This document shows, piece after piece, positions 1-54,337 of a stretch of DNA of 54,337 nt. Position numbers and translations under genes: made by a program. Position 1 is the stretch's first letter. The number at the start of each line of letters is the position of its first letter. The stretch lies in contig JBHIAV010000015.1 in the NCBI GenBank assembly GCA_046758745.1, positions 1 through 54,337 on the forward strand. Reading direction: 5' to 3'. The DNA comes from Gemmatimonadota bacterium (GTDB lineage: Bacteria > Gemmatimonadota > Gemmatimonadetes > Palauibacterales > Palauibacteraceae). Below the pieces are notes generated by a model. The model worked only from the letters and a program-made list of their open reading frames with translations, was not told the origin of the DNA and made no database searches.

Positions 1-24
1 CCGGTTCGATCCCGGTCGGCTCCA
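1..24 (+). tRNA. 3' end of a tRNA, probably tRNA-Ala (tmRNA 3' end not excluded); truncated by window edge
   Basis: T-arm CCGG-TTCGATC-CCGG(T), then acceptor strand CGGCTCC and discriminator A, compatible with a GGGGCCG 5' strand carrying the G3:U70 Ala determinant. CCA is not encoded (CTA follows). Confidence 0.75.
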
Positions 25-259
25 CTACGTCCACTCGGGCGCCGTGCTGGAGCCGGCTTCGAGCTGGGGTGAGTCGCTGGCTGGCTCCCGCTGCCTGTGG
101 TAGGAGTGCTACGCCTCGACGTGGTATCGTCCGATAACACCAGTGGTCATTGTCAGTTACACTTAGGTACCCAGGTTGCAACTACAGCAAGGGAGTGGCG
201 AGACTCGGCGTTGTTCGTCGAAGCTCTACAGAGCGAATCGATCCCCTGGAGCGATCCGT

Positions 260-562
260 ATGGCCGACGAAGGCTTCGGAGTCACCGACCCGGACGCGCT
301 CCTCGTTCGAGCGGCACAGAGTCATGAAGCGAAGCGCCTGTTGAGCCTCTTCCTGGGGTACCCCTGGGAACACATCGATGCGCACCTCCCGGCGATCCTT
401 CTCGAGGCCGTGCAACGACTCCCGGAGCGCGGCGGCCTCAGGCGGGAAAAGGACAGGATCATCGCCCGATCGATCGCGCGGCTCATCGCGGAGGTGCCGC
501 ACACGGATCCGCGTCGCTCGGAAATCCGGCGCACTCTGACCAGCCGCCTCCACCGCTCCTAG
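260..562 (+). CDS. hypothetical helical protein (100 aa)
   Basis: ATG at 260 after GGAG; protein-like composition, unlike the Arg/Pro-rich shadow frames; no motif recognised. Confidence 0.55.
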   Translation: MADEGFGVTDPDALLVRAAQSHEAKRLLSLFLGYPWEHIDAHLPAILLEAVQRLPERGGLRREKDRIIARSIARLIAEVPHTDPRRSEIRRTLTSRLHRS

Positions 563-707
563 GGATCACTCCCGCCTGGACCCGTTCCGTGCTGTTCGCG
601 CCGATGCCCATGGCTCGGCCAACGGCCCGGCGCACTGTCTCGGAGCTGGGGCGGGGAATAGCTTTCGAATTTTGGCTTTCCACCGCGACAGGTCGGGACA
701 GGCGACG

Positions 708-1532
708 ATGCAGGCTTGGCAGAAGCCCGACGCCCAGTGGCGCTCGTACGATCGGGGCGCCGTGCTCTTCGATCGGATCACGGTCCCCCACATATTTGCC
801 CGGCCTGCCAGGGACCTCATCGGACTGTTGAGCCCGGTCGCCGGGGGAGTGCTGCTGGACGTCGGCACTGGAACCGGGGTCGGCGCGCTTGAAGCTCGCT
901 CCGCGATGGGGGGCGGCGGCACCGTGGTCGGAGTGGACCCTTCGCTGGAGATGCTGCTGAGGGCCTCGACCAAAGGCTTGTCGGCCGTGGTCGTGGGCAG
1001 GGCTCCCGGGCTCCCGCACCGGGACGCCGTCTTCGACGCCGTCCTGGCGAGCTTTGTGCTCAGCCACATCGCGAGCTGCGAGCTGGCCCTCGCCGACATG
1101 GTTCGGGTCCTCATGCCCGGCGGCAAGCTCGGCGTTTCCGCCTGGGGTCCGGGAGGGAGGGAGGACCAGCCGATCTGGAGGGCCGCGGTGAGCTCGTTCG
1201 TCCCTCTGGACATCCTCGACCGGAAGGCGGAGGAGGCACTTCCTCGGCATGAGTGGCTCTCGGACGCGGACAACCTGACGGCGGCGCTCCGGAATGCCGG
1301 CCTGGAAGCGGTCTGTCTGCGGTTTCGAGACTACACGGTGAGAATGAGCGTGGCGGATTATATTGGATACAGAGGAGCCTCTCTGTACGGCAGGTTCATG
1401 CGCGAGCGGCTCGGCGCCGAGGGGTGGAACGACTTCGCGCGGGAGGCCGCCGAATCGCTTCGCAGCAGCTTCGGGGAGACGGTCGAGTTCTCGACCCCCG
1501 CGTATCTGGCGGCGGGCACCAAGCCCGCCTGA
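708..1532 (+). CDS. class I SAM-dependent methyltransferase (UbiE/Methyltransf_11-like)
   Basis: LLDVGTGTG motif I, VVGVDPS, FDAVLASFVL, MVRVLMPGG. Confidence 0.88.
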   Translation: MQAWQKPDAQWRSYDRGAVLFDRITVPHIFARPARDLIGLLSPVAGGVLLDVGTGTGVGALEARSAMGGGGTVVGVDPSLEMLLRASTKGLSAVVVGRAPGLPHRDAVFDAVLASFVLSHIASCELALADMVRVLMPGGKLGVSAWGPGGREDQPIWRAAVSSFVPLDILDRKAEEALPRHEWLSDADNLTAALRNAGLEAVCLRFRDYTVRMSVADYIGYRGASLYGRFMRERLGAEGWNDFAREAAESLRSSFGETVEFSTPAYLAAGTKPA

Positions 1533-1633
1533 TCACACGTGAGCGCTGTGCGTAAGGTATGTGCCAGCGACCTGCTTCGAGGATGTCCATGAGGACCTGC
1601 CATCCCGCGCGGGCCGCCCAGCCGGCATGGCGG

Positions 1634-2191
1634 GTGACGAACCTCACCTGCCTCGCGCTCGCTCTTCTGTGGACCGCCTGCACCCTCCCCGACCGGTCTG
1701 GTGACACGGAGTACGAGCCCGCCGGAGAGAAGCCGCAGGGAACCGAACTGGTTGCGGTCTACATCGGCTCGTCCACCTGTGCGCCCTGCCAGACGCCGGA
1801 GCTCAAGGCCGCCATCCGCCAGATGAAGGACGAGCTGTCCCGCCGAGCGGAGGGGGAGGGCCGCCGCTTCTACGCGATCGGCGTGGCTCTCGACTGGTCC
1901 ATCGAGGACGGCATGGAGCTGTTACGCAGCACGGCAACGTTCGACGAGATCCTGGTGGGGCGGAACTGGCTCAATACCGGCGCGATCGAGCACATCTGGT
2001 CGGATCCCGGGACCCGACAGCTGATCCCTCAGGTGATCGTCTTCGAGAGAGAGGTCAGGTGGGGCAGCCAGGAGATCGAGCTAGGGCCCAAGCGCGTCCT
2101 ACGGCGAGTCGGCGGCGGCGGGGAGATCTCCGAGTGGGTGGAGGCGGGAGCGCCGCTTTCCGCGGATCCGGCTCCGGCGGGCGGCGCGTAG
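1634..2191 (+). CDS. putative lipoprotein with thioredoxin-like CxxC motif
   Basis: Hydrophobic signal ending LWTA-C; VAVYIGSSTCAPC; IPQVIVF (cis-Pro-like). Start approximate. Confidence 0.7.
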   Translation: MTNLTCLALALLWTACTLPDRSGDTEYEPAGEKPQGTELVAVYIGSSTCAPCQTPELKAAIRQMKDELSRRAEGEGRRFYAIGVALDWSIEDGMELLRSTATFDEILVGRNWLNTGAIEHIWSDPGTRQLIPQVIVFEREVRWGSQEIELGPKRVLRRVGGGGEISEWVEAGAPLSADPAPAGGA

Positions 2192-2279
2192 CCCGCTCTT
2201 TTCCGGCTCCGTCGCGGCACTGAGCGGAGGCCGGGTTTCCACCCCAAACCACATGCCACGCGGGAAGCCTGCCGCGCCC

Positions 2280-3341
2280 TCAGTGGCCATGCAGCTTCCG
2301 CGGGGCGTCCAGCGTGTTCCTGAGATCGGCCACGTACATCGGGCTCTCCGCATCGAGCTCCGGCCACTCGGCGTCCCCGGAGGCGAGGATCACTCCGCCG
2401 ATCTCCCCCATGCCGGGCTCGGGGTCGTAGCTGTCGGTCGGGTTGTCGTACGCGACCACGATTCGGTACTCGTGGTCCTTGTAGATCTTCGCACCGCCGC
2501 GCCACCACAGGTGCTCGGTCGTCACGCTCTGCACGTGGCCCTCCGCATCCCGATTCGGCTCCGTCTCCCACACGACTTTCCCCAACGTCACGTCCTCGAG
2601 CCGAATGAATCGGGCATGGTCATGCAGATGAGCCCCGATGGCGAGGATGCGGCCGTCGATGGCCGGACTCCCGGTCCACGACCGAACGGTTCCGCCCGGG
2701 GGAATGCGAAACGACTTCGGACCCACGGGGCCCATCACGTCCAGGTAGAAGGGGTATACATCGCGCGGCCGGATCAGGCCGTCCGACTCCAGGCTGTAGA
2801 AGAGGCGCACGTGAAGATACACCTGCTCGTAGTCGCGCTCGGTCGGACGGGCGAACATCGCGCTCACCAGGACGCGTGTCCCGGACTCGACCGGGTATCC
2901 GAGCAGACGGGGCATCTCCTGTCTGGTCGTCTCCCGGCCGGCGGCCATGATGCGACGCGGAATCGGGGAAAAGAGCTCCCGTCGATCGGGGTCGATCAGG
3001 TTGATGTGATGGAGCAGATCGTCGGGCAGCCTGTGCCCACGGGAGTCGGTGATCTCCCACTCGAAGCCGTGGAGCCATCCTTCGAGCGGTAGCTCGACCA
3101 GCTGGATCGGAAGGCGGACGTGATGGCCCTCGGTGGAGAGCTCGGCCGGTCCGACTACCATTTCGAGAACTCTTTCTTCCCGGTGGTCGATGATCTCTAC
3201 GAGCTCGTCGCTCCCGACCGGAAGGCGGGGGGGCGTCTGCGCGGCGGCGAGCTCCGGCGACCGGAGACCAGATGCCGAGCACAGGACAGCGACCAGGCCG
3301 AGAAGCGCGCGCGCGTCACGGCCGCTCCCTGGATTGTTCAA
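2280..3341 (-). CDS. secreted hypothetical protein with copper type II monooxygenase-like His/Met motifs
   Basis: TTG start after GGAGG; signal-like segment; LLHHIN, GAHLHDH, YDN...GMG. Confidence 0.65.
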   Translation of the reverse strand: MNNPGSGRDARALLGLVAVLCSASGLRSPELAAAQTPPRLPVGSDELVEIIDHREERVLEMVVGPAELSTEGHHVRLPIQLVELPLEGWLHGFEWEITDSRGHRLPDDLLHHINLIDPDRRELFSPIPRRIMAAGRETTRQEMPRLLGYPVESGTRVLVSAMFARPTERDYEQVYLHVRLFYSLESDGLIRPRDVYPFYLDVMGPVGPKSFRIPPGGTVRSWTGSPAIDGRILAIGAHLHDHARFIRLEDVTLGKVVWETEPNRDAEGHVQSVTTEHLWWRGGAKIYKDHEYRIVVAYDNPTDSYDPEPGMGEIGGVILASGDAEWPELDAESPMYVADLRNTLDAPRKLHGH

Positions 3342-3420
3342 ATCTCCCTCCCGAAAGTCGAACTTCCACTTCGGCCTTCCACCTCGGCCGCTCACCGGCC
3401 TTCCGCAGCGGCGGAACTTC

Positions 3421-3558
3421 TTGCAGCGACGAAAATATGCAGCCGGCCTCTCACAGCGCGAGCTCGCCGCCATAACGGGCCTCTCCTTCTCCGCCGTCCG
3501 GAAGCGGCTCGAGCGGCTTCGCGCCCGTCTCAGAGCACGCGCAGCGGCGGCAAGCTAG
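3421..3558 (+). pseudogene. isolated sigma-70 region 4 (ECF C-terminal HTH) fragment
   Basis: KYAAGLSQRELAAITGLSFSAVRKRLERLRARLR matches the ECF region 4 pattern; no region 2 upstream and no SD. Confidence 0.5.
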
Positions 3559-3678
3559 CTCGGGCGAGGGAGCCGCGGCGTCCCCCCGAGCGCTCGTCCC
3601 ATACGGGAACGCACGGCCGAAGCGCGCTGTTCCTATAGACACGACGTTGATGATTCGAGGTCTCGCCCATCCATCAAG

Positions 3679-6600
3679 ATGCCCGTGCTGACAGCCATCC
3701 GTAGCTGGTCGAAGTCTCTCACGGACATCCGGCGCGATGAGATCGTGCCGGTGGCTCTGATGTTCGTGTACGGCTTTCTGGCGCTCACGTCGTATTACGT
3801 CCTGAAGCCCGTCCGGAACTCCGTGTTCGTGGACCGGGTGGGCGCCGACAACCTTCCCTTCGTCTACATCCTCACGGCTATATTCGTCGCCGTGGTGATG
3901 CTGGGCTACTCGCGGTACGTGGATCGCGTTCGCCAGCTCCCGCTACTGCTCGGAACCTTCGCGTTTCTCGCCTCGAACCTGATCCTCTTCTGGTGGCTGC
4001 TGAGGGATGACTCCTTCGTCGTGTCAGGCGCGTTCTACATCTGGGGCAAGCTGTACCCCCTTCTGGTGGTCAGTCAGTACTGGCTGGTGGGCAACCTGCT
4101 GTTCAGCACCCGCCAGGCACGACGTCTGTTCGGTATCATCGGCCTCGGCCCGATCCTCGGCGGCGTGGCCGGCAGCACGATCTCGGGCTTCGTGGCAACT
4201 CTGGTAGGAACCCGAACGTTGCTGCTCATGGCGGCGCTTATCCTTCTCCCCTGTGCTGCTCTCGTCGTCGTGCTGGGCCCGCGCATGAAGAACGTCGGGG
4301 CGGCGAGCGGTCGCCTCATGAGGGACATCTCGGGAGATGCGGTTCGCCTGCTTCGGCAGTCGTCCCACCTCAAGACGATCGCCTTGATACTCGGCCTGAC
4401 GATCGTGGTGGGGACCCTCATCGACTGGCAGTTCAACAGCGCCGTCGAGGCCTTCGTCCCCGGCGAAGACCAGAAGACGGCCTTCTTCGGACGGTTCTTC
4501 GCCCTCCTCAATGTGGGATCGGTTCTCGTCCAACTGTTCCTGACCGGTTTCGTATTGAGGAAGTTCGGGATCGGCCTTGCCATGCTCGCGCTGCCGGTCG
4601 GTCTCCTGGTCACCAGCGTCGGGCTGTTCGTGGCGCCCGTGCTTCTCACGGCGGCGTTGATGAAGGGCATGGAGGGCGGGATGCGGTATTCGCTGGATCA
4701 GTCGACGCGCGAGCTTCTCTACCTGCCCGTCCCGACGGACGTGAAGTACAAGGTGAAGCCCCTCATCGACATGGCGGTGTACCGCGGGGGAACCGGGATC
4801 GGCGGCCTGCTGCTGCTGCTGACCGTGCGATACCTGGGCTTCTCGATACGTCATGTGGCCATCCTGTCGGTCTTCCTCATCGTAGCATGGGTGGCGGCGA
4901 CGCTCCGCATGAGAGGAGAGTTCCGGGAGTCGATCAAGCGGCTGATCGGGGTGCGAGACGTCGATCTCGAAGACCTGATCGTTCAGCGGTTGAACGCGGA
5001 GACGATCACCGAGCTGCGGGCCGTGCTCGCCCACGGGGACGAGCAGGAGGTGCTGTACGCGCTCACCCTCATCGAGCACCATGCCTCCGGTGAGCTCGTG
5101 TCCGACCTGCAGCGCCTCCTGGAGCACGAGTCCGCTCCCGTGAGGGCGCGCGCCCTGGCGAGGCTGTACGAGATCGGAGAGGCCGGCGCGCTGCCGGACG
5201 TATTCCCGCTACTGCAGGATCCGTCCCTGCTGGTCCGCGTCGAAGCGATTCACTTCGTGTGCCGCTACGGCAGGCTGGATGCCGACAGGCAGATGGATGA
5301 GTTCCTCCAGCATCCTGACAGCGCCGTCCGGCTGGCGGCGCTCGCCTGCCCTCTGCAGTCCGACAGTCCCGATCTGACCCAGAGGGAAAGGGCGGAGCAG
5401 GCGCTGGCCGCGGCGGCGCGCTCTCCATCGGCGGCGGAGCGCCGAGACGTGGCTAGGGAGCTGTCGCAGCTCGAGTCGCTCTCGCCGAGACTTCGCGAGG
5501 TGCTCGAACGGCTTCTCGCCGACTCGGCGGAGGCGGTGCGGCACGAGGCGATGCGCGCGGTGGGTGCCGCTCAGAGCCGTGAGTTCATCCCGACGCTGGT
5601 GAGTCAGATCTGCTGTGGGAGCGACCGCGAGGTCGCGCGCGCCGCGCTCGCTCAGTTCGGGCCGGAAGCTCACGAGCAGCTCATCGAGATCCTTCGGGAT
5701 CCGGCCGTCCCGGAGCGGGCTCGCATCGAGATCCCCCCGCTTCTGTATCGCAAAGCGGACCAGCGGACCGTCGATGTGCTGTTCGAGACTCTTCACGAGG
5801 CGCCGCCGCCGATCCGCTTCCGGATCTTGAAGACGCTGGACAAGCTGCGCCGGGATCGCGATGACCTCGTCTTCGAGCAGCTCGTTATCCGACCACTCGT
5901 GCGTCGCGAGGTCGCAGAGGGATACCGCTGGGCAGCCGCGCTGCACGTGCTGGTAGCCGGCAACGGGCGGCCCGATTCTCTGCTCACCGCATCGCTCCGC
6001 CAGCGCAGCGACGAGGCGGCAGAGCGTGCGCTTCGGGTGCTCGGCCTTCACTATCCGCTGGAGGACCTGTACGCGGCTTACACGGGGCTGCAGTCGGCCG
6101 ATCCCCTCATGCGCAGCCGCGGTTTCGAGCTTCTGGACAACACGCTGCCGCGGGAGTACCGGCAGCTCTTCGATCCTCTGCTCAACCCGGACGAGTCTCT
6201 GGCGTCGCGCGCGGCGGCGGCGACGCGGTTCGGGATACGGCTCTCGGACCGGAGAGAGACGATGGCGACGCTGGCTGCCGGGGATGATCGCTGGGTCGCC
6301 GCACTCACGTGTATCGAGCTGGGGTGCGGAGAACCGAAGCCGCCGGCTGTAGCGCCCCCACCGTTTCATGTCCACTCGCTCGCCGAATCAGTGATCGGCA
6401 TGAGCCAAGCCGAGTCGGCTCTGGAGGAAAAGATGTTAATGGCGACGACGATAGAGAAGGCGGAGGTGATCCGTCGCACCGATCTGTTCGGTCACCTCCG
6501 CACGAAGGATCAGGCGATCGTGGCTGCGCTGGCCGACGAGCGCGAGTACGAGGCAGGAGAGGTGATCTTCGAAGAGGGGGAGGCGAGCACGGAGCTGCTG

Positions 6601-6873
6601 ATCGTGGTCGAGGGCCGCATCACCGCGCGCCGGGACTGCTGCGACATCTTCTTCGCGGAGGCCGGGGAGACGGTAGGCGACCTGGCGCTGCTCGACGGCC
6701 TTCCGAGAAACTACCAGGCGGTGGCGACCGAGCCGACCCGGGTGCTGGTGCTCGAGCGTGAAGCCTTCTTCAACCTATTGGAAGAGCGCTTCCAGATCGT
6801 TCGAGATGTACTCGCTCACATCTCCGGGGTAGTGCGAAAGCTGAACGTCCACGAAGCCCAGCGGAGGTGCTGA
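3679..6873 (+). CDS. Npt1/TLC-like nucleotide transporter (MFS) fused to HEAT repeats and a C-terminal cyclic-nucleotide-binding domain
   Basis: About 12 TM segments with SYYVLKPVRNSVF, RYSLDQSTRELLYLPVP and KVKPLIDMAVYR; HEAT-like repeats (VRARAL, VRVEAI, VRHEAM); cNMP motif IFEEGE...GDLALLDGLPRNYQAVA. Confidence 0.88.
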   Translation: MPVLTAIRSWSKSLTDIRRDEIVPVALMFVYGFLALTSYYVLKPVRNSVFVDRVGADNLPFVYILTAIFVAVVMLGYSRYVDRVRQLPLLLGTFAFLASNLILFWWLLRDDSFVVSGAFYIWGKLYPLLVVSQYWLVGNLLFSTRQARRLFGIIGLGPILGGVAGSTISGFVATLVGTRTLLLMAALILLPCAALVVVLGPRMKNVGAASGRLMRDISGDAVRLLRQSSHLKTIALILGLTIVVGTLIDWQFNSAVEAFVPGEDQKTAFFGRFFALLNVGSVLVQLFLTGFVLRKFGIGLAMLALPVGLLVTSVGLFVAPVLLTAALMKGMEGGMRYSLDQSTRELLYLPVPTDVKYKVKPLIDMAVYRGGTGIGGLLLLLTVRYLGFSIRHVAILSVFLIVAWVAATLRMRGEFRESIKRLIGVRDVDLEDLIVQRLNAETITELRAVLAHGDEQEVLYALTLIEHHASGELVSDLQRLLEHESAPVRARALARLYEIGEAGALPDVFPLLQDPSLLVRVEAIHFVCRYGRLDADRQMDEFLQHPDSAVRLAALACPLQSDSPDLTQRERAEQALAAAARSPSAAERRDVARELSQLESLSPRLREVLERLLADSAEAVRHEAMRAVGAAQSREFIPTLVSQICCGSDREVARAALAQFGPEAHEQLIEILRDPAVPERARIEIPPLLYRKADQRTVDVLFETLHEAPPPIRFRILKTLDKLRRDRDDLVFEQLVIRPLVRREVAEGYRWAAALHVLVAGNGRPDSLLTASLRQRSDEAAERALRVLGLHYPLEDLYAAYTGLQSADPLMRSRGFELLDNTLPREYRQLFDPLLNPDESLASRAAAATRFGIRLSDRRETMATLAAGDDRWVAALTCIELGCGEPKPPAVAPPPFHVHSLAESVIGMSQAESALEEKMLMATTIEKAEVIRRTDLFGHLRTKDQAIVAALADEREYEAGEVIFEEGEASTELLIVVEGRITARRDCCDIFFAEAGETVGDLALLDGLPRNYQAVATEPTRVLVLEREAFFNLLEERFQIVRDVLAHISGVVRKLNVHEAQRRC

Positions 6874-7093
6874 GCCGTCGCTCGAGGACGTCTACAGCAG
6901 GCCGCTGCTAGCGCAGCGGCGGGAGGGAGCGTGGTGCCGCAAGCCGGGGCAACTCGCTCCCTCCGCCCATCGCTTTCCAGCCGCTTGGCCGGCCGTTCGG
7001 CTGCACGCCACGTCTCACCCGCCGAGCCACATGCGCGACTCGGTACCCGCCACGGGGCAGCCGGTAACCCACCGCGGAGGCCGGGCGACCGAC

Positions 7094-7726
7094 CTAGAGC
7101 CGAACGCGGATGCCCGCGGTGATGGGGATCGTGACGGCTGTGTCGAACGGCTCCACATCCGACCGCAGCTGGCTGAAGACCACCGTGTCGTCCTCATCTG
7201 AGAACACGACGAACGCTTCACCGCCCACGAAGACGTTCACGTTCGGCCCTACATCGTAGCCGATCGTCAAACCGCCGTTGAGCGCGAAGTAGGTCTCCGA
7301 GAAGTCGACTGTCGTGCCGCTCACCGTGAAGTCGTCGGCGTCGATCGTCGACCCGCCTGCACCCGCATTCAGATTCAGCGTCCATCTCGTGGCTTCCGGG
7401 TCCAGCAGGCGGACAGATACGCCCGCCGTGTAGTGGAAGATGTTGAGGTCCGGCGCCTCGGGCAGCGCGCCCTCGGCATCGACTCCGCTCAAGATGTCCG
7501 CATCACCGTCGACCCGAATGGCGATGCGAGGGTGAACCCAATAGGCGATCCCGATGCCGAAGCCGGCCCCGACATCTTCCAGATCCGCCAGATCGCCCGT
7601 GGGGACGGCGATCCCGCCCTGTCCTTCGATCGTCCACCGGCTCTGAGCCCTCGCCTCCGGCGCCGCGGTCGTCAGGAGGGCTACGGCCCCAAGCACTATC
7701 GACAAGCGACGAAAGAGCTTCGACAT
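7094..7726 (-). CDS. outer-membrane beta-barrel protein (OmpA-TM/porin-like)
   Basis: Signal peptide ending ARA-Q; alternating beta-strand pattern; terminal strand AGIRVRL; GGGAG SD. Confidence 0.82.
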   Translation of the reverse strand: MSKLFRRLSIVLGAVALLTTAAPEARAQSRWTIEGQGGIAVPTGDLADLEDVGAGFGIGIAYWVHPRIAIRVDGDADILSGVDAEGALPEAPDLNIFHYTAGVSVRLLDPEATRWTLNLNAGAGGSTIDADDFTVSGTTVDFSETYFALNGGLTIGYDVGPNVNVFVGGEAFVVFSDEDDTVVFSQLRSDVEPFDTAVTIPITAGIRVRL

Positions 7727-8031
7727 TGCGTTCTCCCTTCGGTTCGATGGTTTCTCGGTGCTGCCGCGCTTCGCCTAGGAACGTCTTGGCGGCTTCGCGA
7801 GTGACACTCTCCGGACCCTTGAGCTCAGCCCAGGCAGGCAGCACGCCCTCGGGGCCCGTACGACAGCAAACCGTCCCGGGCGACGGGAAGTTCCGGGCCC
7901 CACCCCGTCCCGAGCTCGAAAGGCGCGGCGCCGGAACGCGTGGATTCCGTGAGGGGTGGAAGGCGTGAGCCTGGAGCTTCCGGGAGGCGCCGGGATCTAC
8001 CGGAGCAGGGCGCCCGAGCACGCCCCGGGGA

Positions 8032-8862
8032 CTAGCGAAGCGGGATGGTCAGCCCCAGACCGACGAACTCATCGGTCGGCGTGAAGATCCGAAAGGAGAC
8101 ACCGGATGCGTCTGATGGCGAGTGGGGTGGCCGCCAGAGAACGCTCGACGTGAAGATGCCGAGAGCGGCGCCGGCGACGACATCGGTCACCCAATGGCGG
8201 CGGTCCTGCACCCGGCTGACGGCCGTCACAGTGGCAATCGGGTAGGCCACGAAGGGTATCCATTTCGCGTCGTCCCCGAGCTCGAGAGTCAGGGTCGTGG
8301 CCAGCGCGAACACGTTCGAGGCGTGACCCGAAGGGAAAGAATGATACTCGGAGTCGAATGTCAGGGGCCGGAACACATCGGAGTGTCCGGACACCTCAGG
8401 CCGTGCCCGCCCCACTGCGATCTTGAAGACCTTCGTTACCGCCACGGTCTCGAGAACACTCTCGAGGGTGCGAAGCCCGACGCGCTGCAGCTTCGAGTCG
8501 CCGGTGGCTTTTCCAAGCAGATACGTGGCCCCGGTGAGGGCCACGTCCACGGCGGTCGTGCCCAACGCACGGGCCGTCCGTCGTAAAGCCGTGTTCCGCT
8601 CGGAGATGTCTTTGGAGAACTGGCGACTCGTGTGCTCGTCGAAGCCTTCCAGAGGCTCCACGAGCAACAGACTGCCGAGAAAGATCCCCCCCAGGATGAG
8701 GTCCGATGGCCTTTCGAACGGCTCGGCCGGGCTCTGAGCGAGAAGGCGCGTGATGCTTAAGGAGGGAAGCAAGAGCTGAGCGCAGGCAGCCAGGGCGAGA
8801 AGACCGGCCCGGACCGTTCGCCAGCGATGCCGTGGGTCTAGCCGGCAGCCCTCAGGGCACAA
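8032..8862 (-). CDS. PAP2-family phosphatase
   Basis: KIAVGRARP, SFPSGH and SRVQDRRHWVTD motifs; start uncertain. Confidence 0.88.
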   Translation of the reverse strand: MCPEGCRLDPRHRWRTVRAGLLALAACAQLLLPSLSITRLLAQSPAEPFERPSDLILGGIFLGSLLLVEPLEGFDEHTSRQFSKDISERNTALRRTARALGTTAVDVALTGATYLLGKATGDSKLQRVGLRTLESVLETVAVTKVFKIAVGRARPEVSGHSDVFRPLTFDSEYHSFPSGHASNVFALATTLTLELGDDAKWIPFVAYPIATVTAVSRVQDRRHWVTDVVAGAALGIFTSSVLWRPPHSPSDASGVSFRIFTPTDEFVGLGLTIPLR

Positions 8863-8979
8863 ACAGACGTCCCCGTGTCACACGCACCCGGACTTCTGAC
8901 AGAGAGACCTCCCGCGCGGCAGCTTTAGGCCGTGCAACCCCCCCGGCGGCGACGGATTCCCGGCCGGGGCCACTCCCCG

Positions 8980-9425
8980 CAGTCCCATATTCCGTGACCC
9001 TTCTTCGTCGAGCCGGGTCCCGGGCCCTTGCCATCGGCGCGTCATGGAAAAGACACCTCGGGGACGCGGAACTCAAGAGGACATCGCTCGAGCGGCAGCT
9101 CGATCTGGAGGGCTGCCTCAGTCTGCCGGGCGTCGCAGCGTATGTGCCACGCTCCACCCATGTGACGGTGCGCGGGACAGCCCGTACTGGACACTTCGTC
9201 AGCTTCGAGGCGGGAGGTCTGCTCGCACGAATCCTTCAGCACCAGATCGACCACCTCGACGGCATCCTGCTGTGGGACCACGTCCCACCCCTCGAGCGAT
9301 CGCGCCTTCAGAGGCTCGTGAGACAGGCGCCCCCGAGCTGCTCGTTGCCGGATAGAAGGGTCGAAGTCGGCCCAGGCGATCTCTCCGTGCATGGGCGAGA
9401 GGTCCCCGCGACGACAACCGCATAG
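8980..9425 (+). pseudogene. def: degenerate or truncated peptide deformylase
   Basis: EGCLSLPG at 9108 and ARILQHQIDHLDG at about 9225-9263 are present; the N-terminal GxGxAAxQ motif is absent and the catalytic Glu is Gln. Confidence 0.7.
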
Positions 9426-9557
9426 AGCCGACCCACTCCGCCTCGGGGGCGGCGCCGGACAGCCCATCGGCCCCGCCGCCATGCCCGCAGGCGACAGGCT
9501 CACTACATTGCGGGCTGACCGGTTCGGGGGTCGTCGGGCAAGCCAAGGGGAGGAGAA

Positions 9558-9815
9558 ATGTCTCTGAATCTCCGAGCACTTTCGCTGGCGAGCGCGCTGC
9601 TGTGGGGAGGTCTGTTTCTGTTCATCGGAGCGCTCAACCTAATGTTCCCCAGCTACGGGGCGCACTGGCTCGATTTCGGCGCGTCGATCTATCCGGGATA
9701 TCATGGCCCGTCCGGCTTCGGGTCCGTCATCATCGTGACGCTGTACGGACTGGTGGACGGGGCGGTAGGCGGAGCGATCTTCGCCTGGCTCTACAACCGT
9801 CTACTCCCGGCGTAG
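9558..9815 (+). CDS. small membrane protein (85 aa)
   Basis: Strong SD GGAGGAG; two hydrophobic helices flanking ASIYPGY; ends GAIFAWLYN. Confidence 0.8.
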   Translation: MSLNLRALSLASALLWGGLFLFIGALNLMFPSYGAHWLDFGASIYPGYHGPSGFGSVIIVTLYGLVDGAVGGAIFAWLYNRLLPA

Positions 9816-9953
9816 CTTAGCACGTAGGCGTCCGAAGGGCGCGGGCGAGCCCTACAGAGAGACGCGCCGGCCGGCGTGCCGGACGGAACGCTGAACACGA
9901 CCCGGCGCGCGAGGAGACTGGCGCGCACCCTCCCGTCCGGGCCAGCTTCGCCT

Positions 9954-10205
9954 TCAGGCGTGCTCGCCGACCGTCTCGAGGGCTTCCGTGAACTCGCCTC
10001 CCGACCCCGCGCCGATGTTCACGCGCGCGACCGCGACGGACGGTTCCGGGTGCTCGAGCGCGCTCTCCTCCCTCGGGGCGGCCGAGTCGGGTCCGCTCCC
10101 GTGTCGCCGGTAGACGCCGCGCGCGGAGACGGCCCAGAACACCGCCACTATCGCCAGGTTGGCACCCACGATCCCGGCCGCCACCAGTGCTGCCGTCGAT
10201 AGCAT
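9954..10205 (-). CDS. small protein with N-terminal TM helix (83 aa)
   Basis: ATG after GAGG; hydrophobic N-terminus and acidic tail. Confidence 0.5.
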   Translation of the reverse strand: MLSTAALVAAGIVGANLAIVAVFWAVSARGVYRRHGSGPDSAAPREESALEHPEPSVAVARVNIGAGSGGEFTEALETVGEHA

Positions 10206-10633
10206 GACTCGCTTCCTCGTACGACGGAGAGGTCTGGCCCCACGAAGCGCGGGCCGCTTCCGATGCCGCTCCGTTGCAAAGCGCGAGCCTGCCCGGCGAC
10301 GCCGTCGGCGAGGATCCCGGATCGACCGATGATCCCCCCGTGCTGCCCACCCAGCGCCGCGCCCTGCTCCACCACACCGCGCTGCCGGAGAACGATTCTC
10401 TCCTACATCTAACAGCGGGACCGTCCCTTATGGTTCCTCACCGATCGGCCTGGGGGGCTTCCGGCAGACGGCGGGTTGCGGCCCGATCGTGGAGGCGAAC
10501 GGGCCAGGGCATTCCGGTGGCGCTGGCCCGGCCGCGCCGCGCCAGACCAGAAACTTGGCATTCCGCAACAGATTCCCTACCTGCCGGCAGACGGATGCCG
10601 GAGTCCCATCCGCGGGCCACGTGGGCCGGCGCG

Positions 10634-11305
10634 CTATCCCGCCACTGGCTCTCCCGCCCGGCGTGGGGGCTGGGCGGCCGGCCGGAGGCCCGGAGCCGGC
10701 CTTCGCCGCCGCAGTTTGAAGCGGCGGATGAGCCTCTGGGCGGCGCCGAGCCTGAGCGCCAGCAGCGTCATCACGATCAGGCCGAAGGTCATCGGCGCCC
10801 GCGTATCGGCCTGCTTTCCCTGCCACAGGTAGTGGAGCACGCCGAGCCCTCCGGCCAGGTAGACGAGCCTGTGGAGCTGCTGCCACCGCCTGCCCAGCCG
10901 CCGGATCCAGCCCCGCGTCGAGGTGACGGCGAGGGAGGTGAGGATGAGGAAGGCCGTGAAGCCGGCGAGGATGTACGGCCTCTCCGTGATATCCTCGACG
11001 ATGAAGCTCCAGGCGAAGAACTGGTCGAGGACCAAGTAGTTCAGGAAGTGGATCGTCACGTAGGTGAAGGCGAAGAGGCCGAGCGTTCGGCGGACCTTGA
11101 TGAGCTCGTTCCGCCCGGTGAGCCGCCGCACCGGGGTCACCGCCAGGGTGATCGTGAGAAGGGTCAGCCCCCACCACCCCGACCAGTCGTTCACCGCTTC
11201 GATCGGGTTGGCGCCGAGCCCTTCCGTAGCCACCCGCCACCCGAGACGGGCGAGCGGGAAGAGGCCCAGGGCCCACGCTCCCGCCTTGAGGCCGCGGGTG
11301 TTCAT
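10634..11305 (-). CDS. msrQ: methionine sulfoxide reductase heme-binding membrane subunit
   Basis: LGANPIE, TLAVTP, RRTLGLFAFTY..IH, LAVTS, WQQLHRLVY; directly downstream of msrP. Confidence 0.95.
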   Translation of the reverse strand: MNTRGLKAGAWALGLFPLARLGWRVATEGLGANPIEAVNDWSGWWGLTLLTITLAVTPVRRLTGRNELIKVRRTLGLFAFTYVTIHFLNYLVLDQFFAWSFIVEDITERPYILAGFTAFLILTSLAVTSTRGWIRRLGRRWQQLHRLVYLAGGLGVLHYLWQGKQADTRAPMTFGLIVMTLLALRLGAAQRLIRRFKLRRRRPAPGLRPAAQPPRRAGEPVAG

Positions 11306-11399
11306 CGTCCCGGGAGACGGCCCGTCACCGAGACGGCGAGCGCCGCATCGGAATGCGGGCGCCAGAGCGGGAACGGCGAAGCCCGGGAGCGCCGTCCCA

Positions 11400-12431
<1,032 letters not shown>

Positions 12432-12747
12432 CGCTCTCGTGCTTGAAGACGGCTCATTGCCCTTTCGGCGCGCTCTGTTGCGGGCGGCTCGATCTATGGC
12501 TACCGGAGATACGTCGGGAAGATCCGGACGGATCTATGACGTCGATCATCGGGCGACCCGCGGACGGCGGGAGGCGGCGGGAAGCCGCGGTACCGATACG
12601 CGCTTGCTCCCGGTTTCCCGCCGCGGCAACTTTCTCCCGGCGGGATCGCCGGGGTCTCTCCGGCGGCATCACCCGGGCGTCGGCGACGCGTGCAGGTGAC
12701 CGATCCGTTGGACAGTCGGCGAAGCCTGAAGCGAGGGGGAGGGAACG

Positions 12748-12834
12748 ATGGCGGAAGGAAGCGCGAAGCGGAAGAAGATCTATCTCGTCATCATCGCGAT
12801 CCTGCTCGCCCTGATCCTGCTGCAGGGGTTCTAG
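12748..12834 (+). CDS. putative 28-aa single-TM small protein MAEGSAKRKKIYLVIIAILLALILLQGF
   Basis: SD GGAGG upstream of ATG; basic N-terminus plus hydrophobic helix; GC3-rich codons; below the ORF-track length cutoff. Confidence 0.6.
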   Translation: MAEGSAKRKKIYLVIIAILLALILLQGF

Positions 12835-12845
12835 CCAGACTCGCC

Positions 12846-12913
12846 CTGCCGCACTCCGTCGGGCCGGAAGCTCTGCCGCGCGCCGTCGGGCCGGAAGCTC
12901 TGCCGCGCGCCGT
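12846..12913. repeat. 27-bp tandem repeat, 2 perfect copies plus partial flanks
   Basis: CCGTCGGGCCGGAAGCTCTGCCGCGCG at 12856 and 12883. Confidence 0.9.
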
Positions 12914-12966
12914 GGCGGCCGCCGCCGGCCCGTGGTAGAGGCCGGTGGCGGATAGCAGGGTGCCGA

Positions 12967-13941
12967 TTACCGATCGCCCGCGCACCGGAAGCCGACCATG
13001 TCGAGGCCTAGCTCCGGCGGGTTTCCATGGCGGTAGCTGGCTCGCAAACAGTAGGGATCGTTTCCCCACCCTCCCCCGCGCAGCACCACGAGCCCGGATC
13101 GCCCGGGGAACGGGCTCGCGGTCCACTCCCATACATTGCCGGCCAGGTCCAGAAGGCCGAAGGGCGAGGCGCCTTCCGGAAAGCTGCCGACCGGCGCGGT
13201 CCGCGCGTAACCATCGGCCGCATCGGGGGCGCAGCAGCGCACGGCCCCGAAGTTGGCGCGGCGCGTCCCGTCGGCCTCCTCCGGCGGTGCGTCACCCCAT
13301 GGATAGCGCCTCCCGTCGGTACCGCGCGCCGCGAACTCCCACTCCTCCTCGGTAGGGAGGCGGAGGCCGTAGTGGGCGCAGTACGCCGCCGCGTCCCGGG
13401 CGGACAGCTGGACCACCGGGTGGTCTTCGCGCCCCTCGATCGAATCCTCCGGCCCGCGCGGGTGGCGCCAATCGGCGCCCGAGACGCGGCGCCAGGCTCC
13501 GTCCCACACGTAGCCGGCGCCGGAGCTCTCGGGATCGGTGATGTGTCCCGTCTCGCGCACGAACGCCGAGTACATCGCGTTCGTGACCTCGAGGCGCATG
13601 ATTCGAAGGGGTGCCACCTCGACCGTTCGCACGGCCTCGTCGGGCTCGCCTTCCGGGTCGCCCATGAGGAAACTCCCGCCCGGTAGGTCGACCAGCGAGG
13701 TAGGCGCCATCGACGGGGCTGGCTGAACCGGCCGCCCGGCGCTGGCCGACAGCGTTCCGGCGCCGACGGACCGCTTCGACCGGCCGTCGAGGCTCGAGCT
13801 CCTGCTGTCCCGCCCGCGGCATCCACCCGCCAGCGCAGCCCAGACAGTGGCGCAGAGAAGGACCGCCGGGAGCCTCGGGGGCCGCAGCCGGCGCCGCTCG
13901 GGGCGGCGGCGGGACCGTGGTGGTCGAAAGCGGACGCTCAG
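12967..13941 (-). CDS. FGE-sulfatase (SUMF1-like) domain protein, probable lipoprotein
   Basis: FLMG, EVTNAMY, HPVVQLS..DA.AYC, RLPTEEEWEFAARG, DLAGNVWEW, GFRC; upstream LAGG-C lipobox. Start uncertain. Confidence 0.85.
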   Translation of the reverse strand: MSVRFRPPRSRRRPERRRLRPPRLPAVLLCATVWAALAGGCRGRDSRSSSLDGRSKRSVGAGTLSASAGRPVQPAPSMAPTSLVDLPGGSFLMGDPEGEPDEAVRTVEVAPLRIMRLEVTNAMYSAFVRETGHITDPESSGAGYVWDGAWRRVSGADWRHPRGPEDSIEGREDHPVVQLSARDAAAYCAHYGLRLPTEEEWEFAARGTDGRRYPWGDAPPEEADGTRRANFGAVRCCAPDAADGYARTAPVGSFPEGASPFGLLDLAGNVWEWTASPFPGRSGLVVLRGGGWGNDPYCLRASYRHGNPPELGLDMVGFRCAGDR

Positions 13942-14198
13942 GGGGAGCTGCCTCCGTCCACCACCCCGTCCGCCGTCTCTGCGATGAGCTGGTTCCACCA
14001 CGGCGGTCAGATCGCCCGCGCGCTCGAAGGTCGTGAGCTGCCGCTCGGCGCTCGGTCCCTGCTCGAGGATGCGAATCCGCGTATTCGACCTCCTTCCGGC
14101 TCCCGGGCGCGTCGACCACGAGGGGCGTGACTCGGAAGCCGCCAGCTCGGGCGGCGGCAACCTACCGCGCCGCGCCGCGATGGAAAACTCGGCGGCGC

Positions 14199-14226
14199 TT
14201 GCGTGCGAGGGGGGGCAACCTATACT
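14199..14226 (+). promoter_or_regulatory. putative sigma70 promoter of the 14333 gene
   Basis: TTGCGT-N16-TATACT. Confidence 0.55.
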
Positions 14227-14332
14227 CGAGCATTCCGCGGCGATCCGGTCGCTTCCCATCGTCGCGAGGGGGATCCCTCACCGGGCGCTATCCGGCCGTC
14301 CGGTTCAGCGCCTCGCCGAAAAGGAGCGCGTC

Positions 14333-14677
14333 ATGGGCATCATTCGGTTTCCGCTCGAGAACTATCAGATCAGCCTCGGCGATGGCTTGACGTCCACGTG
14401 GGGCGATCAGACGATCCGGGCGCGCGGGGTCATCGGGTGCTACGGGACGGATTATCGTCTGATCCTCTACTTCCTCACCGAGGACAGCCCGGTCCCCAAG
14501 CCCTTGTTCATCGAGCGGGCCTGTCTCGGTGCGATCTTCCTCCCGTTCCGTGACTACCCGGCCTACATCGACCTTCTGCGGAACGAGAAGCCGGTCTACG
14601 GGAGCATCGATACGGAGGATCCGACCCAGCACCATATCTCGACGCTGCACGAGCCGATCGGCGAGGAAGAGAGCTAG
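14333..14677 (+). CDS. hypothetical protein (114 aa)
   Basis: AAGGAG SD; globular composition; YIDLLRNEKPVY segment. Confidence 0.78.
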   Translation: MGIIRFPLENYQISLGDGLTSTWGDQTIRARGVIGCYGTDYRLILYFLTEDSPVPKPLFIERACLGAIFLPFRDYPAYIDLLRNEKPVYGSIDTEDPTQHHISTLHEPIGEEES

Positions 14678-14718
14678 ACCACGGGGGGTGTGCGTGCGCG
14701 CCCGGCGGACTGACCGGC

Positions 14719-14747
14719 TTGCGCGCCCCACCTCGGCCCTCTACGAT
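14719..14747 (+). promoter_or_regulatory. putative sigma70 promoter of the riboswitch-btuB transcript
   Basis: TTGCGC-N17-TACGAT about 10 nt upstream of riboswitch P1. Confidence 0.6.
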
Positions 14748-14757
14748 GATCCGAGAA

Positions 14758-14935
14758 CACGAACGGGGTCGAAAGGAAGTCCGGTGATAGGCCGGCGCGG
14801 CCCCGCCACTGTATGAGGCGGCAGCGAATCGACTTCGCTGTCAGGACCCGCTCACCGAGCCACTGGGGCCCGATCTAACGACCCTGGGAAGGCGAGCGGA
14901 GGTCACCTCGAGCCAGGAGACCGGCCCCGTTCGTG
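14758..14935 (+). ncRNA. cobalamin riboswitch
   Basis: AAGGAAGTCCGGTG..GCCGGCGCGGCCCCGCCACTGTA, GAGCCACTGG..GGGAAGG, B12 box GAGCCAGGAGACCGGCC; perfect 11-bp closing stem CACGAACGGGG/CCCCGTTCGTG; upstream of a TonB receptor. Confidence 0.93.
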
Positions 14936-15078
14936 CCCGACGCAGTGCCCTTCGCGGGAAGGGCCGGGTGCGAAGGCGGAACGGTCCCCGCCGCTTTCGC
15001 GACTCCTTCCCTCGAGGCGCACGCACCCTCGAGGGAGGGGTTTTGGCACTTCGCGGTGGAAATGACCGCGCAGGCCGG

Positions 15079-15118
15079 CTCCCGCCCCTCTCTCCGGTGA
15101 GAGGAGCGGGAGTTTTTT
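15079..15118 (+). terminator. intrinsic terminator in the btuB leader (riboswitch expression platform)
   Basis: CTCCCGC-CCCTCTC...GAGAGG-A-GCGGGAG stem followed by TTTTTT. Confidence 0.78.
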
Positions 15119-15278
15119 CTTGGCGGTGGCCGGGCGCGCGGCGGCCAGCGGCCCCCACGGGACACGGGCCGAGCGCCTGCGGCGCACCTCCACCTCCCGT
15201 ACGCGTCGGCTCTGCCCACAGATAGCGGGCGCGCCCCGCGAGGGCCGGGGACGTCGCGCACGACCGGGAGGAATCGCC

Positions 15279-17285
15279 ATGCGTTCACCAAGGCACCGAC
15301 TCGCCGCCGCGCTGATCGGGCTTGCTCTTCTCTCAGCCACCGCGGCCGAGGCTCAGGAAGCCGCGGGGCCGTCCCCGAGCGACACGGTGGAACTCAAGGA
15401 GCTGTACGTCACGGTGTACCGGCTGCTCGTGCCGGAAGATGCGGTGACGTCGGAAGTCACCGTGATCACCGGCGAGGAGCTGCGAGACCGCGGAATCGAT
15501 CATGTCCTCGAGGCGCTCCGGGCGGTTCCGGGGGCGGCGGTGGTTCAATCCGGATCGTTCGGCTCGGTCACTTCACTCTTCCTCCGGGGCGGCGAGAGCG
15601 ACTACGTGCAGGTGCTGGTCGATGGGGTCCCCCTCAACCAGCCGGGCGGAAGCTTCGACTTCGGCAACCTCACGGCAGACAATATCGAACGGATCGAGGT
15701 GCTACGCGGCCCGGCAAGCGTCGTCTATGGGTCCGACGCGGTCACGGGCGTGGTCCAGATCTTCACGAAGAGGGGCTCGGGACCGCTGTCCGCGGAGGCG
15801 AAGCTGCGCGGCGGCACGTTCGGGACGCTGGCCGTGGACGGTACGATGGCGGGTGGCGGCGAGACGGCGAGCTACAGCTTCTCCCTCTCCCACTACTCTT
15901 CGGACGGGACGCTGGACTTCAACAACGACTACCGGAACACCGTGGCCACAGGTTTCGTGCGCCTGACGCCGGACTCGAGAACGAGAGCCGACCTGGTCCT
16001 TCGATATTCGGACAACGAGTTCCACTTTCCCACCGACGGCGCGGGTCGGTTGGTGGACGCGAACCAGTTTCGCGAGGAGGATTCCGCGTTGCTCGGCCTC
16101 GAAGTCAGCCGCTTGTTTGGAAGCAGATGGGAAGGCCGTCTCCATTTCGCCCTGAGCGAGGCGAACGCGAACTTCGACGATTCACCGGATGCCGCATCGG
16201 ACACCCTGGGATTCTTCGCCTTCCGAAGCCAGGATGACATCAGCCGCCAAAGCGCCGACGCGAGCGTGAACTACCGCCTGTCGCCCGCCACCGTCTTCAC
16301 GGCGGGCGCCGAGATCGAGGAGGAATCGATCAGCAGCCTGAACGAGTCCGAGAGCGAGTTCGGTAGCTCCACGGGTCGGCTGAAGGCGGATCGCACGAAT
16401 CGCGGCTTCTACCTGCAAGCCGTCGCGCTGCTGGGCGAGCGGTTCGCCCTCACCGCGGGAGCGCGGCTGGACGACAACGATGCGTTCGGAACGTTCGACA
16501 CGTACCGGCTCGGCGCGGCCTATCGGTTCCCCACCCGCACGCGTGTGCGCGCGCTGTTCGGCACCGGCTTCAAGGAGCCCACGTTCTTCGAGAACTTCGC
16601 CCAGGGCTTCGCGGTCGGGAACCCGGAGCTGGATCCGGAGCGCTCCCGCAGCTGGGAAGTCGGTCTCGAGCAGCCGCTGCTGGACGGACGCATTTCCCTG
16701 AAGGGCACCTGGTTCGACCAGCGTTTTCGCGACCTCGTCCAGTTCACCTTCGCCGCCCCTGAGCCGGGAGGCCCGAACTTCTTCAACATCGCGGAGGCCG
16801 AGGCATCGGGCCTCGAGATCGAGGCGCTCGTACGGCCGGTCCACGGCCTCACCGTCGGCGCGAGCTACACCTACCTGGACACGGAGGTGACCGACGCCGG
16901 CTTCGACAGCGGAGAGGACGCGGCGTTCGTCGAGGGAGACAGGCTGCTGCGGCGTCCCACCCACACCGTCGGCTTCACGCTCGGATACCGACTGCGTGGA
17001 TACGGGTCGGCGCAGCTCGGTCTCCTGCATGTGGGCTCGCAAGACGACCGTGATTTCTCGGCTTTCCCGGCGAGGAGAGTGGCAGTTTCCTCCCACACGC
17101 GAGTCGACCTCGCCGTGTCGCTCGGTTTCCTGAGCGGGGGAGCGAGAGCGGCCTTCACGCCGACCGTGCGGATCGACAATCTCTTCGATGAGGAGTACGA
17201 GGAGGCGAGGAACTTTCCAGCCCGCGGACGCACCGTGCTGGTGGGCGCGCGGGTGGGAATCGGGCCGGGCGGCTCGGCGGATTAG
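15279..17285 (+). CDS. btuB: TonB-dependent receptor, BtuB-like (cobalamin uptake)
   Basis: GGAGG SD; signal peptide; plug motif IERIEVLRGPASVVYGSDAVTGVVQIFT; NPELDPE; NLFDEEY; under a B12 riboswitch. Confidence 0.85.
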   Translation: MRSPRHRLAAALIGLALLSATAAEAQEAAGPSPSDTVELKELYVTVYRLLVPEDAVTSEVTVITGEELRDRGIDHVLEALRAVPGAAVVQSGSFGSVTSLFLRGGESDYVQVLVDGVPLNQPGGSFDFGNLTADNIERIEVLRGPASVVYGSDAVTGVVQIFTKRGSGPLSAEAKLRGGTFGTLAVDGTMAGGGETASYSFSLSHYSSDGTLDFNNDYRNTVATGFVRLTPDSRTRADLVLRYSDNEFHFPTDGAGRLVDANQFREEDSALLGLEVSRLFGSRWEGRLHFALSEANANFDDSPDAASDTLGFFAFRSQDDISRQSADASVNYRLSPATVFTAGAEIEEESISSLNESESEFGSSTGRLKADRTNRGFYLQAVALLGERFALTAGARLDDNDAFGTFDTYRLGAAYRFPTRTRVRALFGTGFKEPTFFENFAQGFAVGNPELDPERSRSWEVGLEQPLLDGRISLKGTWFDQRFRDLVQFTFAAPEPGGPNFFNIAEAEASGLEIEALVRPVHGLTVGASYTYLDTEVTDAGFDSGEDAAFVEGDRLLRRPTHTVGFTLGYRLRGYGSAQLGLLHVGSQDDRDFSAFPARRVAVSSHTRVDLAVSLGFLSGGARAAFTPTVRIDNLFDEEYEEARNFPARGRTVLVGARVGIGPGGSAD

Positions 17286-17341
17286 CCGCATCGGTCCTCG
17301 ACGCGAGGCGGAGGTCGCTCCGGCCTGCGCGACAGGGCCCG

Positions 17342-18358
17342 TCAGGCACCCGGCTCCGCCCACGCCGGATGGGCCCGAATCTCCTTCGTCAACGCTCTCT
17401 TCCGCTCCTCCGGAAGCCACGACGCGAGGATGGCGTCGAGCTGGAGGGTCCGGATCTCCTCCCGGGTGAAGCCGAGCCGCGCGGAGAGGAGCCGCAGCTC
17501 CCCCGCCAGCGAGGAGCCGAACATCGTGGGATCGTCCGTGTTGACGGTGACCAGGATCCCCCGGTCGAAGAAGCGGCGCAGCGGGTGCGACTCCAGCGAT
17601 GGGACGGCGCCCGTCCTCACGTTGGAAACCGGGCACATCTCGAGTGGGAGCCGCGTTTCGGCCAGGTACTCCAGGAGCGCCTCGTCCTCGAACGCCCGAG
17701 CCCCGTGGCCGATCCGGTCCACGCGGAGAGCCCGGATCGCCCCCCACACGCTCGGCGCGCCGGCCGCCTCTCCGGCGTGGGCGCTCGTGCGGAAGCCCAG
17801 CTGGCGTGCCCGCTCGAACACGGCGGCGAAGGGCTCCGGAGGGTACCGGTCCTCCGCCCCTCCGAGCCCGATCCCGGTCACGCCCTGGTCGCGGACCTCG
17901 GCGACCTCGGAAAGCGTGACAGCGCCCTTCTCCGGCCCGTAGTTGCGCACGAGGTCGGCGACCAGCGCGACCTCTATCTCCGGTACCCGCGCCAGACCCG
18001 CCCGCAGCGCCTCGGCGATCCGCTGGGTCTGCAGGCCGTGCCGCTGGAAGTCGGGCGGGGAGAAGAAGGCCTCCACGTAGCGGATGTTCTCCCCGGCGAG
18101 ACGGCGCGCCACGGCCTCCGCGATGCAGGTGAAGTCGTCGTACTCCCGGATGAAGCCGGCCTGCCAGAGCCACGTCCGGATGAAATGCGTGAAGTCCCGG
18201 TACCGGTATCGCCGCCGCAGCGCCTCGAGGTCCGGGACCTCGGGATCGCCGCCGTACTTCTCCATCAGCTCCCAGATCACCGGAAGGGGGATGGCGCCTT
18301 CGAGATGGAGGTGGAGCTCGACCTTCGGGATGCGCTCGAACCAGGAGGCGTCCATCAT
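17342..18358 (-). CDS. add: adenosine/adenine deaminase family protein (paralog 1)
   Basis: PKVELHLHLEG, AHAGE, RIGHG, EMCPVSN, VNTDDP. Confidence 0.9.
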   Translation of the reverse strand: MMDASWFERIPKVELHLHLEGAIPLPVIWELMEKYGGDPEVPDLEALRRRYRYRDFTHFIRTWLWQAGFIREYDDFTCIAEAVARRLAGENIRYVEAFFSPPDFQRHGLQTQRIAEALRAGLARVPEIEVALVADLVRNYGPEKGAVTLSEVAEVRDQGVTGIGLGGAEDRYPPEPFAAVFERARQLGFRTSAHAGEAAGAPSVWGAIRALRVDRIGHGARAFEDEALLEYLAETRLPLEMCPVSNVRTGAVPSLESHPLRRFFDRGILVTVNTDDPTMFGSSLAGELRLLSARLGFTREEIRTLQLDAILASWLPEERKRALTKEIRAHPAWAEPGA

Positions 18359-18657
18359 CCTCCCGCTCGAACGCTCGCCGGGGGCGGGTCCGCCGGCATC
18401 CTGTCCGGCGAGCCGCTGTGGCGACATCGTGCGAAGAGCCGGGGGGTCGCGAGAGCCGTTCGCATACCCCAATATACTCCGTGACGGCCGCGCCCCATCT
18501 TCACCCGGAGAGTTTCCTCGGCGTCCTTTCCCGGTGAAGTCCACGCCCGGATCGCGAAGCGGTGGAGGGTGCTCGGACGCGGCATACGCACCGCGGGGCG
18601 CCACGCGGCCCGGCGACGCTCCCGGGTGCCCTTCTCCCGAGGCCGGGAGGTCCAGCT

Positions 18658-19662
18658 TTGGAGATCCGATCCCTGCCCAAGGTGGAGCTCCACCTCCACC
18701 TCGATTGCTCGCTCAGCTTCGACGTGGTGCGCCGCCTCCGGCCCGACGTCACGCGCGAGACCTTCCGGACGGAGTACCTGGCATCCCCCAAGTGCAGGGA
18801 TCTGGCTGACTTCCTTACCGTGCCGCCGCGCAGCGTCGCCCTTCTGCAGAGCTCAGAGGCGCTCCGCTTGGCCACGGAGGACCTGTTCGACCAGCTCGCC
18901 GGGGATGGCGTGGTCTACGCCGAGGTCCGCTTCGCCCCCCTCCTCCACCTGGAGCGCGGCCTGGGCCCGGAGCAGGTGGTCGAGACGGTGGAGGGAGCGA
19001 TGGCGGAGGCGAGCGCCCGGACGGGCGTCGAGGGACGGCTGATCCTCTGCACCCTCCGCCACTTCACGGAGGCACAGAGCCTCGAGACGGCACGGCTCGC
19101 GGAACGCTTCCGGGAAGGGAGGGTCGTCGCGCTGGACCTGGCGGGCGACGAGGCGGGATATTCCCTCGACGCGCACGTGACGGCCTTCGAGTACGCCGCG
19201 GAGCACGGAGTGCACCGCACCGCCCACGCGGGCGAGGGCGCGGGTCCGGCAAGCGTGTGGGAGACCCTCGAGCGGCTTCGCCCCGCGCGCATCGGCCACG
19301 GGGTTCGCAGCATCGAGGATCCGGCGCTCCTCGAGCGCCTGAAGCGGGATGACATCCACCTGGAGGTATGCCCCACCTGCAATGTGCAGATCGATCTGTA
19401 CGACACGTACGCGGACCATCCGATCGACCGTCTCCGGCGGGCCGGAATCTCCGTCGGGGTGAACACGGATGCGCGGACCGTGCCGAACGTCACCCTAGTC
19501 GAGGAGTACGAGCGGTTGCGTGAGACCTTCGGGTGGGGCGCGGAGGATTTTCTCGCCGTCAACCTCGACGCCGCGCGTGTCGCCTTCCTGCCCGCGCCGG
19601 AACGGGCCGTGCTGGAGGCCCGCCTTCAAGCGGCTTATCTCGCAGCGGCCGGGGCGGGATAG
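18658..19662 (+). CDS. add: adenosine deaminase family protein (paralog 2)
   Basis: TTG after GGAGG; PKVELHLHLDCS, YAEVRFAP, DLAGDE, AHAGE, RIGHG, EVCPTCN, VNTD. Confidence 0.9.
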   Translation: MEIRSLPKVELHLHLDCSLSFDVVRRLRPDVTRETFRTEYLASPKCRDLADFLTVPPRSVALLQSSEALRLATEDLFDQLAGDGVVYAEVRFAPLLHLERGLGPEQVVETVEGAMAEASARTGVEGRLILCTLRHFTEAQSLETARLAERFREGRVVALDLAGDEAGYSLDAHVTAFEYAAEHGVHRTAHAGEGAGPASVWETLERLRPARIGHGVRSIEDPALLERLKRDDIHLEVCPTCNVQIDLYDTYADHPIDRLRRAGISVGVNTDARTVPNVTLVEEYERLRETFGWGAEDFLAVNLDAARVAFLPAPERAVLEARLQAAYLAAAGAG

Positions 19663-19817
19663 CGCATCGGCCGTCGAAGAATCTTCGCGATTGTGCACTC
19701 GAGGTCGAGGCGCGAGATTGTGGATGAGTTCGGCCGCTCTTCCGGGTCGCCGCCGGAAGCCGGGCTGTGTGCGGCTTCGCCGGGGCGGATCGGTCCGCGC
19801 TCGACGTGGAGGCTTGC

Positions 19818-20300
19818 ATGTCGGGAGACGAGCGGGACCCTACAGCTCAATCGCCGTCCGCCGCGGGCGAGAGGCCGCAAGGCTGCAAGGTGCGGGTCCT
19901 CATCGAGAAGATCCGCATCCTCGATCACAAGGAGCCATGGTGGAAGGGTCGGGGTGAGATCGTCTTCGACGTGCGCGTCTACACGCCCAACTTCGGAGGG
20001 ATCGAGCGGCTTACCCGGTTACCGGAGAGTGGTTTCTATTCGGCTTCCAAGAAGCCTCGCCGAAGCGTGATCCGCCTCGAGAAAGAGGTGTTCAACGATT
20101 ATGTGGTGGACGAGCTGGCGATTCAGATGAGCGGTACCGAGCTCGACACCTTCGACCCGAACGACTACCTGGGCATGTACCAGCGGGCATTTGTCAGGGA
20201 GCCGAAGACCTGGTTCGGTTCATACGGCCCGGGGGACGAGCCCGTGGAGCCGGAATCCCTCGAGTGCTGGCAGGTGTGGTACCGGATCGAGCCGGCGTGA
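19818..20300 (+). CDS. hypothetical protein (160 aa, beta-rich)
   Basis: GGAGG SD; globular composition; no motif recognised. Confidence 0.75.
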   Translation: MSGDERDPTAQSPSAAGERPQGCKVRVLIEKIRILDHKEPWWKGRGEIVFDVRVYTPNFGGIERLTRLPESGFYSASKKPRRSVIRLEKEVFNDYVVDELAIQMSGTELDTFDPNDYLGMYQRAFVREPKTWFGSYGPGDEPVEPESLECWQVWYRIEPA

Positions 20301-20536
20301 GGTCGCTCCCCCCGCAGCCGCGTGGTCGGCCGGTGGACGACCACCCTCTCCGCGCCGCGCCCGGCAGCCGCACGCCGTCCTCGGCCCTGGCGTCTCCGGG
20401 ATGAGCGAGGAGGGCAGCGACACCACTGTCCCAAACGACGAGCCGGCGGTGGACGGCCGACCGAACCGGAGCCCGTAGCCGGGAGGAGGCCGCGGGTTTC
20501 AGGCCACCGCCGCCGGCCCAGACCCGCCGGAAACGA

Positions 20537-20565
20537 TTCAAACCTCCCGGTCGCCGGTGGCATCC
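20537..20565 (+). promoter_or_regulatory. putative autoregulatory ECF promoter
   Basis: TTCAAACC-N14-GGCATCC, repeated with identical boxes and spacing at 22976-23004. Confidence 0.7.
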
Positions 20566-20671
20566 CATGGCGGACGGCCGACAAGCCCGGCCGCACCCCC
20601 GGCGACGCGCCGCCCGGCGCCTTCCATCGACCCATCACGGGAGCCGACGCGCCATCGGAGCTCGACATCCA

Positions 20672-21211
20672 TTGACGCAGCAGCTGCGGCCGGACGTAGA
20701 CGAATTGGTCCTCCGCTCCCGCAACGGGGACCGCGGAGCTTTCGAGCAGCTGTACCGGGCGCACGTCGGCAGGGTGTACGCCCTCTGCCTGCGCCTCTCG
20801 GCCGATGCGCTACAGGCGGAGGAGCTCACACAGGACGTATTCGTTCGGGCGTGGGAGAGGCTGGAGACCTTCCGCGGCGAGAGCGCCTTCGGCTCCTGGC
20901 TGCATCGCCTGGCCGTGAACGCCTTCCTCGGCTCCGCACGTTCGGAGCGGCGAAGGTGGCGACGAGAGGCCACGGCGGCGCCCCTCTCCCTGGTCGGGAC
21001 GGCGCGCTGGGGCGGCCCGGAAGCAATCGGCATCGATCTGGAGCGCGCGATCGCCTCGCTCCCCGCCGGTGCGCGGGCCGTGTTCATCCTGCATGACGTA
21101 GAAGGGTATCGACACCGGGAGATCGCCGAGATCCTCGGGATCGCGGCCGGAACCTGCAAGGCGCAGCTGCACCGCGCTCGGAGACTGCTGAGGGAGTCAC
21201 TGCATCCATGA
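20672..21211 (+). CDS. ECF RNA polymerase sigma factor
   Basis: AEELTQDVFVRAW, FGSWLHRLAVN; region 4 HDVEGYRHREIAEILGIAAGTCKAQLHRAR; start approximate. Confidence 0.93.
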   Translation: MTQQLRPDVDELVLRSRNGDRGAFEQLYRAHVGRVYALCLRLSADALQAEELTQDVFVRAWERLETFRGESAFGSWLHRLAVNAFLGSARSERRRWRREATAAPLSLVGTARWGGPEAIGIDLERAIASLPAGARAVFILHDVEGYRHREIAEILGIAAGTCKAQLHRARRLLRESLHP

Positions 21212-21966
21212 CGCACGAGCAGGCCCTGGAGAGACTCGACGACTACGTGGATGGAAGCCTCGCGCAGGAGCTGCGCGGGGAGGTGGAGGCGCATCTGAAG
21301 GAGTGCGTCGCCTGCCGCCGGGAGACCGAGCGGCTCGAGGCTCTGCTGGCGGACGCCCGGGCGCTTCCGCCCAGCATCGAGCCCTCCCGGGACCTGTGGC
21401 CAAGCATCGAGGATCGCCTCGACGTCCCCGGCGTGACGGTCGCCCTCCGTGGCCACGATGGCGCGGAGACAGCCGAGGCGCTCGACGCCGAGCGGGGCGA
21501 GGCGCCCGGCCGGGGGCTCCCGCAGCCGCCGATGCGAGAGCGCACTCTGTGGTCGGTCCGCTACCGCCTGGCCGCCGCGGCCGGCCTCCTCATCGTCCTC
21601 TCCTCCGGCATCACGAGCCTCGTCCTCTCCCGCCGCACCCCGGCGCTCCCACCCGAGGGGGGCGGGGCTTTGAGCGCGATCCCCGCCTCGGCCGTCGTCG
21701 AGCGGTGGCCGGCGCTCGAGTCGGGCTACCTCCTCGCCACCTCGGAGCTGCGCGCGGCCCTCGAGACCGTGAAGGGCCGGCTGGCTCCCGAGACGGTGGG
21801 AATCGTCGAGAAGAATCTCGGCATCATCGACGGCGCGATCGTAGAGGCGCGCGAGGCGCTGGCGGCGGATCCCGGAAACCCGGAGATGATCAGGATGCTG
21901 GCCGCCATGTACGAGAAGAAGATCGATGTGCTGCGGCAGGTCACAGGCTTCCAGGCGGGGATCTGA
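21208..21966 (+). CDS. zinc-binding (zf-HC2) membrane anti-sigma factor
   Basis: HLKECVAC (HxxxCxxC); one TM; ATGA overlap with the sigma gene. Confidence 0.9.
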   Translation: MTHEQALERLDDYVDGSLAQELRGEVEAHLKECVACRRETERLEALLADARALPPSIEPSRDLWPSIEDRLDVPGVTVALRGHDGAETAEALDAERGEAPGRGLPQPPMRERTLWSVRYRLAAAAGLLIVLSSGITSLVLSRRTPALPPEGGGALSAIPASAVVERWPALESGYLLATSELRAALETVKGRLAPETVGIVEKNLGIIDGAIVEAREALAADPGNPEMIRMLAAMYEKKIDVLRQVTGFQAGI

Positions 21967-22030
21967 GCGCGCGAGGCTCGCCGTCCCCGGGAGGCGTGCG
22001 GTTCGCGAGCGACGAGAGGCGATCGGCAGC

Positions 22031-22894
22031 TTGAGAGCGGTCTTGGTCGTCGCGGCGCTCTCCCTGCTCCGCACCGCTCCCGGGCTCGCCCAGGCCCCGA
22101 TCCACGATGGGCGAGCGGCCGCGCCGGACGGGACGGTCAAGATCACCAATGCGGCCGGGTCGGTGCGGGTGGTCGGGTGGAGCCGGGACTCGGTCGCGGT
22201 GAGCGGCCGTCTGGGTGCCGGCGCGGAGCGACTCGTCTTCTCGGTCGACCGCTCGGAAACCCGGATCCGCGTGGTTCTTCCGCACGACCCGGAGGGCGGC
22301 CTCGGCGGCTCCGACCTTGTGGTGAAGGTCCCCCGGGGCAGCCAGGTGGCCGTGCGAACGGAGTCGGCCGGAATCGAGAGCTCGGACATGGCGGGCGGGC
22401 TCGACCTCGAAACGGTGAGCGGCGACATCCGCGTCCGTAGCCAGCGCGCCGCCCGGTTCATCTACGCCCAGACCGTGGCGGGCGACGTCGACGTCGACGC
22501 GGCCACCAAGGTGATCCGCGCCAAGTCGGTGGACGGCTCCGTCACGGTCCGCAAGGCGCACGGCTACGTCGAACTCTCCACCGTCAGCGGTGCCGTGACC
22601 CTGGCCGGCGTACGGGTTTGGGAAGGGCAGATGACCACGGTGACCGGGGATATCCGGTTCGCCGGCGATTTCGACCCGGGGGGGGCTTTCTATTTCGAGA
22701 GCCACGCGGGAGACATCGAGCTCTTCCTCCCGCCGGAGATGCCGATCGACCTCGACATCACGAGCTTCGGCGAGCGCGTGACGAACGAGCTCGCGCCCGG
22801 GGAGACGAGTTTCACCACGGAGAGCCCGGGGGCGAGGGTGCGGGTCAAGTCGTTCAAGGGCCGGGTGCGCATACGCAAAGGAGCTTCAGGGTAA
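22031..22894 (+). CDS. DUF4097 beta-strand-repeat secreted protein
   Basis: Signal peptide ending GLA-Q; repeated TVSGDI/TVAGDV/SVDGSV/TVSGAV units; typical position after sigma/anti-sigma. Confidence 0.85.
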   Translation: MRAVLVVAALSLLRTAPGLAQAPIHDGRAAAPDGTVKITNAAGSVRVVGWSRDSVAVSGRLGAGAERLVFSVDRSETRIRVVLPHDPEGGLGGSDLVVKVPRGSQVAVRTESAGIESSDMAGGLDLETVSGDIRVRSQRAARFIYAQTVAGDVDVDAATKVIRAKSVDGSVTVRKAHGYVELSTVSGAVTLAGVRVWEGQMTTVTGDIRFAGDFDPGGAFYFESHAGDIELFLPPEMPIDLDITSFGERVTNELAPGETSFTTESPGARVRVKSFKGRVRIRKGASG

Positions 22895-22975
22895 CGGCCC
22901 CACGCCCCCTCCCCGCGTGGCCCGGCTCCCGATGCCGTCGGCGCGGCTGCCGCTACGGCGGGCGTCTCGCCGCAT

Positions 22976-23004
22976 TTCAAACCCTGCCGCCGGCTACGGC
23001 ATCC
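22976..23004 (+). promoter_or_regulatory. second copy of the putative ECF promoter
   Basis: TTCAAACC-N14-GGCATCC about 50 nt upstream of the ATG at 23057. Confidence 0.7.
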
Positions 23005-23056
23005 TACCGACGTCCCTAAGTCCGAACCCAAGGAGCATTCCTGACCGGAGGCTGAC

Positions 23057-23620
23057 ATGCACACCGTCCCGCACGGGCCGCGTCTCTCGTTGGTCGTCCT
23101 CGCGCCCCTTCTCCTCGTCGCCGGTCTCGCCGCCGTGCGGGGAAACGATCCCCAGCCGGTGGGGAGCGAGGCGACGCCCCTCGGACCGCCATGGATCTCG
23201 ATGGAGATCCCGGCCAACCCGCTGGACCCGACGACGCGCGGGGCGGCTTTCCTCGTGCACGCGTACCACCATGCGAGGTCCGCCGGCCTCCCCCTCGCGG
23301 GCACCGCGGAGGGGATCGTCGATGGCGAGCGGCGCTCGGTCGAGCTGGATTTCACCGAGACATCGAGGCCCGGCGTGTATGCCGTGAAGGCCGTGTGGCC
23401 CGAGGTGGGGAGCTGGGTGCTGAAGATAAGGGTCGAGGGCCGCGCGGACGCGACGCTGCTCGTCGAGCTCGGGCCGAACGGCGGGCTGCGCGACGACCGC
23501 TACCACGGCCACCAGACAAACGCCGTTACGCTCAGTTCCGTGCGCGTGGTCCCGGGAGACGTGAGCGAGGGCCAGATCGACTCGCGCCTCAAGGCGCTCG
23601 CCGCCCGCACGAGCGACTAG
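23057..23620 (+). CDS. secreted hypothetical protein
   Basis: GGAGG SD; signal peptide; GPPWISMEIPANP and AFLVHAYHH segments. Confidence 0.8.
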   Translation: MHTVPHGPRLSLVVLAPLLLVAGLAAVRGNDPQPVGSEATPLGPPWISMEIPANPLDPTTRGAAFLVHAYHHARSAGLPLAGTAEGIVDGERRSVELDFTETSRPGVYAVKAVWPEVGSWVLKIRVEGRADATLLVELGPNGGLRDDRYHGHQTNAVTLSSVRVVPGDVSEGQIDSRLKALAARTSD

Positions 23621-23713
23621 GCGCTCCGGGACGGAAGTTCCGATTACGCATCCGGGCCTCACGCGGGGTGGGCTGGAGGCGATTCGGTCTCGAACCGGCC
23701 GCCGAGCCTCCGA

Positions 23714-24442
23714 CTACCTCCACACCACCTGCATCGCGAAGAAGTGATCGAAGGTTTTTCGAGTGGGGTTGTTCCGTGGGTCCTCTTCGGGGCTTCGGAT
23801 GTAGAAGTCGAGCTGCATGGCGGCCGGATTGACTGCACCCGCAGCAGACTTCTTGTCTAGCAGCGGGTATTTCACTTCGAGTGTCTCCCGGTCGCGCATA
23901 CCCTGCGTAACCATGAAGTGCATCTGGTAGTCCGTGTAGAGCGGCTGTCCGTTGAGCGTGGCGTGCCCGTAGCCCCACCCCGCGAGGTAGATGAAGGTCT
24001 TCGGCCAGTTCGCATCTCCGCATCCCGAATCCCCGTGCTCGTATATGTAGGCCGCTACGCCGCCGTCCTGGCACGGGCTGAACTCGTGGAATCGGTCTAT
24101 CTCCAGTGCCAGATCGCCTTCGGGAACCTTCAGCCTGGCGGCAAAGCGGCCGGTGTTGCGTATCTCATCTACATCGATGTCGACGCTGCCATCGACCGGG
24201 TGGACGTTGAGGGCCTCATTGTCCATGTGATCCCAGCCGGGAGGGTCGTCCAGCCGTCCCACCTGGTAGATGCGGCCTGCAGAGAGGACGAAGCGGCCGT
24301 CGTACAGGTCATGCTGTTCCGGCGCGTAGAGAGTGATCTCCGCACCCGGCTGTCTGCGTGGAGTTGCCTCCTGAGCCCGGGCTGTGCTCCAGGCCGGCAC
24401 AGGCAACAGGAGCGGCAGGAGAGCCATCGCGATTCGTTTCAT
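23714..24442 (-). CDS. secreted hypothetical protein (242 aa)
   Basis: Signal peptide MKRIAMALL...ARA-Q; rich in His, Asp and aromatics; two Cys. Confidence 0.8.
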   Translation of the reverse strand: MKRIAMALLPLLLPVPAWSTARAQEATPRRQPGAEITLYAPEQHDLYDGRFVLSAGRIYQVGRLDDPPGWDHMDNEALNVHPVDGSVDIDVDEIRNTGRFAARLKVPEGDLALEIDRFHEFSPCQDGGVAAYIYEHGDSGCGDANWPKTFIYLAGWGYGHATLNGQPLYTDYQMHFMVTQGMRDRETLEVKYPLLDKKSAAGAVNPAAMQLDFYIRSPEEDPRNNPTRKTFDHFFAMQVVWR

Positions 24443-24476
24443 GGTGAGACCGCCTGCATCGTTTTTCTCGTTCAGG

Positions 24477-25307
24477 CTACCCGTCCGTCATCGAGTAGGA
24501 GACCTCGATTGACGTCGTCCGACCCGCCTCGATCCGTACCGCGGTTCGCTTCGGGCCCAACTTCTCGTGCCACAGCTCTACCGTATACTCGCCCTCGGGA
24601 ATGTTCAGAATCCGAAAGGCTCCCTCCGGATCTGTAACTGCGTGAAAGGGGTGGGCGTCCACGCGAATGTATGCCTGCATCCATCCGTGCACGTCGCACT
24701 TGACCGCGATCATCCCGGGGATCTCGGTCTTCCTGCGGATCCTCATCCCCTGAACCGGGAGGGAGATGTTGCCGCGCAAGGCGCCGTAGTAATGAACCGT
24801 GTGCAGGAGCGGATCGCTGTTCGCCGTCACGATCGCGGAGCCAGTGGAGACGACGCCCACGTGGGGCTCGAAACGGCAGTTTCGGTTATCCAGGACCAAC
24901 TCTCCGGGCGGTGCTGCCGGCGTGCTGCCCGCCGGCACGTCCGCCAACGCCACGATCACGTTGCGGATTCCGAGCGTACGAGACGAGACCAGCAGGTCCT
25001 CCAGGCTGTGAGACTCACCGCAGACGTCAGGGTCGGTCGTGTTGGTGACTCGCGTCGGCCCGGGAGCGGCGTGCGCCGCGAGCCGCACGACTCCTTTGAG
25101 AGTGCCCGATCCAATCGAGGACGGCCGAACCGCTTCCGGAAGGCGGGGCTGGCGATGGCGCCTGTCTGCGGACGGCCCGGCCACCAAGAGGCCCACGAGG
25201 AAAGCGACTGCCGGTGCTCTCGCGGAAAGGTACACTGCGGACCCGATCCCTCCTGAGGGCCGCAAACGTTGCACCACCCGGGGGGTGGCAACAGCCCAGT
25301 AGAACAT
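24477..25307 (-). CDS. secreted protein with cupredoxin-like and carboxypeptidase-regulatory-like domains
   Basis: CRFEPHV, NSDPLLHTVH, KCDVHGWM, GAFRILNIPEGEYTVELWHE; start uncertain. Confidence 0.8.
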   Translation of the reverse strand: MFYWAVATPRVVQRLRPSGGIGSAVYLSARAPAVAFLVGLLVAGPSADRRHRQPRLPEAVRPSSIGSGTLKGVVRLAAHAAPGPTRVTNTTDPDVCGESHSLEDLLVSSRTLGIRNVIVALADVPAGSTPAAPPGELVLDNRNCRFEPHVGVVSTGSAIVTANSDPLLHTVHYYGALRGNISLPVQGMRIRRKTEIPGMIAVKCDVHGWMQAYIRVDAHPFHAVTDPEGAFRILNIPEGEYTVELWHEKLGPKRTAVRIEAGRTTSIEVSYSMTDG

Positions 25308-25319
25308 GGTAGAGGAAGC

Positions 25320-26267
25320 TCAGCTCTCCCGCGCCCCCTCCCACCGGTAGCCCGCCGCCACGCTCCCCACCACGAGACCGAGGCCGAGCCATCCCCAGGC
25401 GGTGAGCCGCTGGGCGAACAGAAGGAGGGCCAGCAGCGCCGCCGCGACCGGCTCGATCGTGGCCGCGACCGCGGTCGGCGCGGCCTCAATGCGCCGAAGC
25501 GCCGCGAAGAAGAGGAAGTTGGCGGCGAGAACCGTCAACACGGCAAGCGCTCCGATGTAGGCCCACCCTTCCGCCGTCGGAGGCGGAGCCGGCGCGTGTC
25601 CGGAGAGGGGGAGGAGGGCGGCCAGTATGAGGGTGCCGCCGGCCGCCTCGAAGAAGAGCATGCGGACGGAACCGTATCGCGGGACCACGTAGCGGGCGAG
25701 GACCGTGGTGCCCGCGTACGCTCCGGCGGTGAGCAGCCCGCCGACGACACCCGCCCCGAGGCCCGGTAGCGCAAGGCCCTCCGCAGCTCCCGATCCCCCG
25801 CGTACGGTGAGGGCCGCGCCCGCCATCACTCCCATCGCGAGGAGCAGGCGGAGCGGGGTGAGCGATTCGCGGAGCGCGATGCGCCCCAGGAAGGCGACCA
25901 TCACGGGCGCCGTGTACAGGAGCGCCGCCGCGCCCGCCACGCCGACGCCCGCTATGGCGAACTGGTAGGCCACCTCGAAGAGCGCAACGAGCGCCCCGCC
26001 GACCAGCCCCATGAGGAGAAGGCCTCGCCGGTCGACCCGGAAAAGCTCCCGGTGGAAGGCTCCGTACGCCAGGAGTCCCACGGTCCCGAGCAGGATCCGC
26101 CAGAAGCCGATCCCCGTGAGCTCGGCGCCCTCGGCGTAGAGTGCCGTGCTGAGCGGGCCCGTCGTCCCCCACGTCACGCCGGCCCCGAGCGCGAACGCGT
26201 AGCCGACGACCCCCTTGCGGGCGGACGGCCGGGACGGCGGGACCGCGACGTCGACCGGGTCGGACAT
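25320..26267 (-). CDS. EamA/DMT family transporter
   Basis: About 10 TM in two repeats; WGTTG, LLYTAPV, ATIEPV. Confidence 0.9.
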   Translation of the reverse strand: MSDPVDVAVPPSRPSARKGVVGYAFALGAGVTWGTTGPLSTALYAEGAELTGIGFWRILLGTVGLLAYGAFHRELFRVDRRGLLLMGLVGGALVALFEVAYQFAIAGVGVAGAAALLYTAPVMVAFLGRIALRESLTPLRLLLAMGVMAGAALTVRGGSGAAEGLALPGLGAGVVGGLLTAGAYAGTTVLARYVVPRYGSVRMLFFEAAGGTLILAALLPLSGHAPAPPPTAEGWAYIGALAVLTVLAANFLFFAALRRIEAAPTAVAATIEPVAAALLALLLFAQRLTAWGWLGLGLVVGSVAAGYRWEGARES

Positions 26268-26492
26268 GAGGCGGGAAGATGCGCCGCGCCCCGCCGGCCA
26301 GCCAGCGAACGTCCCCCCCACGGACGGTGGCGGAGGGCGCGTGTGTGGGCCGCGCGGATCGGATCGGCCGGGGCCGGGGCGGGCCCGACGGCTCGGGCCG
26401 GCTGTGCAACTCTCCGGCCTTCAGGCGTCCTCAGTTCTCGAGAGCGGGGCGATCGGACCCCGCCGTGACTCAAGAAAACGAGGCAAACGACT

Positions 26493-27938
26493 ATGTTTCC
26501 AAGAACACCGATCGCCGCGGGCAGCCTCGCGCTGGCCGCCCTCTGCGTACAGCCGGCACCGGCCGGCCTCGCGGGGCAGGAGGCTCCTACCTACCGCTCT
26601 GCGGCGGCGCAGCGGGATGCGGTGACGATCACCGTCTACAACCAGAACTTCGGGCTGGTGCGGGAGATCCGGACGCTCGACCTCGGGCGGGGGCGCGTCG
26701 CCCTCGAGTTCGGCGACGTGGCGTCCAGCATCCAGCCCGAGACCGTCCATATCCGCTCGCTCGGCCGGGGCTCCCCCCTCCGCGTGCTCGAGCAGAACTA
26801 CCAGTACGATCTGCTCAGCCCGCAGAAGCTCCTCGAGAAGTACGTCGGGCGCACGGTCACCGTGTACCGGTGGAACAACGTCACCGGGCGGGAGGAGGCA
26901 CAGGAGGCCGAGGTTCTCTCGGTGAACCAGGGGACGGTGCTGCGCATCGGGGACGAGATCACCTTCAACTATCCGGGTCGCATGGGCTTTCCGGAGGTGC
27001 CGGAGAACCTCATCGCGGAGCCGACCCTGGTGTGGCTGCTCGACAGCTCCTCAGCCCGACAGAAGGTCGAGGTCTCCTACCTCGCCAACAGCCTGAACTG
27101 GAAGGCGGACTACGTGATGGTGGTGAACGAGGACGACACGGCTGGCGACCTCACCGGGTGGGTCACCCTCACCAACCAGAGCGGGGCTGTATACGAGAAC
27201 GCGACGCTCAAGCTGGTGGCCGGGGACGTGCAGCGCCTGGGAGACGATCGCAACTTCCGCCGCATGGATCGGCTCGTCGCCGCCGAGGCGGCTGCCAAGT
27301 CCCAGTTCACGGAGGAGGGCTTCTTCGAGTACCACCTCTACACCCTCGAGCGACCCACCACCCTCCTCAACAACGAGCAGAAGCAGGTCACGCTGCTCGA
27401 GGCCCGGGGCTTCACCGTCGACAAGCGCCTTATCTACTACGGGGCCGCACAGTACTACCGGGGCTCGTACGGCGAGGTGGTGTCGAACCAGAAGGTAGGG
27501 GTCTATCTGGACTTCCAGAACAGCGAGAAGAACCGGCTGGGCATGCCCCTTCCCGCGGGCGTGGTGCGCGTCTACAAGTCGGACCGTACCGGCGCGCAGC
27601 AGTTCATCGGGGAGGACCGGATCGACCACACGCCGCGAGACGAGCGGGTGCGCATCAAGATGGGCGAGGCGTTCGACGTGGTCGGCGATCGGCGGCAGAT
27701 GGACTTCGACGTCATCAGCGGCTGCGTCTCCGAGAGCACGTGGGAGATCCAGCTCCGGAACCACAAGGACGAGGAGGTCCGGATCGAGGTGGTCGAGCCG
27801 GTCGGCGGTGACTGGGAGATCCTCAGCTCCAGCCACCGGGCGACCAAGGTGGATGCCCACACCTTCAAGTTCGAGGTGGACGTGCCGGCGCGCGGCTCCC
27901 GGAAGATCGTGTATCGGGTGCGCGTGCGGTGGTGCTGA
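26493..27938 (+). CDS. DUF4139 domain secreted protein
   Basis: TVYNQNFGLVRE, EQNYQYDL, WKADY, LTNQSG, LVAGDV, GMPLPAGVVRVY. Confidence 0.85.
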   Translation: MFPRTPIAAGSLALAALCVQPAPAGLAGQEAPTYRSAAAQRDAVTITVYNQNFGLVREIRTLDLGRGRVALEFGDVASSIQPETVHIRSLGRGSPLRVLEQNYQYDLLSPQKLLEKYVGRTVTVYRWNNVTGREEAQEAEVLSVNQGTVLRIGDEITFNYPGRMGFPEVPENLIAEPTLVWLLDSSSARQKVEVSYLANSLNWKADYVMVVNEDDTAGDLTGWVTLTNQSGAVYENATLKLVAGDVQRLGDDRNFRRMDRLVAAEAAAKSQFTEEGFFEYHLYTLERPTTLLNNEQKQVTLLEARGFTVDKRLIYYGAAQYYRGSYGEVVSNQKVGVYLDFQNSEKNRLGMPLPAGVVRVYKSDRTGAQQFIGEDRIDHTPRDERVRIKMGEAFDVVGDRRQMDFDVISGCVSESTWEIQLRNHKDEEVRIEVVEPVGGDWEILSSSHRATKVDAHTFKFEVDVPARGSRKIVYRVRVRWC

Positions 27939-28106
27939 GCGCCGGTAGTGAGCCGCTCCGGTCCGGCGGGTTCCGCCGGGCCGAGCGGCGCACCGGCTTC
28001 AGGCGGTGAGCCGTTTGCTGCTCAACCGGACCCGAGCGCCGCCACGGGGTCCGCCCGGCCGGCCCGCGCACTGCGCCGCCGGTGCCGTGGCGCTCCGACC
28101 TCTGAG

Positions 28107-29051
28107 CTACTTGGCCCCCTCCTCCTTCCCGTAAAGCCGCGGTCCCAGCGTCTCCTCCACGAAGATCTCGAGCTCACGCCACATCTCGGGGTGACTCCAC
28201 AGGTCGTTGTGGCCTGCGCCGGGGATCTCCCGCCACCGCTTCGGCTCCGGCGCCGCCTCGAAGAGCGCGCGCGTCTCCTCCCGCGGGATGAGCTCATCGG
28301 CGCCGCCTCGGCCCACCAGGACCGGCATCCGGGCCCCGGCGATCCGGCTCTCCGCGTCGAACCGGTTCCGCTTCCACCTCAGGAGCCGCCACGGGATCCA
28401 CGGATGGAGCCGCCTCGCCATCTGTGGGACGGAGCGAAAGGTCCCCGTGACCACCAGGCCGGCCGCCGGATACTCCGAAGCTGTCCACGCGGCCACGGCA
28501 CCCCCGAGCGAGTGGCCGATGAGGAGGATTCGCGCCGGATCGACGCCCCGCACGTCGCGGACATGCAGGTACGCCGCCGCAGCGTCGAGGTACAGGCCCT
28601 CCTCCCTCGGCCGGCCCTCGCTGAGCCCGTAGCCCCGATAGTCGAACAGGAGGACATCCAGCCCGAGCCGGGCCAGATCGGCCGCGATCGGCGCACGATA
28701 TCCGAGATGACCGGCGTTGCCGTGGAAGAAGATCGCCGCGCCGCGGCCAGCGGCTGCGTGCTCCGCCGTGCCATGCTCCGCCGCGCTATGCTCCGCCGCT
28801 CCATGCCCCGACGCCCGGACCCACCAGCCGTGCAGGACGAACCGGTCGGCAGTCTCGAGGCGTACCTCCTCAGCGCCCGACAGCCCCCAGCCAACAGGCT
28901 GGCGCGCCTCGGGGTCGAGCCGCTCCGGGAAGTAAAGGAGCGGGGGGACGAGCCGCCCGATGAGATCGGGGAAGACCACCGCCGCGCTCGCCAGCAGGAG
29001 AAGGGCGGCCCCGACGGCTAGGAGCCGCCGTCGCCGGCCAGGGCGATGCAC
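28107..29051 (-). CDS. alpha/beta hydrolase (BEM46/ABHD13-like)
   Basis: FFHGNAG, DYRGYG.SEG, GHSLGG nucleophile elbow, GAGHND; N-terminal TM; start approximate. Confidence 0.9.
   Translation of the reverse strand: MHRPGRRRRLLAVGAALLLLASAAVVFPDLIGRLVPPLLYFPERLDPEARQPVGWGLSGAEEVRLETADRFVLHGWWVRASGHGAAEHSAAEHGTAEHAAAGRGAAIFFHGNAGHLGYRAPIAADLARLGLDVLLFDYRGYGLSEGRPREEGLYLDAAAAYLHVRDVRGVDPARILLIGHSLGGAVAAWTASEYPAAGLVVTGTFRSVPQMARRLHPWIPWRLLRWKRNRFDAESRIAGARMPVLVGRGGADELIPREETRALFEAAPEPKRWREIPGAGHNDLWSHPEMWRELEIFVEETLGPRLYGKEEGAK
28757..28806. repeat. 15-bp in-frame tandem repeat (3 copies plus) inside the hydrolase
   Basis: TGCTCCGCCG at 28759, 28774 and 28789, encoding HGAAEHSAAEHGTAEH. Confidence 0.85.
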
Positions 29052-29485
29052 TCGATCTCGACCCGGGCACCGAGCGCGAGGCCGCTCCCCGCCACGGCGG
29101 AGCGGGCGGGCGGATCGGCCGGGAAGAACCCTCGGTACACCTCGTTCATGGCGGCCCAGTCTGCGATGTCGGCGAGGAAGACGGTGCACTTGACGACCCG
29201 CTCCAGGGAACTCCCGGCGTGCTCGAGGACAGCGCGGATGTTCTCCAGGGTCTGCCTCGTCTCCTCGGCTATTCCGCCCGGCACGAGCTTGACGGTGCCC
29301 GGACGAACCCCGATCTGGCCGGAGAGATAGATCATCTCGCCGACACGAACGGCGGACGAGAAGGGCAGTCCGGCCGGGGTGCCGGGCGCCTGAATGACCT
29401 CCTTCTGCTGCGCGAGCGCCCCGTGCGGTGCGGCGAGCAGGACCGCGGCGCACGGACCCGCGGCGAGCAGGATCCCTCGGCGCAT
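29018..29485 (-). CDS. RidA/YjgF/UK114 family protein with N-terminal signal peptide
   Basis: AGGAGGT SD; YLSGQIG, VVKCTVFL, MNEVY, PPARS, RVEIECIA. Confidence 0.92.
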   Translation of the reverse strand: MRRGILLAAGPCAAVLLAAPHGALAQQKEVIQAPGTPAGLPFSSAVRVGEMIYLSGQIGVRPGTVKLVPGGIAEETRQTLENIRAVLEHAGSSLERVVKCTVFLADIADWAAMNEVYRGFFPADPPARSAVAGSGLALGARVEIECIALAGDGGS

Positions 29486-30120
29486 GATCACCTCCTGTGG
29501 ATCGGACATCGGCCGTCGCCCGGGGCGGGGGATACTCCAAGTGGCTGAGCTTCCGCGCGTCCGGAGCAGAGACGTCGTCCGCCGCCGGACAGCTATGTCG
29601 GGCGTGGCGCCGCGGACCGACGCGGACGGAACGTTAACGATGAGGGTGCTGGCAGTACACGGACAGAGACCCGGCGATGCCGCTCGCAAGTGACCCGAGG
29701 TGCGGTGTGCGACTCGGCACGCTCCAGCCGCGCGGCCAGGGCGGCTGGCCGTACCCTACCGGATGGGAATGCGGGCGGAAGCACTCGGCTCCGTCCGCAT
29801 TTCGACCCTGCATGCCTCCGAAGGGCCCTTCAGAACCTCGCCGCGAACTGTTCGGCCTGCTCCTCGGGCGAGGCGTGAATGCGATCGAGGACCGCCGCGC
29901 TCTCCTCCTCGATCAGAAGATCCAATCGTCCTCCCCTCACGTTCCACACCGCGCAGCCACCGGTGCGGGGCTGCCATCCCCGTCCGTTGCGCAGCTATTG
30001 GACGGAATGTTGCACCGCACGGTTGCCTGCGGCGCCCCCTTCAGAAGAGAATCAACGACAGAAGGCGGTGGAGCCGAGTGCTCATCGCAGATCCTGAAAA
30101 CGCCCACGAGGCAGCATCAC

Positions 30121-31608
30121 GTGCCGGAACCGTTTCCCCAGCTGTGGAGCGTCCTCGGCACGGCCATCACGCTGGTCGTCGCCGCCGGGGCGTCCGCGCA
30201 CGCCATCCTGAACAAGCGGGACAGCCGCGCGGCGGTCGGCTGGGTCGGCCTGATCTGGCTCGTCCCCCTCGTCGGGGCGCTCCTGTACATCCTGTTCGGC
30301 ATCAACCGGGTTCGAAGGCGGGCCATCGGTCGGCGCCCCTTCCACCGCGAGGCTCGACCCGGCGAGGCGACCGCTCGGAGCCGGAGACCGACCGGGAAGG
30401 TCGAGCGGGCGCACCGGGGCGGACTCTCGCCCGCCGGGGCGCCGCGGCGCGAGTCGGGTCTCCGCGAGTCGCTCCGACGGCTCCTGGATGGGATCGCCCG
30501 CCGCCCTCTCACCGACGGAAACGACGTGCGCATGCTGGTGAACGGCGACGAGGCGTACCCGGAGATGATCGCCGCCATCGACGCGGCGGAGCGCACGGTG
30601 GCGCTCGCCACCTACATCTTCGACAACGACGCGGCTGGGCGGCTCTTCCTGGACGCGCTCGCGGGAGCCGTCGGTCGGGGTGTGACGGTCCGCGTACTGC
30701 TGGACGCCGTCGGGGCCCGCTACTCCTGGCCTCCCATCGTGCGAGAGCTGGGTCGCCGCGGTGTCCCCGTGGCGCGCTTCGGGCGCACCCTCCTCCCCTG
30801 GCGCCTGCCCTACCTCAACCTGCGCAACCACCGGAAGCTACTCGTCGTGGACGGGAGGGTCGGGTTCACGGGCGGCCTGAACATCCGGGAGGGATGCATC
30901 CTGAGCTCGGACCCCCGCCACCCGGTGCAGGACCTGCAATGCCGGCTCGAGGGCCCGGTCGTGGCTCACCTGGGCGAGACCTTCGCGGAAGACTGGGCCT
31001 TCACGACGGGCGAGGATCTCGACCCGCACGTGTGGACGGCGGCGCCCGGGGCGGTCGGCACGGTCGCCGCGCGCGGGCTCGCCGACGGACCGGACGAGGA
31101 CTTCGAGGTGGCGCGGCACACGCTCCTCGGCGCGCTGGCGTGCGCCAACTCCTCCGTGAGGGTGATGACCCCCTATTTCCTCCCCGACTCCGGTCTCATC
31201 ACGGCCCTCGGAATCGCTGCCATGCGCGGGGTGGAGGTGGAGATCCTGCTCCCGGAGGCAAACAACCTGGCTCTGGTGCAGTGGGCGGCCACCGCCCAGC
31301 TGTGGCAGGTGCTCGCCACGGGGTGCGAGGTCTTCTACACCCCGCCTCCCTTCGACCATACGAAGCTGCTCGTGGTGGACGGGGAGTGGGTCCTCTTCGG
31401 CTCCTCGAACTGGGACGCTCGAAGCCTGAGGCTGAACTTCGAGTTCGACGTCGAGTGCTACGACGTCGCGCTGGCGGAGCGAGGCGGCGAGTTGATGGAC
31501 CGGAAGCGGGCCGGCGCCCGTCCCGTGACCTTGGAAGAGGTGGACGGGCGGCCGCTCCTCATCCGGCTGCGCGACGGGGTGGCGCGACTGGCGGCTCCGT
31601 ACCTGTAG
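30121..31608 (+). CDS. cls: cardiolipin synthase (PLD family)
   Basis: Two N-terminal TMs; two HKD motifs NHRKLLVVDG and DHTKLLVVDG; GSSNWDARSLRLNFE. Confidence 0.92.
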   Translation: MPEPFPQLWSVLGTAITLVVAAGASAHAILNKRDSRAAVGWVGLIWLVPLVGALLYILFGINRVRRRAIGRRPFHREARPGEATARSRRPTGKVERAHRGGLSPAGAPRRESGLRESLRRLLDGIARRPLTDGNDVRMLVNGDEAYPEMIAAIDAAERTVALATYIFDNDAAGRLFLDALAGAVGRGVTVRVLLDAVGARYSWPPIVRELGRRGVPVARFGRTLLPWRLPYLNLRNHRKLLVVDGRVGFTGGLNIREGCILSSDPRHPVQDLQCRLEGPVVAHLGETFAEDWAFTTGEDLDPHVWTAAPGAVGTVAARGLADGPDEDFEVARHTLLGALACANSSVRVMTPYFLPDSGLITALGIAAMRGVEVEILLPEANNLALVQWAATAQLWQVLATGCEVFYTPPPFDHTKLLVVDGEWVLFGSSNWDARSLRLNFEFDVECYDVALAERGGELMDRKRAGARPVTLEEVDGRPLLIRLRDGVARLAAPYL

Positions 31609-31629
31609 GCGTCGACAAGCACCCGCCGC

Positions 31630-31983
31630 CTACGCCTCGTCGTCCTCCTCTTCCGGGCCGTCGGCGTGGGTGAGGATGCCGCTCACGGCCAGCAGGGCGT
31701 CGGCGACCTGCGTCATGCCGGCCACCGGGAGTGCCATCATCACAGCGTCCAGGATGTGATCGGGCTCCGCTCCGGTGGCCAGCGCCCGAGACGCGTGGCG
31801 CCGCAGAGCTCGCTCCGAGCCCTGCAGGGTGGAGAGGGTGACGAGGATGAGCTGCTTGGTGGCAGGCGGCAGAGAGGTCCCCACGGCGCGCACCAGAGCA
31901 CGGTGCGCCCTGAGCACTTCGGGTCGGAAAGTCTCGATGAGCGCCATGCCGTCCGTGCACCGCGTCTCGCTTTCTTGGGACAT
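31630..31983 (-). CDS. carboxymuconolactone decarboxylase/AhpD-like protein
   Basis: LPPATKQLI...HASRALATGA..DHILDA pattern; GGAGG SD. Confidence 0.78.
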   Translation of the reverse strand: MSQESETRCTDGMALIETFRPEVLRAHRALVRAVGTSLPPATKQLILVTLSTLQGSERALRRHASRALATGAEPDHILDAVMMALPVAGMTQVADALLAVSGILTHADGPEEEDDEA

Positions 31984-32037
31984 CGTTCGTTGCATCCTCC
32001 GACCGGGCGCCGTCCACGGTCCACCCGGTACCTCGCC

Positions 32038-33660
32038 TCAGTACACGCGGATGCCAGGCGCGCCGAAGCGCTCGAGCTGAAGGTGCTGCGCGATGGGGAT
32101 CGCGTACGCCACCGCCAAGAGAATCACTGCCGCCACCACCCAGATCCACAACCGATCCAGAGCGAGGGCGGTGTTGCCCGGCGGCTCCAGGGGATCTGCG
32201 AACTCGATCGGCTCCGGCTCCTGCTTCTTCCCGGCCAGGGCGGTTCCCAACATTACGGCCACGAAACAGAGCGCGCTGGCGTACAGGAAGAGCCCTCCGA
32301 CGGCCGAGATTCCGGTCGCTGCGACCCATTCCTGCGCGGCCGGGCTCCCACCGTACGTGGCCTGGTAAACGCGGCGCGGCATGCCCTGCAGCCCCGTCAG
32401 ATGATTGGAGATCGAGAAGAGGAGCATTCCGCCGAACCACAGGTACGGCTGGATCCTCGCGAGAAGCGTGAGCTCCAGCTCGCGGCGTGTGAGGATCGGC
32501 ATCAGCCAGTAGGCGGCTCCCATGAAGGTGAGGGCGACCGCCGTCCCCACCGTGAGGTGGAAGTGTCCCTGGACCCACGCCGTGTTGTGGACCATGGCGT
32601 TCATCCCGTAGCCCGCGTTGATCGCGCCGCCGAAGCCCCCGACGGCGAAGAGCAACATGGAGAGCGCGACGCTGGAGAAGACCGGGTCTCCCCACGGGAG
32701 CCGCTCGAGCCAGTCGAGCCAGCCGCGGGCCCCCTTCATCCGCCCCGCGATCTCGAACGAGGCCAGCACCGTGAACGCCGTGATCAGGCTGGGGAAGAGG
32801 ATCAGCGACGTGTTCGCGGCGTGAAACAGCTTCCACCCCGCCTTGACGCCCGGGTCGAGGAACTGATGGTGAAACCCGACCGGTCCCGAGAGCACGATGA
32901 ACAGCACGAAGACGAGCCTGGCGAGAGGATCGCTGAACAGCTTTCCGCCCGCCACCCGCGGCGCCACGGTGTACCAGATGACGTAGGCGGGGATCAGCCA
33001 GAAGTAGACGAGCGGGTGCCCGAAATACCAGAAGAGCATGCGGGCGAGGACCGGGTCGATCGTCTCCGAGATCCCCAGCGACCACGGGATGAGGAGGAGG
33101 AGCGCCTCCGCCGCGACGCCCACGGTGGCGAGGAGCCACACGATGATGGTGGCCAGCATGCCGTGAAGCGGCAGCGGGGTACGGGCGCCGGGGTTCTCCC
33201 GTTTCCACGCCAGGTACGTTCGCAGCACCACCCACGACCACCCCCAGGAGCCCACGATGAGGAGGGTGGCCCCGATGTAGAACGCGGGGTGCGCCTTGAG
33301 GGGCGGGTAGAAGGTGTACAGGACCGTCGCCTTCCCCCATAAGACAGCCCAGACAGCCAGCACTGTTCCGAGCAGCGCGACTCCATAGGAGGCCCACGCG
33401 AGCCGAAGGTTGACGAGCGGCCGCTCCAGGGTACGCTCCGCGAAGACATAGCCCAGGCCCATGATGAAGAACGTCGTGAAGACAAGGGCCATCAGGACGC
33501 CGTGCGCCGTGACGGAGAGGTAGTACATCTTGGCGCTGCGCCACGGCAGCTGCAGGTCGGCGCGAGAGAGCGCCTGCATGAGAGCCATGGCCGAGGCCAC
33601 GGCGAACGCGGCGATCGCCACCCAGAAGTTGGCCAGTGCCAGCCTGCGCGCCCGGATCAT
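32038..33660 (-). CDS. cbaA: B-family (ba3-type) heme-copper oxygen reductase subunit I
   Basis: TAHGVLM, LYTFYPPL, WYFGHPLVY (His-Tyr crosslink), GFHHQF.DPG, HNTAWVQGHFH, GMPRR. Confidence 0.95.
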   Translation of the reverse strand: MIRARRLALANFWVAIAAFAVASAMALMQALSRADLQLPWRSAKMYYLSVTAHGVLMALVFTTFFIMGLGYVFAERTLERPLVNLRLAWASYGVALLGTVLAVWAVLWGKATVLYTFYPPLKAHPAFYIGATLLIVGSWGWSWVVLRTYLAWKRENPGARTPLPLHGMLATIIVWLLATVGVAAEALLLLIPWSLGISETIDPVLARMLFWYFGHPLVYFWLIPAYVIWYTVAPRVAGGKLFSDPLARLVFVLFIVLSGPVGFHHQFLDPGVKAGWKLFHAANTSLILFPSLITAFTVLASFEIAGRMKGARGWLDWLERLPWGDPVFSSVALSMLLFAVGGFGGAINAGYGMNAMVHNTAWVQGHFHLTVGTAVALTFMGAAYWLMPILTRRELELTLLARIQPYLWFGGMLLFSISNHLTGLQGMPRRVYQATYGGSPAAQEWVAATGISAVGGLFLYASALCFVAVMLGTALAGKKQEPEPIEFADPLEPPGNTALALDRLWIWVVAAVILLAVAYAIPIAQHLQLERFGAPGIRVY

Positions 33661-34205
33661 CGCGCACCTCCCGCCGCCCCGGGAGCGTCCCCCCCGTCGC
33701 TCGGCCCATCTTCCCCCGCGGCGGAGATAGCCGAACCGTCCTCCACGATCAGCTTCCCGAACATCATGTGGTGGCCGAGCCCGCAGTACTCGTTGCACAC
33801 GATCAGCCGCTCGCCCGGCGAGTCGAAGGTCGTGGTGAACTGGCTCACGTAGCCGGGCACGACCATCGCGTTGCCGTTCGTCTGTACGATCTGGAAGCCG
33901 TGGATGACGTCGGGGCTGGTAAGGCGAAACGTGACCGGGCGGCCGCGCGGCACGCGGATCTCGTTGGGGAGGAAGGCGAACATCTGCGCCAGGACGACCA
34001 CGGTCACGCTCCCGTCTGCGTTCACCGTCACCCCCGGATCCGCGAAGCGGAGGTCGGTTCGCGCCGCGGTCGGATCGATCGTCTCCACGTGACTCGGCGG
34101 CTGGACCGCCATGCCCAGGGTTGTGACGCCGACCGACACTATGAAGACGGCGATGATGCCGACCGCGCCCCACATCCAGAACTTCTCGTACACGTCGACT
34201 CTCAT
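33657..34205 (-). CDS. cbaB: ba3-type oxidase subunit II (CuA)
   Basis: Single TM; DVIHGF...CNEYCGLGHHMM CuA motif. Confidence 0.95.
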   Translation of the reverse strand: MRVDVYEKFWMWGAVGIIAVFIVSVGVTTLGMAVQPPSHVETIDPTAARTDLRFADPGVTVNADGSVTVVVLAQMFAFLPNEIRVPRGRPVTFRLTSPDVIHGFQIVQTNGNAMVVPGYVSQFTTTFDSPGERLIVCNEYCGLGHHMMFGKLIVEDGSAISAAGEDGPSDGGDAPGAAGGAR

Positions 34206-34212
34206 CGCCGCC

Positions 34213-34395
34213 TTACTCCGTCAGAGCGCCGCGCGGAAGGAACACGAAGAAGTAGATGACCAGCCATCCGAGGAGAAAAAGCAGTCCGTAGATGGCGACG
34301 ATCGCCAGCGTTCCCCTCGGATGCCGCTCACTCGGCTCGGGCTCGGCGGCTGCTGCCTCACCGGTCCCGTTCGGCCCCTGCGTCTCACCGGGCAT
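34213..34395 (-). CDS. cbaD: ba3-type oxidase subunit IIa
   Basis: PRGTLAIVAIY...W..IYF..F.PRG single helix, resembling Thermus subunit IIa; immediately upstream of subunit II. Confidence 0.8.
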   Translation of the reverse strand: MPGETQGPNGTGEAAAAEPEPSERHPRGTLAIVAIYGLLFLLGWLVIYFFVFLPRGALTE

Positions 34396-34449
34396 GTCGC
34401 GCCTCCCTTCGGTGTCTGAGCCCCGTCGCGCTCGCAGCACGGCCATTCG

Positions 34450-34496
34450 CGTCGCGCTCAGCGGCACCGCTGCCCCCGTCGCGCTCAGCGGCACCG
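34450..34496. repeat. 20-bp direct repeat (27-bp period) between nosY and cbaD
   Basis: CGTCGCGCTCAGCGGCACCG at 34450 and 34477. Confidence 0.9.
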
Positions 34497-34536
34497 TCTC
34501 CTCCGTCACGCTCCCACCCCGTATCGATCGCCCTCG

Positions 34537-35358
34537 CTACGCCTCCCGCAGTCGGAAGCTACGCGCTCCCGCCGCGAGGGCCAGAACGGACCAGGCCAGA
34601 AGCGACCCCGCCCCCAGCCCGGTCACCCCCCACCGGCCGAAGCGCTCGAGGAGGGCGGCTCCCACGGGCCCGAGAAGCTGGCCCGCGTCGGGATCGAGGA
34701 GGGGTAGCACGGCCATCCGGCAAGCCTCGATCGGGTTCACGAGAGACCAGGCCTGGAGGGTCCACGCGGGAAGCCCCCAGCGCACGAATGCCCCCATGAC
34801 CCCGAGGCTTCCAAGGGCGAGAAAGCCGAGCCAGGCGGTGAGTCCGAGGCTGAGGGCGCGGCTACGGGTCGTACTGCTTGCGGACAGCCACACCCCCAGG
34901 GAAGCGAAAGCCGCCGCCAGGAGGATGGTGAAGGCGAACAATCCCAGCACCAGCTCGCTCCGCACGCCGCGCATGACGGCCACCCCTCCCGTGGCCCCGA
35001 AGCCGACGGTGAGCGAGAGGACGACGGCGGCGACGATCCCGAGCCATTTGCCGAGGTACACCTCGCGTCGGGTCACGGGTTGCGCGAGCAGGTAGTCGAG
35101 GGTGCCGATCTCCCGCTCGCCCGCTACGGCAGCGGCCCCCGGAAAGAGAGCCATGAGGGGGACGACGAACAGCGCCAGGTGCATGAGCCCTGCCAGCGCG
35201 CGGGCGAACCCCCGATACCCGAGCACGGATCCGCCGGCCCCTCCAAGGAGCATGAGCAGCGCGCCCCCGAGCACGAAGACGCCCGAATACACCAAGAACC
35301 AGTAGCTGCGCAGCGAGTCGCGAAGCTCCCGCCGGAGCAGCGGCCAGGCGGCGCTCAC
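34537..35358 (-). CDS. nosY: ABC transporter permease for NosZ maturation
   Basis: RRELRDSLRS, GERE.GTLDYLLAQPVTR.EVYLGK, NPIEACR; overlaps nosF. Confidence 0.9.
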   Translation of the reverse strand: MSAAWPLLRRELRDSLRSYWFLVYSGVFVLGGALLMLLGGAGGSVLGYRGFARALAGLMHLALFVVPLMALFPGAAAVAGEREIGTLDYLLAQPVTRREVYLGKWLGIVAAVVLSLTVGFGATGGVAVMRGVRSELVLGLFAFTILLAAAFASLGVWLSASSTTRSRALSLGLTAWLGFLALGSLGVMGAFVRWGLPAWTLQAWSLVNPIEACRMAVLPLLDPDAGQLLGPVGAALLERFGRWGVTGLGAGSLLAWSVLALAAGARSFRLREA

Positions 35359-36179
35359 CGGGCGCCTCCGGCGCCGTGAGCGAGTGCCACTCGCGGGGGC
35401 GCCGCCAGCCGCGGCCCGAGTCGACCGCGCAGGACCCCCTCCAGGATGTCGCCGAGCAGGAGCGGAGCCTGTCCCGGCGGACCGGGGGGCGCGCCTCCGG
35501 CGCTCCGAAGGGCTCCGGCGCGCCGGATCATCTCGTCCACCCTGCCATCGAAGGCGAGCCGGCCCTCCTCGAGCAGGAGGACGCGATCGGCCAGGGCCTG
35601 CACGTCCTCCACGCGATGCGAGGCGAAGAGGAGCGTGCTCTCGGCGGGCGCCTCCCGAAGGGCCGCCAGGAAGTCGGCCCGCGCGCTCGCATCGAGGCTT
35701 GCTGTCGGCTCGTCGAGCAGGAGGACGGGGACGCCCGCGCCGAGTGACATCGCGAGGAGCGCCTTCTGCAGCATCCCTCCCGAAAGCTCGCGCAGGAGCT
35801 TGCGTCCGGTACGGTCGAGCGGCATCCCGAGCCGCTCGAGAAAGTCCGCCGGTCCCTCCGCCGGCACTCCGCGCAGCCGCGAGAAGAGGTCCACGAACTC
35901 GGTCAGCGTGAGATCGAAGCGCGGGGGCTGCTGGGGCACGTAGCCGATCCTCCCCCGCACCCCTTTCCCCTCGGCGCCGCCGGCCCCGGCCGAGAGCCTG
36001 TCGACGGTGAGCTCGCCCTCGAAGCTCACGAGACCGAGCAGGCAGCGGAGCAGCGTGGTTTTCCCCGCCCCGTTGAGGCCGAGGAGTGCGACCCGCTCCC
36101 CACGCTCTACATGGAAGTCGAGCGCGTCGAGGACGAGCTGGTCGCCGTACCGCTTCGTGACAGCCCGGCCCGTGATCAT
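35355..36179 (-). CDS. nosF: ABC ATPase for NosZ maturation
   Basis: Walker A GLNGAGKT, signature LSGGM, Walker B LLLDEPT; between nosD and nosY. Confidence 0.9.
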   Translation of the reverse strand: MITGRAVTKRYGDQLVLDALDFHVERGERVALLGLNGAGKTTLLRCLLGLVSFEGELTVDRLSAGAGGAEGKGVRGRIGYVPQQPPRFDLTLTEFVDLFSRLRGVPAEGPADFLERLGMPLDRTGRKLLRELSGGMLQKALLAMSLGAGVPVLLLDEPTASLDASARADFLAALREAPAESTLLFASHRVEDVQALADRVLLLEEGRLAFDGRVDEMIRRAGALRSAGGAPPGPPGQAPLLLGDILEGVLRGRLGPRLAAPPRVALAHGAGGAR

Positions 36180-37642
36180 CCCGACGCCCCGCGTGAACCG
36201 GCCCGCGGCGCGCGAGCACGCCGCGCGGCTCCCCACACGCCTCCGGCCGCGAGGAGTCCAAGCCCGGCCCACAGCGCCGCGGCGGTGGCGGGCCGCACCG
36301 GAGCATCGCCGGGCGGAGCGGAGATGGGCGGGGCGGCCTCCCAGCGCTGCCGCTGTCCGAATCCGAGCCGAGGAGCGGAGTCCACGACTATCGGCTGCGG
36401 CCGCAGCAGAGGGAAGAAGCGGCTCAGCACCTCGAGCGCCTCCACCGCCGGGCTGAGCCAGAAGATCTGGAGATCCGGGTGACGGCTCAGCAGCTCGTCC
36501 GCCAGCCGCGCGTACACGAACGGTGTGTCGCCCGTGCCGTCTCCGTCCTCGTCGAAGCCCGCGTACTCGCTCCACGCGTTGCCGCGCCAGTCGTTCCGGA
36601 ACCCCCTGCCGCCACCTCCCCCCCGGATCTCCACGGGGCGGTGGTTGTCGAGGAAGTCGTTCTCAGAGAAGACGTTGCTGTGGACGGAGGGGAGAAGCCG
36701 TGCCCCGACCGAGTTTGCGAAGATCAGGTTCCCCGTGAACCGGTTCGTCACTCCGCGGCTGTGAGGGGAGTTGTCCAGGTAGATCCCGGCACCGTTGCGG
36801 ACGAACACGTTCCCCGCAGCGAGGATCTCGTCCGCGTCCTTCAGCCCGAGACCCATGCCGCCGTAGCGGGCCGTCTCGGCAAACACGTTGTCGCGCAGCT
36901 CGATGTCGGTCGAATACATGATGAACGCGCCCACACGGTTGCCGAGGAATCGATTGCGCTCGAAGCGGTTGTGATCGCTGTACATGTAGTGCAGACCGTA
37001 CCGCCCATCGACGATCAGGTTGTCCCGCACGACGAGGCTGTCGGAGAAGTAGACCACCACGTCCCGCGTGCCGACGACGTCGTTGCTTTCGATGACGCTT
37101 CCGGAGCTGTACCACAGGCGGATCCCGTCCCCGCGCCGCGCGGGCGCGAACGGCTTTCCGACGATGCGGTTCCCCCGGACCAGGGAACCCGGGCCGTTCT
37201 TCACGTACACGCCGTAGAAGACGTCCTCGAACCGGTTTCCTTCCACCCGAACCCGAGCATCCCGCGCCATGAGGCCCGCGTCCTCGGTGTCGACGGTGCT
37301 CCCCGACCCGCGGATGACGAACCCCCGTAGCTCGATCGGCGCGAAGGCCTCCAGCACGTGCCCTCGCCCGCCGCCGTCGATCACCGGCCAGCCGCGACCG
37401 ATGAGGACCAGAGAGGTGCGGAGCTGCAGCCGCTCCGGATAGAGGCCCGATGCGACGACCACGGTGTCGCCGGGGCCCGCGTCGGCCACCGCGTCTCGGA
37501 TCGTCGTGTACTCCCCTTCCGGGCCTACCGTGAGCTGGCGGGCATCGGCTGGAGGGGCCGGCGCGGCGAGGACGAAGACGACCGCCGCCGGGAAGGCCCA
37601 CCGCGCGTAGCGGCTTCCGACGTCCCGACGGTTCCGGCGCAT
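36176..37642 (-). CDS. nosD: periplasmic NosZ maturation protein (beta-helix)
   Basis: RRGDGIRLWYS, RYGLHYMYS, GAFIMYS, GNAWSEYAGFD.DGDG.GD.P. Confidence 0.95.
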   Translation of the reverse strand: MRRNRRDVGSRYARWAFPAAVVFVLAAPAPPADARQLTVGPEGEYTTIRDAVADAGPGDTVVVASGLYPERLQLRTSLVLIGRGWPVIDGGGRGHVLEAFAPIELRGFVIRGSGSTVDTEDAGLMARDARVRVEGNRFEDVFYGVYVKNGPGSLVRGNRIVGKPFAPARRGDGIRLWYSSGSVIESNDVVGTRDVVVYFSDSLVVRDNLIVDGRYGLHYMYSDHNRFERNRFLGNRVGAFIMYSTDIELRDNVFAETARYGGMGLGLKDADEILAAGNVFVRNGAGIYLDNSPHSRGVTNRFTGNLIFANSVGARLLPSVHSNVFSENDFLDNHRPVEIRGGGGGRGFRNDWRGNAWSEYAGFDEDGDGTGDTPFVYARLADELLSRHPDLQIFWLSPAVEALEVLSRFFPLLRPQPIVVDSAPRLGFGQRQRWEAAPPISAPPGDAPVRPATAAALWAGLGLLAAGGVWGAARRARAPRAGSRGASG

Positions 37643-38244
37643 CACGAGGCCCCTCGGCCGCCGAGGCGCCACTCGATGGCGAGGATCAGCGGTCCCATGA
37701 TGCCGGCGAGACCCATCAAGATCGCACCGATGCTCGGCATGCTGGAGACGGTGAACTGCCCGACCTGCGTCGTCCCGATGAACCTCGGCGCGAAGGGGTC
37801 GATGTGGATGGGCGCGTCGGGAGAGAGGTTCATCCCGTACTGAGTGAGCCACCCCTGGAAGTCGAACAGCATCACGGCGCCGAACAGCACGAAGTCGAGG
37901 TAGCCGATCGCGGCGACCGGGATGCGCGCCACGAGGGCGGCGAGCACCGCGAAGCCGAGGAAGCGCAGGATGAAGAAGGGGATGAACTTGAACTCGGGAA
38001 ACTCGTCGGGCCGGATCTCCTTCATCCCGATGTAGTGGTTCAGGATGTTCACCTCGCGGAGGTCGCCCCGCACGGTGTTCGGGTAGATCACGGCCTGCAG
38101 CCCGTCCGGATACTGCGGCGCATGCAGCGTGATCTTCCACACCGGCAGGAAGATGCTCGGCAGCAGGGCGAGGGCGGCGACCACGACGAGGATGCGGCTC
38201 AGCCTGGATATGTCGCCCTGCATGAATGCCGTCAGCCTGTCCAT
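37642..38244 (-). CDS. nosB: clade II nos-cluster membrane protein (NosB-like)
   Basis: PVWKITLHAPQYPDGL and NILNHYIGM motifs; about 4 TM; directly after nosZ. Confidence 0.78.
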   Translation of the reverse strand: MDRLTAFMQGDISRLSRILVVVAALALLPSIFLPVWKITLHAPQYPDGLQAVIYPNTVRGDLREVNILNHYIGMKEIRPDEFPEFKFIPFFILRFLGFAVLAALVARIPVAAIGYLDFVLFGAVMLFDFQGWLTQYGMNLSPDAPIHIDPFAPRFIGTTQVGQFTVSSMPSIGAILMGLAGIMGPLILAIEWRLGGRGAS

Positions 38245-38396
38245 TCCATCTATGCCTTGCGTCCTCGTCGCAGCGGAGCAGCCCGGAGACGGGCCGGCCC
38301 GCGGGACTCAACCTCTGTACGCCGGCCCGCCGCGGCCGGCCGTCAGACGGGCCGGGCGGCACGCCACCATGCGGCCGCCCGGCTTCCGCGCCGCGG

Positions 38397-40361
38397 CTAC
38401 GGTCTCACGAGTAGATAGCCCGCCATCTCTAGGTGCAGCGCGGAGCAAAACTCCGTGCAGTAGAAGGGGAAGACCCCTTCCCTGTCGGCGACGAACCGCA
38501 CCTCCTGCGACTCACCGGGCTCGAGGCTGAGGTTCACGTTGTACTTGTCGATCGCGAACCCATGCGTCGCATCCTTCGCCTGCTCGATGTTGGTGATGTG
38601 GACGACGACGTTGTCGCCCTTCTTCACCTCGATGCGCTCGGGGTTGAAGTGGCTCCGGATCGCGGTCATGTACACGTGCACCTCGTTCCCCCGTCGCTCG
38701 ACGCGCTCGGCGCCGGGCTGCGCCGCGCCCTCGACCCCGGACATCGTGGCGGGGTCGAAGCCGACCTCCGGGTACGTATCCCAAGCCTCGATCTTGTCCG
38801 CCTTGATGATCTGACCGTAGTGCGGCTCCCCGATACCGATCGGCGAGTCGTACAGGAGCTGCATGTTGGGACCCGCGATATCGATGAGCTGGAGGTTCTG
38901 CGGATGCAGGGGACCGACGGACGTGAAACGGTCGAGGGCCCACTTGTTCAGAGAGACCAGGTAGTTCCCATCCGGCGACTTCGTGTCGCCCTCCGCGGCC
39001 GCCACGTGCCCCACGTTGTAATGGATCGAAATCTTTTCGAGGACGCGGCCCTCACTGAGGCTCCACTTCGCGACCGTCGATTCCAGGAAGAGGCTCGTGA
39101 ACGCGATATCGTTGCTGGCGAACTGGGTGTGGAGAGGACCCAGGCCGAGCTCGACCTGCTTCTCCACCGCCGCGTCGAAGTCGATGATCGGCACGCCGTA
39201 GCGGTCGGTGCCGGAGAAGGTCTCGTTCCGGATCGCGTCCTGGATCTTGGCCCACGAATACACCGTGGCATGGGGGTCGAGCTTCCCGGAGACCACCAGC
39301 CGCGTCCCGTCAGGAGTGACGTCCATGCCGTGCGGGCTCTTGGGTTCGGGGATGAAGAAGAGGAGCTCTTCGGCCACCGCGGTCTGGAGGGGAATGACCC
39401 TCTGGCCCCGGATCGTCACCGTCTTCGCCGGCTGCGCCGCCACCTCGGCCGCACGTTGCCAGTTGATGACATGCAGGTAGTCCATGTCGTTGGCCGAGGC
39501 GCCGCCCTCGAAGGGAGGGTTCCCTTCCTCGATGCCACCCGTGGCCAGCTCCGTGTTGAAGGAGTTGATGAACGCCCAGCCGAAGGAGGGTCCCTTGCCG
39601 GCGTCGGCGAGATCCTGCCAGTAGGGCGGGAGCTCGATGGTGAAGCTGCCCGCCTCGTCGATGCGGCCGGCGTCGCGGTCGAACCTGTGGAAGGTGACGG
39701 CGCCCCGGTATCGCTCCGCGTACTCATCGATCCCGGCGTAGCTGCCGTCGAGCGGGGCGGCGTACTGTGCCGGCTCGATCACATACTCGGTGTTCGGCGT
39801 GACGTTGGCTCCGCCATGGTTCGACGCCAGCAACGGGTTGGTGACGATCTGCTTCGTCTCGAAGTCACGCAGATCGATCACCGCGATTCGCGGGTTCGCC
39901 TTGTCGTTGATGAAGAGGTACTCCCCGTCGTACTCCCCGTCCGTCTCCGAGAGCGCGGGGTGGTGCGTGTCGCCCCAGGTGATCGAATGCCCGCTCATCA
40001 TGCCGGACTCGAAGAGCGCCGCGTGCTCCTCCGCCCCGTAGCCGTACCCCTGCCACGGCTCCGGGGTGAAGACGCCGATCACCTTGAGCAGCCGCATGGA
40101 GGGCAGGCCGACGACGAGAACCTGTCCCGAGTGGCCGCCGGAGGCGAAGAGCAGGTAGTCATCTTCCTTCCCGGTGGGCACGTATGTCTTGACCGCCGCC
40201 GCGATGTCAGCCTCGCTCAGGCCGCGGGCCGCCGCGATGTCGCCGAGGTCTGCGCCCGGCCCTCCGGCCCCCGGACCGCCGCATCCAAAGGCGAGTCCGA
40301 CGAGGCCGAGCGCGATCCCCGACACGACGGCGACCGTCCGCGATCCTCTCGTTCTGCTCAT
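38397..40361 (-). CDS. nosZ: Sec-dependent (clade II) nitrous oxide reductase
   Basis: SGGHSGQ; CuZ His motifs DTHH, NHG, PHG, PLHT, VGH, EPH; CuA HGF...CTEFCSALHLEM; lipobox LAFG-C and no twin-Arg motif. Confidence 0.97.
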   Translation of the reverse strand: MSRTRGSRTVAVVSGIALGLVGLAFGCGGPGAGGPGADLGDIAAARGLSEADIAAAVKTYVPTGKEDDYLLFASGGHSGQVLVVGLPSMRLLKVIGVFTPEPWQGYGYGAEEHAALFESGMMSGHSITWGDTHHPALSETDGEYDGEYLFINDKANPRIAVIDLRDFETKQIVTNPLLASNHGGANVTPNTEYVIEPAQYAAPLDGSYAGIDEYAERYRGAVTFHRFDRDAGRIDEAGSFTIELPPYWQDLADAGKGPSFGWAFINSFNTELATGGIEEGNPPFEGGASANDMDYLHVINWQRAAEVAAQPAKTVTIRGQRVIPLQTAVAEELLFFIPEPKSPHGMDVTPDGTRLVVSGKLDPHATVYSWAKIQDAIRNETFSGTDRYGVPIIDFDAAVEKQVELGLGPLHTQFASNDIAFTSLFLESTVAKWSLSEGRVLEKISIHYNVGHVAAAEGDTKSPDGNYLVSLNKWALDRFTSVGPLHPQNLQLIDIAGPNMQLLYDSPIGIGEPHYGQIIKADKIEAWDTYPEVGFDPATMSGVEGAAQPGAERVERRGNEVHVYMTAIRSHFNPERIEVKKGDNVVVHITNIEQAKDATHGFAIDKYNVNLSLEPGESQEVRFVADREGVFPFYCTEFCSALHLEMAGYLLVRP

Positions 40362-40541
40362 CGTTCCCTCTCCTTCTGCCTGGTTCGGCCGGCCCGGTAG
40401 ATGCCATCCGTCCGGGCCCGGGTGTGTTTCGACCCCCCACAGCGGCGCCGGGCTCCCGGCCCGCCACCCGTCCCCATGGTGGCTCGTGCTCCCGGCCACC
40501 CTCACGATCGGGATGGGCTTGTCCTCTCGGCGCTTGTCGCA

Positions 40542-40634
40542 AAGCTAGCCGCGACGCCGGGAAGCGTCTGTCGGGAGGGGGCTGCGTTCCGGTGTAGTCC
40601 GGGAGGGAGAGCAGCCAGTGGGGCTTTTCCCTAC
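40542..40634 (-). promoter_or_regulatory. putative activator-dependent nosZ promoter
   Basis: -35 CAGACG-N17-TAGCTT; upstream imperfect palindrome GTGGGG-N5-CCCTAC at 40618-40634; same layout upstream of usp. Confidence 0.62.
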
Positions 40635-41581
40635 TTCGCGGCTTGCGCGCGCCCATTCCGCCCTTCCCCCGTCCCCTCCCCCACCTCGAGCAGCGACTTC
40701 CCGGTCGCTTTCAAAGTGAGGACGGAGCACGGAGCCTGACGGACGACGCGCTCGGTGACGCTGCCCAGGAGGACGTCCAGGATTCCCGTCAGTCCGTGGC
40801 TCGCGATCACGATCAGATCGGCATCCTTCTCCTTCGCGTACCGGGCGATCTCATGGGCGACCGATCCGACCACCGCTGCCGTCTCCCCCTCGACCGGAGG
40901 GCCCTCGGTGCTCTCGAGCAGCGCCTCGAGCCGCCGGATCGCTTCCTCCCGCAGCTCCTGAGCGCCAAGCGGACGAATCGTCGACGGGAAGTAGAAGTCC
41001 GGGTATACCACCTCGTGCACGACGTGCAGGAGGTCGAGCCGCGCCTTCAGGGCCGAGGCCAGCTCCCGAGCGTGGGAGACGGCGAGCCGCGAGTGTTGCG
41101 AGAAGTCGACGGGAGCGACGATGCGCCGGAAGTCGCCGGACGTCTTCGTCTTCTCGTCCTCCCTTACGGTGAGGACCGGACATCGCGCGAACCGGACCAC
41201 CTCCTCCGCCACGCTGCCCATCACGAAGCGGCGCAGACCGCGCCGGCCGTGCGTACCCATGACGATGAGGTCGATGTGGTGTTCCACCGCGTAGTCGAGG
41301 ATCACGCTCGCGGCGGAGAAGCCGCGCTGCTGAGCGTGGAAGACTCGCACGCCGGAGGTCGTGGCGGCGCCGTCGCCTCCATCGGTCGTGCCGAGGGTCA
41401 CCTCCTCCACCTCGGGGAAGCGGTGCGCCGGATCGGCGGGGTCGGCGGCGTGCAGCGCAAGGGCGTGCAGCATATGCAGCTCCGCTCCGTATCGCTGAGC
41501 GAGCCGCTCCGCGTACGGGAAGGCGTGGTTCGAGCACGCGGAGAAGTCCGTCGGAAACAGGATGCGCGCTATCCTCAACAT
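40631..41581 (-). CDS. universal stress protein (tandem Usp domains)
   Basis: ILFPTDFS...DLIVMGTHGR..MGSVAE.VVR and IVAPVDFS...DLIVIASHG..LGSVTERVVR. Confidence 0.95.
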   Translation of the reverse strand: MLRIARILFPTDFSACSNHAFPYAERLAQRYGAELHMLHALALHAADPADPAHRFPEVEEVTLGTTDGGDGAATTSGVRVFHAQQRGFSAASVILDYAVEHHIDLIVMGTHGRRGLRRFVMGSVAEEVVRFARCPVLTVREDEKTKTSGDFRRIVAPVDFSQHSRLAVSHARELASALKARLDLLHVVHEVVYPDFYFPSTIRPLGAQELREEAIRRLEALLESTEGPPVEGETAAVVGSVAHEIARYAKEKDADLIVIASHGLTGILDVLLGSVTERVVRQAPCSVLTLKATGKSLLEVGEGTGEGRNGRAQAAK

Positions 41582-41616
41582 GGTACGCTCGCTGGTTGGA
41601 GTCTGCCGCTGACTCC

Positions 41617-41707
41617 ATCGTACCGCTCTCGGCGTCCCGCGTCTGTCGGGGGCGTCCGGCGATGTGTAGTGGGGAGAGGCTCGCGACCTTGTGGGAGAAA
41701 CCCCGAC
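41617..41707 (-). promoter_or_regulatory. putative activator-dependent usp promoter
   Basis: -35 CAGACG-N17-TACGAT; imperfect palindrome GTGGGA-N5-CCCGAC at 41691-41707. Confidence 0.62.
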
Positions 41708-41715
41708 CCGGGGGC

Positions 41716-42372
41716 TCAGTCGCTTCGCAGGAGCCCCGTCTTGAGGGCGAAACGAACGAGCTCGGTCCGGTGGTGGAGGCGGAGCTTCTGCATGATCCGC
41801 GAGCGGTAGGTGTCCACCGTCTTCGGTGAGATGAAGAGCCTCTCGCCGATCTCGCTCGAGCTGTACCCCTCCGCGGTGAGGGCGAGGACCTCGCGCTCGC
41901 GGGGACTCAGGCGGTGCAGGGGGCTGGCCTCCGCCCCCGCCTCGCTCTCCTGGTAGCGCCTCAGGAGGAGCTTGGCGGCCGATGGGTAGAGGAACACCTC
42001 CCCGCGGGCGACCTCTCGTATCGCGCGCAGCAGATCGGTGTCCGCCCGTGTCTTCGTCACGTACCCGCTGCCCCCCGCGTCGAGCACCGGGAAGAGGTAC
42101 GTCTCCTCGGCGTGGGCGGTGAGCACCAGCACACGCGCCCCGAGGTCCAGGGCGGCGATGCGTCGGGTGGCCTCCAGCCCTCCCATTCCGGGCATCGACA
42201 GGTCCATGACGACCACGTCGGGCCCCAGCTTGCGGGCCTTGTCCACCGCCTCCTCCCCATCCCCGGCTTCGCCGACCACCTCGAGGTCCGGCTCCGCCTC
42301 GATCAGAGCCGCCAGCCCTGCCCGGAGGACCGCATGGTCATCGGCCAAGAGCACGCGGACCCGCTCAGCCAA
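41716..42372 (-). CDS. NarL/NreC-family response regulator (REC + LuxR HTH)
   Basis: LLADDH, VVMDLSMPG, LSPREREVL...ISPKTVDTYRSRIMQKL. Confidence 0.95.
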   Translation of the reverse strand: MAERVRVLLADDHAVLRAGLAALIEAEPDLEVVGEAGDGEEAVDKARKLGPDVVVMDLSMPGMGGLEATRRIAALDLGARVLVLTAHAEETYLFPVLDAGGSGYVTKTRADTDLLRAIREVARGEVFLYPSAAKLLLRRYQESEAGAEASPLHRLSPREREVLALTAEGYSSSEIGERLFISPKTVDTYRSRIMQKLRLHHRTELVRFALKTGLLRSD

Positions 42373-43477
42373 CCGCGCCTCCCTCCCGCACGGGAATCTC
42401 CGCCCGAATGGTCGTTCCCTCCCCGGGTCGACTGTCGATGATGACGCGGCCGCGCACGTAGCTGGCGCGTTCGGTCATCCCGAACAGGCCGAGCCCGCGC
42501 TCGTCCCGCGTCATCAGCTCGCCGACCGAGAAGCCCGTCCCGTCGTCCTTCACCTCCGCGACGACCAAGTTCCCCTGCCGGCGCAGGCGTACCCATGCGC
42601 GGCTGGCGTAGGCATGACGCACCGTGTTGGAGAGCGCCTCCTGCACGATGCGGTAGAGCACGAGCTGCGCCTCGTCCGTGAGCGCATCGTCCAGAGGATC
42701 GGCCTCGACCTCGATCGCGAGTCCCGCCGTCTCCCGCAGCGAGCGGGCGTGCTCCTGAATGGCGGCCACGATCCCGAGCTCATCGAGGGCCGGCGGCCGG
42801 AGGTCGCGGGCTATCCGCCGCACTCCGTCCGCGGCCTCCGCGATCTCGAGGCGCAGCTCCTCCAGCAGCTCCTGAACCGACAGCACGTCCGGGCCGCGCT
42901 GCGCGACTCGAAGGCGGATGAGGATCGCCGCCAGCGTCTGCAGGGTCTCGTCGTGCAGCTCGCGGGCGACTCGCTTTCGCTCCTCCTCGGTGGCGCGAAG
43001 GGCCTGCGCCCCGAAGGCCCGAACCCGCCGCCGCTCGGTCATGTCCCGCACGGTCGCGATGATCACCAGTCCCCGCTCGGTGAACGCCGGGCTCAGGCTG
43101 ATCTCGACGGGAAACTCGCTTCCGTCGCCGCGCCGTCCGTACAGCTCCAGGCCACTACCCATCGGTCGGCTGCGCGGGCGGGCGGCGAAAGCGCTGCGCT
43201 CCTGCCGGTGCGCCGGGCGGGAGGCCGCCGGGACGAGCAGCTCGACGGCTTTCCCGATGAGATCGGAGCGGGAGTATCCGAAGAGCCGCTCGACCTTAGC
43301 GTTGACGGCCCGGATCTGGCCGTCCTCACCCACCACGACGATGCCGTCCGGCGACGCCTCGAAGAGGACCCGGAGCTCCGTGGCCGTCAGGTCCACCGCT
43401 TCGGTGGCGGTGGCGTCGGAGGCAGCCGGCTCGCGCTCTCTCTGGTCGGATTCCCCTCGGGCAGGAAGATCGGCCAT
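42365..43477 (-). CDS. cytoplasmic PAS-domain histidine kinase (HisKA_3)
   Basis: PAS SPDGIVVV...AH...RPMG...DGSEFPVEISLS; ARELHDE; QEALSNTVRHA; DDGTGF; GLGLFGMTER; no TM. Confidence 0.95.
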   Translation of the reverse strand: MADLPARGESDQREREPAASDATATEAVDLTATELRVLFEASPDGIVVVGEDGQIRAVNAKVERLFGYSRSDLIGKAVELLVPAASRPAHRQERSAFAARPRSRPMGSGLELYGRRGDGSEFPVEISLSPAFTERGLVIIATVRDMTERRRVRAFGAQALRATEEERKRVARELHDETLQTLAAILIRLRVAQRGPDVLSVQELLEELRLEIAEAADGVRRIARDLRPPALDELGIVAAIQEHARSLRETAGLAIEVEADPLDDALTDEAQLVLYRIVQEALSNTVRHAYASRAWVRLRRQGNLVVAEVKDDGTGFSVGELMTRDERGLGLFGMTERASYVRGRVIIDSRPGEGTTIRAEIPVREGGAVG

Positions 43478-43532
43478 CGCGCGCTAAACTGAGGGACGGC
43501 GGCCGGGCGCGACAGCCCCGAGCCGCGCTCGC

Positions 43533-44924
43533 CTACGCGGCCAGGCTGGCGAACAGGTTGTTGAGCGACTCGGCCAGCGTGGGATGGGAGAACACCGCAT
43601 CGCGCAGCGCAGTGTACGGAAGGCCTCCCATCATGGCGAGCTGCACCATCGACATGATCTCGCCTCCCTCGATCCCGACGATCGAGAAGCCCAGGATGCG
43701 TCCGCTGTCCGCCTCCACCACAGCCTTCATGAACCCGCGTGCCTCATCCACCTCCAGCGCCCGCGCCACGTGGCTCATCGGCATCTTCGCCACACGGATG
43801 TCGAGGCCCTGCGCTCTTGCTTCGTCCGCCCGTAGGCCGACGCCGGCCACCTGCGGGTCGATGTACACGGTGTACGGGACGAGCCGACCCACGGTGCTCG
43901 CGTTCCCTCCTTCGAGCAGGTTGGAACGAATGATCCGGTAGTCGTCGTACGAGATGTGCGTGAAGGCGGGCCCGCCGTTCACGTCGCCGAGCGCCCAGAT
44001 CCCGGGCACATTCGTCTCCAGCCGCTCGTTGACCGGGATGAAGCCCATGGCGTCGGTCTGCACCCCCGCCGCTTCCAGCTTCAGGGAGTGCGAGTTCGGG
44101 GTTCGCCCGACCGCCAGCAGGAGGTGCGAGCCCTGGATAGTCCCGCTCTCCTCAGCTGACTCCAGCGAGAGCCGCACGACGCCTTCGCCCCCCTCCACGC
44201 GGACGGCCGTCGTGCCCACCCGCACGTCGATGCCCTCGTCGATCAGGATTGAAGCGACGGCCTCGCTCACATCGGGGTCATCTGTGGGAAGGAGACGCCG
44301 GGCCAGTTCGACGATCGTCACACGCCCCCCGAAACGCCGGAACATCTGGCCGAACTCGAGCCCGACGTATCCGCCACCGAGGACGATGAGGTGCTCGGGG
44401 ACCTCTTCGAGCTCCATGATCGACGTCGAGTCCAGGTAGTCCACATCCTGGAGGCCGGGTATTCCCGGCACGGCGGGGCGGGCGCCCGTGTTGATGAAGA
44501 TCCGCTCGGAGACCAGCGTACGGGATCCGCCATCCCGAAGATCCACATGGAGCTGCCGGGGCCCGATGAAGCTCGCCTCGCCCATGACCAGGTCCAGGGC
44601 CTCGTGTCTCTGCAAGCCACGCGTGGAGCCGGCCCGGAAGCTCTCGACGATGGCCCGCTTCCTCCGGCGCACCATCTTCTGGTCCACCGTCGGGTCGGGT
44701 GCGTGTACGCCGTAGTCGGGGGCGCGCCGGACCAGGTGAGCGACGCGGGCGCTCGCGACCATCGTCTTCGTCGGAGTGCAGCCCACGTTCACGCAGCTCC
44801 CGCCCACGTGTTCCCGCTCGACGATCGCGGTCTTCCAACCGGCGCCGGCGAACGCAGCCGCGAGGGGCTTGCCGCCCTGGCCCGTCCCGATCACGATCGC
44901 GTCATACCGCTCTGCCCGTGTCAT
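43533..44924 (-). CDS. class I pyridine nucleotide-disulfide oxidoreductase (MerA/RclA-like)
   Basis: [35 protein letters not shown]; no HMA domain and no C-terminal Cys-Cys. Confidence 0.9.
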
Positions 44925-45050
44925 CGCCGAGGCTCCTGGTGTGGGCGCATTCCCAGCTCGGGGCGTTCCGTCGAGCCTCGGCGCCCTCCGGCTCGCGAAT
45001 CGGCTCGGGTGGGGCGGCGAGACCGCGCGCTTCGCGCCTCGCGCTACGCT

Positions 45051-46319
45051 CTATGCAGCACCGTCCGCTCTCTCCAGAACAGTAGCGGAAGCGGTCCCCC
45101 CGGCCCCGCAGATGCTCACCAGGCCGTATCGGGCGCCGCGCCGCTTCATCTCGTTGGCCAGCGCCGTGACGATGCGGATACCGGTCGCCGCGAACGGGTG
45201 GCCCACGGCGATCGAGCCGCCGAGCGGGTTCAGCCGCTCCGCTTCCACCGTACCGATCGCCGGCTCCTTCCAGCCTCTCTCCCATGCCCGCAGGTTGCAG
45301 GCGATCTGGCCCGCGAACGCCTCGTGCATCTCGACGATGTCCATGTCGGAGAGAGCCAGCCCCTCGGCCCGGAGAAGCCTCGGCACGGCGATCCCCGGCC
45401 CCATGAGGAGGCCGTCGTCAGGATCGATCCCGACATTGCGGAAGCCGCGTATGAAGGCGAGAGGCTCCCTCCCCTCACGACGCGCCCGCTCCTCCGACAT
45501 GAGAAGGAGCGCTGCTGCTCCGTCCGTCAGCGGGCTCGAGTTTCCGGCCGTGATGGTGCCGCTCGGGCTGCGGTCGAACACGGGCGGAAGCCTGGCCAGC
45601 TTCCCCGGCGTCGTGTCCGGTCGGACGAGGAGGTCGCGGTCCACTCCGTCCACCGGATGGATCTCGGCCGTTAGGCGTCCATCCTCGGTGGCCGCGTGCG
45701 CCCGCATGTGGCTCCGGTAGGCGATGGTGTCCTGCTCCTCGCGCGGGATCTTCCACTCCTTGACCATCAGCTCGCAGTGCTCTCCCATGGAGAGCCCCGT
45801 CGAAGGCTCCTCGATCCCCGGGGAGGTCGGCTTGAAGTGCCACGGCCGCAGGCGAAGAAGCGCTCGGAGGCGCCCGCCCGGAGTCTTCGCCGTGGCGGCG
45901 TCCAGGAAGATACGACTGGCGGCCCGGCCGAAGAGGACGGCCGTGTTCGACATCGACTCCACGCCGCCCGCGATCCCGATCTCGATGCGGCCGGAGGCGA
46001 TCGAATGGTAGATCGCCTGAATGGCCGATGTGCCCGTGATGCAGTTGTCCGTCAGCGTGAGGGCGCGCACCGAAGCGGGAAGTCCGCTCGCGAACACGAT
46101 CTCTCGCGCCATGTGCGGGATGCGGGGATCCACGACCACGATCCCGTATGCCAGCTCCGCCACGGCGGCGGGATCGAGGCTCTGCATCTCGATGAGGCCG
46201 TCGATCGAGTGTGCGGCGAGCTCGAGGGCGGAGCGCTTCCGGAAAACCGTGCCGGCCTTCACGAAGGGAGTGCGGGCGCCCCCGATGACGGCGACCCGGA
46301 TCCGTGGTGCCTGGCTCAT
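45051..46319 (-). CDS. acetyl-CoA C-acyltransferase (thiolase, FadI-like)
   Basis: DNCITG, AGNSSPLTDGA, HEAFA, GHPFAATG, SICGAGG. Confidence 0.93.
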   Translation of the reverse strand: MSQAPRIRVAVIGGARTPFVKAGTVFRKRSALELAAHSIDGLIEMQSLDPAAVAELAYGIVVVDPRIPHMAREIVFASGLPASVRALTLTDNCITGTSAIQAIYHSIASGRIEIGIAGGVESMSNTAVLFGRAASRIFLDAATAKTPGGRLRALLRLRPWHFKPTSPGIEEPSTGLSMGEHCELMVKEWKIPREEQDTIAYRSHMRAHAATEDGRLTAEIHPVDGVDRDLLVRPDTTPGKLARLPPVFDRSPSGTITAGNSSPLTDGAAALLLMSEERARREGREPLAFIRGFRNVGIDPDDGLLMGPGIAVPRLLRAEGLALSDMDIVEMHEAFAGQIACNLRAWERGWKEPAIGTVEAERLNPLGGSIAVGHPFAATGIRIVTALANEMKRRGARYGLVSICGAGGTASATVLERADGAA

Positions 46320-46577
46320 CGCACCTCACTCCTGCCGCACGGATCTCGGAGAGGACGGCCGGCGAGCGGAGGAGTCCGAACCGTCCTCGCCAAGCGGGCT
46401 CCGAGGTGCGTTCTCCATTTCGTCCGGACCGCCAGCGCCATACCGCGGCCGGCGCTTAGGCAACCACAACATACCGTTCCTCATGCACTTACGCCAGAGC
46501 GGAACGCAGGCTGCCAAGCGGGGCGAGCTCGCTGAAGACGAAGCTCGGTCGCCCCGTCCAGGTACCTCCCGGACCCC

Positions 46578-47309
46578 TCAGGGCAGCCGCGCGGCCGCGT
46601 GACGGTCGACCAGCCACACGAGGGAGCCCTGCCGAGGTCGCACGAGAGCCGCGGGGAGGGACGAGGCCGCCGGGTCTGCTGCCTTCCCGAGCACCAGGGC
46701 CAGGGCGGCGGCCTTGGCGGCGCCGGTTGCCAGGAAGATGACCTTCCGCGCTCCGTTGATCGTACGCAGGGTGAGGCTCAGGCGGCGCCGCGGCGTAGCC
46801 GGTCCGAGGGTGGATATCACCCAGCGCAGCTCGCCTCCGAGGTTCGGCGTGTCCGGGAAGAGCGACGCCGTGTGGCCGTCGGCGCCGATGCCGAGCAGGA
46901 CCAGGTCGAGTCGGGGCGCGGCGCCCAGCGTCTCGAGGAGCGCCGCCTCGTACTCGGCGGCGGCCGAGAAAGGCTCGACCTCGCCCCGCATGCGGTGCAC
47001 CGCCAGTCGGGCAACCGGCACGCGGTCGAGGAGTGCCTCACGAGCCATCCGGTAGTTGCTCTCCGAGTGGTCCGGCGGCACGCACCGCTCGTCCCCCCAG
47101 AAGACCTCCAGACGCCGCCAATCGATCCGGCTCCGGTGAGGCTCGCCGGCCAGCTTTCGGTACAGCTGCCGGGGGGTCCTCCCGCCCGCCAGCGCGATTG
47201 AACACGAGCCGCGCCGAGCGATCGCGTTTCGCACGGACCTCGTCACCTCACGAGCCGCCGCGTCCGCCAGGACCTCCGCGTCGTCCAGGACGAGGAGCTT
47301 CCGGCTCAC
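46578..47309 (-). CDS. pgl: 6-phosphogluconolactonase
   Basis: ALAGGRTP, FWGDERCVPP, LLGIGADGHTASLFP. Confidence 0.95.
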   Translation of the reverse strand: MSRKLLVLDDAEVLADAAAREVTRSVRNAIARRGSCSIALAGGRTPRQLYRKLAGEPHRSRIDWRRLEVFWGDERCVPPDHSESNYRMAREALLDRVPVARLAVHRMRGEVEPFSAAAEYEAALLETLGAAPRLDLVLLGIGADGHTASLFPDTPNLGGELRWVISTLGPATPRRRLSLTLRTINGARKVIFLATGAAKAAALALVLGKAADPAASSLPAALVRPRQGSLVWLVDRHAAARLP

Positions 47310-47387
47310 GCGCTCCTCACCAGGGTCGCCGGCCGGTCTCTCGCGGGTCCGGCTCGTGGAGGGCGCCGGTGAAACGCGGCTGCTCCG

Positions 47388-48914
47388 TCAGCCGGGCCCG
47401 CCAGCGGTCTCTCGCGCCGCGCCCGCCGGCCAGGAACGGTAAGGTGCCGCCTCATCCGCCGGTCCATGCCATTCGTGCCCCTCCCGCGCCAACAGCTCGT
47501 CCGCCTCCGGCGGGCCCCAGCTCCCGGCCGGGTAGGTGTGGACCGGCAGTTCGCCCTCGAGCAGGGGCTCGTACAGGCGCCACGAAGCCTCGTTCTCCTC
47601 TGCGTGGACGAACAGCGTCTGGTCTCCCGTCATCACGTCCAGCAGCAGGGTCTGGTAGGCATCGGGGATGTCGCCGAACGCCTCCCGGTAGTGGAAGTGG
47701 AGGGGAAGTCGGCGGAGCTCGAGCGGCTCGGATGGAACCTTGACGTCGAAGAAGAGCGCGAACCCCTCGTCCGGCTGCAGGGTGAGCACGAGGACGTTGG
47801 GCCGGGTCGTGCAGCCGCCCAGCGTCTCGAAGAGGCACACCGGAGGCCGGCGGAACGACACCGCGATCTGTGTGAGCCGCCGTTTCATCCGCTTGCCGGT
47901 CCGGAGGTAGAACGGCACCCCCTGCCACCGCCAGCTGTCGATGCGCAGGCGGAGCGACGCGAAGGTCTCGGTGCGCGAGTCGGACACCACGCCGGGCTCC
48001 TGGCGGTAGCCGGCCACCTTTCGCCCGTCGATCATCCCGGCCACGTACTGGCCGAGGACCACGTCCTCGGACCGGATGGGCTGTATGGCGCGCAGCAGCT
48101 TCACCTTTTCGTAGCGGACGTCCTCGGCCTCGAAGGACGCGGGGACTTCCATGCCGATGAGGGATACGAGCTGGCTGACGTGGTTCTGCACCATGTCGCG
48201 GAGCGCTCCCGCCCGATCGTAATAGCCGGCGCGTCCCTCCACTCCCAGGTGCTCGGCGACGGTGAGCTGGACGCTCTCCACCCTGTCGCGGTTCCACAGC
48301 GACTCGAACATCGCGTTCGCAAAACGAAAGACGAGGAGGTTCTGGACCGTCTCCTTGCCCAGGTAATGGTCGATCCGGTAGAGCTGGGTCTCCTGGAAGT
48401 GCCGGTGCGCGATCTCGTTGAGCTCCCGTGCCGACGCGAGATCCCGGCCGAAGGGCTTCTCGACGACCAGGCGGGTCCACCCGGCCGAGCGGTTGAGCCC
48501 CGACGCGCCGAGCCCGCAGATGGCCCCCGGAAAGGCGGACGGCGGGAGGGCCAGATAGAAGATACGGTTGCCGGGGAGATCGTGAGCGCTCTCGATCTCC
48601 CGGACTCGGTCGGCGAGCGCCCCGTAGGCGGCCGGATCGCCGTCGGGAAGCGGCTGGTAGTGCAGGCAGCCGTCGCACCAGCCCGCGATGTCCTCCTCCG
48701 TGAAGCCCGCCTGTATGAGCGACTGACGTGCCACCCGGCGGAACCCCGCATCGCCAAGGCTCGGGTCCCGCGCCACTCCCAGTATGGCGTGCCGGTCGGC
48801 GAGGAGCCCTTGGCGCCACAGGTGGCAAACCGCCGGCAGGAGCTTGCGGCGCATGAGGTCCCCGGTCGCGCCGAGGATGATGAAGAGATGAGGTTCGCCG
48901 CCGTGCCCGGTCAT
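47388..48914 (-). CDS. zwf: glucose-6-phosphate dehydrogenase
   Basis: GATGDL, EKPFG, RIDHYLGKE, RWQGVPFYLRTGK. Confidence 0.97.
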   Translation of the reverse strand: MTGHGGEPHLFIILGATGDLMRRKLLPAVCHLWRQGLLADRHAILGVARDPSLGDAGFRRVARQSLIQAGFTEEDIAGWCDGCLHYQPLPDGDPAAYGALADRVREIESAHDLPGNRIFYLALPPSAFPGAICGLGASGLNRSAGWTRLVVEKPFGRDLASARELNEIAHRHFQETQLYRIDHYLGKETVQNLLVFRFANAMFESLWNRDRVESVQLTVAEHLGVEGRAGYYDRAGALRDMVQNHVSQLVSLIGMEVPASFEAEDVRYEKVKLLRAIQPIRSEDVVLGQYVAGMIDGRKVAGYRQEPGVVSDSRTETFASLRLRIDSWRWQGVPFYLRTGKRMKRRLTQIAVSFRRPPVCLFETLGGCTTRPNVLVLTLQPDEGFALFFDVKVPSEPLELRRLPLHFHYREAFGDIPDAYQTLLLDVMTGDQTLFVHAEENEASWRLYEPLLEGELPVHTYPAGSWGPPEADELLAREGHEWHGPADEAAPYRSWPAGAARETAGGPG

Positions 48915-48915
48915 C

Positions 48916-49824
48916 TCAAGCTCCCCGCACGATCCCGTGCCCTCCGAACTGGCTCCGCAGGGCCGCGAGCAGGCGGTCCCCCCACGACTCCGCGTCCCGC
49001 GAGCGGAGTCGCTGGATCAGGGAAAGGGTGAGCACCGGCGCCGGCACATCCAGCTCGATCGCCTCGAAGACCGTCCACCGTCCCTCCCCGGAGTCCTGCA
49101 CATACGGGGCGACCGAGTCGAGGGTGGGGTCTTCCGCCAGAGCCCGGGCAACGAGATCGAGCAACCAGGACCGAACCACGCTTCCGAAACGCCAGATCTC
49201 CGCCACCTGGTGCAGATCGAGCTCGAACTCCCTCTTCTTGCGAAGGAGGGCGAAGCCCTCCGCGTACGCCTGCATAAGACCGTACTCGATTCCATTGTGG
49301 ACCATCTTCACGAAGTGTCCGGCTCCGCGCGGCCCGACGCGACCCCAACCGGCGCCCGGCTCCGGCGCCAGCGTCTCGAGCACCGGTCGGAGCCGCTCCA
49401 CGGCATCGGCCAGGCCCCCTACCATGAGGGAGTAGCCTTCCGTGAGACCCCACACGCCGCCGCTCGTCCCCACATCCACGAGCTGGACCCCCCGGGCTTC
49501 GAGCTCGGCGCCCCGCCGAACGGTCTCCCGGTAGTTGCTGTTCCCCCCATCCACAACGATGTCGCCCTCGGCCAGGAGAGGGACGAGCGCCGCGAGCGTC
49601 CGGTCGACCGGCTCCCCCGCCGGAACCATCAGCCATACGGTGCGGGGCGGTGTAAGGTGCCGCGCGAGCTCTCCGAGCGATCCGACGCCATCGGCGCCCA
49701 GCCCGGCGAGGCGGGCCACCGGGGCGGGTTTTCGATCGTACACCACTACGGAGTGCCCTCCCCTGAGGAGCCGCTCGCTCATGTTGGCACCCATTCTACC
49801 GAGCCCGACCATTCCGATTTGCAT
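48916..49824 (-). CDS. gnd: decarboxylating 6-phosphogluconate dehydrogenase (short form)
   Basis: GLGRMG, VDGGNS, GHFVKMVHNGIEYG, FGGH. Confidence 0.95.
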   Translation of the reverse strand: MQIGMVGLGRMGANMSERLLRGGHSVVVYDRKPAPVARLAGLGADGVGSLGELARHLTPPRTVWLMVPAGEPVDRTLAALVPLLAEGDIVVDGGNSNYRETVRRGAELEARGVQLVDVGTSGGVWGLTEGYSLMVGGLADAVERLRPVLETLAPEPGAGWGRVGPRGAGHFVKMVHNGIEYGLMQAYAEGFALLRKKREFELDLHQVAEIWRFGSVVRSWLLDLVARALAEDPTLDSVAPYVQDSGEGRWTVFEAIELDVPAPVLTLSLIQRLRSRDAESWGDRLLAALRSQFGGHGIVRGA

Positions 49825-50194
49825 GCGTCGCTCCCTGTTCTGTTCGCGCCCGGTGGGACTCACGCCACGTACAGCCCGAGCGCCCCGGGCCCTTCGCGGG
49901 CGTCGCGGAGGTGAACTGTATGGATCCCGATGGGGATTCACGGTTTCGAGACGCCGGAAGATCCGGTTCTCCGTGGGCCGCTCCCCGCTCACCATCACGG
50001 CGCCAACCCCTTGCCGCGACGGGCAGTCCGGCGGCCTGCACCCGGCGGCCGTCGGGACGCGACCCCGTGGCGGTACGAGTTCTCGTTGCTCCACCAGGAG
50101 ATCCCGCGCAACATTAGGGACCAGCAACCTCCGAGTTCAAGACGAGTCGGCTCGAGAGGCGGCCCTGACCGAGCATTCCGCCGAGCCCCTGGAC

Positions 50195-50896
50195 GTGGCC
50201 GAAAAAGCCCCGAGCCATGAACGGACGTCCGGGTCGGCGCTCGCCCGCGTGGAGCGACGGATCCTCCCGCGCATGGCCGCGTCGCTCCCGCGCTGGGTCG
50301 TCCCCGACCACCTCACCATCCTCGGGCTTCTCGCGTCGACCGGGGTCGCCGCCTCGTACATGCTCTCCAACCGGAGCCCGAGCTGGCTGTTGGCGGCGAG
50401 CGTCCTCCTGGTCGTGCAGTGGTACGGTGACAGCCTGGACGGCACCCTCGCACGGGTGAGACGCATCGAGCGTCCGCGCTACGGCTACTACCTCGACCAT
50501 CTCACGGACGCCTATTCCACCTTCGCCGTCGGCCTCGGCCTCGGTCTGTCACCCTACATGCTCCTCTCGGTGGGCCTCGCGATCGTGATCGGATACCTCG
50601 TCCTGTCGATCAACGTCTACCTGGAGACGTACGTCTTCGGCGAGTTTCGCCTCGGCCACGGACTACTCGGCCCCACCGAGACGCGCATCCTACTCATCGG
50701 TCTCAACACGCTGGCGCTCGTGGTGGGGCCCCTGCCGTTTCGGGTCCTCGGTGTCGAGGCAACCATCTTCGATGTCTTCGGTCTGCTCGGCTCCCTCGGT
50801 ATGGCGACCCTTCTCCTGCACCGCGCGTTCACGAACTTACGGGAGCTGGCGCGTGTCGAGCCGGCGAGGCGGTCGGCCACCGGCGAAGAGGAGTAA
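50195..50896 (+). CDS. CDP-alcohol phosphatidyltransferase family protein
   Basis: PDHLT; GDSLDGTLAR.....PRYGYYLDHLTD signature; GPTE.R; start approximate. Confidence 0.9.
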   Translation: MAEKAPSHERTSGSALARVERRILPRMAASLPRWVVPDHLTILGLLASTGVAASYMLSNRSPSWLLAASVLLVVQWYGDSLDGTLARVRRIERPRYGYYLDHLTDAYSTFAVGLGLGLSPYMLLSVGLAIVIGYLVLSINVYLETYVFGEFRLGHGLLGPTETRILLIGLNTLALVVGPLPFRVLGVEATIFDVFGLLGSLGMATLLLHRAFTNLRELARVEPARRSATGEEE

Positions 50897-51048
50897 GGCA
50901 CGCGGCGTGGCGGCGTGCAACCTTTTTCACGCTCCGCCTGTCTTGAGCGTTAGAAGGGTGGATGTGATGGCACGGGTGGCGGCGGGGAAAAAGGCTGCCA
51001 GTACCGCGAGTGCTGAGAACCGACGGGCTGATGACGGGAGGTGGGACG

Positions 51049-51576
51049 ATGCGGTGGAGGGGATCGGTCCTGCAGCGAGGGGCGCTGGCAGCCACTTTTT
51101 CAGCCTCGACGCTGGGATGCTCGGGGCTGTACACCGGCGGGGCGAGCGAGCCGAGGAGCCTCGCGCTCGACCGCCGGAGCGCGTACGTGTTCCCGGCTCC
51201 GGCGACGGGGGCCCGCCGCGCCGACGCGGACGTAGGGTGGACCCGCTGCTTCGGCGGGCCGGCTCCCGAGCCGATCGATGTGGCACCGCCGAGTCTCGGC
51301 GCCGACCTCCCGAGCCTGGAGGGATTCGCGCCGATCGCTCTGGATCCATCCGCCCTGCTGGCCGCAGCGGGAGACCGCCCCGCACCGGTCGAGGTCGCGC
51401 CCCCGAGCGTGGCCCTCGACAACCCTCTCCTCGATGAGGCGCGGCTCCGGCCCCCGTCCCTCGAGGAGCCTCCATTGAAGCCGCCCGGGATCACCGGCGC
51501 CGGCATGGACCTCCTGCCGCGTCTGGACATCGGCGCGCCGCCCGTCCGGGCGCCGAGGCCGCTGCCGATCGCCTAG
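51049..51576 (+). CDS. proline-rich putative lipoprotein
   Basis: GGAGGT SD; signal ending TLG-C; Pro-rich tail. Confidence 0.55.
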   Translation: MRWRGSVLQRGALAATFSASTLGCSGLYTGGASEPRSLALDRRSAYVFPAPATGARRADADVGWTRCFGGPAPEPIDVAPPSLGADLPSLEGFAPIALDPSALLAAAGDRPAPVEVAPPSVALDNPLLDEARLRPPSLEEPPLKPPGITGAGMDLLPRLDIGAPPVRAPRPLPIA

Positions 51577-51763
51577 CGGCTGTCCCGTTCGGATCGCGGG
51601 TCGGAGCTGACGCCTACCTGAGCTGACCATTCTCGAGAGGCGACCGGGCAGTGGCGCGCACATGCCCGCGGTAGGCGAGGCCCACCCAGCCGGCAGGCGA
51701 GTAGCGCGGGGAAGGAAGCCTGTCGTAGCCTCTCGCCTGTCCAGCGAATTGTGGGAAAGAGCA

Positions 51764-51825
51764 CGGGAGCCGAGGCCCGCCCCCTCCGGGAGCCGAGGCG
51801 CGCCCCCTCCGGCAGCCGAAGCCCG
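51764..51825. repeat. 23-bp tandem repeat, about 2.7 copies
   Basis: CGGGAGCCGAGGC(C/G)CGCCCCCTC at 51764 and 51787; partial copy at 51810. Confidence 0.85.
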
Positions 51826-51950
51826 GTCCATCGGGTAGCCAAAGGCCCGCCGCCCCGGCGCTTCCGGCCGCGCGCCCCACGCCGGGCAAACCGCTCCTGA
51901 TTCGGAGGAGCCCCTCAGGCGCCGAGCCGCCGGCCTGTGCGGATCTCCCC

Positions 51951-52006
51951 TTGACGTCGTCTGCCGAATCCATTACTATTCGACCGTCTGGTTATTTAAT
52001 AGGAGG
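51951..52006 (+). promoter_or_regulatory. near-consensus sigma70 promoter with AT-rich candidate operator and SD
   Basis: TTGACG-N17-TACTAT, then ACC-GTCT-GGT-centred AT-rich tract and AGGAGG. Confidence 0.8.
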
Positions 52007-52014
52007 TGCGGACG

Positions 52015-52414
52015 GTGCTCGAACAGATCGCGCCGGTCGTTTCGGAGCGACGAGCCGGCTTCGTTGCCAGGCGAAGGCACCTGTCGGCGCGGCTTCTCGA
52101 CCTCGATACGCTTGGTGAGTTCGACACGGCCCACATCCGCGGCGCCTGCAACGTGCCGATCGACCTCCTATCGGAGCAGCGCGGCGAGATCGGCGGCGGC
52201 GGCTCCCCTGTCGGGCTGGTGTGCCGGTCCCGGCTGGGAGCTACCTGGGCGTGCGGCTGGCGGTCTTCTTCCGCGGCGCCGTGCAGCTCGCCCTCTTCGC
52301 CGCGGCGATGCTGGCGGCCGCCGCCGTCACACTCCGTGACCGGGCGCCTCCATCGCCGGGCGGGGCGAGCCGTGATGAACGCCCCGGTTTGACCGACGGC
52401 CATCAGGGGGACGG

Positions 52415-52418
<4 letters not shown>
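52015..52418 (+). pseudogene. out-of-frame fusion of a rhodanese N-terminal fragment and a TauE/SafE-like transporter internal fragment
   Basis: GEFDTAHIRGACNVPID...LVCRS (rhodanese up to the active Cys), then in another frame AGSYLGVRLAVFFRGAVQLALFAAAMLAAA (TauE-like helix pair); junction near 52230. Confidence 0.65.
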
Positions 52419-53877
<1,459 letters not shown>

Positions 53878-53881
<4 letters not shown>

Positions 53882-54213
53882 GCGTCTACGCGCTCACGCC
53901 CGAGGTGCTGCACCTCGTCGCCGACCGTTTCAAGGCGCTGGCGGAGCCGGCGCGCCTCCACATCCTCGACGCCCTGCGCGGCGGGGAGCGATCCGTGTCC
54001 GATCTCGTCGAAGAGACGGGTCTCGGTCAAGCCAACGTCTCCAAGCACCTCCAGCTCCTGCACCGCCTGGGGTTCGTGGCCCGCCGAAAGGAGGGGCTCT
54101 ACGTGCTCTATTCTCTGGCCGACGAGAGCGTCTTCCAGCTTTGCGACATCATGTGCGGCCGGCTCGAAGCGGAGACCAGGGAGCGCGAGCGTCTCTTCAC
54201 TATAGAGCCCTGA
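53878..54213 (+). CDS. ArsR/SmtB family transcriptional regulator
   Basis: FKALAEPARLHIL, QANVSKHL, RRKEG..V.Y, C-terminal LCDIMC; ATGA overlap. Confidence 0.93.
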
Positions 54214-54337
54214 AACGGCCCGCCGCGCAGAGCGTGATCTTCCGGGGGCGACCGATCGGCGGGGCGCCCCCGGCCCTCCCGGGACGCCCGTGGGCCGGCT
54301 AGTAGGCTGGCCGCCTCAACGCCGGAGCTCGGTGCCG

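Follow-up and report, generated by a model that had tools for sequence, protein, structure and literature searches.

A putative regulator-controlled low-oxygen island in a Gemmatimonadota bacterium with a ba3-type oxidase operon directly after a clade II nitrous oxide reductase cluster

Introduction

In rhizobia, the FixL-FixJ(-FixK) system, a heme-PAS kinase with a LuxR/GerE-type response regulator, governs a high-affinity oxidase and N-oxide reductases, nos included. The mycobacterial DosS/DosT-DosR (DevSR) hypoxia regulon has a HisKA_3 kinase, a NarL-family response regulator, tandem universal stress protein (Usp) targets, and a G-rich palindromic operator. The ba3 oxidase of Thermus has nitric oxide reductase side activity. 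Passages of the report on Gemmatimonas aurantiaca T-27 describe expression of nosZ under O2, with O2 a noncompetitive inhibitor of N2O reduction (Ki about 7.9 µM) (PMC10100939), and passages of a preprint on N2O-respiring Methylacidiphilum describe ba3 genes upregulated 6- to 30-fold (bioRxiv 10.1101/2024.01.15.574570). Here, we describe a locus that brings together nos and ba3 genes in a Gemmatimonadota MAG (130 contigs, 3.08 Mb, 87% complete). The window, meaning the whole stretch of DNA analyzed, is 54,337 nucleotides long.

Results

Open reading frame, Pfam, and NCBIfam analyses recovered all 12 minus-strand genes, with the identities that a prior sequence-only reading had given them, at positions 31630 to 43477 in the co-oriented order HK-RR-usp-nosZ-B-D-F-Y-cbaD-B-A-CMD. 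Five housekeeping genes upstream (43533 to 49863) share this orientation, giving 17 co-oriented genes; because the run extends into them, co-orientation is little evidence of operon membership. The nosY-cbaD junction was crossed without differences by separate per-run contigs from four DNA runs, which represent four samples of one study, two of them possibly the source of the window. Over the 13 kb, the two deepest runs showed even word depth; G+C content was uniform. The junction is real and not an assembly artifact.

The nos cluster begins with nosZ (38397 to 40361, minus strand), a Sec-type (clade II) gene scoring 852 bits against TIGR04246 (cutoff, 625) and 395 bits against the TAT-type model, under that model's cutoff. 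Its 654-residue product has a lipoprotein-like signal peptide, lacks a C-terminal cytochrome c domain, and is 65 to 77% identical to NosZ of Gemmatimonadota MAG loci. The following nosB-like gene (37642 to 38244, minus strand) encodes a membrane protein with no Pfam or NCBIfam match; its position is conserved in clade II loci, in most of which homologues (28 to 75% identity) adjoin other nos genes, almost always with nosZ on one side and nosD on the other, Campylobacter included. Next on the same strand are nosD (36176 to 37642; TIGR04247, 360 bits; cutoff, 300), the ABC ATPase gene nosF (35355 to 36179; ABC_tran), whose start overlaps the nosD stop, and the ABC-2 permease gene nosY (34537 to 35358; ABC2_membrane_2), whose start overlaps the nosF stop; the latter two occupy conserved positions in nos loci. 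The nosZ-B-D-F-Y cluster contains no nosGH, nosL, or nos-linked cytochrome c gene, and no cytochrome c gene occurs anywhere in the window. Relatives nearly always have a nos-linked cytochrome c gene (14 of 15 related loci; 19 of 20 upstream stretches). Since the cluster lacks the nos-linked cytochrome c, the NosZ electron donor must be encoded elsewhere and is possibly the same as that of ba3. Genes for the copper chaperones NosL, Sco, and PCuAC were found neither in the cluster nor in the 87%-complete genome, and NosL was found in only 1 of 41 genomes of the lineage. With chaperone and cytochrome c genes absent, the common copper maturation and electron donors that the sequence-only reading proposed for the two enzymes find no gene-level support.

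The oxidase operon, also on the minus strand, opens with cbaD for subunit IIa (34213 to 34395; PF08113 CoxIIa, 23.2 bits; cutoff, 20.7), which has a Shine-Dalgarno sequence, GGGAGG, 7 nt before its ATG. Subunit II, encoded by cbaB (33657 to 34205), is a CuA cupredoxin with one N-terminal helix and no cytochrome c domain; in the PDB it matches subunit II of Thermus thermophilus ba3 best (130 bits). The B-family subunit I gene, cbaA (32038 to 33660), likewise finds T. thermophilus ba3 subunit I as its best PDB match (409 bits, versus at most 68 bits for the best non-ba3-type subunit I), and its product aligns full-length, keeping the His ligands and the HP-x-VYFW stretch with its cross-link tyrosine. 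Last comes a CMD-family (AhpD-like fold) gene (31630 to 31995, minus strand; PF02627) without a CxxC motif, homologues of which (56 to 57% identity) follow cbaA in loci L113, L115, and L186 and are conserved there in genus g6. The genome also has cytochrome bd and three further heme-copper oxidase subunit I genes, which score far above cbaA on the general COX1 model. In the survey for nir and nor that had been suggested earlier, nirK and nirS (and also ccoN) gave no match over the cutoff in the genome, and none of its four heme-copper subunit I genes was NorB-like. The host is a non-denitrifying, N2O-reducing Gemmatimonadota bacterium.

Upstream of nosZ, three minus-strand genes form a regulatory frame. 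HK (42365 to 43477) encodes a cytoplasmic sensor histidine kinase with PAS, HisKA_3, and HATPase_c domains (Pfam, NCBIfam). The best PDB relatives of its PAS domain are the heme-PAS domains of FixL and DosP, and a PAS histidine aligns without gaps to the FixL heme-pocket His; two of the pocket arginines of FixL are not conserved in the alignment. The product is thus a candidate FixL/DosP-like heme-PAS gas or redox sensor, and its homologues adjoin nos and/or cba in relatives. RR (41716 to 42372), whose start overlaps the HK stop, encodes a NarL/LuxR-family response regulator (Response_reg and GerE) with VraR, NarL, and DevR as its closest solved structures and 76 to 78% identity to the regulator ahead of cbaD in genus g6. 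The O2-sensor-like pair expected of the "switch" proposed earlier is present. The usp gene (40631 to 41581) encodes a tandem universal stress protein with two Usp domains (Pfam Usp, 219 bits over two stretches), and tandem-Usp entries are among its PDB matches.

A conserved cis element of about 95 nt precedes both usp and nosZ. Its parts are an 18-bp G/C-rich palindrome, two further C-rich boxes resembling half-sites, and, at a constant distance, a −10-like hexamer. In an nhmmer search with a profile built from 14 sites, all from other genomes, the copy upstream of usp (E1; 41616 to 41708, minus strand) was the top genome-wide match (E value, 9e-10), with the palindrome at 41691 to 41704, a C-rich box at 41669 to 41678, the 12-mer CCCGACAGACGC at 41639 to 41650, and the −10-like TACGAT near 41617 to 41622. 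The copy upstream of nosZ (E2; 40537 to 40634, minus strand) was the fourth match (E value, 3.6e-4), with the palindrome at 40618 to 40631, the 12-mer at 40564 to 40575, and TAGCTT near 40541 to 40546; about 170 nt of leader separate it from the nosZ ATG. These are the only two occurrences of the 12-mer in the 3.08-Mb genome. When the two window spacers were aligned locally with each other, the score was not significant in itself (27; shuffles, 19.2 ± 2.9; maximum, 33). Related genomes carry the element ahead of (cyc-)nosZ, usp, and kinase genes. Of 10 upstream stretches of (cyc-)nosZ taken from genomes of the window's family, 7 have it, against none of 10 from a second family, and cbaD was never the next gene after it (27 matches over 117 loci). 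An HK or RR homologue lay in the fetched flanks of 7 of 9 nos loci with the element and of 0 of 7 without it. The palindrome-plus-repeat element is a new feature. It is most likely a promoter and operator by which the RR, tied to it by proximity, would turn these genes on as O2 falls.

The nosY-cbaD gap, put at about 140 nt in the sequence-only reading, measures 141 nt (34396 to 34536), and the contigs of four runs bridge it. It separates two blocks, nosB-D-F-Y and cbaD-B-A, within each of which overlaps are tight. The spacer holds two exact 19-nt repeat copies, 27 nt apart (34450 to 34468 and 34477 to 34495), and a degenerate third copy; this tandem repeat occurs nowhere else in the genome and could be an operator or regulator site. 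The spacer showed no unusual RNA fold (z = 0.19) and no match to the profile of the usp and nosZ element. A promoter scan found no sigma-70-like site in it or across 31400 to 43800, although the same scan recovers promoters before cbaD in relatives, and in the second family these are strong sigma-70-type promoters matching 10 or 11 of 12 consensus positions. To this extent the earlier reading of co-expression holds: no recognizable promoter lies ahead of cbaD, unlike in the second-family relatives. Intrinsic terminators numbered zero in the spacer and zero across 31400 to 43800, with 3.6 in shuffles, in a scan that is powerless in such G+C-rich DNA. The argument for co-transcription is one from the absence of recognizable promoters, and the spacer could contain an unrecognized one.

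Direct nosY-cbaD adjacency was found in none of 56 other nosY loci for which 1 kb or more of sequence past the gene was available and in none of 70 other cbaD loci with upstream sequence. The sequence-only reading had treated the adjacency as a module and had named uniqueness to this assembly as what would count against it; direct adjacency only in this genome comes close to that outcome. A looser linkage was found in the sister genus, where nos and cba are co-oriented in the order cyc-nosZBDFY-cyc2-GCS2/CBS-GNAT/cNMP-HK-RR-cbaDBA-CMD-Usp, with about 4.3 kb between nosZBDFY and HK-RR-cbaDBA. This order was derived from collinearity of the G005 and G021 contigs, and metagenome contig L186 carries it whole. 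The direct junction arose by a lineage-specific rearrangement of an island whose parts (nos, HK-RR, cba, CMD, and Usp) the sister genus links more loosely and arranges differently; as a module it is not conserved. Nor did the claim of a functional unit gain support from distribution, since NosZ was unassociated with the ba3 orthologue among 40 relatives (carried by 12 of 20 with ba3 and by 12 of 20 without). The usual neighbors of cbaDBA in relatives are a HAMP kinase (21 loci), RR (10), globin-like (9), Rrf2 (8), and CBS (7) genes; because most relatives show such other neighbors, cbaDBA regulation is not generally tied to nos.

Discussion

We favor, with a probability of roughly 0.55, a regulator-controlled low-oxygen respiratory island in which nos and ba3 would be joined, at least in part, by read-through. 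As O2 falls, the FixL-like HK and NarL-family RR would activate usp and nosZ via their elements, and transcription from the nosZ promoter would continue through the 141-nt spacer into cbaD-B-A. The cell would then produce N2O reductase alongside a high-affinity O2 reductase as conditions shift from oxic to anoxic. Read-through is proposed because cbaD has neither the element nor the sigma-70 promoter found in second-family relatives; that ba3 is expressed at least partly in this way is, on sequence grounds, an evenly balanced proposition. Scavenging of O2 by ba3 and shared copper maturation are speculation.

The alternative that survives best, possible at well below even odds, is coincidental juxtaposition: a rearrangement would have put two self-sufficient units head to tail, cbaDBA-CMD having its own, unrecognized promoter within the 141-nt spacer, with no functional coupling except that both encode respiratory enzymes. 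The uniqueness of the adjacency, the independent distribution of ba3 and NosZ, the 141-nt gap against the tight overlaps within each block, the spacer's unique tandem repeat as a possible regulator site, and a co-oriented run that takes in housekeeping genes all fit it. It sits less well with a spacer devoid of sigma-70-like sites under a scan that detects relatives' promoters, with the co-oriented linkage in the sister genus, and with the enclosure of nos and cba in one regulator-Usp frame.

We consider unlikely a dedicated microoxic N2O-sink unit, in which ba3 would be co-expressed specifically to scavenge O2 and protect NosZ, with shared copper maturation and cytochrome c donors. The arrangement and regulatory frame are the same as in the favored island, and with the nos-linked cytochrome c lost, NosZ may share a donor with ba3; passages of one report on Gemmatimonadota suggest, in broad terms, a possible role of terminal oxidases in shielding O2-sensitive enzymes (PMC9426454). 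The absence of Sco and PCuAC from the genome, the rarity of NosL in the lineage, the window's lack of a cytochrome c gene, the unconserved arrangement without a co-occurrence signal, and a cytochrome bd that could itself scavenge O2 speak against such a unit.

That the ba3-like enzyme is mainly a nitric oxide reductase feeding N2O to NosZ, as a two-step NO-to-N2 unit, is very improbable. The lack of a NorB-like subunit I, the side activity of Thermus ba3, and the Rrf2-type regulator ahead of cbaD in eight relatives would suit it; the full-length ba3 alignment of cbaA with its tyrosine, His ligands, and HP-x-VYFW motif, the presence of a CuA subunit II and a subunit IIa, and the lack of nirK or nirS over the cutoff as an NO source would not. 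An assembly chimera of nos and cba blocks from different genomes or loci, conceivable in a 130-contig MAG with a short repeat in the spacer, is essentially refuted by the per-run contigs, the even depth, and the uniform G+C content.

Compared with the clade II clusters of Wolinella and Campylobacter (nosZ-B-D-G-C1-C2-H-F-Y-L), the locus keeps nosB right after nosZ and nosD-F-Y in order. Nothing lies between nosD and nosF here, whereas about 2.6 kb separate them in the Campylobacter loci, at the place of nosG/C1/C2/H in that cluster type; NosZ has no C-terminal cytochrome c domain, and nosL is missing. The nos clusters of Gemmatimonadota (cultured reference, G. aurantiaca T-27) have the same nosZBDFY order, a Sec-type NosZ, and generally no nosL, but the cytochrome c gene before nosZ is missing here, and the Usp gene and element directly upstream and the ba3 operon directly downstream are neighbors seen in none of the other loci compared. 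The oxidase has the same three subunits as T. thermophilus ba3 (PDB 1EHK and 1XME) in the order cbaD-cbaB-cbaA; here the operon lies between a nos operon and a CMD-family gene.

The regulatory frame resembles FixL-FixJ in its kinase-regulator logic, with FixL domains as the best solved relatives of the HK PAS domain. It differs in having a HisKA_3 kinase without a membrane anchor, a B-family rather than a cbb3 oxidase, no FixK/FNR-type intermediate or FNR-like box, and a putative G/C-rich palindromic operator. As in the DosR system, a HisKA_3 kinase and a NarL-family regulator stand with a tandem Usp gene as putative target, and the putative operator recalls that of DosR in type, as a G-rich palindrome; the PDB matches include fragments of DevR and DevS, and those of Usp include Rv2623-type tandem entries. 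Unlike in DosSR, the sensor domain is PAS rather than GAF, and the putative targets include respiratory enzymes (nosZ).

A two-component system, a nitrous oxide reductase, and a ba3-type oxidase encoded in tandem

The MAG to which the window belongs, as contig C15, comprises 3.08 Mb in 130 contigs and is 87% complete. The gene list and coordinates that had been proposed from the sequence alone proved correct: family models, ORFs, and matches to solved structures agree on 12 minus-strand genes at 31630-43477. In order of transcription, these encode a soluble PAS/HisKA_3 histidine kinase (HK), a NarL/LuxR-family response regulator (RR; 41716-42372), a tandem Usp, NosZ, a NosB-like membrane protein, NosD, an ABC ATPase (NosF), and an ABC-2 permease (NosY), followed 3' of a 141-nt gap (34396-34536) by CbaD, CbaB, CbaA, and a CMD-family protein. 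Five housekeeping genes further upstream (a flavoprotein disulfide reductase, a thiolase, and three pentose-phosphate genes) share this orientation, and beyond the CMD-family gene a convergent phospholipase D gene starts at 31608.

NosZ scored 852 bits with the Sec-type model TIGR04246 (cut-off, 625) and 395 bits, under the 625 cut-off, with the TAT-type model TIGR04244. Inspected by eye, its translated N-terminus consists of a short basic stretch, a hydrophobic core, and a lipobox-like end (...FGC), with no RR-x-F. Judged by model scores and N-terminus, the protein is of the clade II (Sec-dependent) type. Its nearest relatives are from Gemmatimonadota MAGs (65 to 77% identity), and nos_propeller and cupredoxin domains were matched at the domain level. 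NosD scored 360 bits with TIGR04247 (cut-off, 300), and nosD, nosF, and nosY adjoin nosZ in an order common to 61 of 78 NosZ loci.

CbaA matched Thermus thermophilus ba3 subunit I with 409 bits, while other, non-ba3-type subunit I chains among the matches listed reached at most 68 bits; the ccoN model gave 39 bits against a cut-off of 583. In the alignment, the HP-x-VYFW stretch of helix VI, with the cross-link Tyr, and the CuB and haem His ligands are identical to those of the Thermus chain. CbaB is a short CuA protein with one helix (130 bits to T. thermophilus ba3 subunit II), and CbaD scored 23.2 bits as CoxIIa (cut-off, 20.7). By sequence, the three proteins form a B-family (ba3-type) haem-copper oxidase.

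Other window genes are of separate interest. A 1064-aa protein encoded at 3679-6873 (plus strand) has an unusual architecture: a membrane part resembling ATP/ADP transporters or MFS proteins, HEAT repeats, and, at the C-terminus, a cyclic-nucleotide-binding domain. Two adenosine deaminase paralogues lie side by side and divergent at 17342-18427 (minus strand) and 18658-19662 (plus strand), and an MsrP/MsrQ-like pair, a molybdopterin oxidoreductase and a ferric-reductase-like membrane protein, is encoded at 10634-12431 (minus strand).

Partners missing from the nos operon and the genome

A monohaem cytochrome c gene (cyc) lies immediately 5' of nosZ in 14 of 15 Gemmatimonadota-type loci, and cyc occupies the same position in 19 of the 20 nosZ-upstream stretches retrieved from relatives. 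No nos-linked cyc was found in the window (best match, E 0.096), and the best matches to it in the genome are paralogues at 29 to 35% identity. The Pfam annotation of the window likewise holds no electron-route domains of the nosGH, nosC, or nosR type. A search of the 87%-complete genome for nosL (PF05573) gave nothing; because just 1 of 41 related genomes yielded NosL, while 25 of them yielded NosZ, we regard this absence as a trait of the lineage. Neither Sco nor PCuAC was found in the window genome, so that the copper maturation which the sequence-only reading has NosZ and the oxidase share is speculative. Searches of the same genome, 87% complete, gave no match over the cut-off for nirK, nirS, or ccoN, and none of its four haem-copper subunit I genes gave a NorB-like match; it does encode a cytochrome bd. 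Within the limits of 87% completeness, the gene content suggests an organism that reduces N2O without denitrifying and has several oxidases.

The nosY-cbaD junction

The junction between nosY and cbaD is real. The spacer was bridged without differences by per-run contigs from four DNA runs (four samples of one study, all labelled hydrothermal vent metagenome, two of them possibly the window's own source), and depth was even over 13 kb in the two deepest runs. A promoter scan detected no sigma-70-like promoter in the 141-nt spacer, and its RNA fold is ordinary (z 0.19). The sequence-only reading had noted that no U-tract terminator was visible here. None was found, but the observation is uninformative, because the scan finds 0 terminators in 12.4 kb where shuffled sequences give 3.6. 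At 34441-34495 the spacer contains a 27-nt tandem repeat, unique in the genome, with a 19-nt core in two exact copies plus a third, degenerate one; the 19-nt repeat was rejected as a dispersed element, both exact genome copies lying inside the spacer.

Relatives from the second of the two Gemmatimonadota families compared have an Rrf2 gene ahead of cbaD, together with a sigma-70 promoter close to consensus (10 to 11 of 12 positions); the same oxidase may therefore be under another type of control (Fe-S, NO, or redox) in that family. An Rrf2 regulator with three C-terminal cysteines lies directly 5' of cbaD in the related loci L114, L120, L124-L126, and L128-L130.

Gene order in related loci

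As a recurring module, the adjacency of nosY and cbaDBA did not survive comparison. Among 78 NosZ loci from species-representative genomes, nosY was present in 61 and was followed by at least 1 kb in 56; none of these 56 continued into cbaDBA, nor did any of 70 cbaD loci have nosY in front. A single NosZ locus had a subunit I gene nearby, 2.4 kb upstream of nosZ and encoding a 23%-identical protein. Of 40 related genomes, 20 have a CbaA orthologue (65 to 82% identity), in no case with nos directly upstream, and nosY adjoined cbaD in none of 80 metagenome contigs with a 66 to 82% identical CbaA. Nor do the two systems co-occur: 12 of the 20 relatives that have the ba3 orthologue also have NosZ, as do 12 of the 20 that lack it. 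Where both were present (12 relatives), they either did not share a contig or were separated by 70 kb or more; these relatives include G005 and G021, two genomes of a sister genus, whose contigs are collinear.

The 70 cbaD loci remained after 30 of 100 had been left out as too short or without a cbaD match. Genes outside the 12 studied, in related loci, and on other contigs of the window genome were called by a GC3 heuristic, and because this heuristic missed nosF in the window, the classes of gene found 5' of cbaD are approximate: a HAMP kinase at 21 loci, a NarL-type regulator at 10, a globin-like gene at 9, Rrf2 at 8, a CBS protein at 7, and otherwise four pairs and seven singletons. The globin-like gene lies 4 to 44 nt 5' of cbaD in L149, L153, L166, L168, L177, L178, L182, L185, and L223, and a HAMP-type kinase occupies the same site in 21 further metagenome contigs.

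Looser linkage of nos and cba was seen only in the sister genus and in L186 and L148, plus, at 5 to 7 kb, in two more distant contigs (L183 and L197) with nosDFY-like genes upstream of cbaD. Contig C30 of G005 reads cyc-nosZBDFY-cyc2-(GCS2/CBS protein)-(GNAT/cNMP-binding protein)-HK-RR before it ends. Contigs C37 and C127 of G021 are collinear with it, and C127 goes on as HK-RR-cbaD-B-A-CMD-Usp. No exact overlaps were found between contig ends of the two genomes, and the first ∼200 nt of G005:C134 do not continue the RR receiver domain; the linkage in this genus is shown by the collinearity and by the single contig L186, which carries in one piece nosD-F-Y, ∼4.2 kb of intervening sequence, and HK-RR-cbaDBA-CMD-Usp. 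L148 reads HK-RR-cbaDBA. G014 has a B-family operon (42% identity) ∼11 kb away from its nosZ, and the intervening genes are unrelated. The nosZ match in that genome (G014:C35; L134, ∼15200-17313) is in two pieces in separate frames or ORFs, either through a frameshift or through an assembly error.

What does recur is a frame of HK-RR and Usp. HK-RR lies 5' of nosZ, or of cyc-nosZ, in L013, L016, L018, and G014, and Usp lies 3' of nosY in L013 and L015; in the sister genus, HK-RR is 5' and Usp 3' of cbaDBA. In the window, the frame takes in both the nos and the cba operons. We conclude that the arrangement of these genes is real, a gene order specific to one lineage in a low-oxygen island that is itself conserved.

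A conserved element upstream of usp and nosZ

Pairwise local alignment of four window spacers gave nothing clearly above shuffles. A conserved element was instead established with an nhmmer profile of 14 sites taken only from other genomes, which places it at 40537-40634 before nosZ and 41616-41708 before usp (both minus strand). Against the 3.08-Mb genome, the usp-upstream site ranks first (E 9e-10) and the nosZ-upstream site fourth (E 3.6e-4). Four parts follow one another in both the RR-usp and the usp-nosZ spacer: a palindrome rich in G/C (its type in relatives is GTGGGGA-N3-5-TCCCCAC); a box rich in C, TCTCCC(G/C)AC; the 12-mer CCCGACAGACGC; and, 16 nt past it, a TAnnnT-type hexamer. The 12-mer has two occurrences in the genome, both in these spacers, and, with at most one mismatch, it is also present between genes in related nos and cba islands.

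Other genome matches, on contigs C6, C36, C12, and C28, are followed by an Nfu-like gene, a dihaem cytochrome c cluster, a kinase with a sigma-54 activator, and unknown genes; they are too weak to define a regulon. Downstream of the third-best match (C36:29955-30022; E 3.4e-5) is a dihaem cytochrome c gene (C36:28182-28826, minus strand), whose product might conceivably serve as an electron donor encoded in trans.

Across 117 related loci, the profile gave 27 matches at E ≤0.01, 13 of them outside the profile-building set. Loci with the element include L006, L008, L012-L016, L018, L113, L115, L134, L148, and L186. The element lies 5' of nosZ or cyc-nosZ in L006, L008, L012, L013, L014, L015, L016, L018, and G014, and 5' of CMD-usp in all four loci of the sister-genus type; it is also found 5' of usp and of a divergently transcribed second kinase. 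cbaD was next to the element at none of the 27 matches. The profile had no match in the window's nosY-cbaD spacer, even at E 10, and in the sister genus the RR-cbaD spacer is only 36 to 131 nt long and without the element.

In 2.4-kb stretches upstream of nosZ, the element was present in 7 of 10 from the window's family (3 hold a profile-building site and 4 do not) and in none of the 10 from the second family. The fetched flanks of 7 of 9 element-bearing nos loci encode an HK or RR homologue, versus 0 of 7 without the element, a comparison in which 3 of the 7 element-less loci have short flanks and the related genomes are non-independent samples.

A possible hypoxic control circuit

The HK PAS domain has FixL and DosP among its best solved relatives; the His is aligned without a gap, and other pocket residues differ. 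In the circuit that we envisage, the kinase would sense O2 or a related signal through this FixL/DosP-like PAS domain, a candidate haem-PAS, and the neighboring NarL-type regulator would bind the element. A fall in O2 would then induce usp and nosZBDFY, transcription would continue across the 141-nt spacer into cbaDBA-CMD, and the unit would end at the convergent phospholipase D gene (31608).

The steps of this circuit differ in how probable we hold them to be. The nos and ba3 operons probably share induction at low O2. For read-through from the nosZ promoter into cba, for which the shared strand, the 141-nt gap, and the lack of a promoter-like site or element in that gap speak indirectly, we put the chances at about even. 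The sequence-only reading had the oxidase scavenge O2 on behalf of N2O reduction; that ba3 is present in the window in order to shield NosZ from O2 seems to us unlikely.

The circuit can be stated as one joint reading. In one family, N2O reduction would be placed under a DosR-like hypoxic-survival regulon and not a denitrification regulon, with a haem-PAS kinase and a NarL-type regulator acting through a tripartite palindrome/two-half-site operator on nosZ and usp; in the window genome, ba3 would have been captured into the nos transcription unit and the nos cyc lost, leaving one transcript and one cytochrome c pool. We assign this reading as a whole a probability of roughly one in four. If it is true, co-respiration of O2 and N2O would be hard-wired into one unit here, suited to life where oxic and anoxic conditions meet.

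A role at oxic-anoxic transitions would fit published physiology. In G. aurantiaca T-27, nosZ is expressed under O2, and N2O reduction is slower than in its absence (PMC10100939); ba3 transcripts rise 6- to 30-fold in Methylacidiphilum respiring N2O (bioRxiv 10.1101/2024.01.15.574570). A survey of Gemmatimonadota raises the general possibility that oxidases protect enzymes sensitive to O2 (PMC9426454).

Significance and relation to known systems

The outcome of this analysis is a testable regulatory hypothesis: a kinase-regulator pair and a conserved ∼95-nt candidate promoter/operator for nosZ and usp in one family. The island is valuable mainly for yielding candidates for a nos regulator and operator, and not for the nos-ba3 junction itself, a rearrangement of a single lineage. 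Gemmatimonadota are abundant and consume N2O without denitrifying, and we found no description in the full-text literature of how their nosZ is switched on. Should the hypothesis be true, the element would be a sequence marker predicting when environmental Gemmatimonadota are N2O sinks. The window genome offers a natural experiment, with a high-affinity-type oxidase behind a nosZ promoter.

The component families (clade II nos, ba3, NarL-type two-component systems, and Usp) are already known. In openly accessible full texts, we found no description of a nos-ba3 operon or, for Gemmatimonadota, of the regulator or the element. In rhizobia, the O2-sensing two-component system FixLJ governs a high-affinity oxidase together with N2O reductase; the window resembles it in setting a candidate O2-sensing pair beside genes for a high-affinity-type oxidase and N2O reductase. 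The combination of kinase, NarL-type regulator, and Usp is also like that of the mycobacterial DosRS regulon. Matches in the PDB include DevR, DevS, and Rv2623-type entries, and the window pairs a HisKA_3 kinase with a NarL-family regulator and a palindrome-containing element before usp. It is unlike DosRS in its sensor domain, which is PAS and not GAF.
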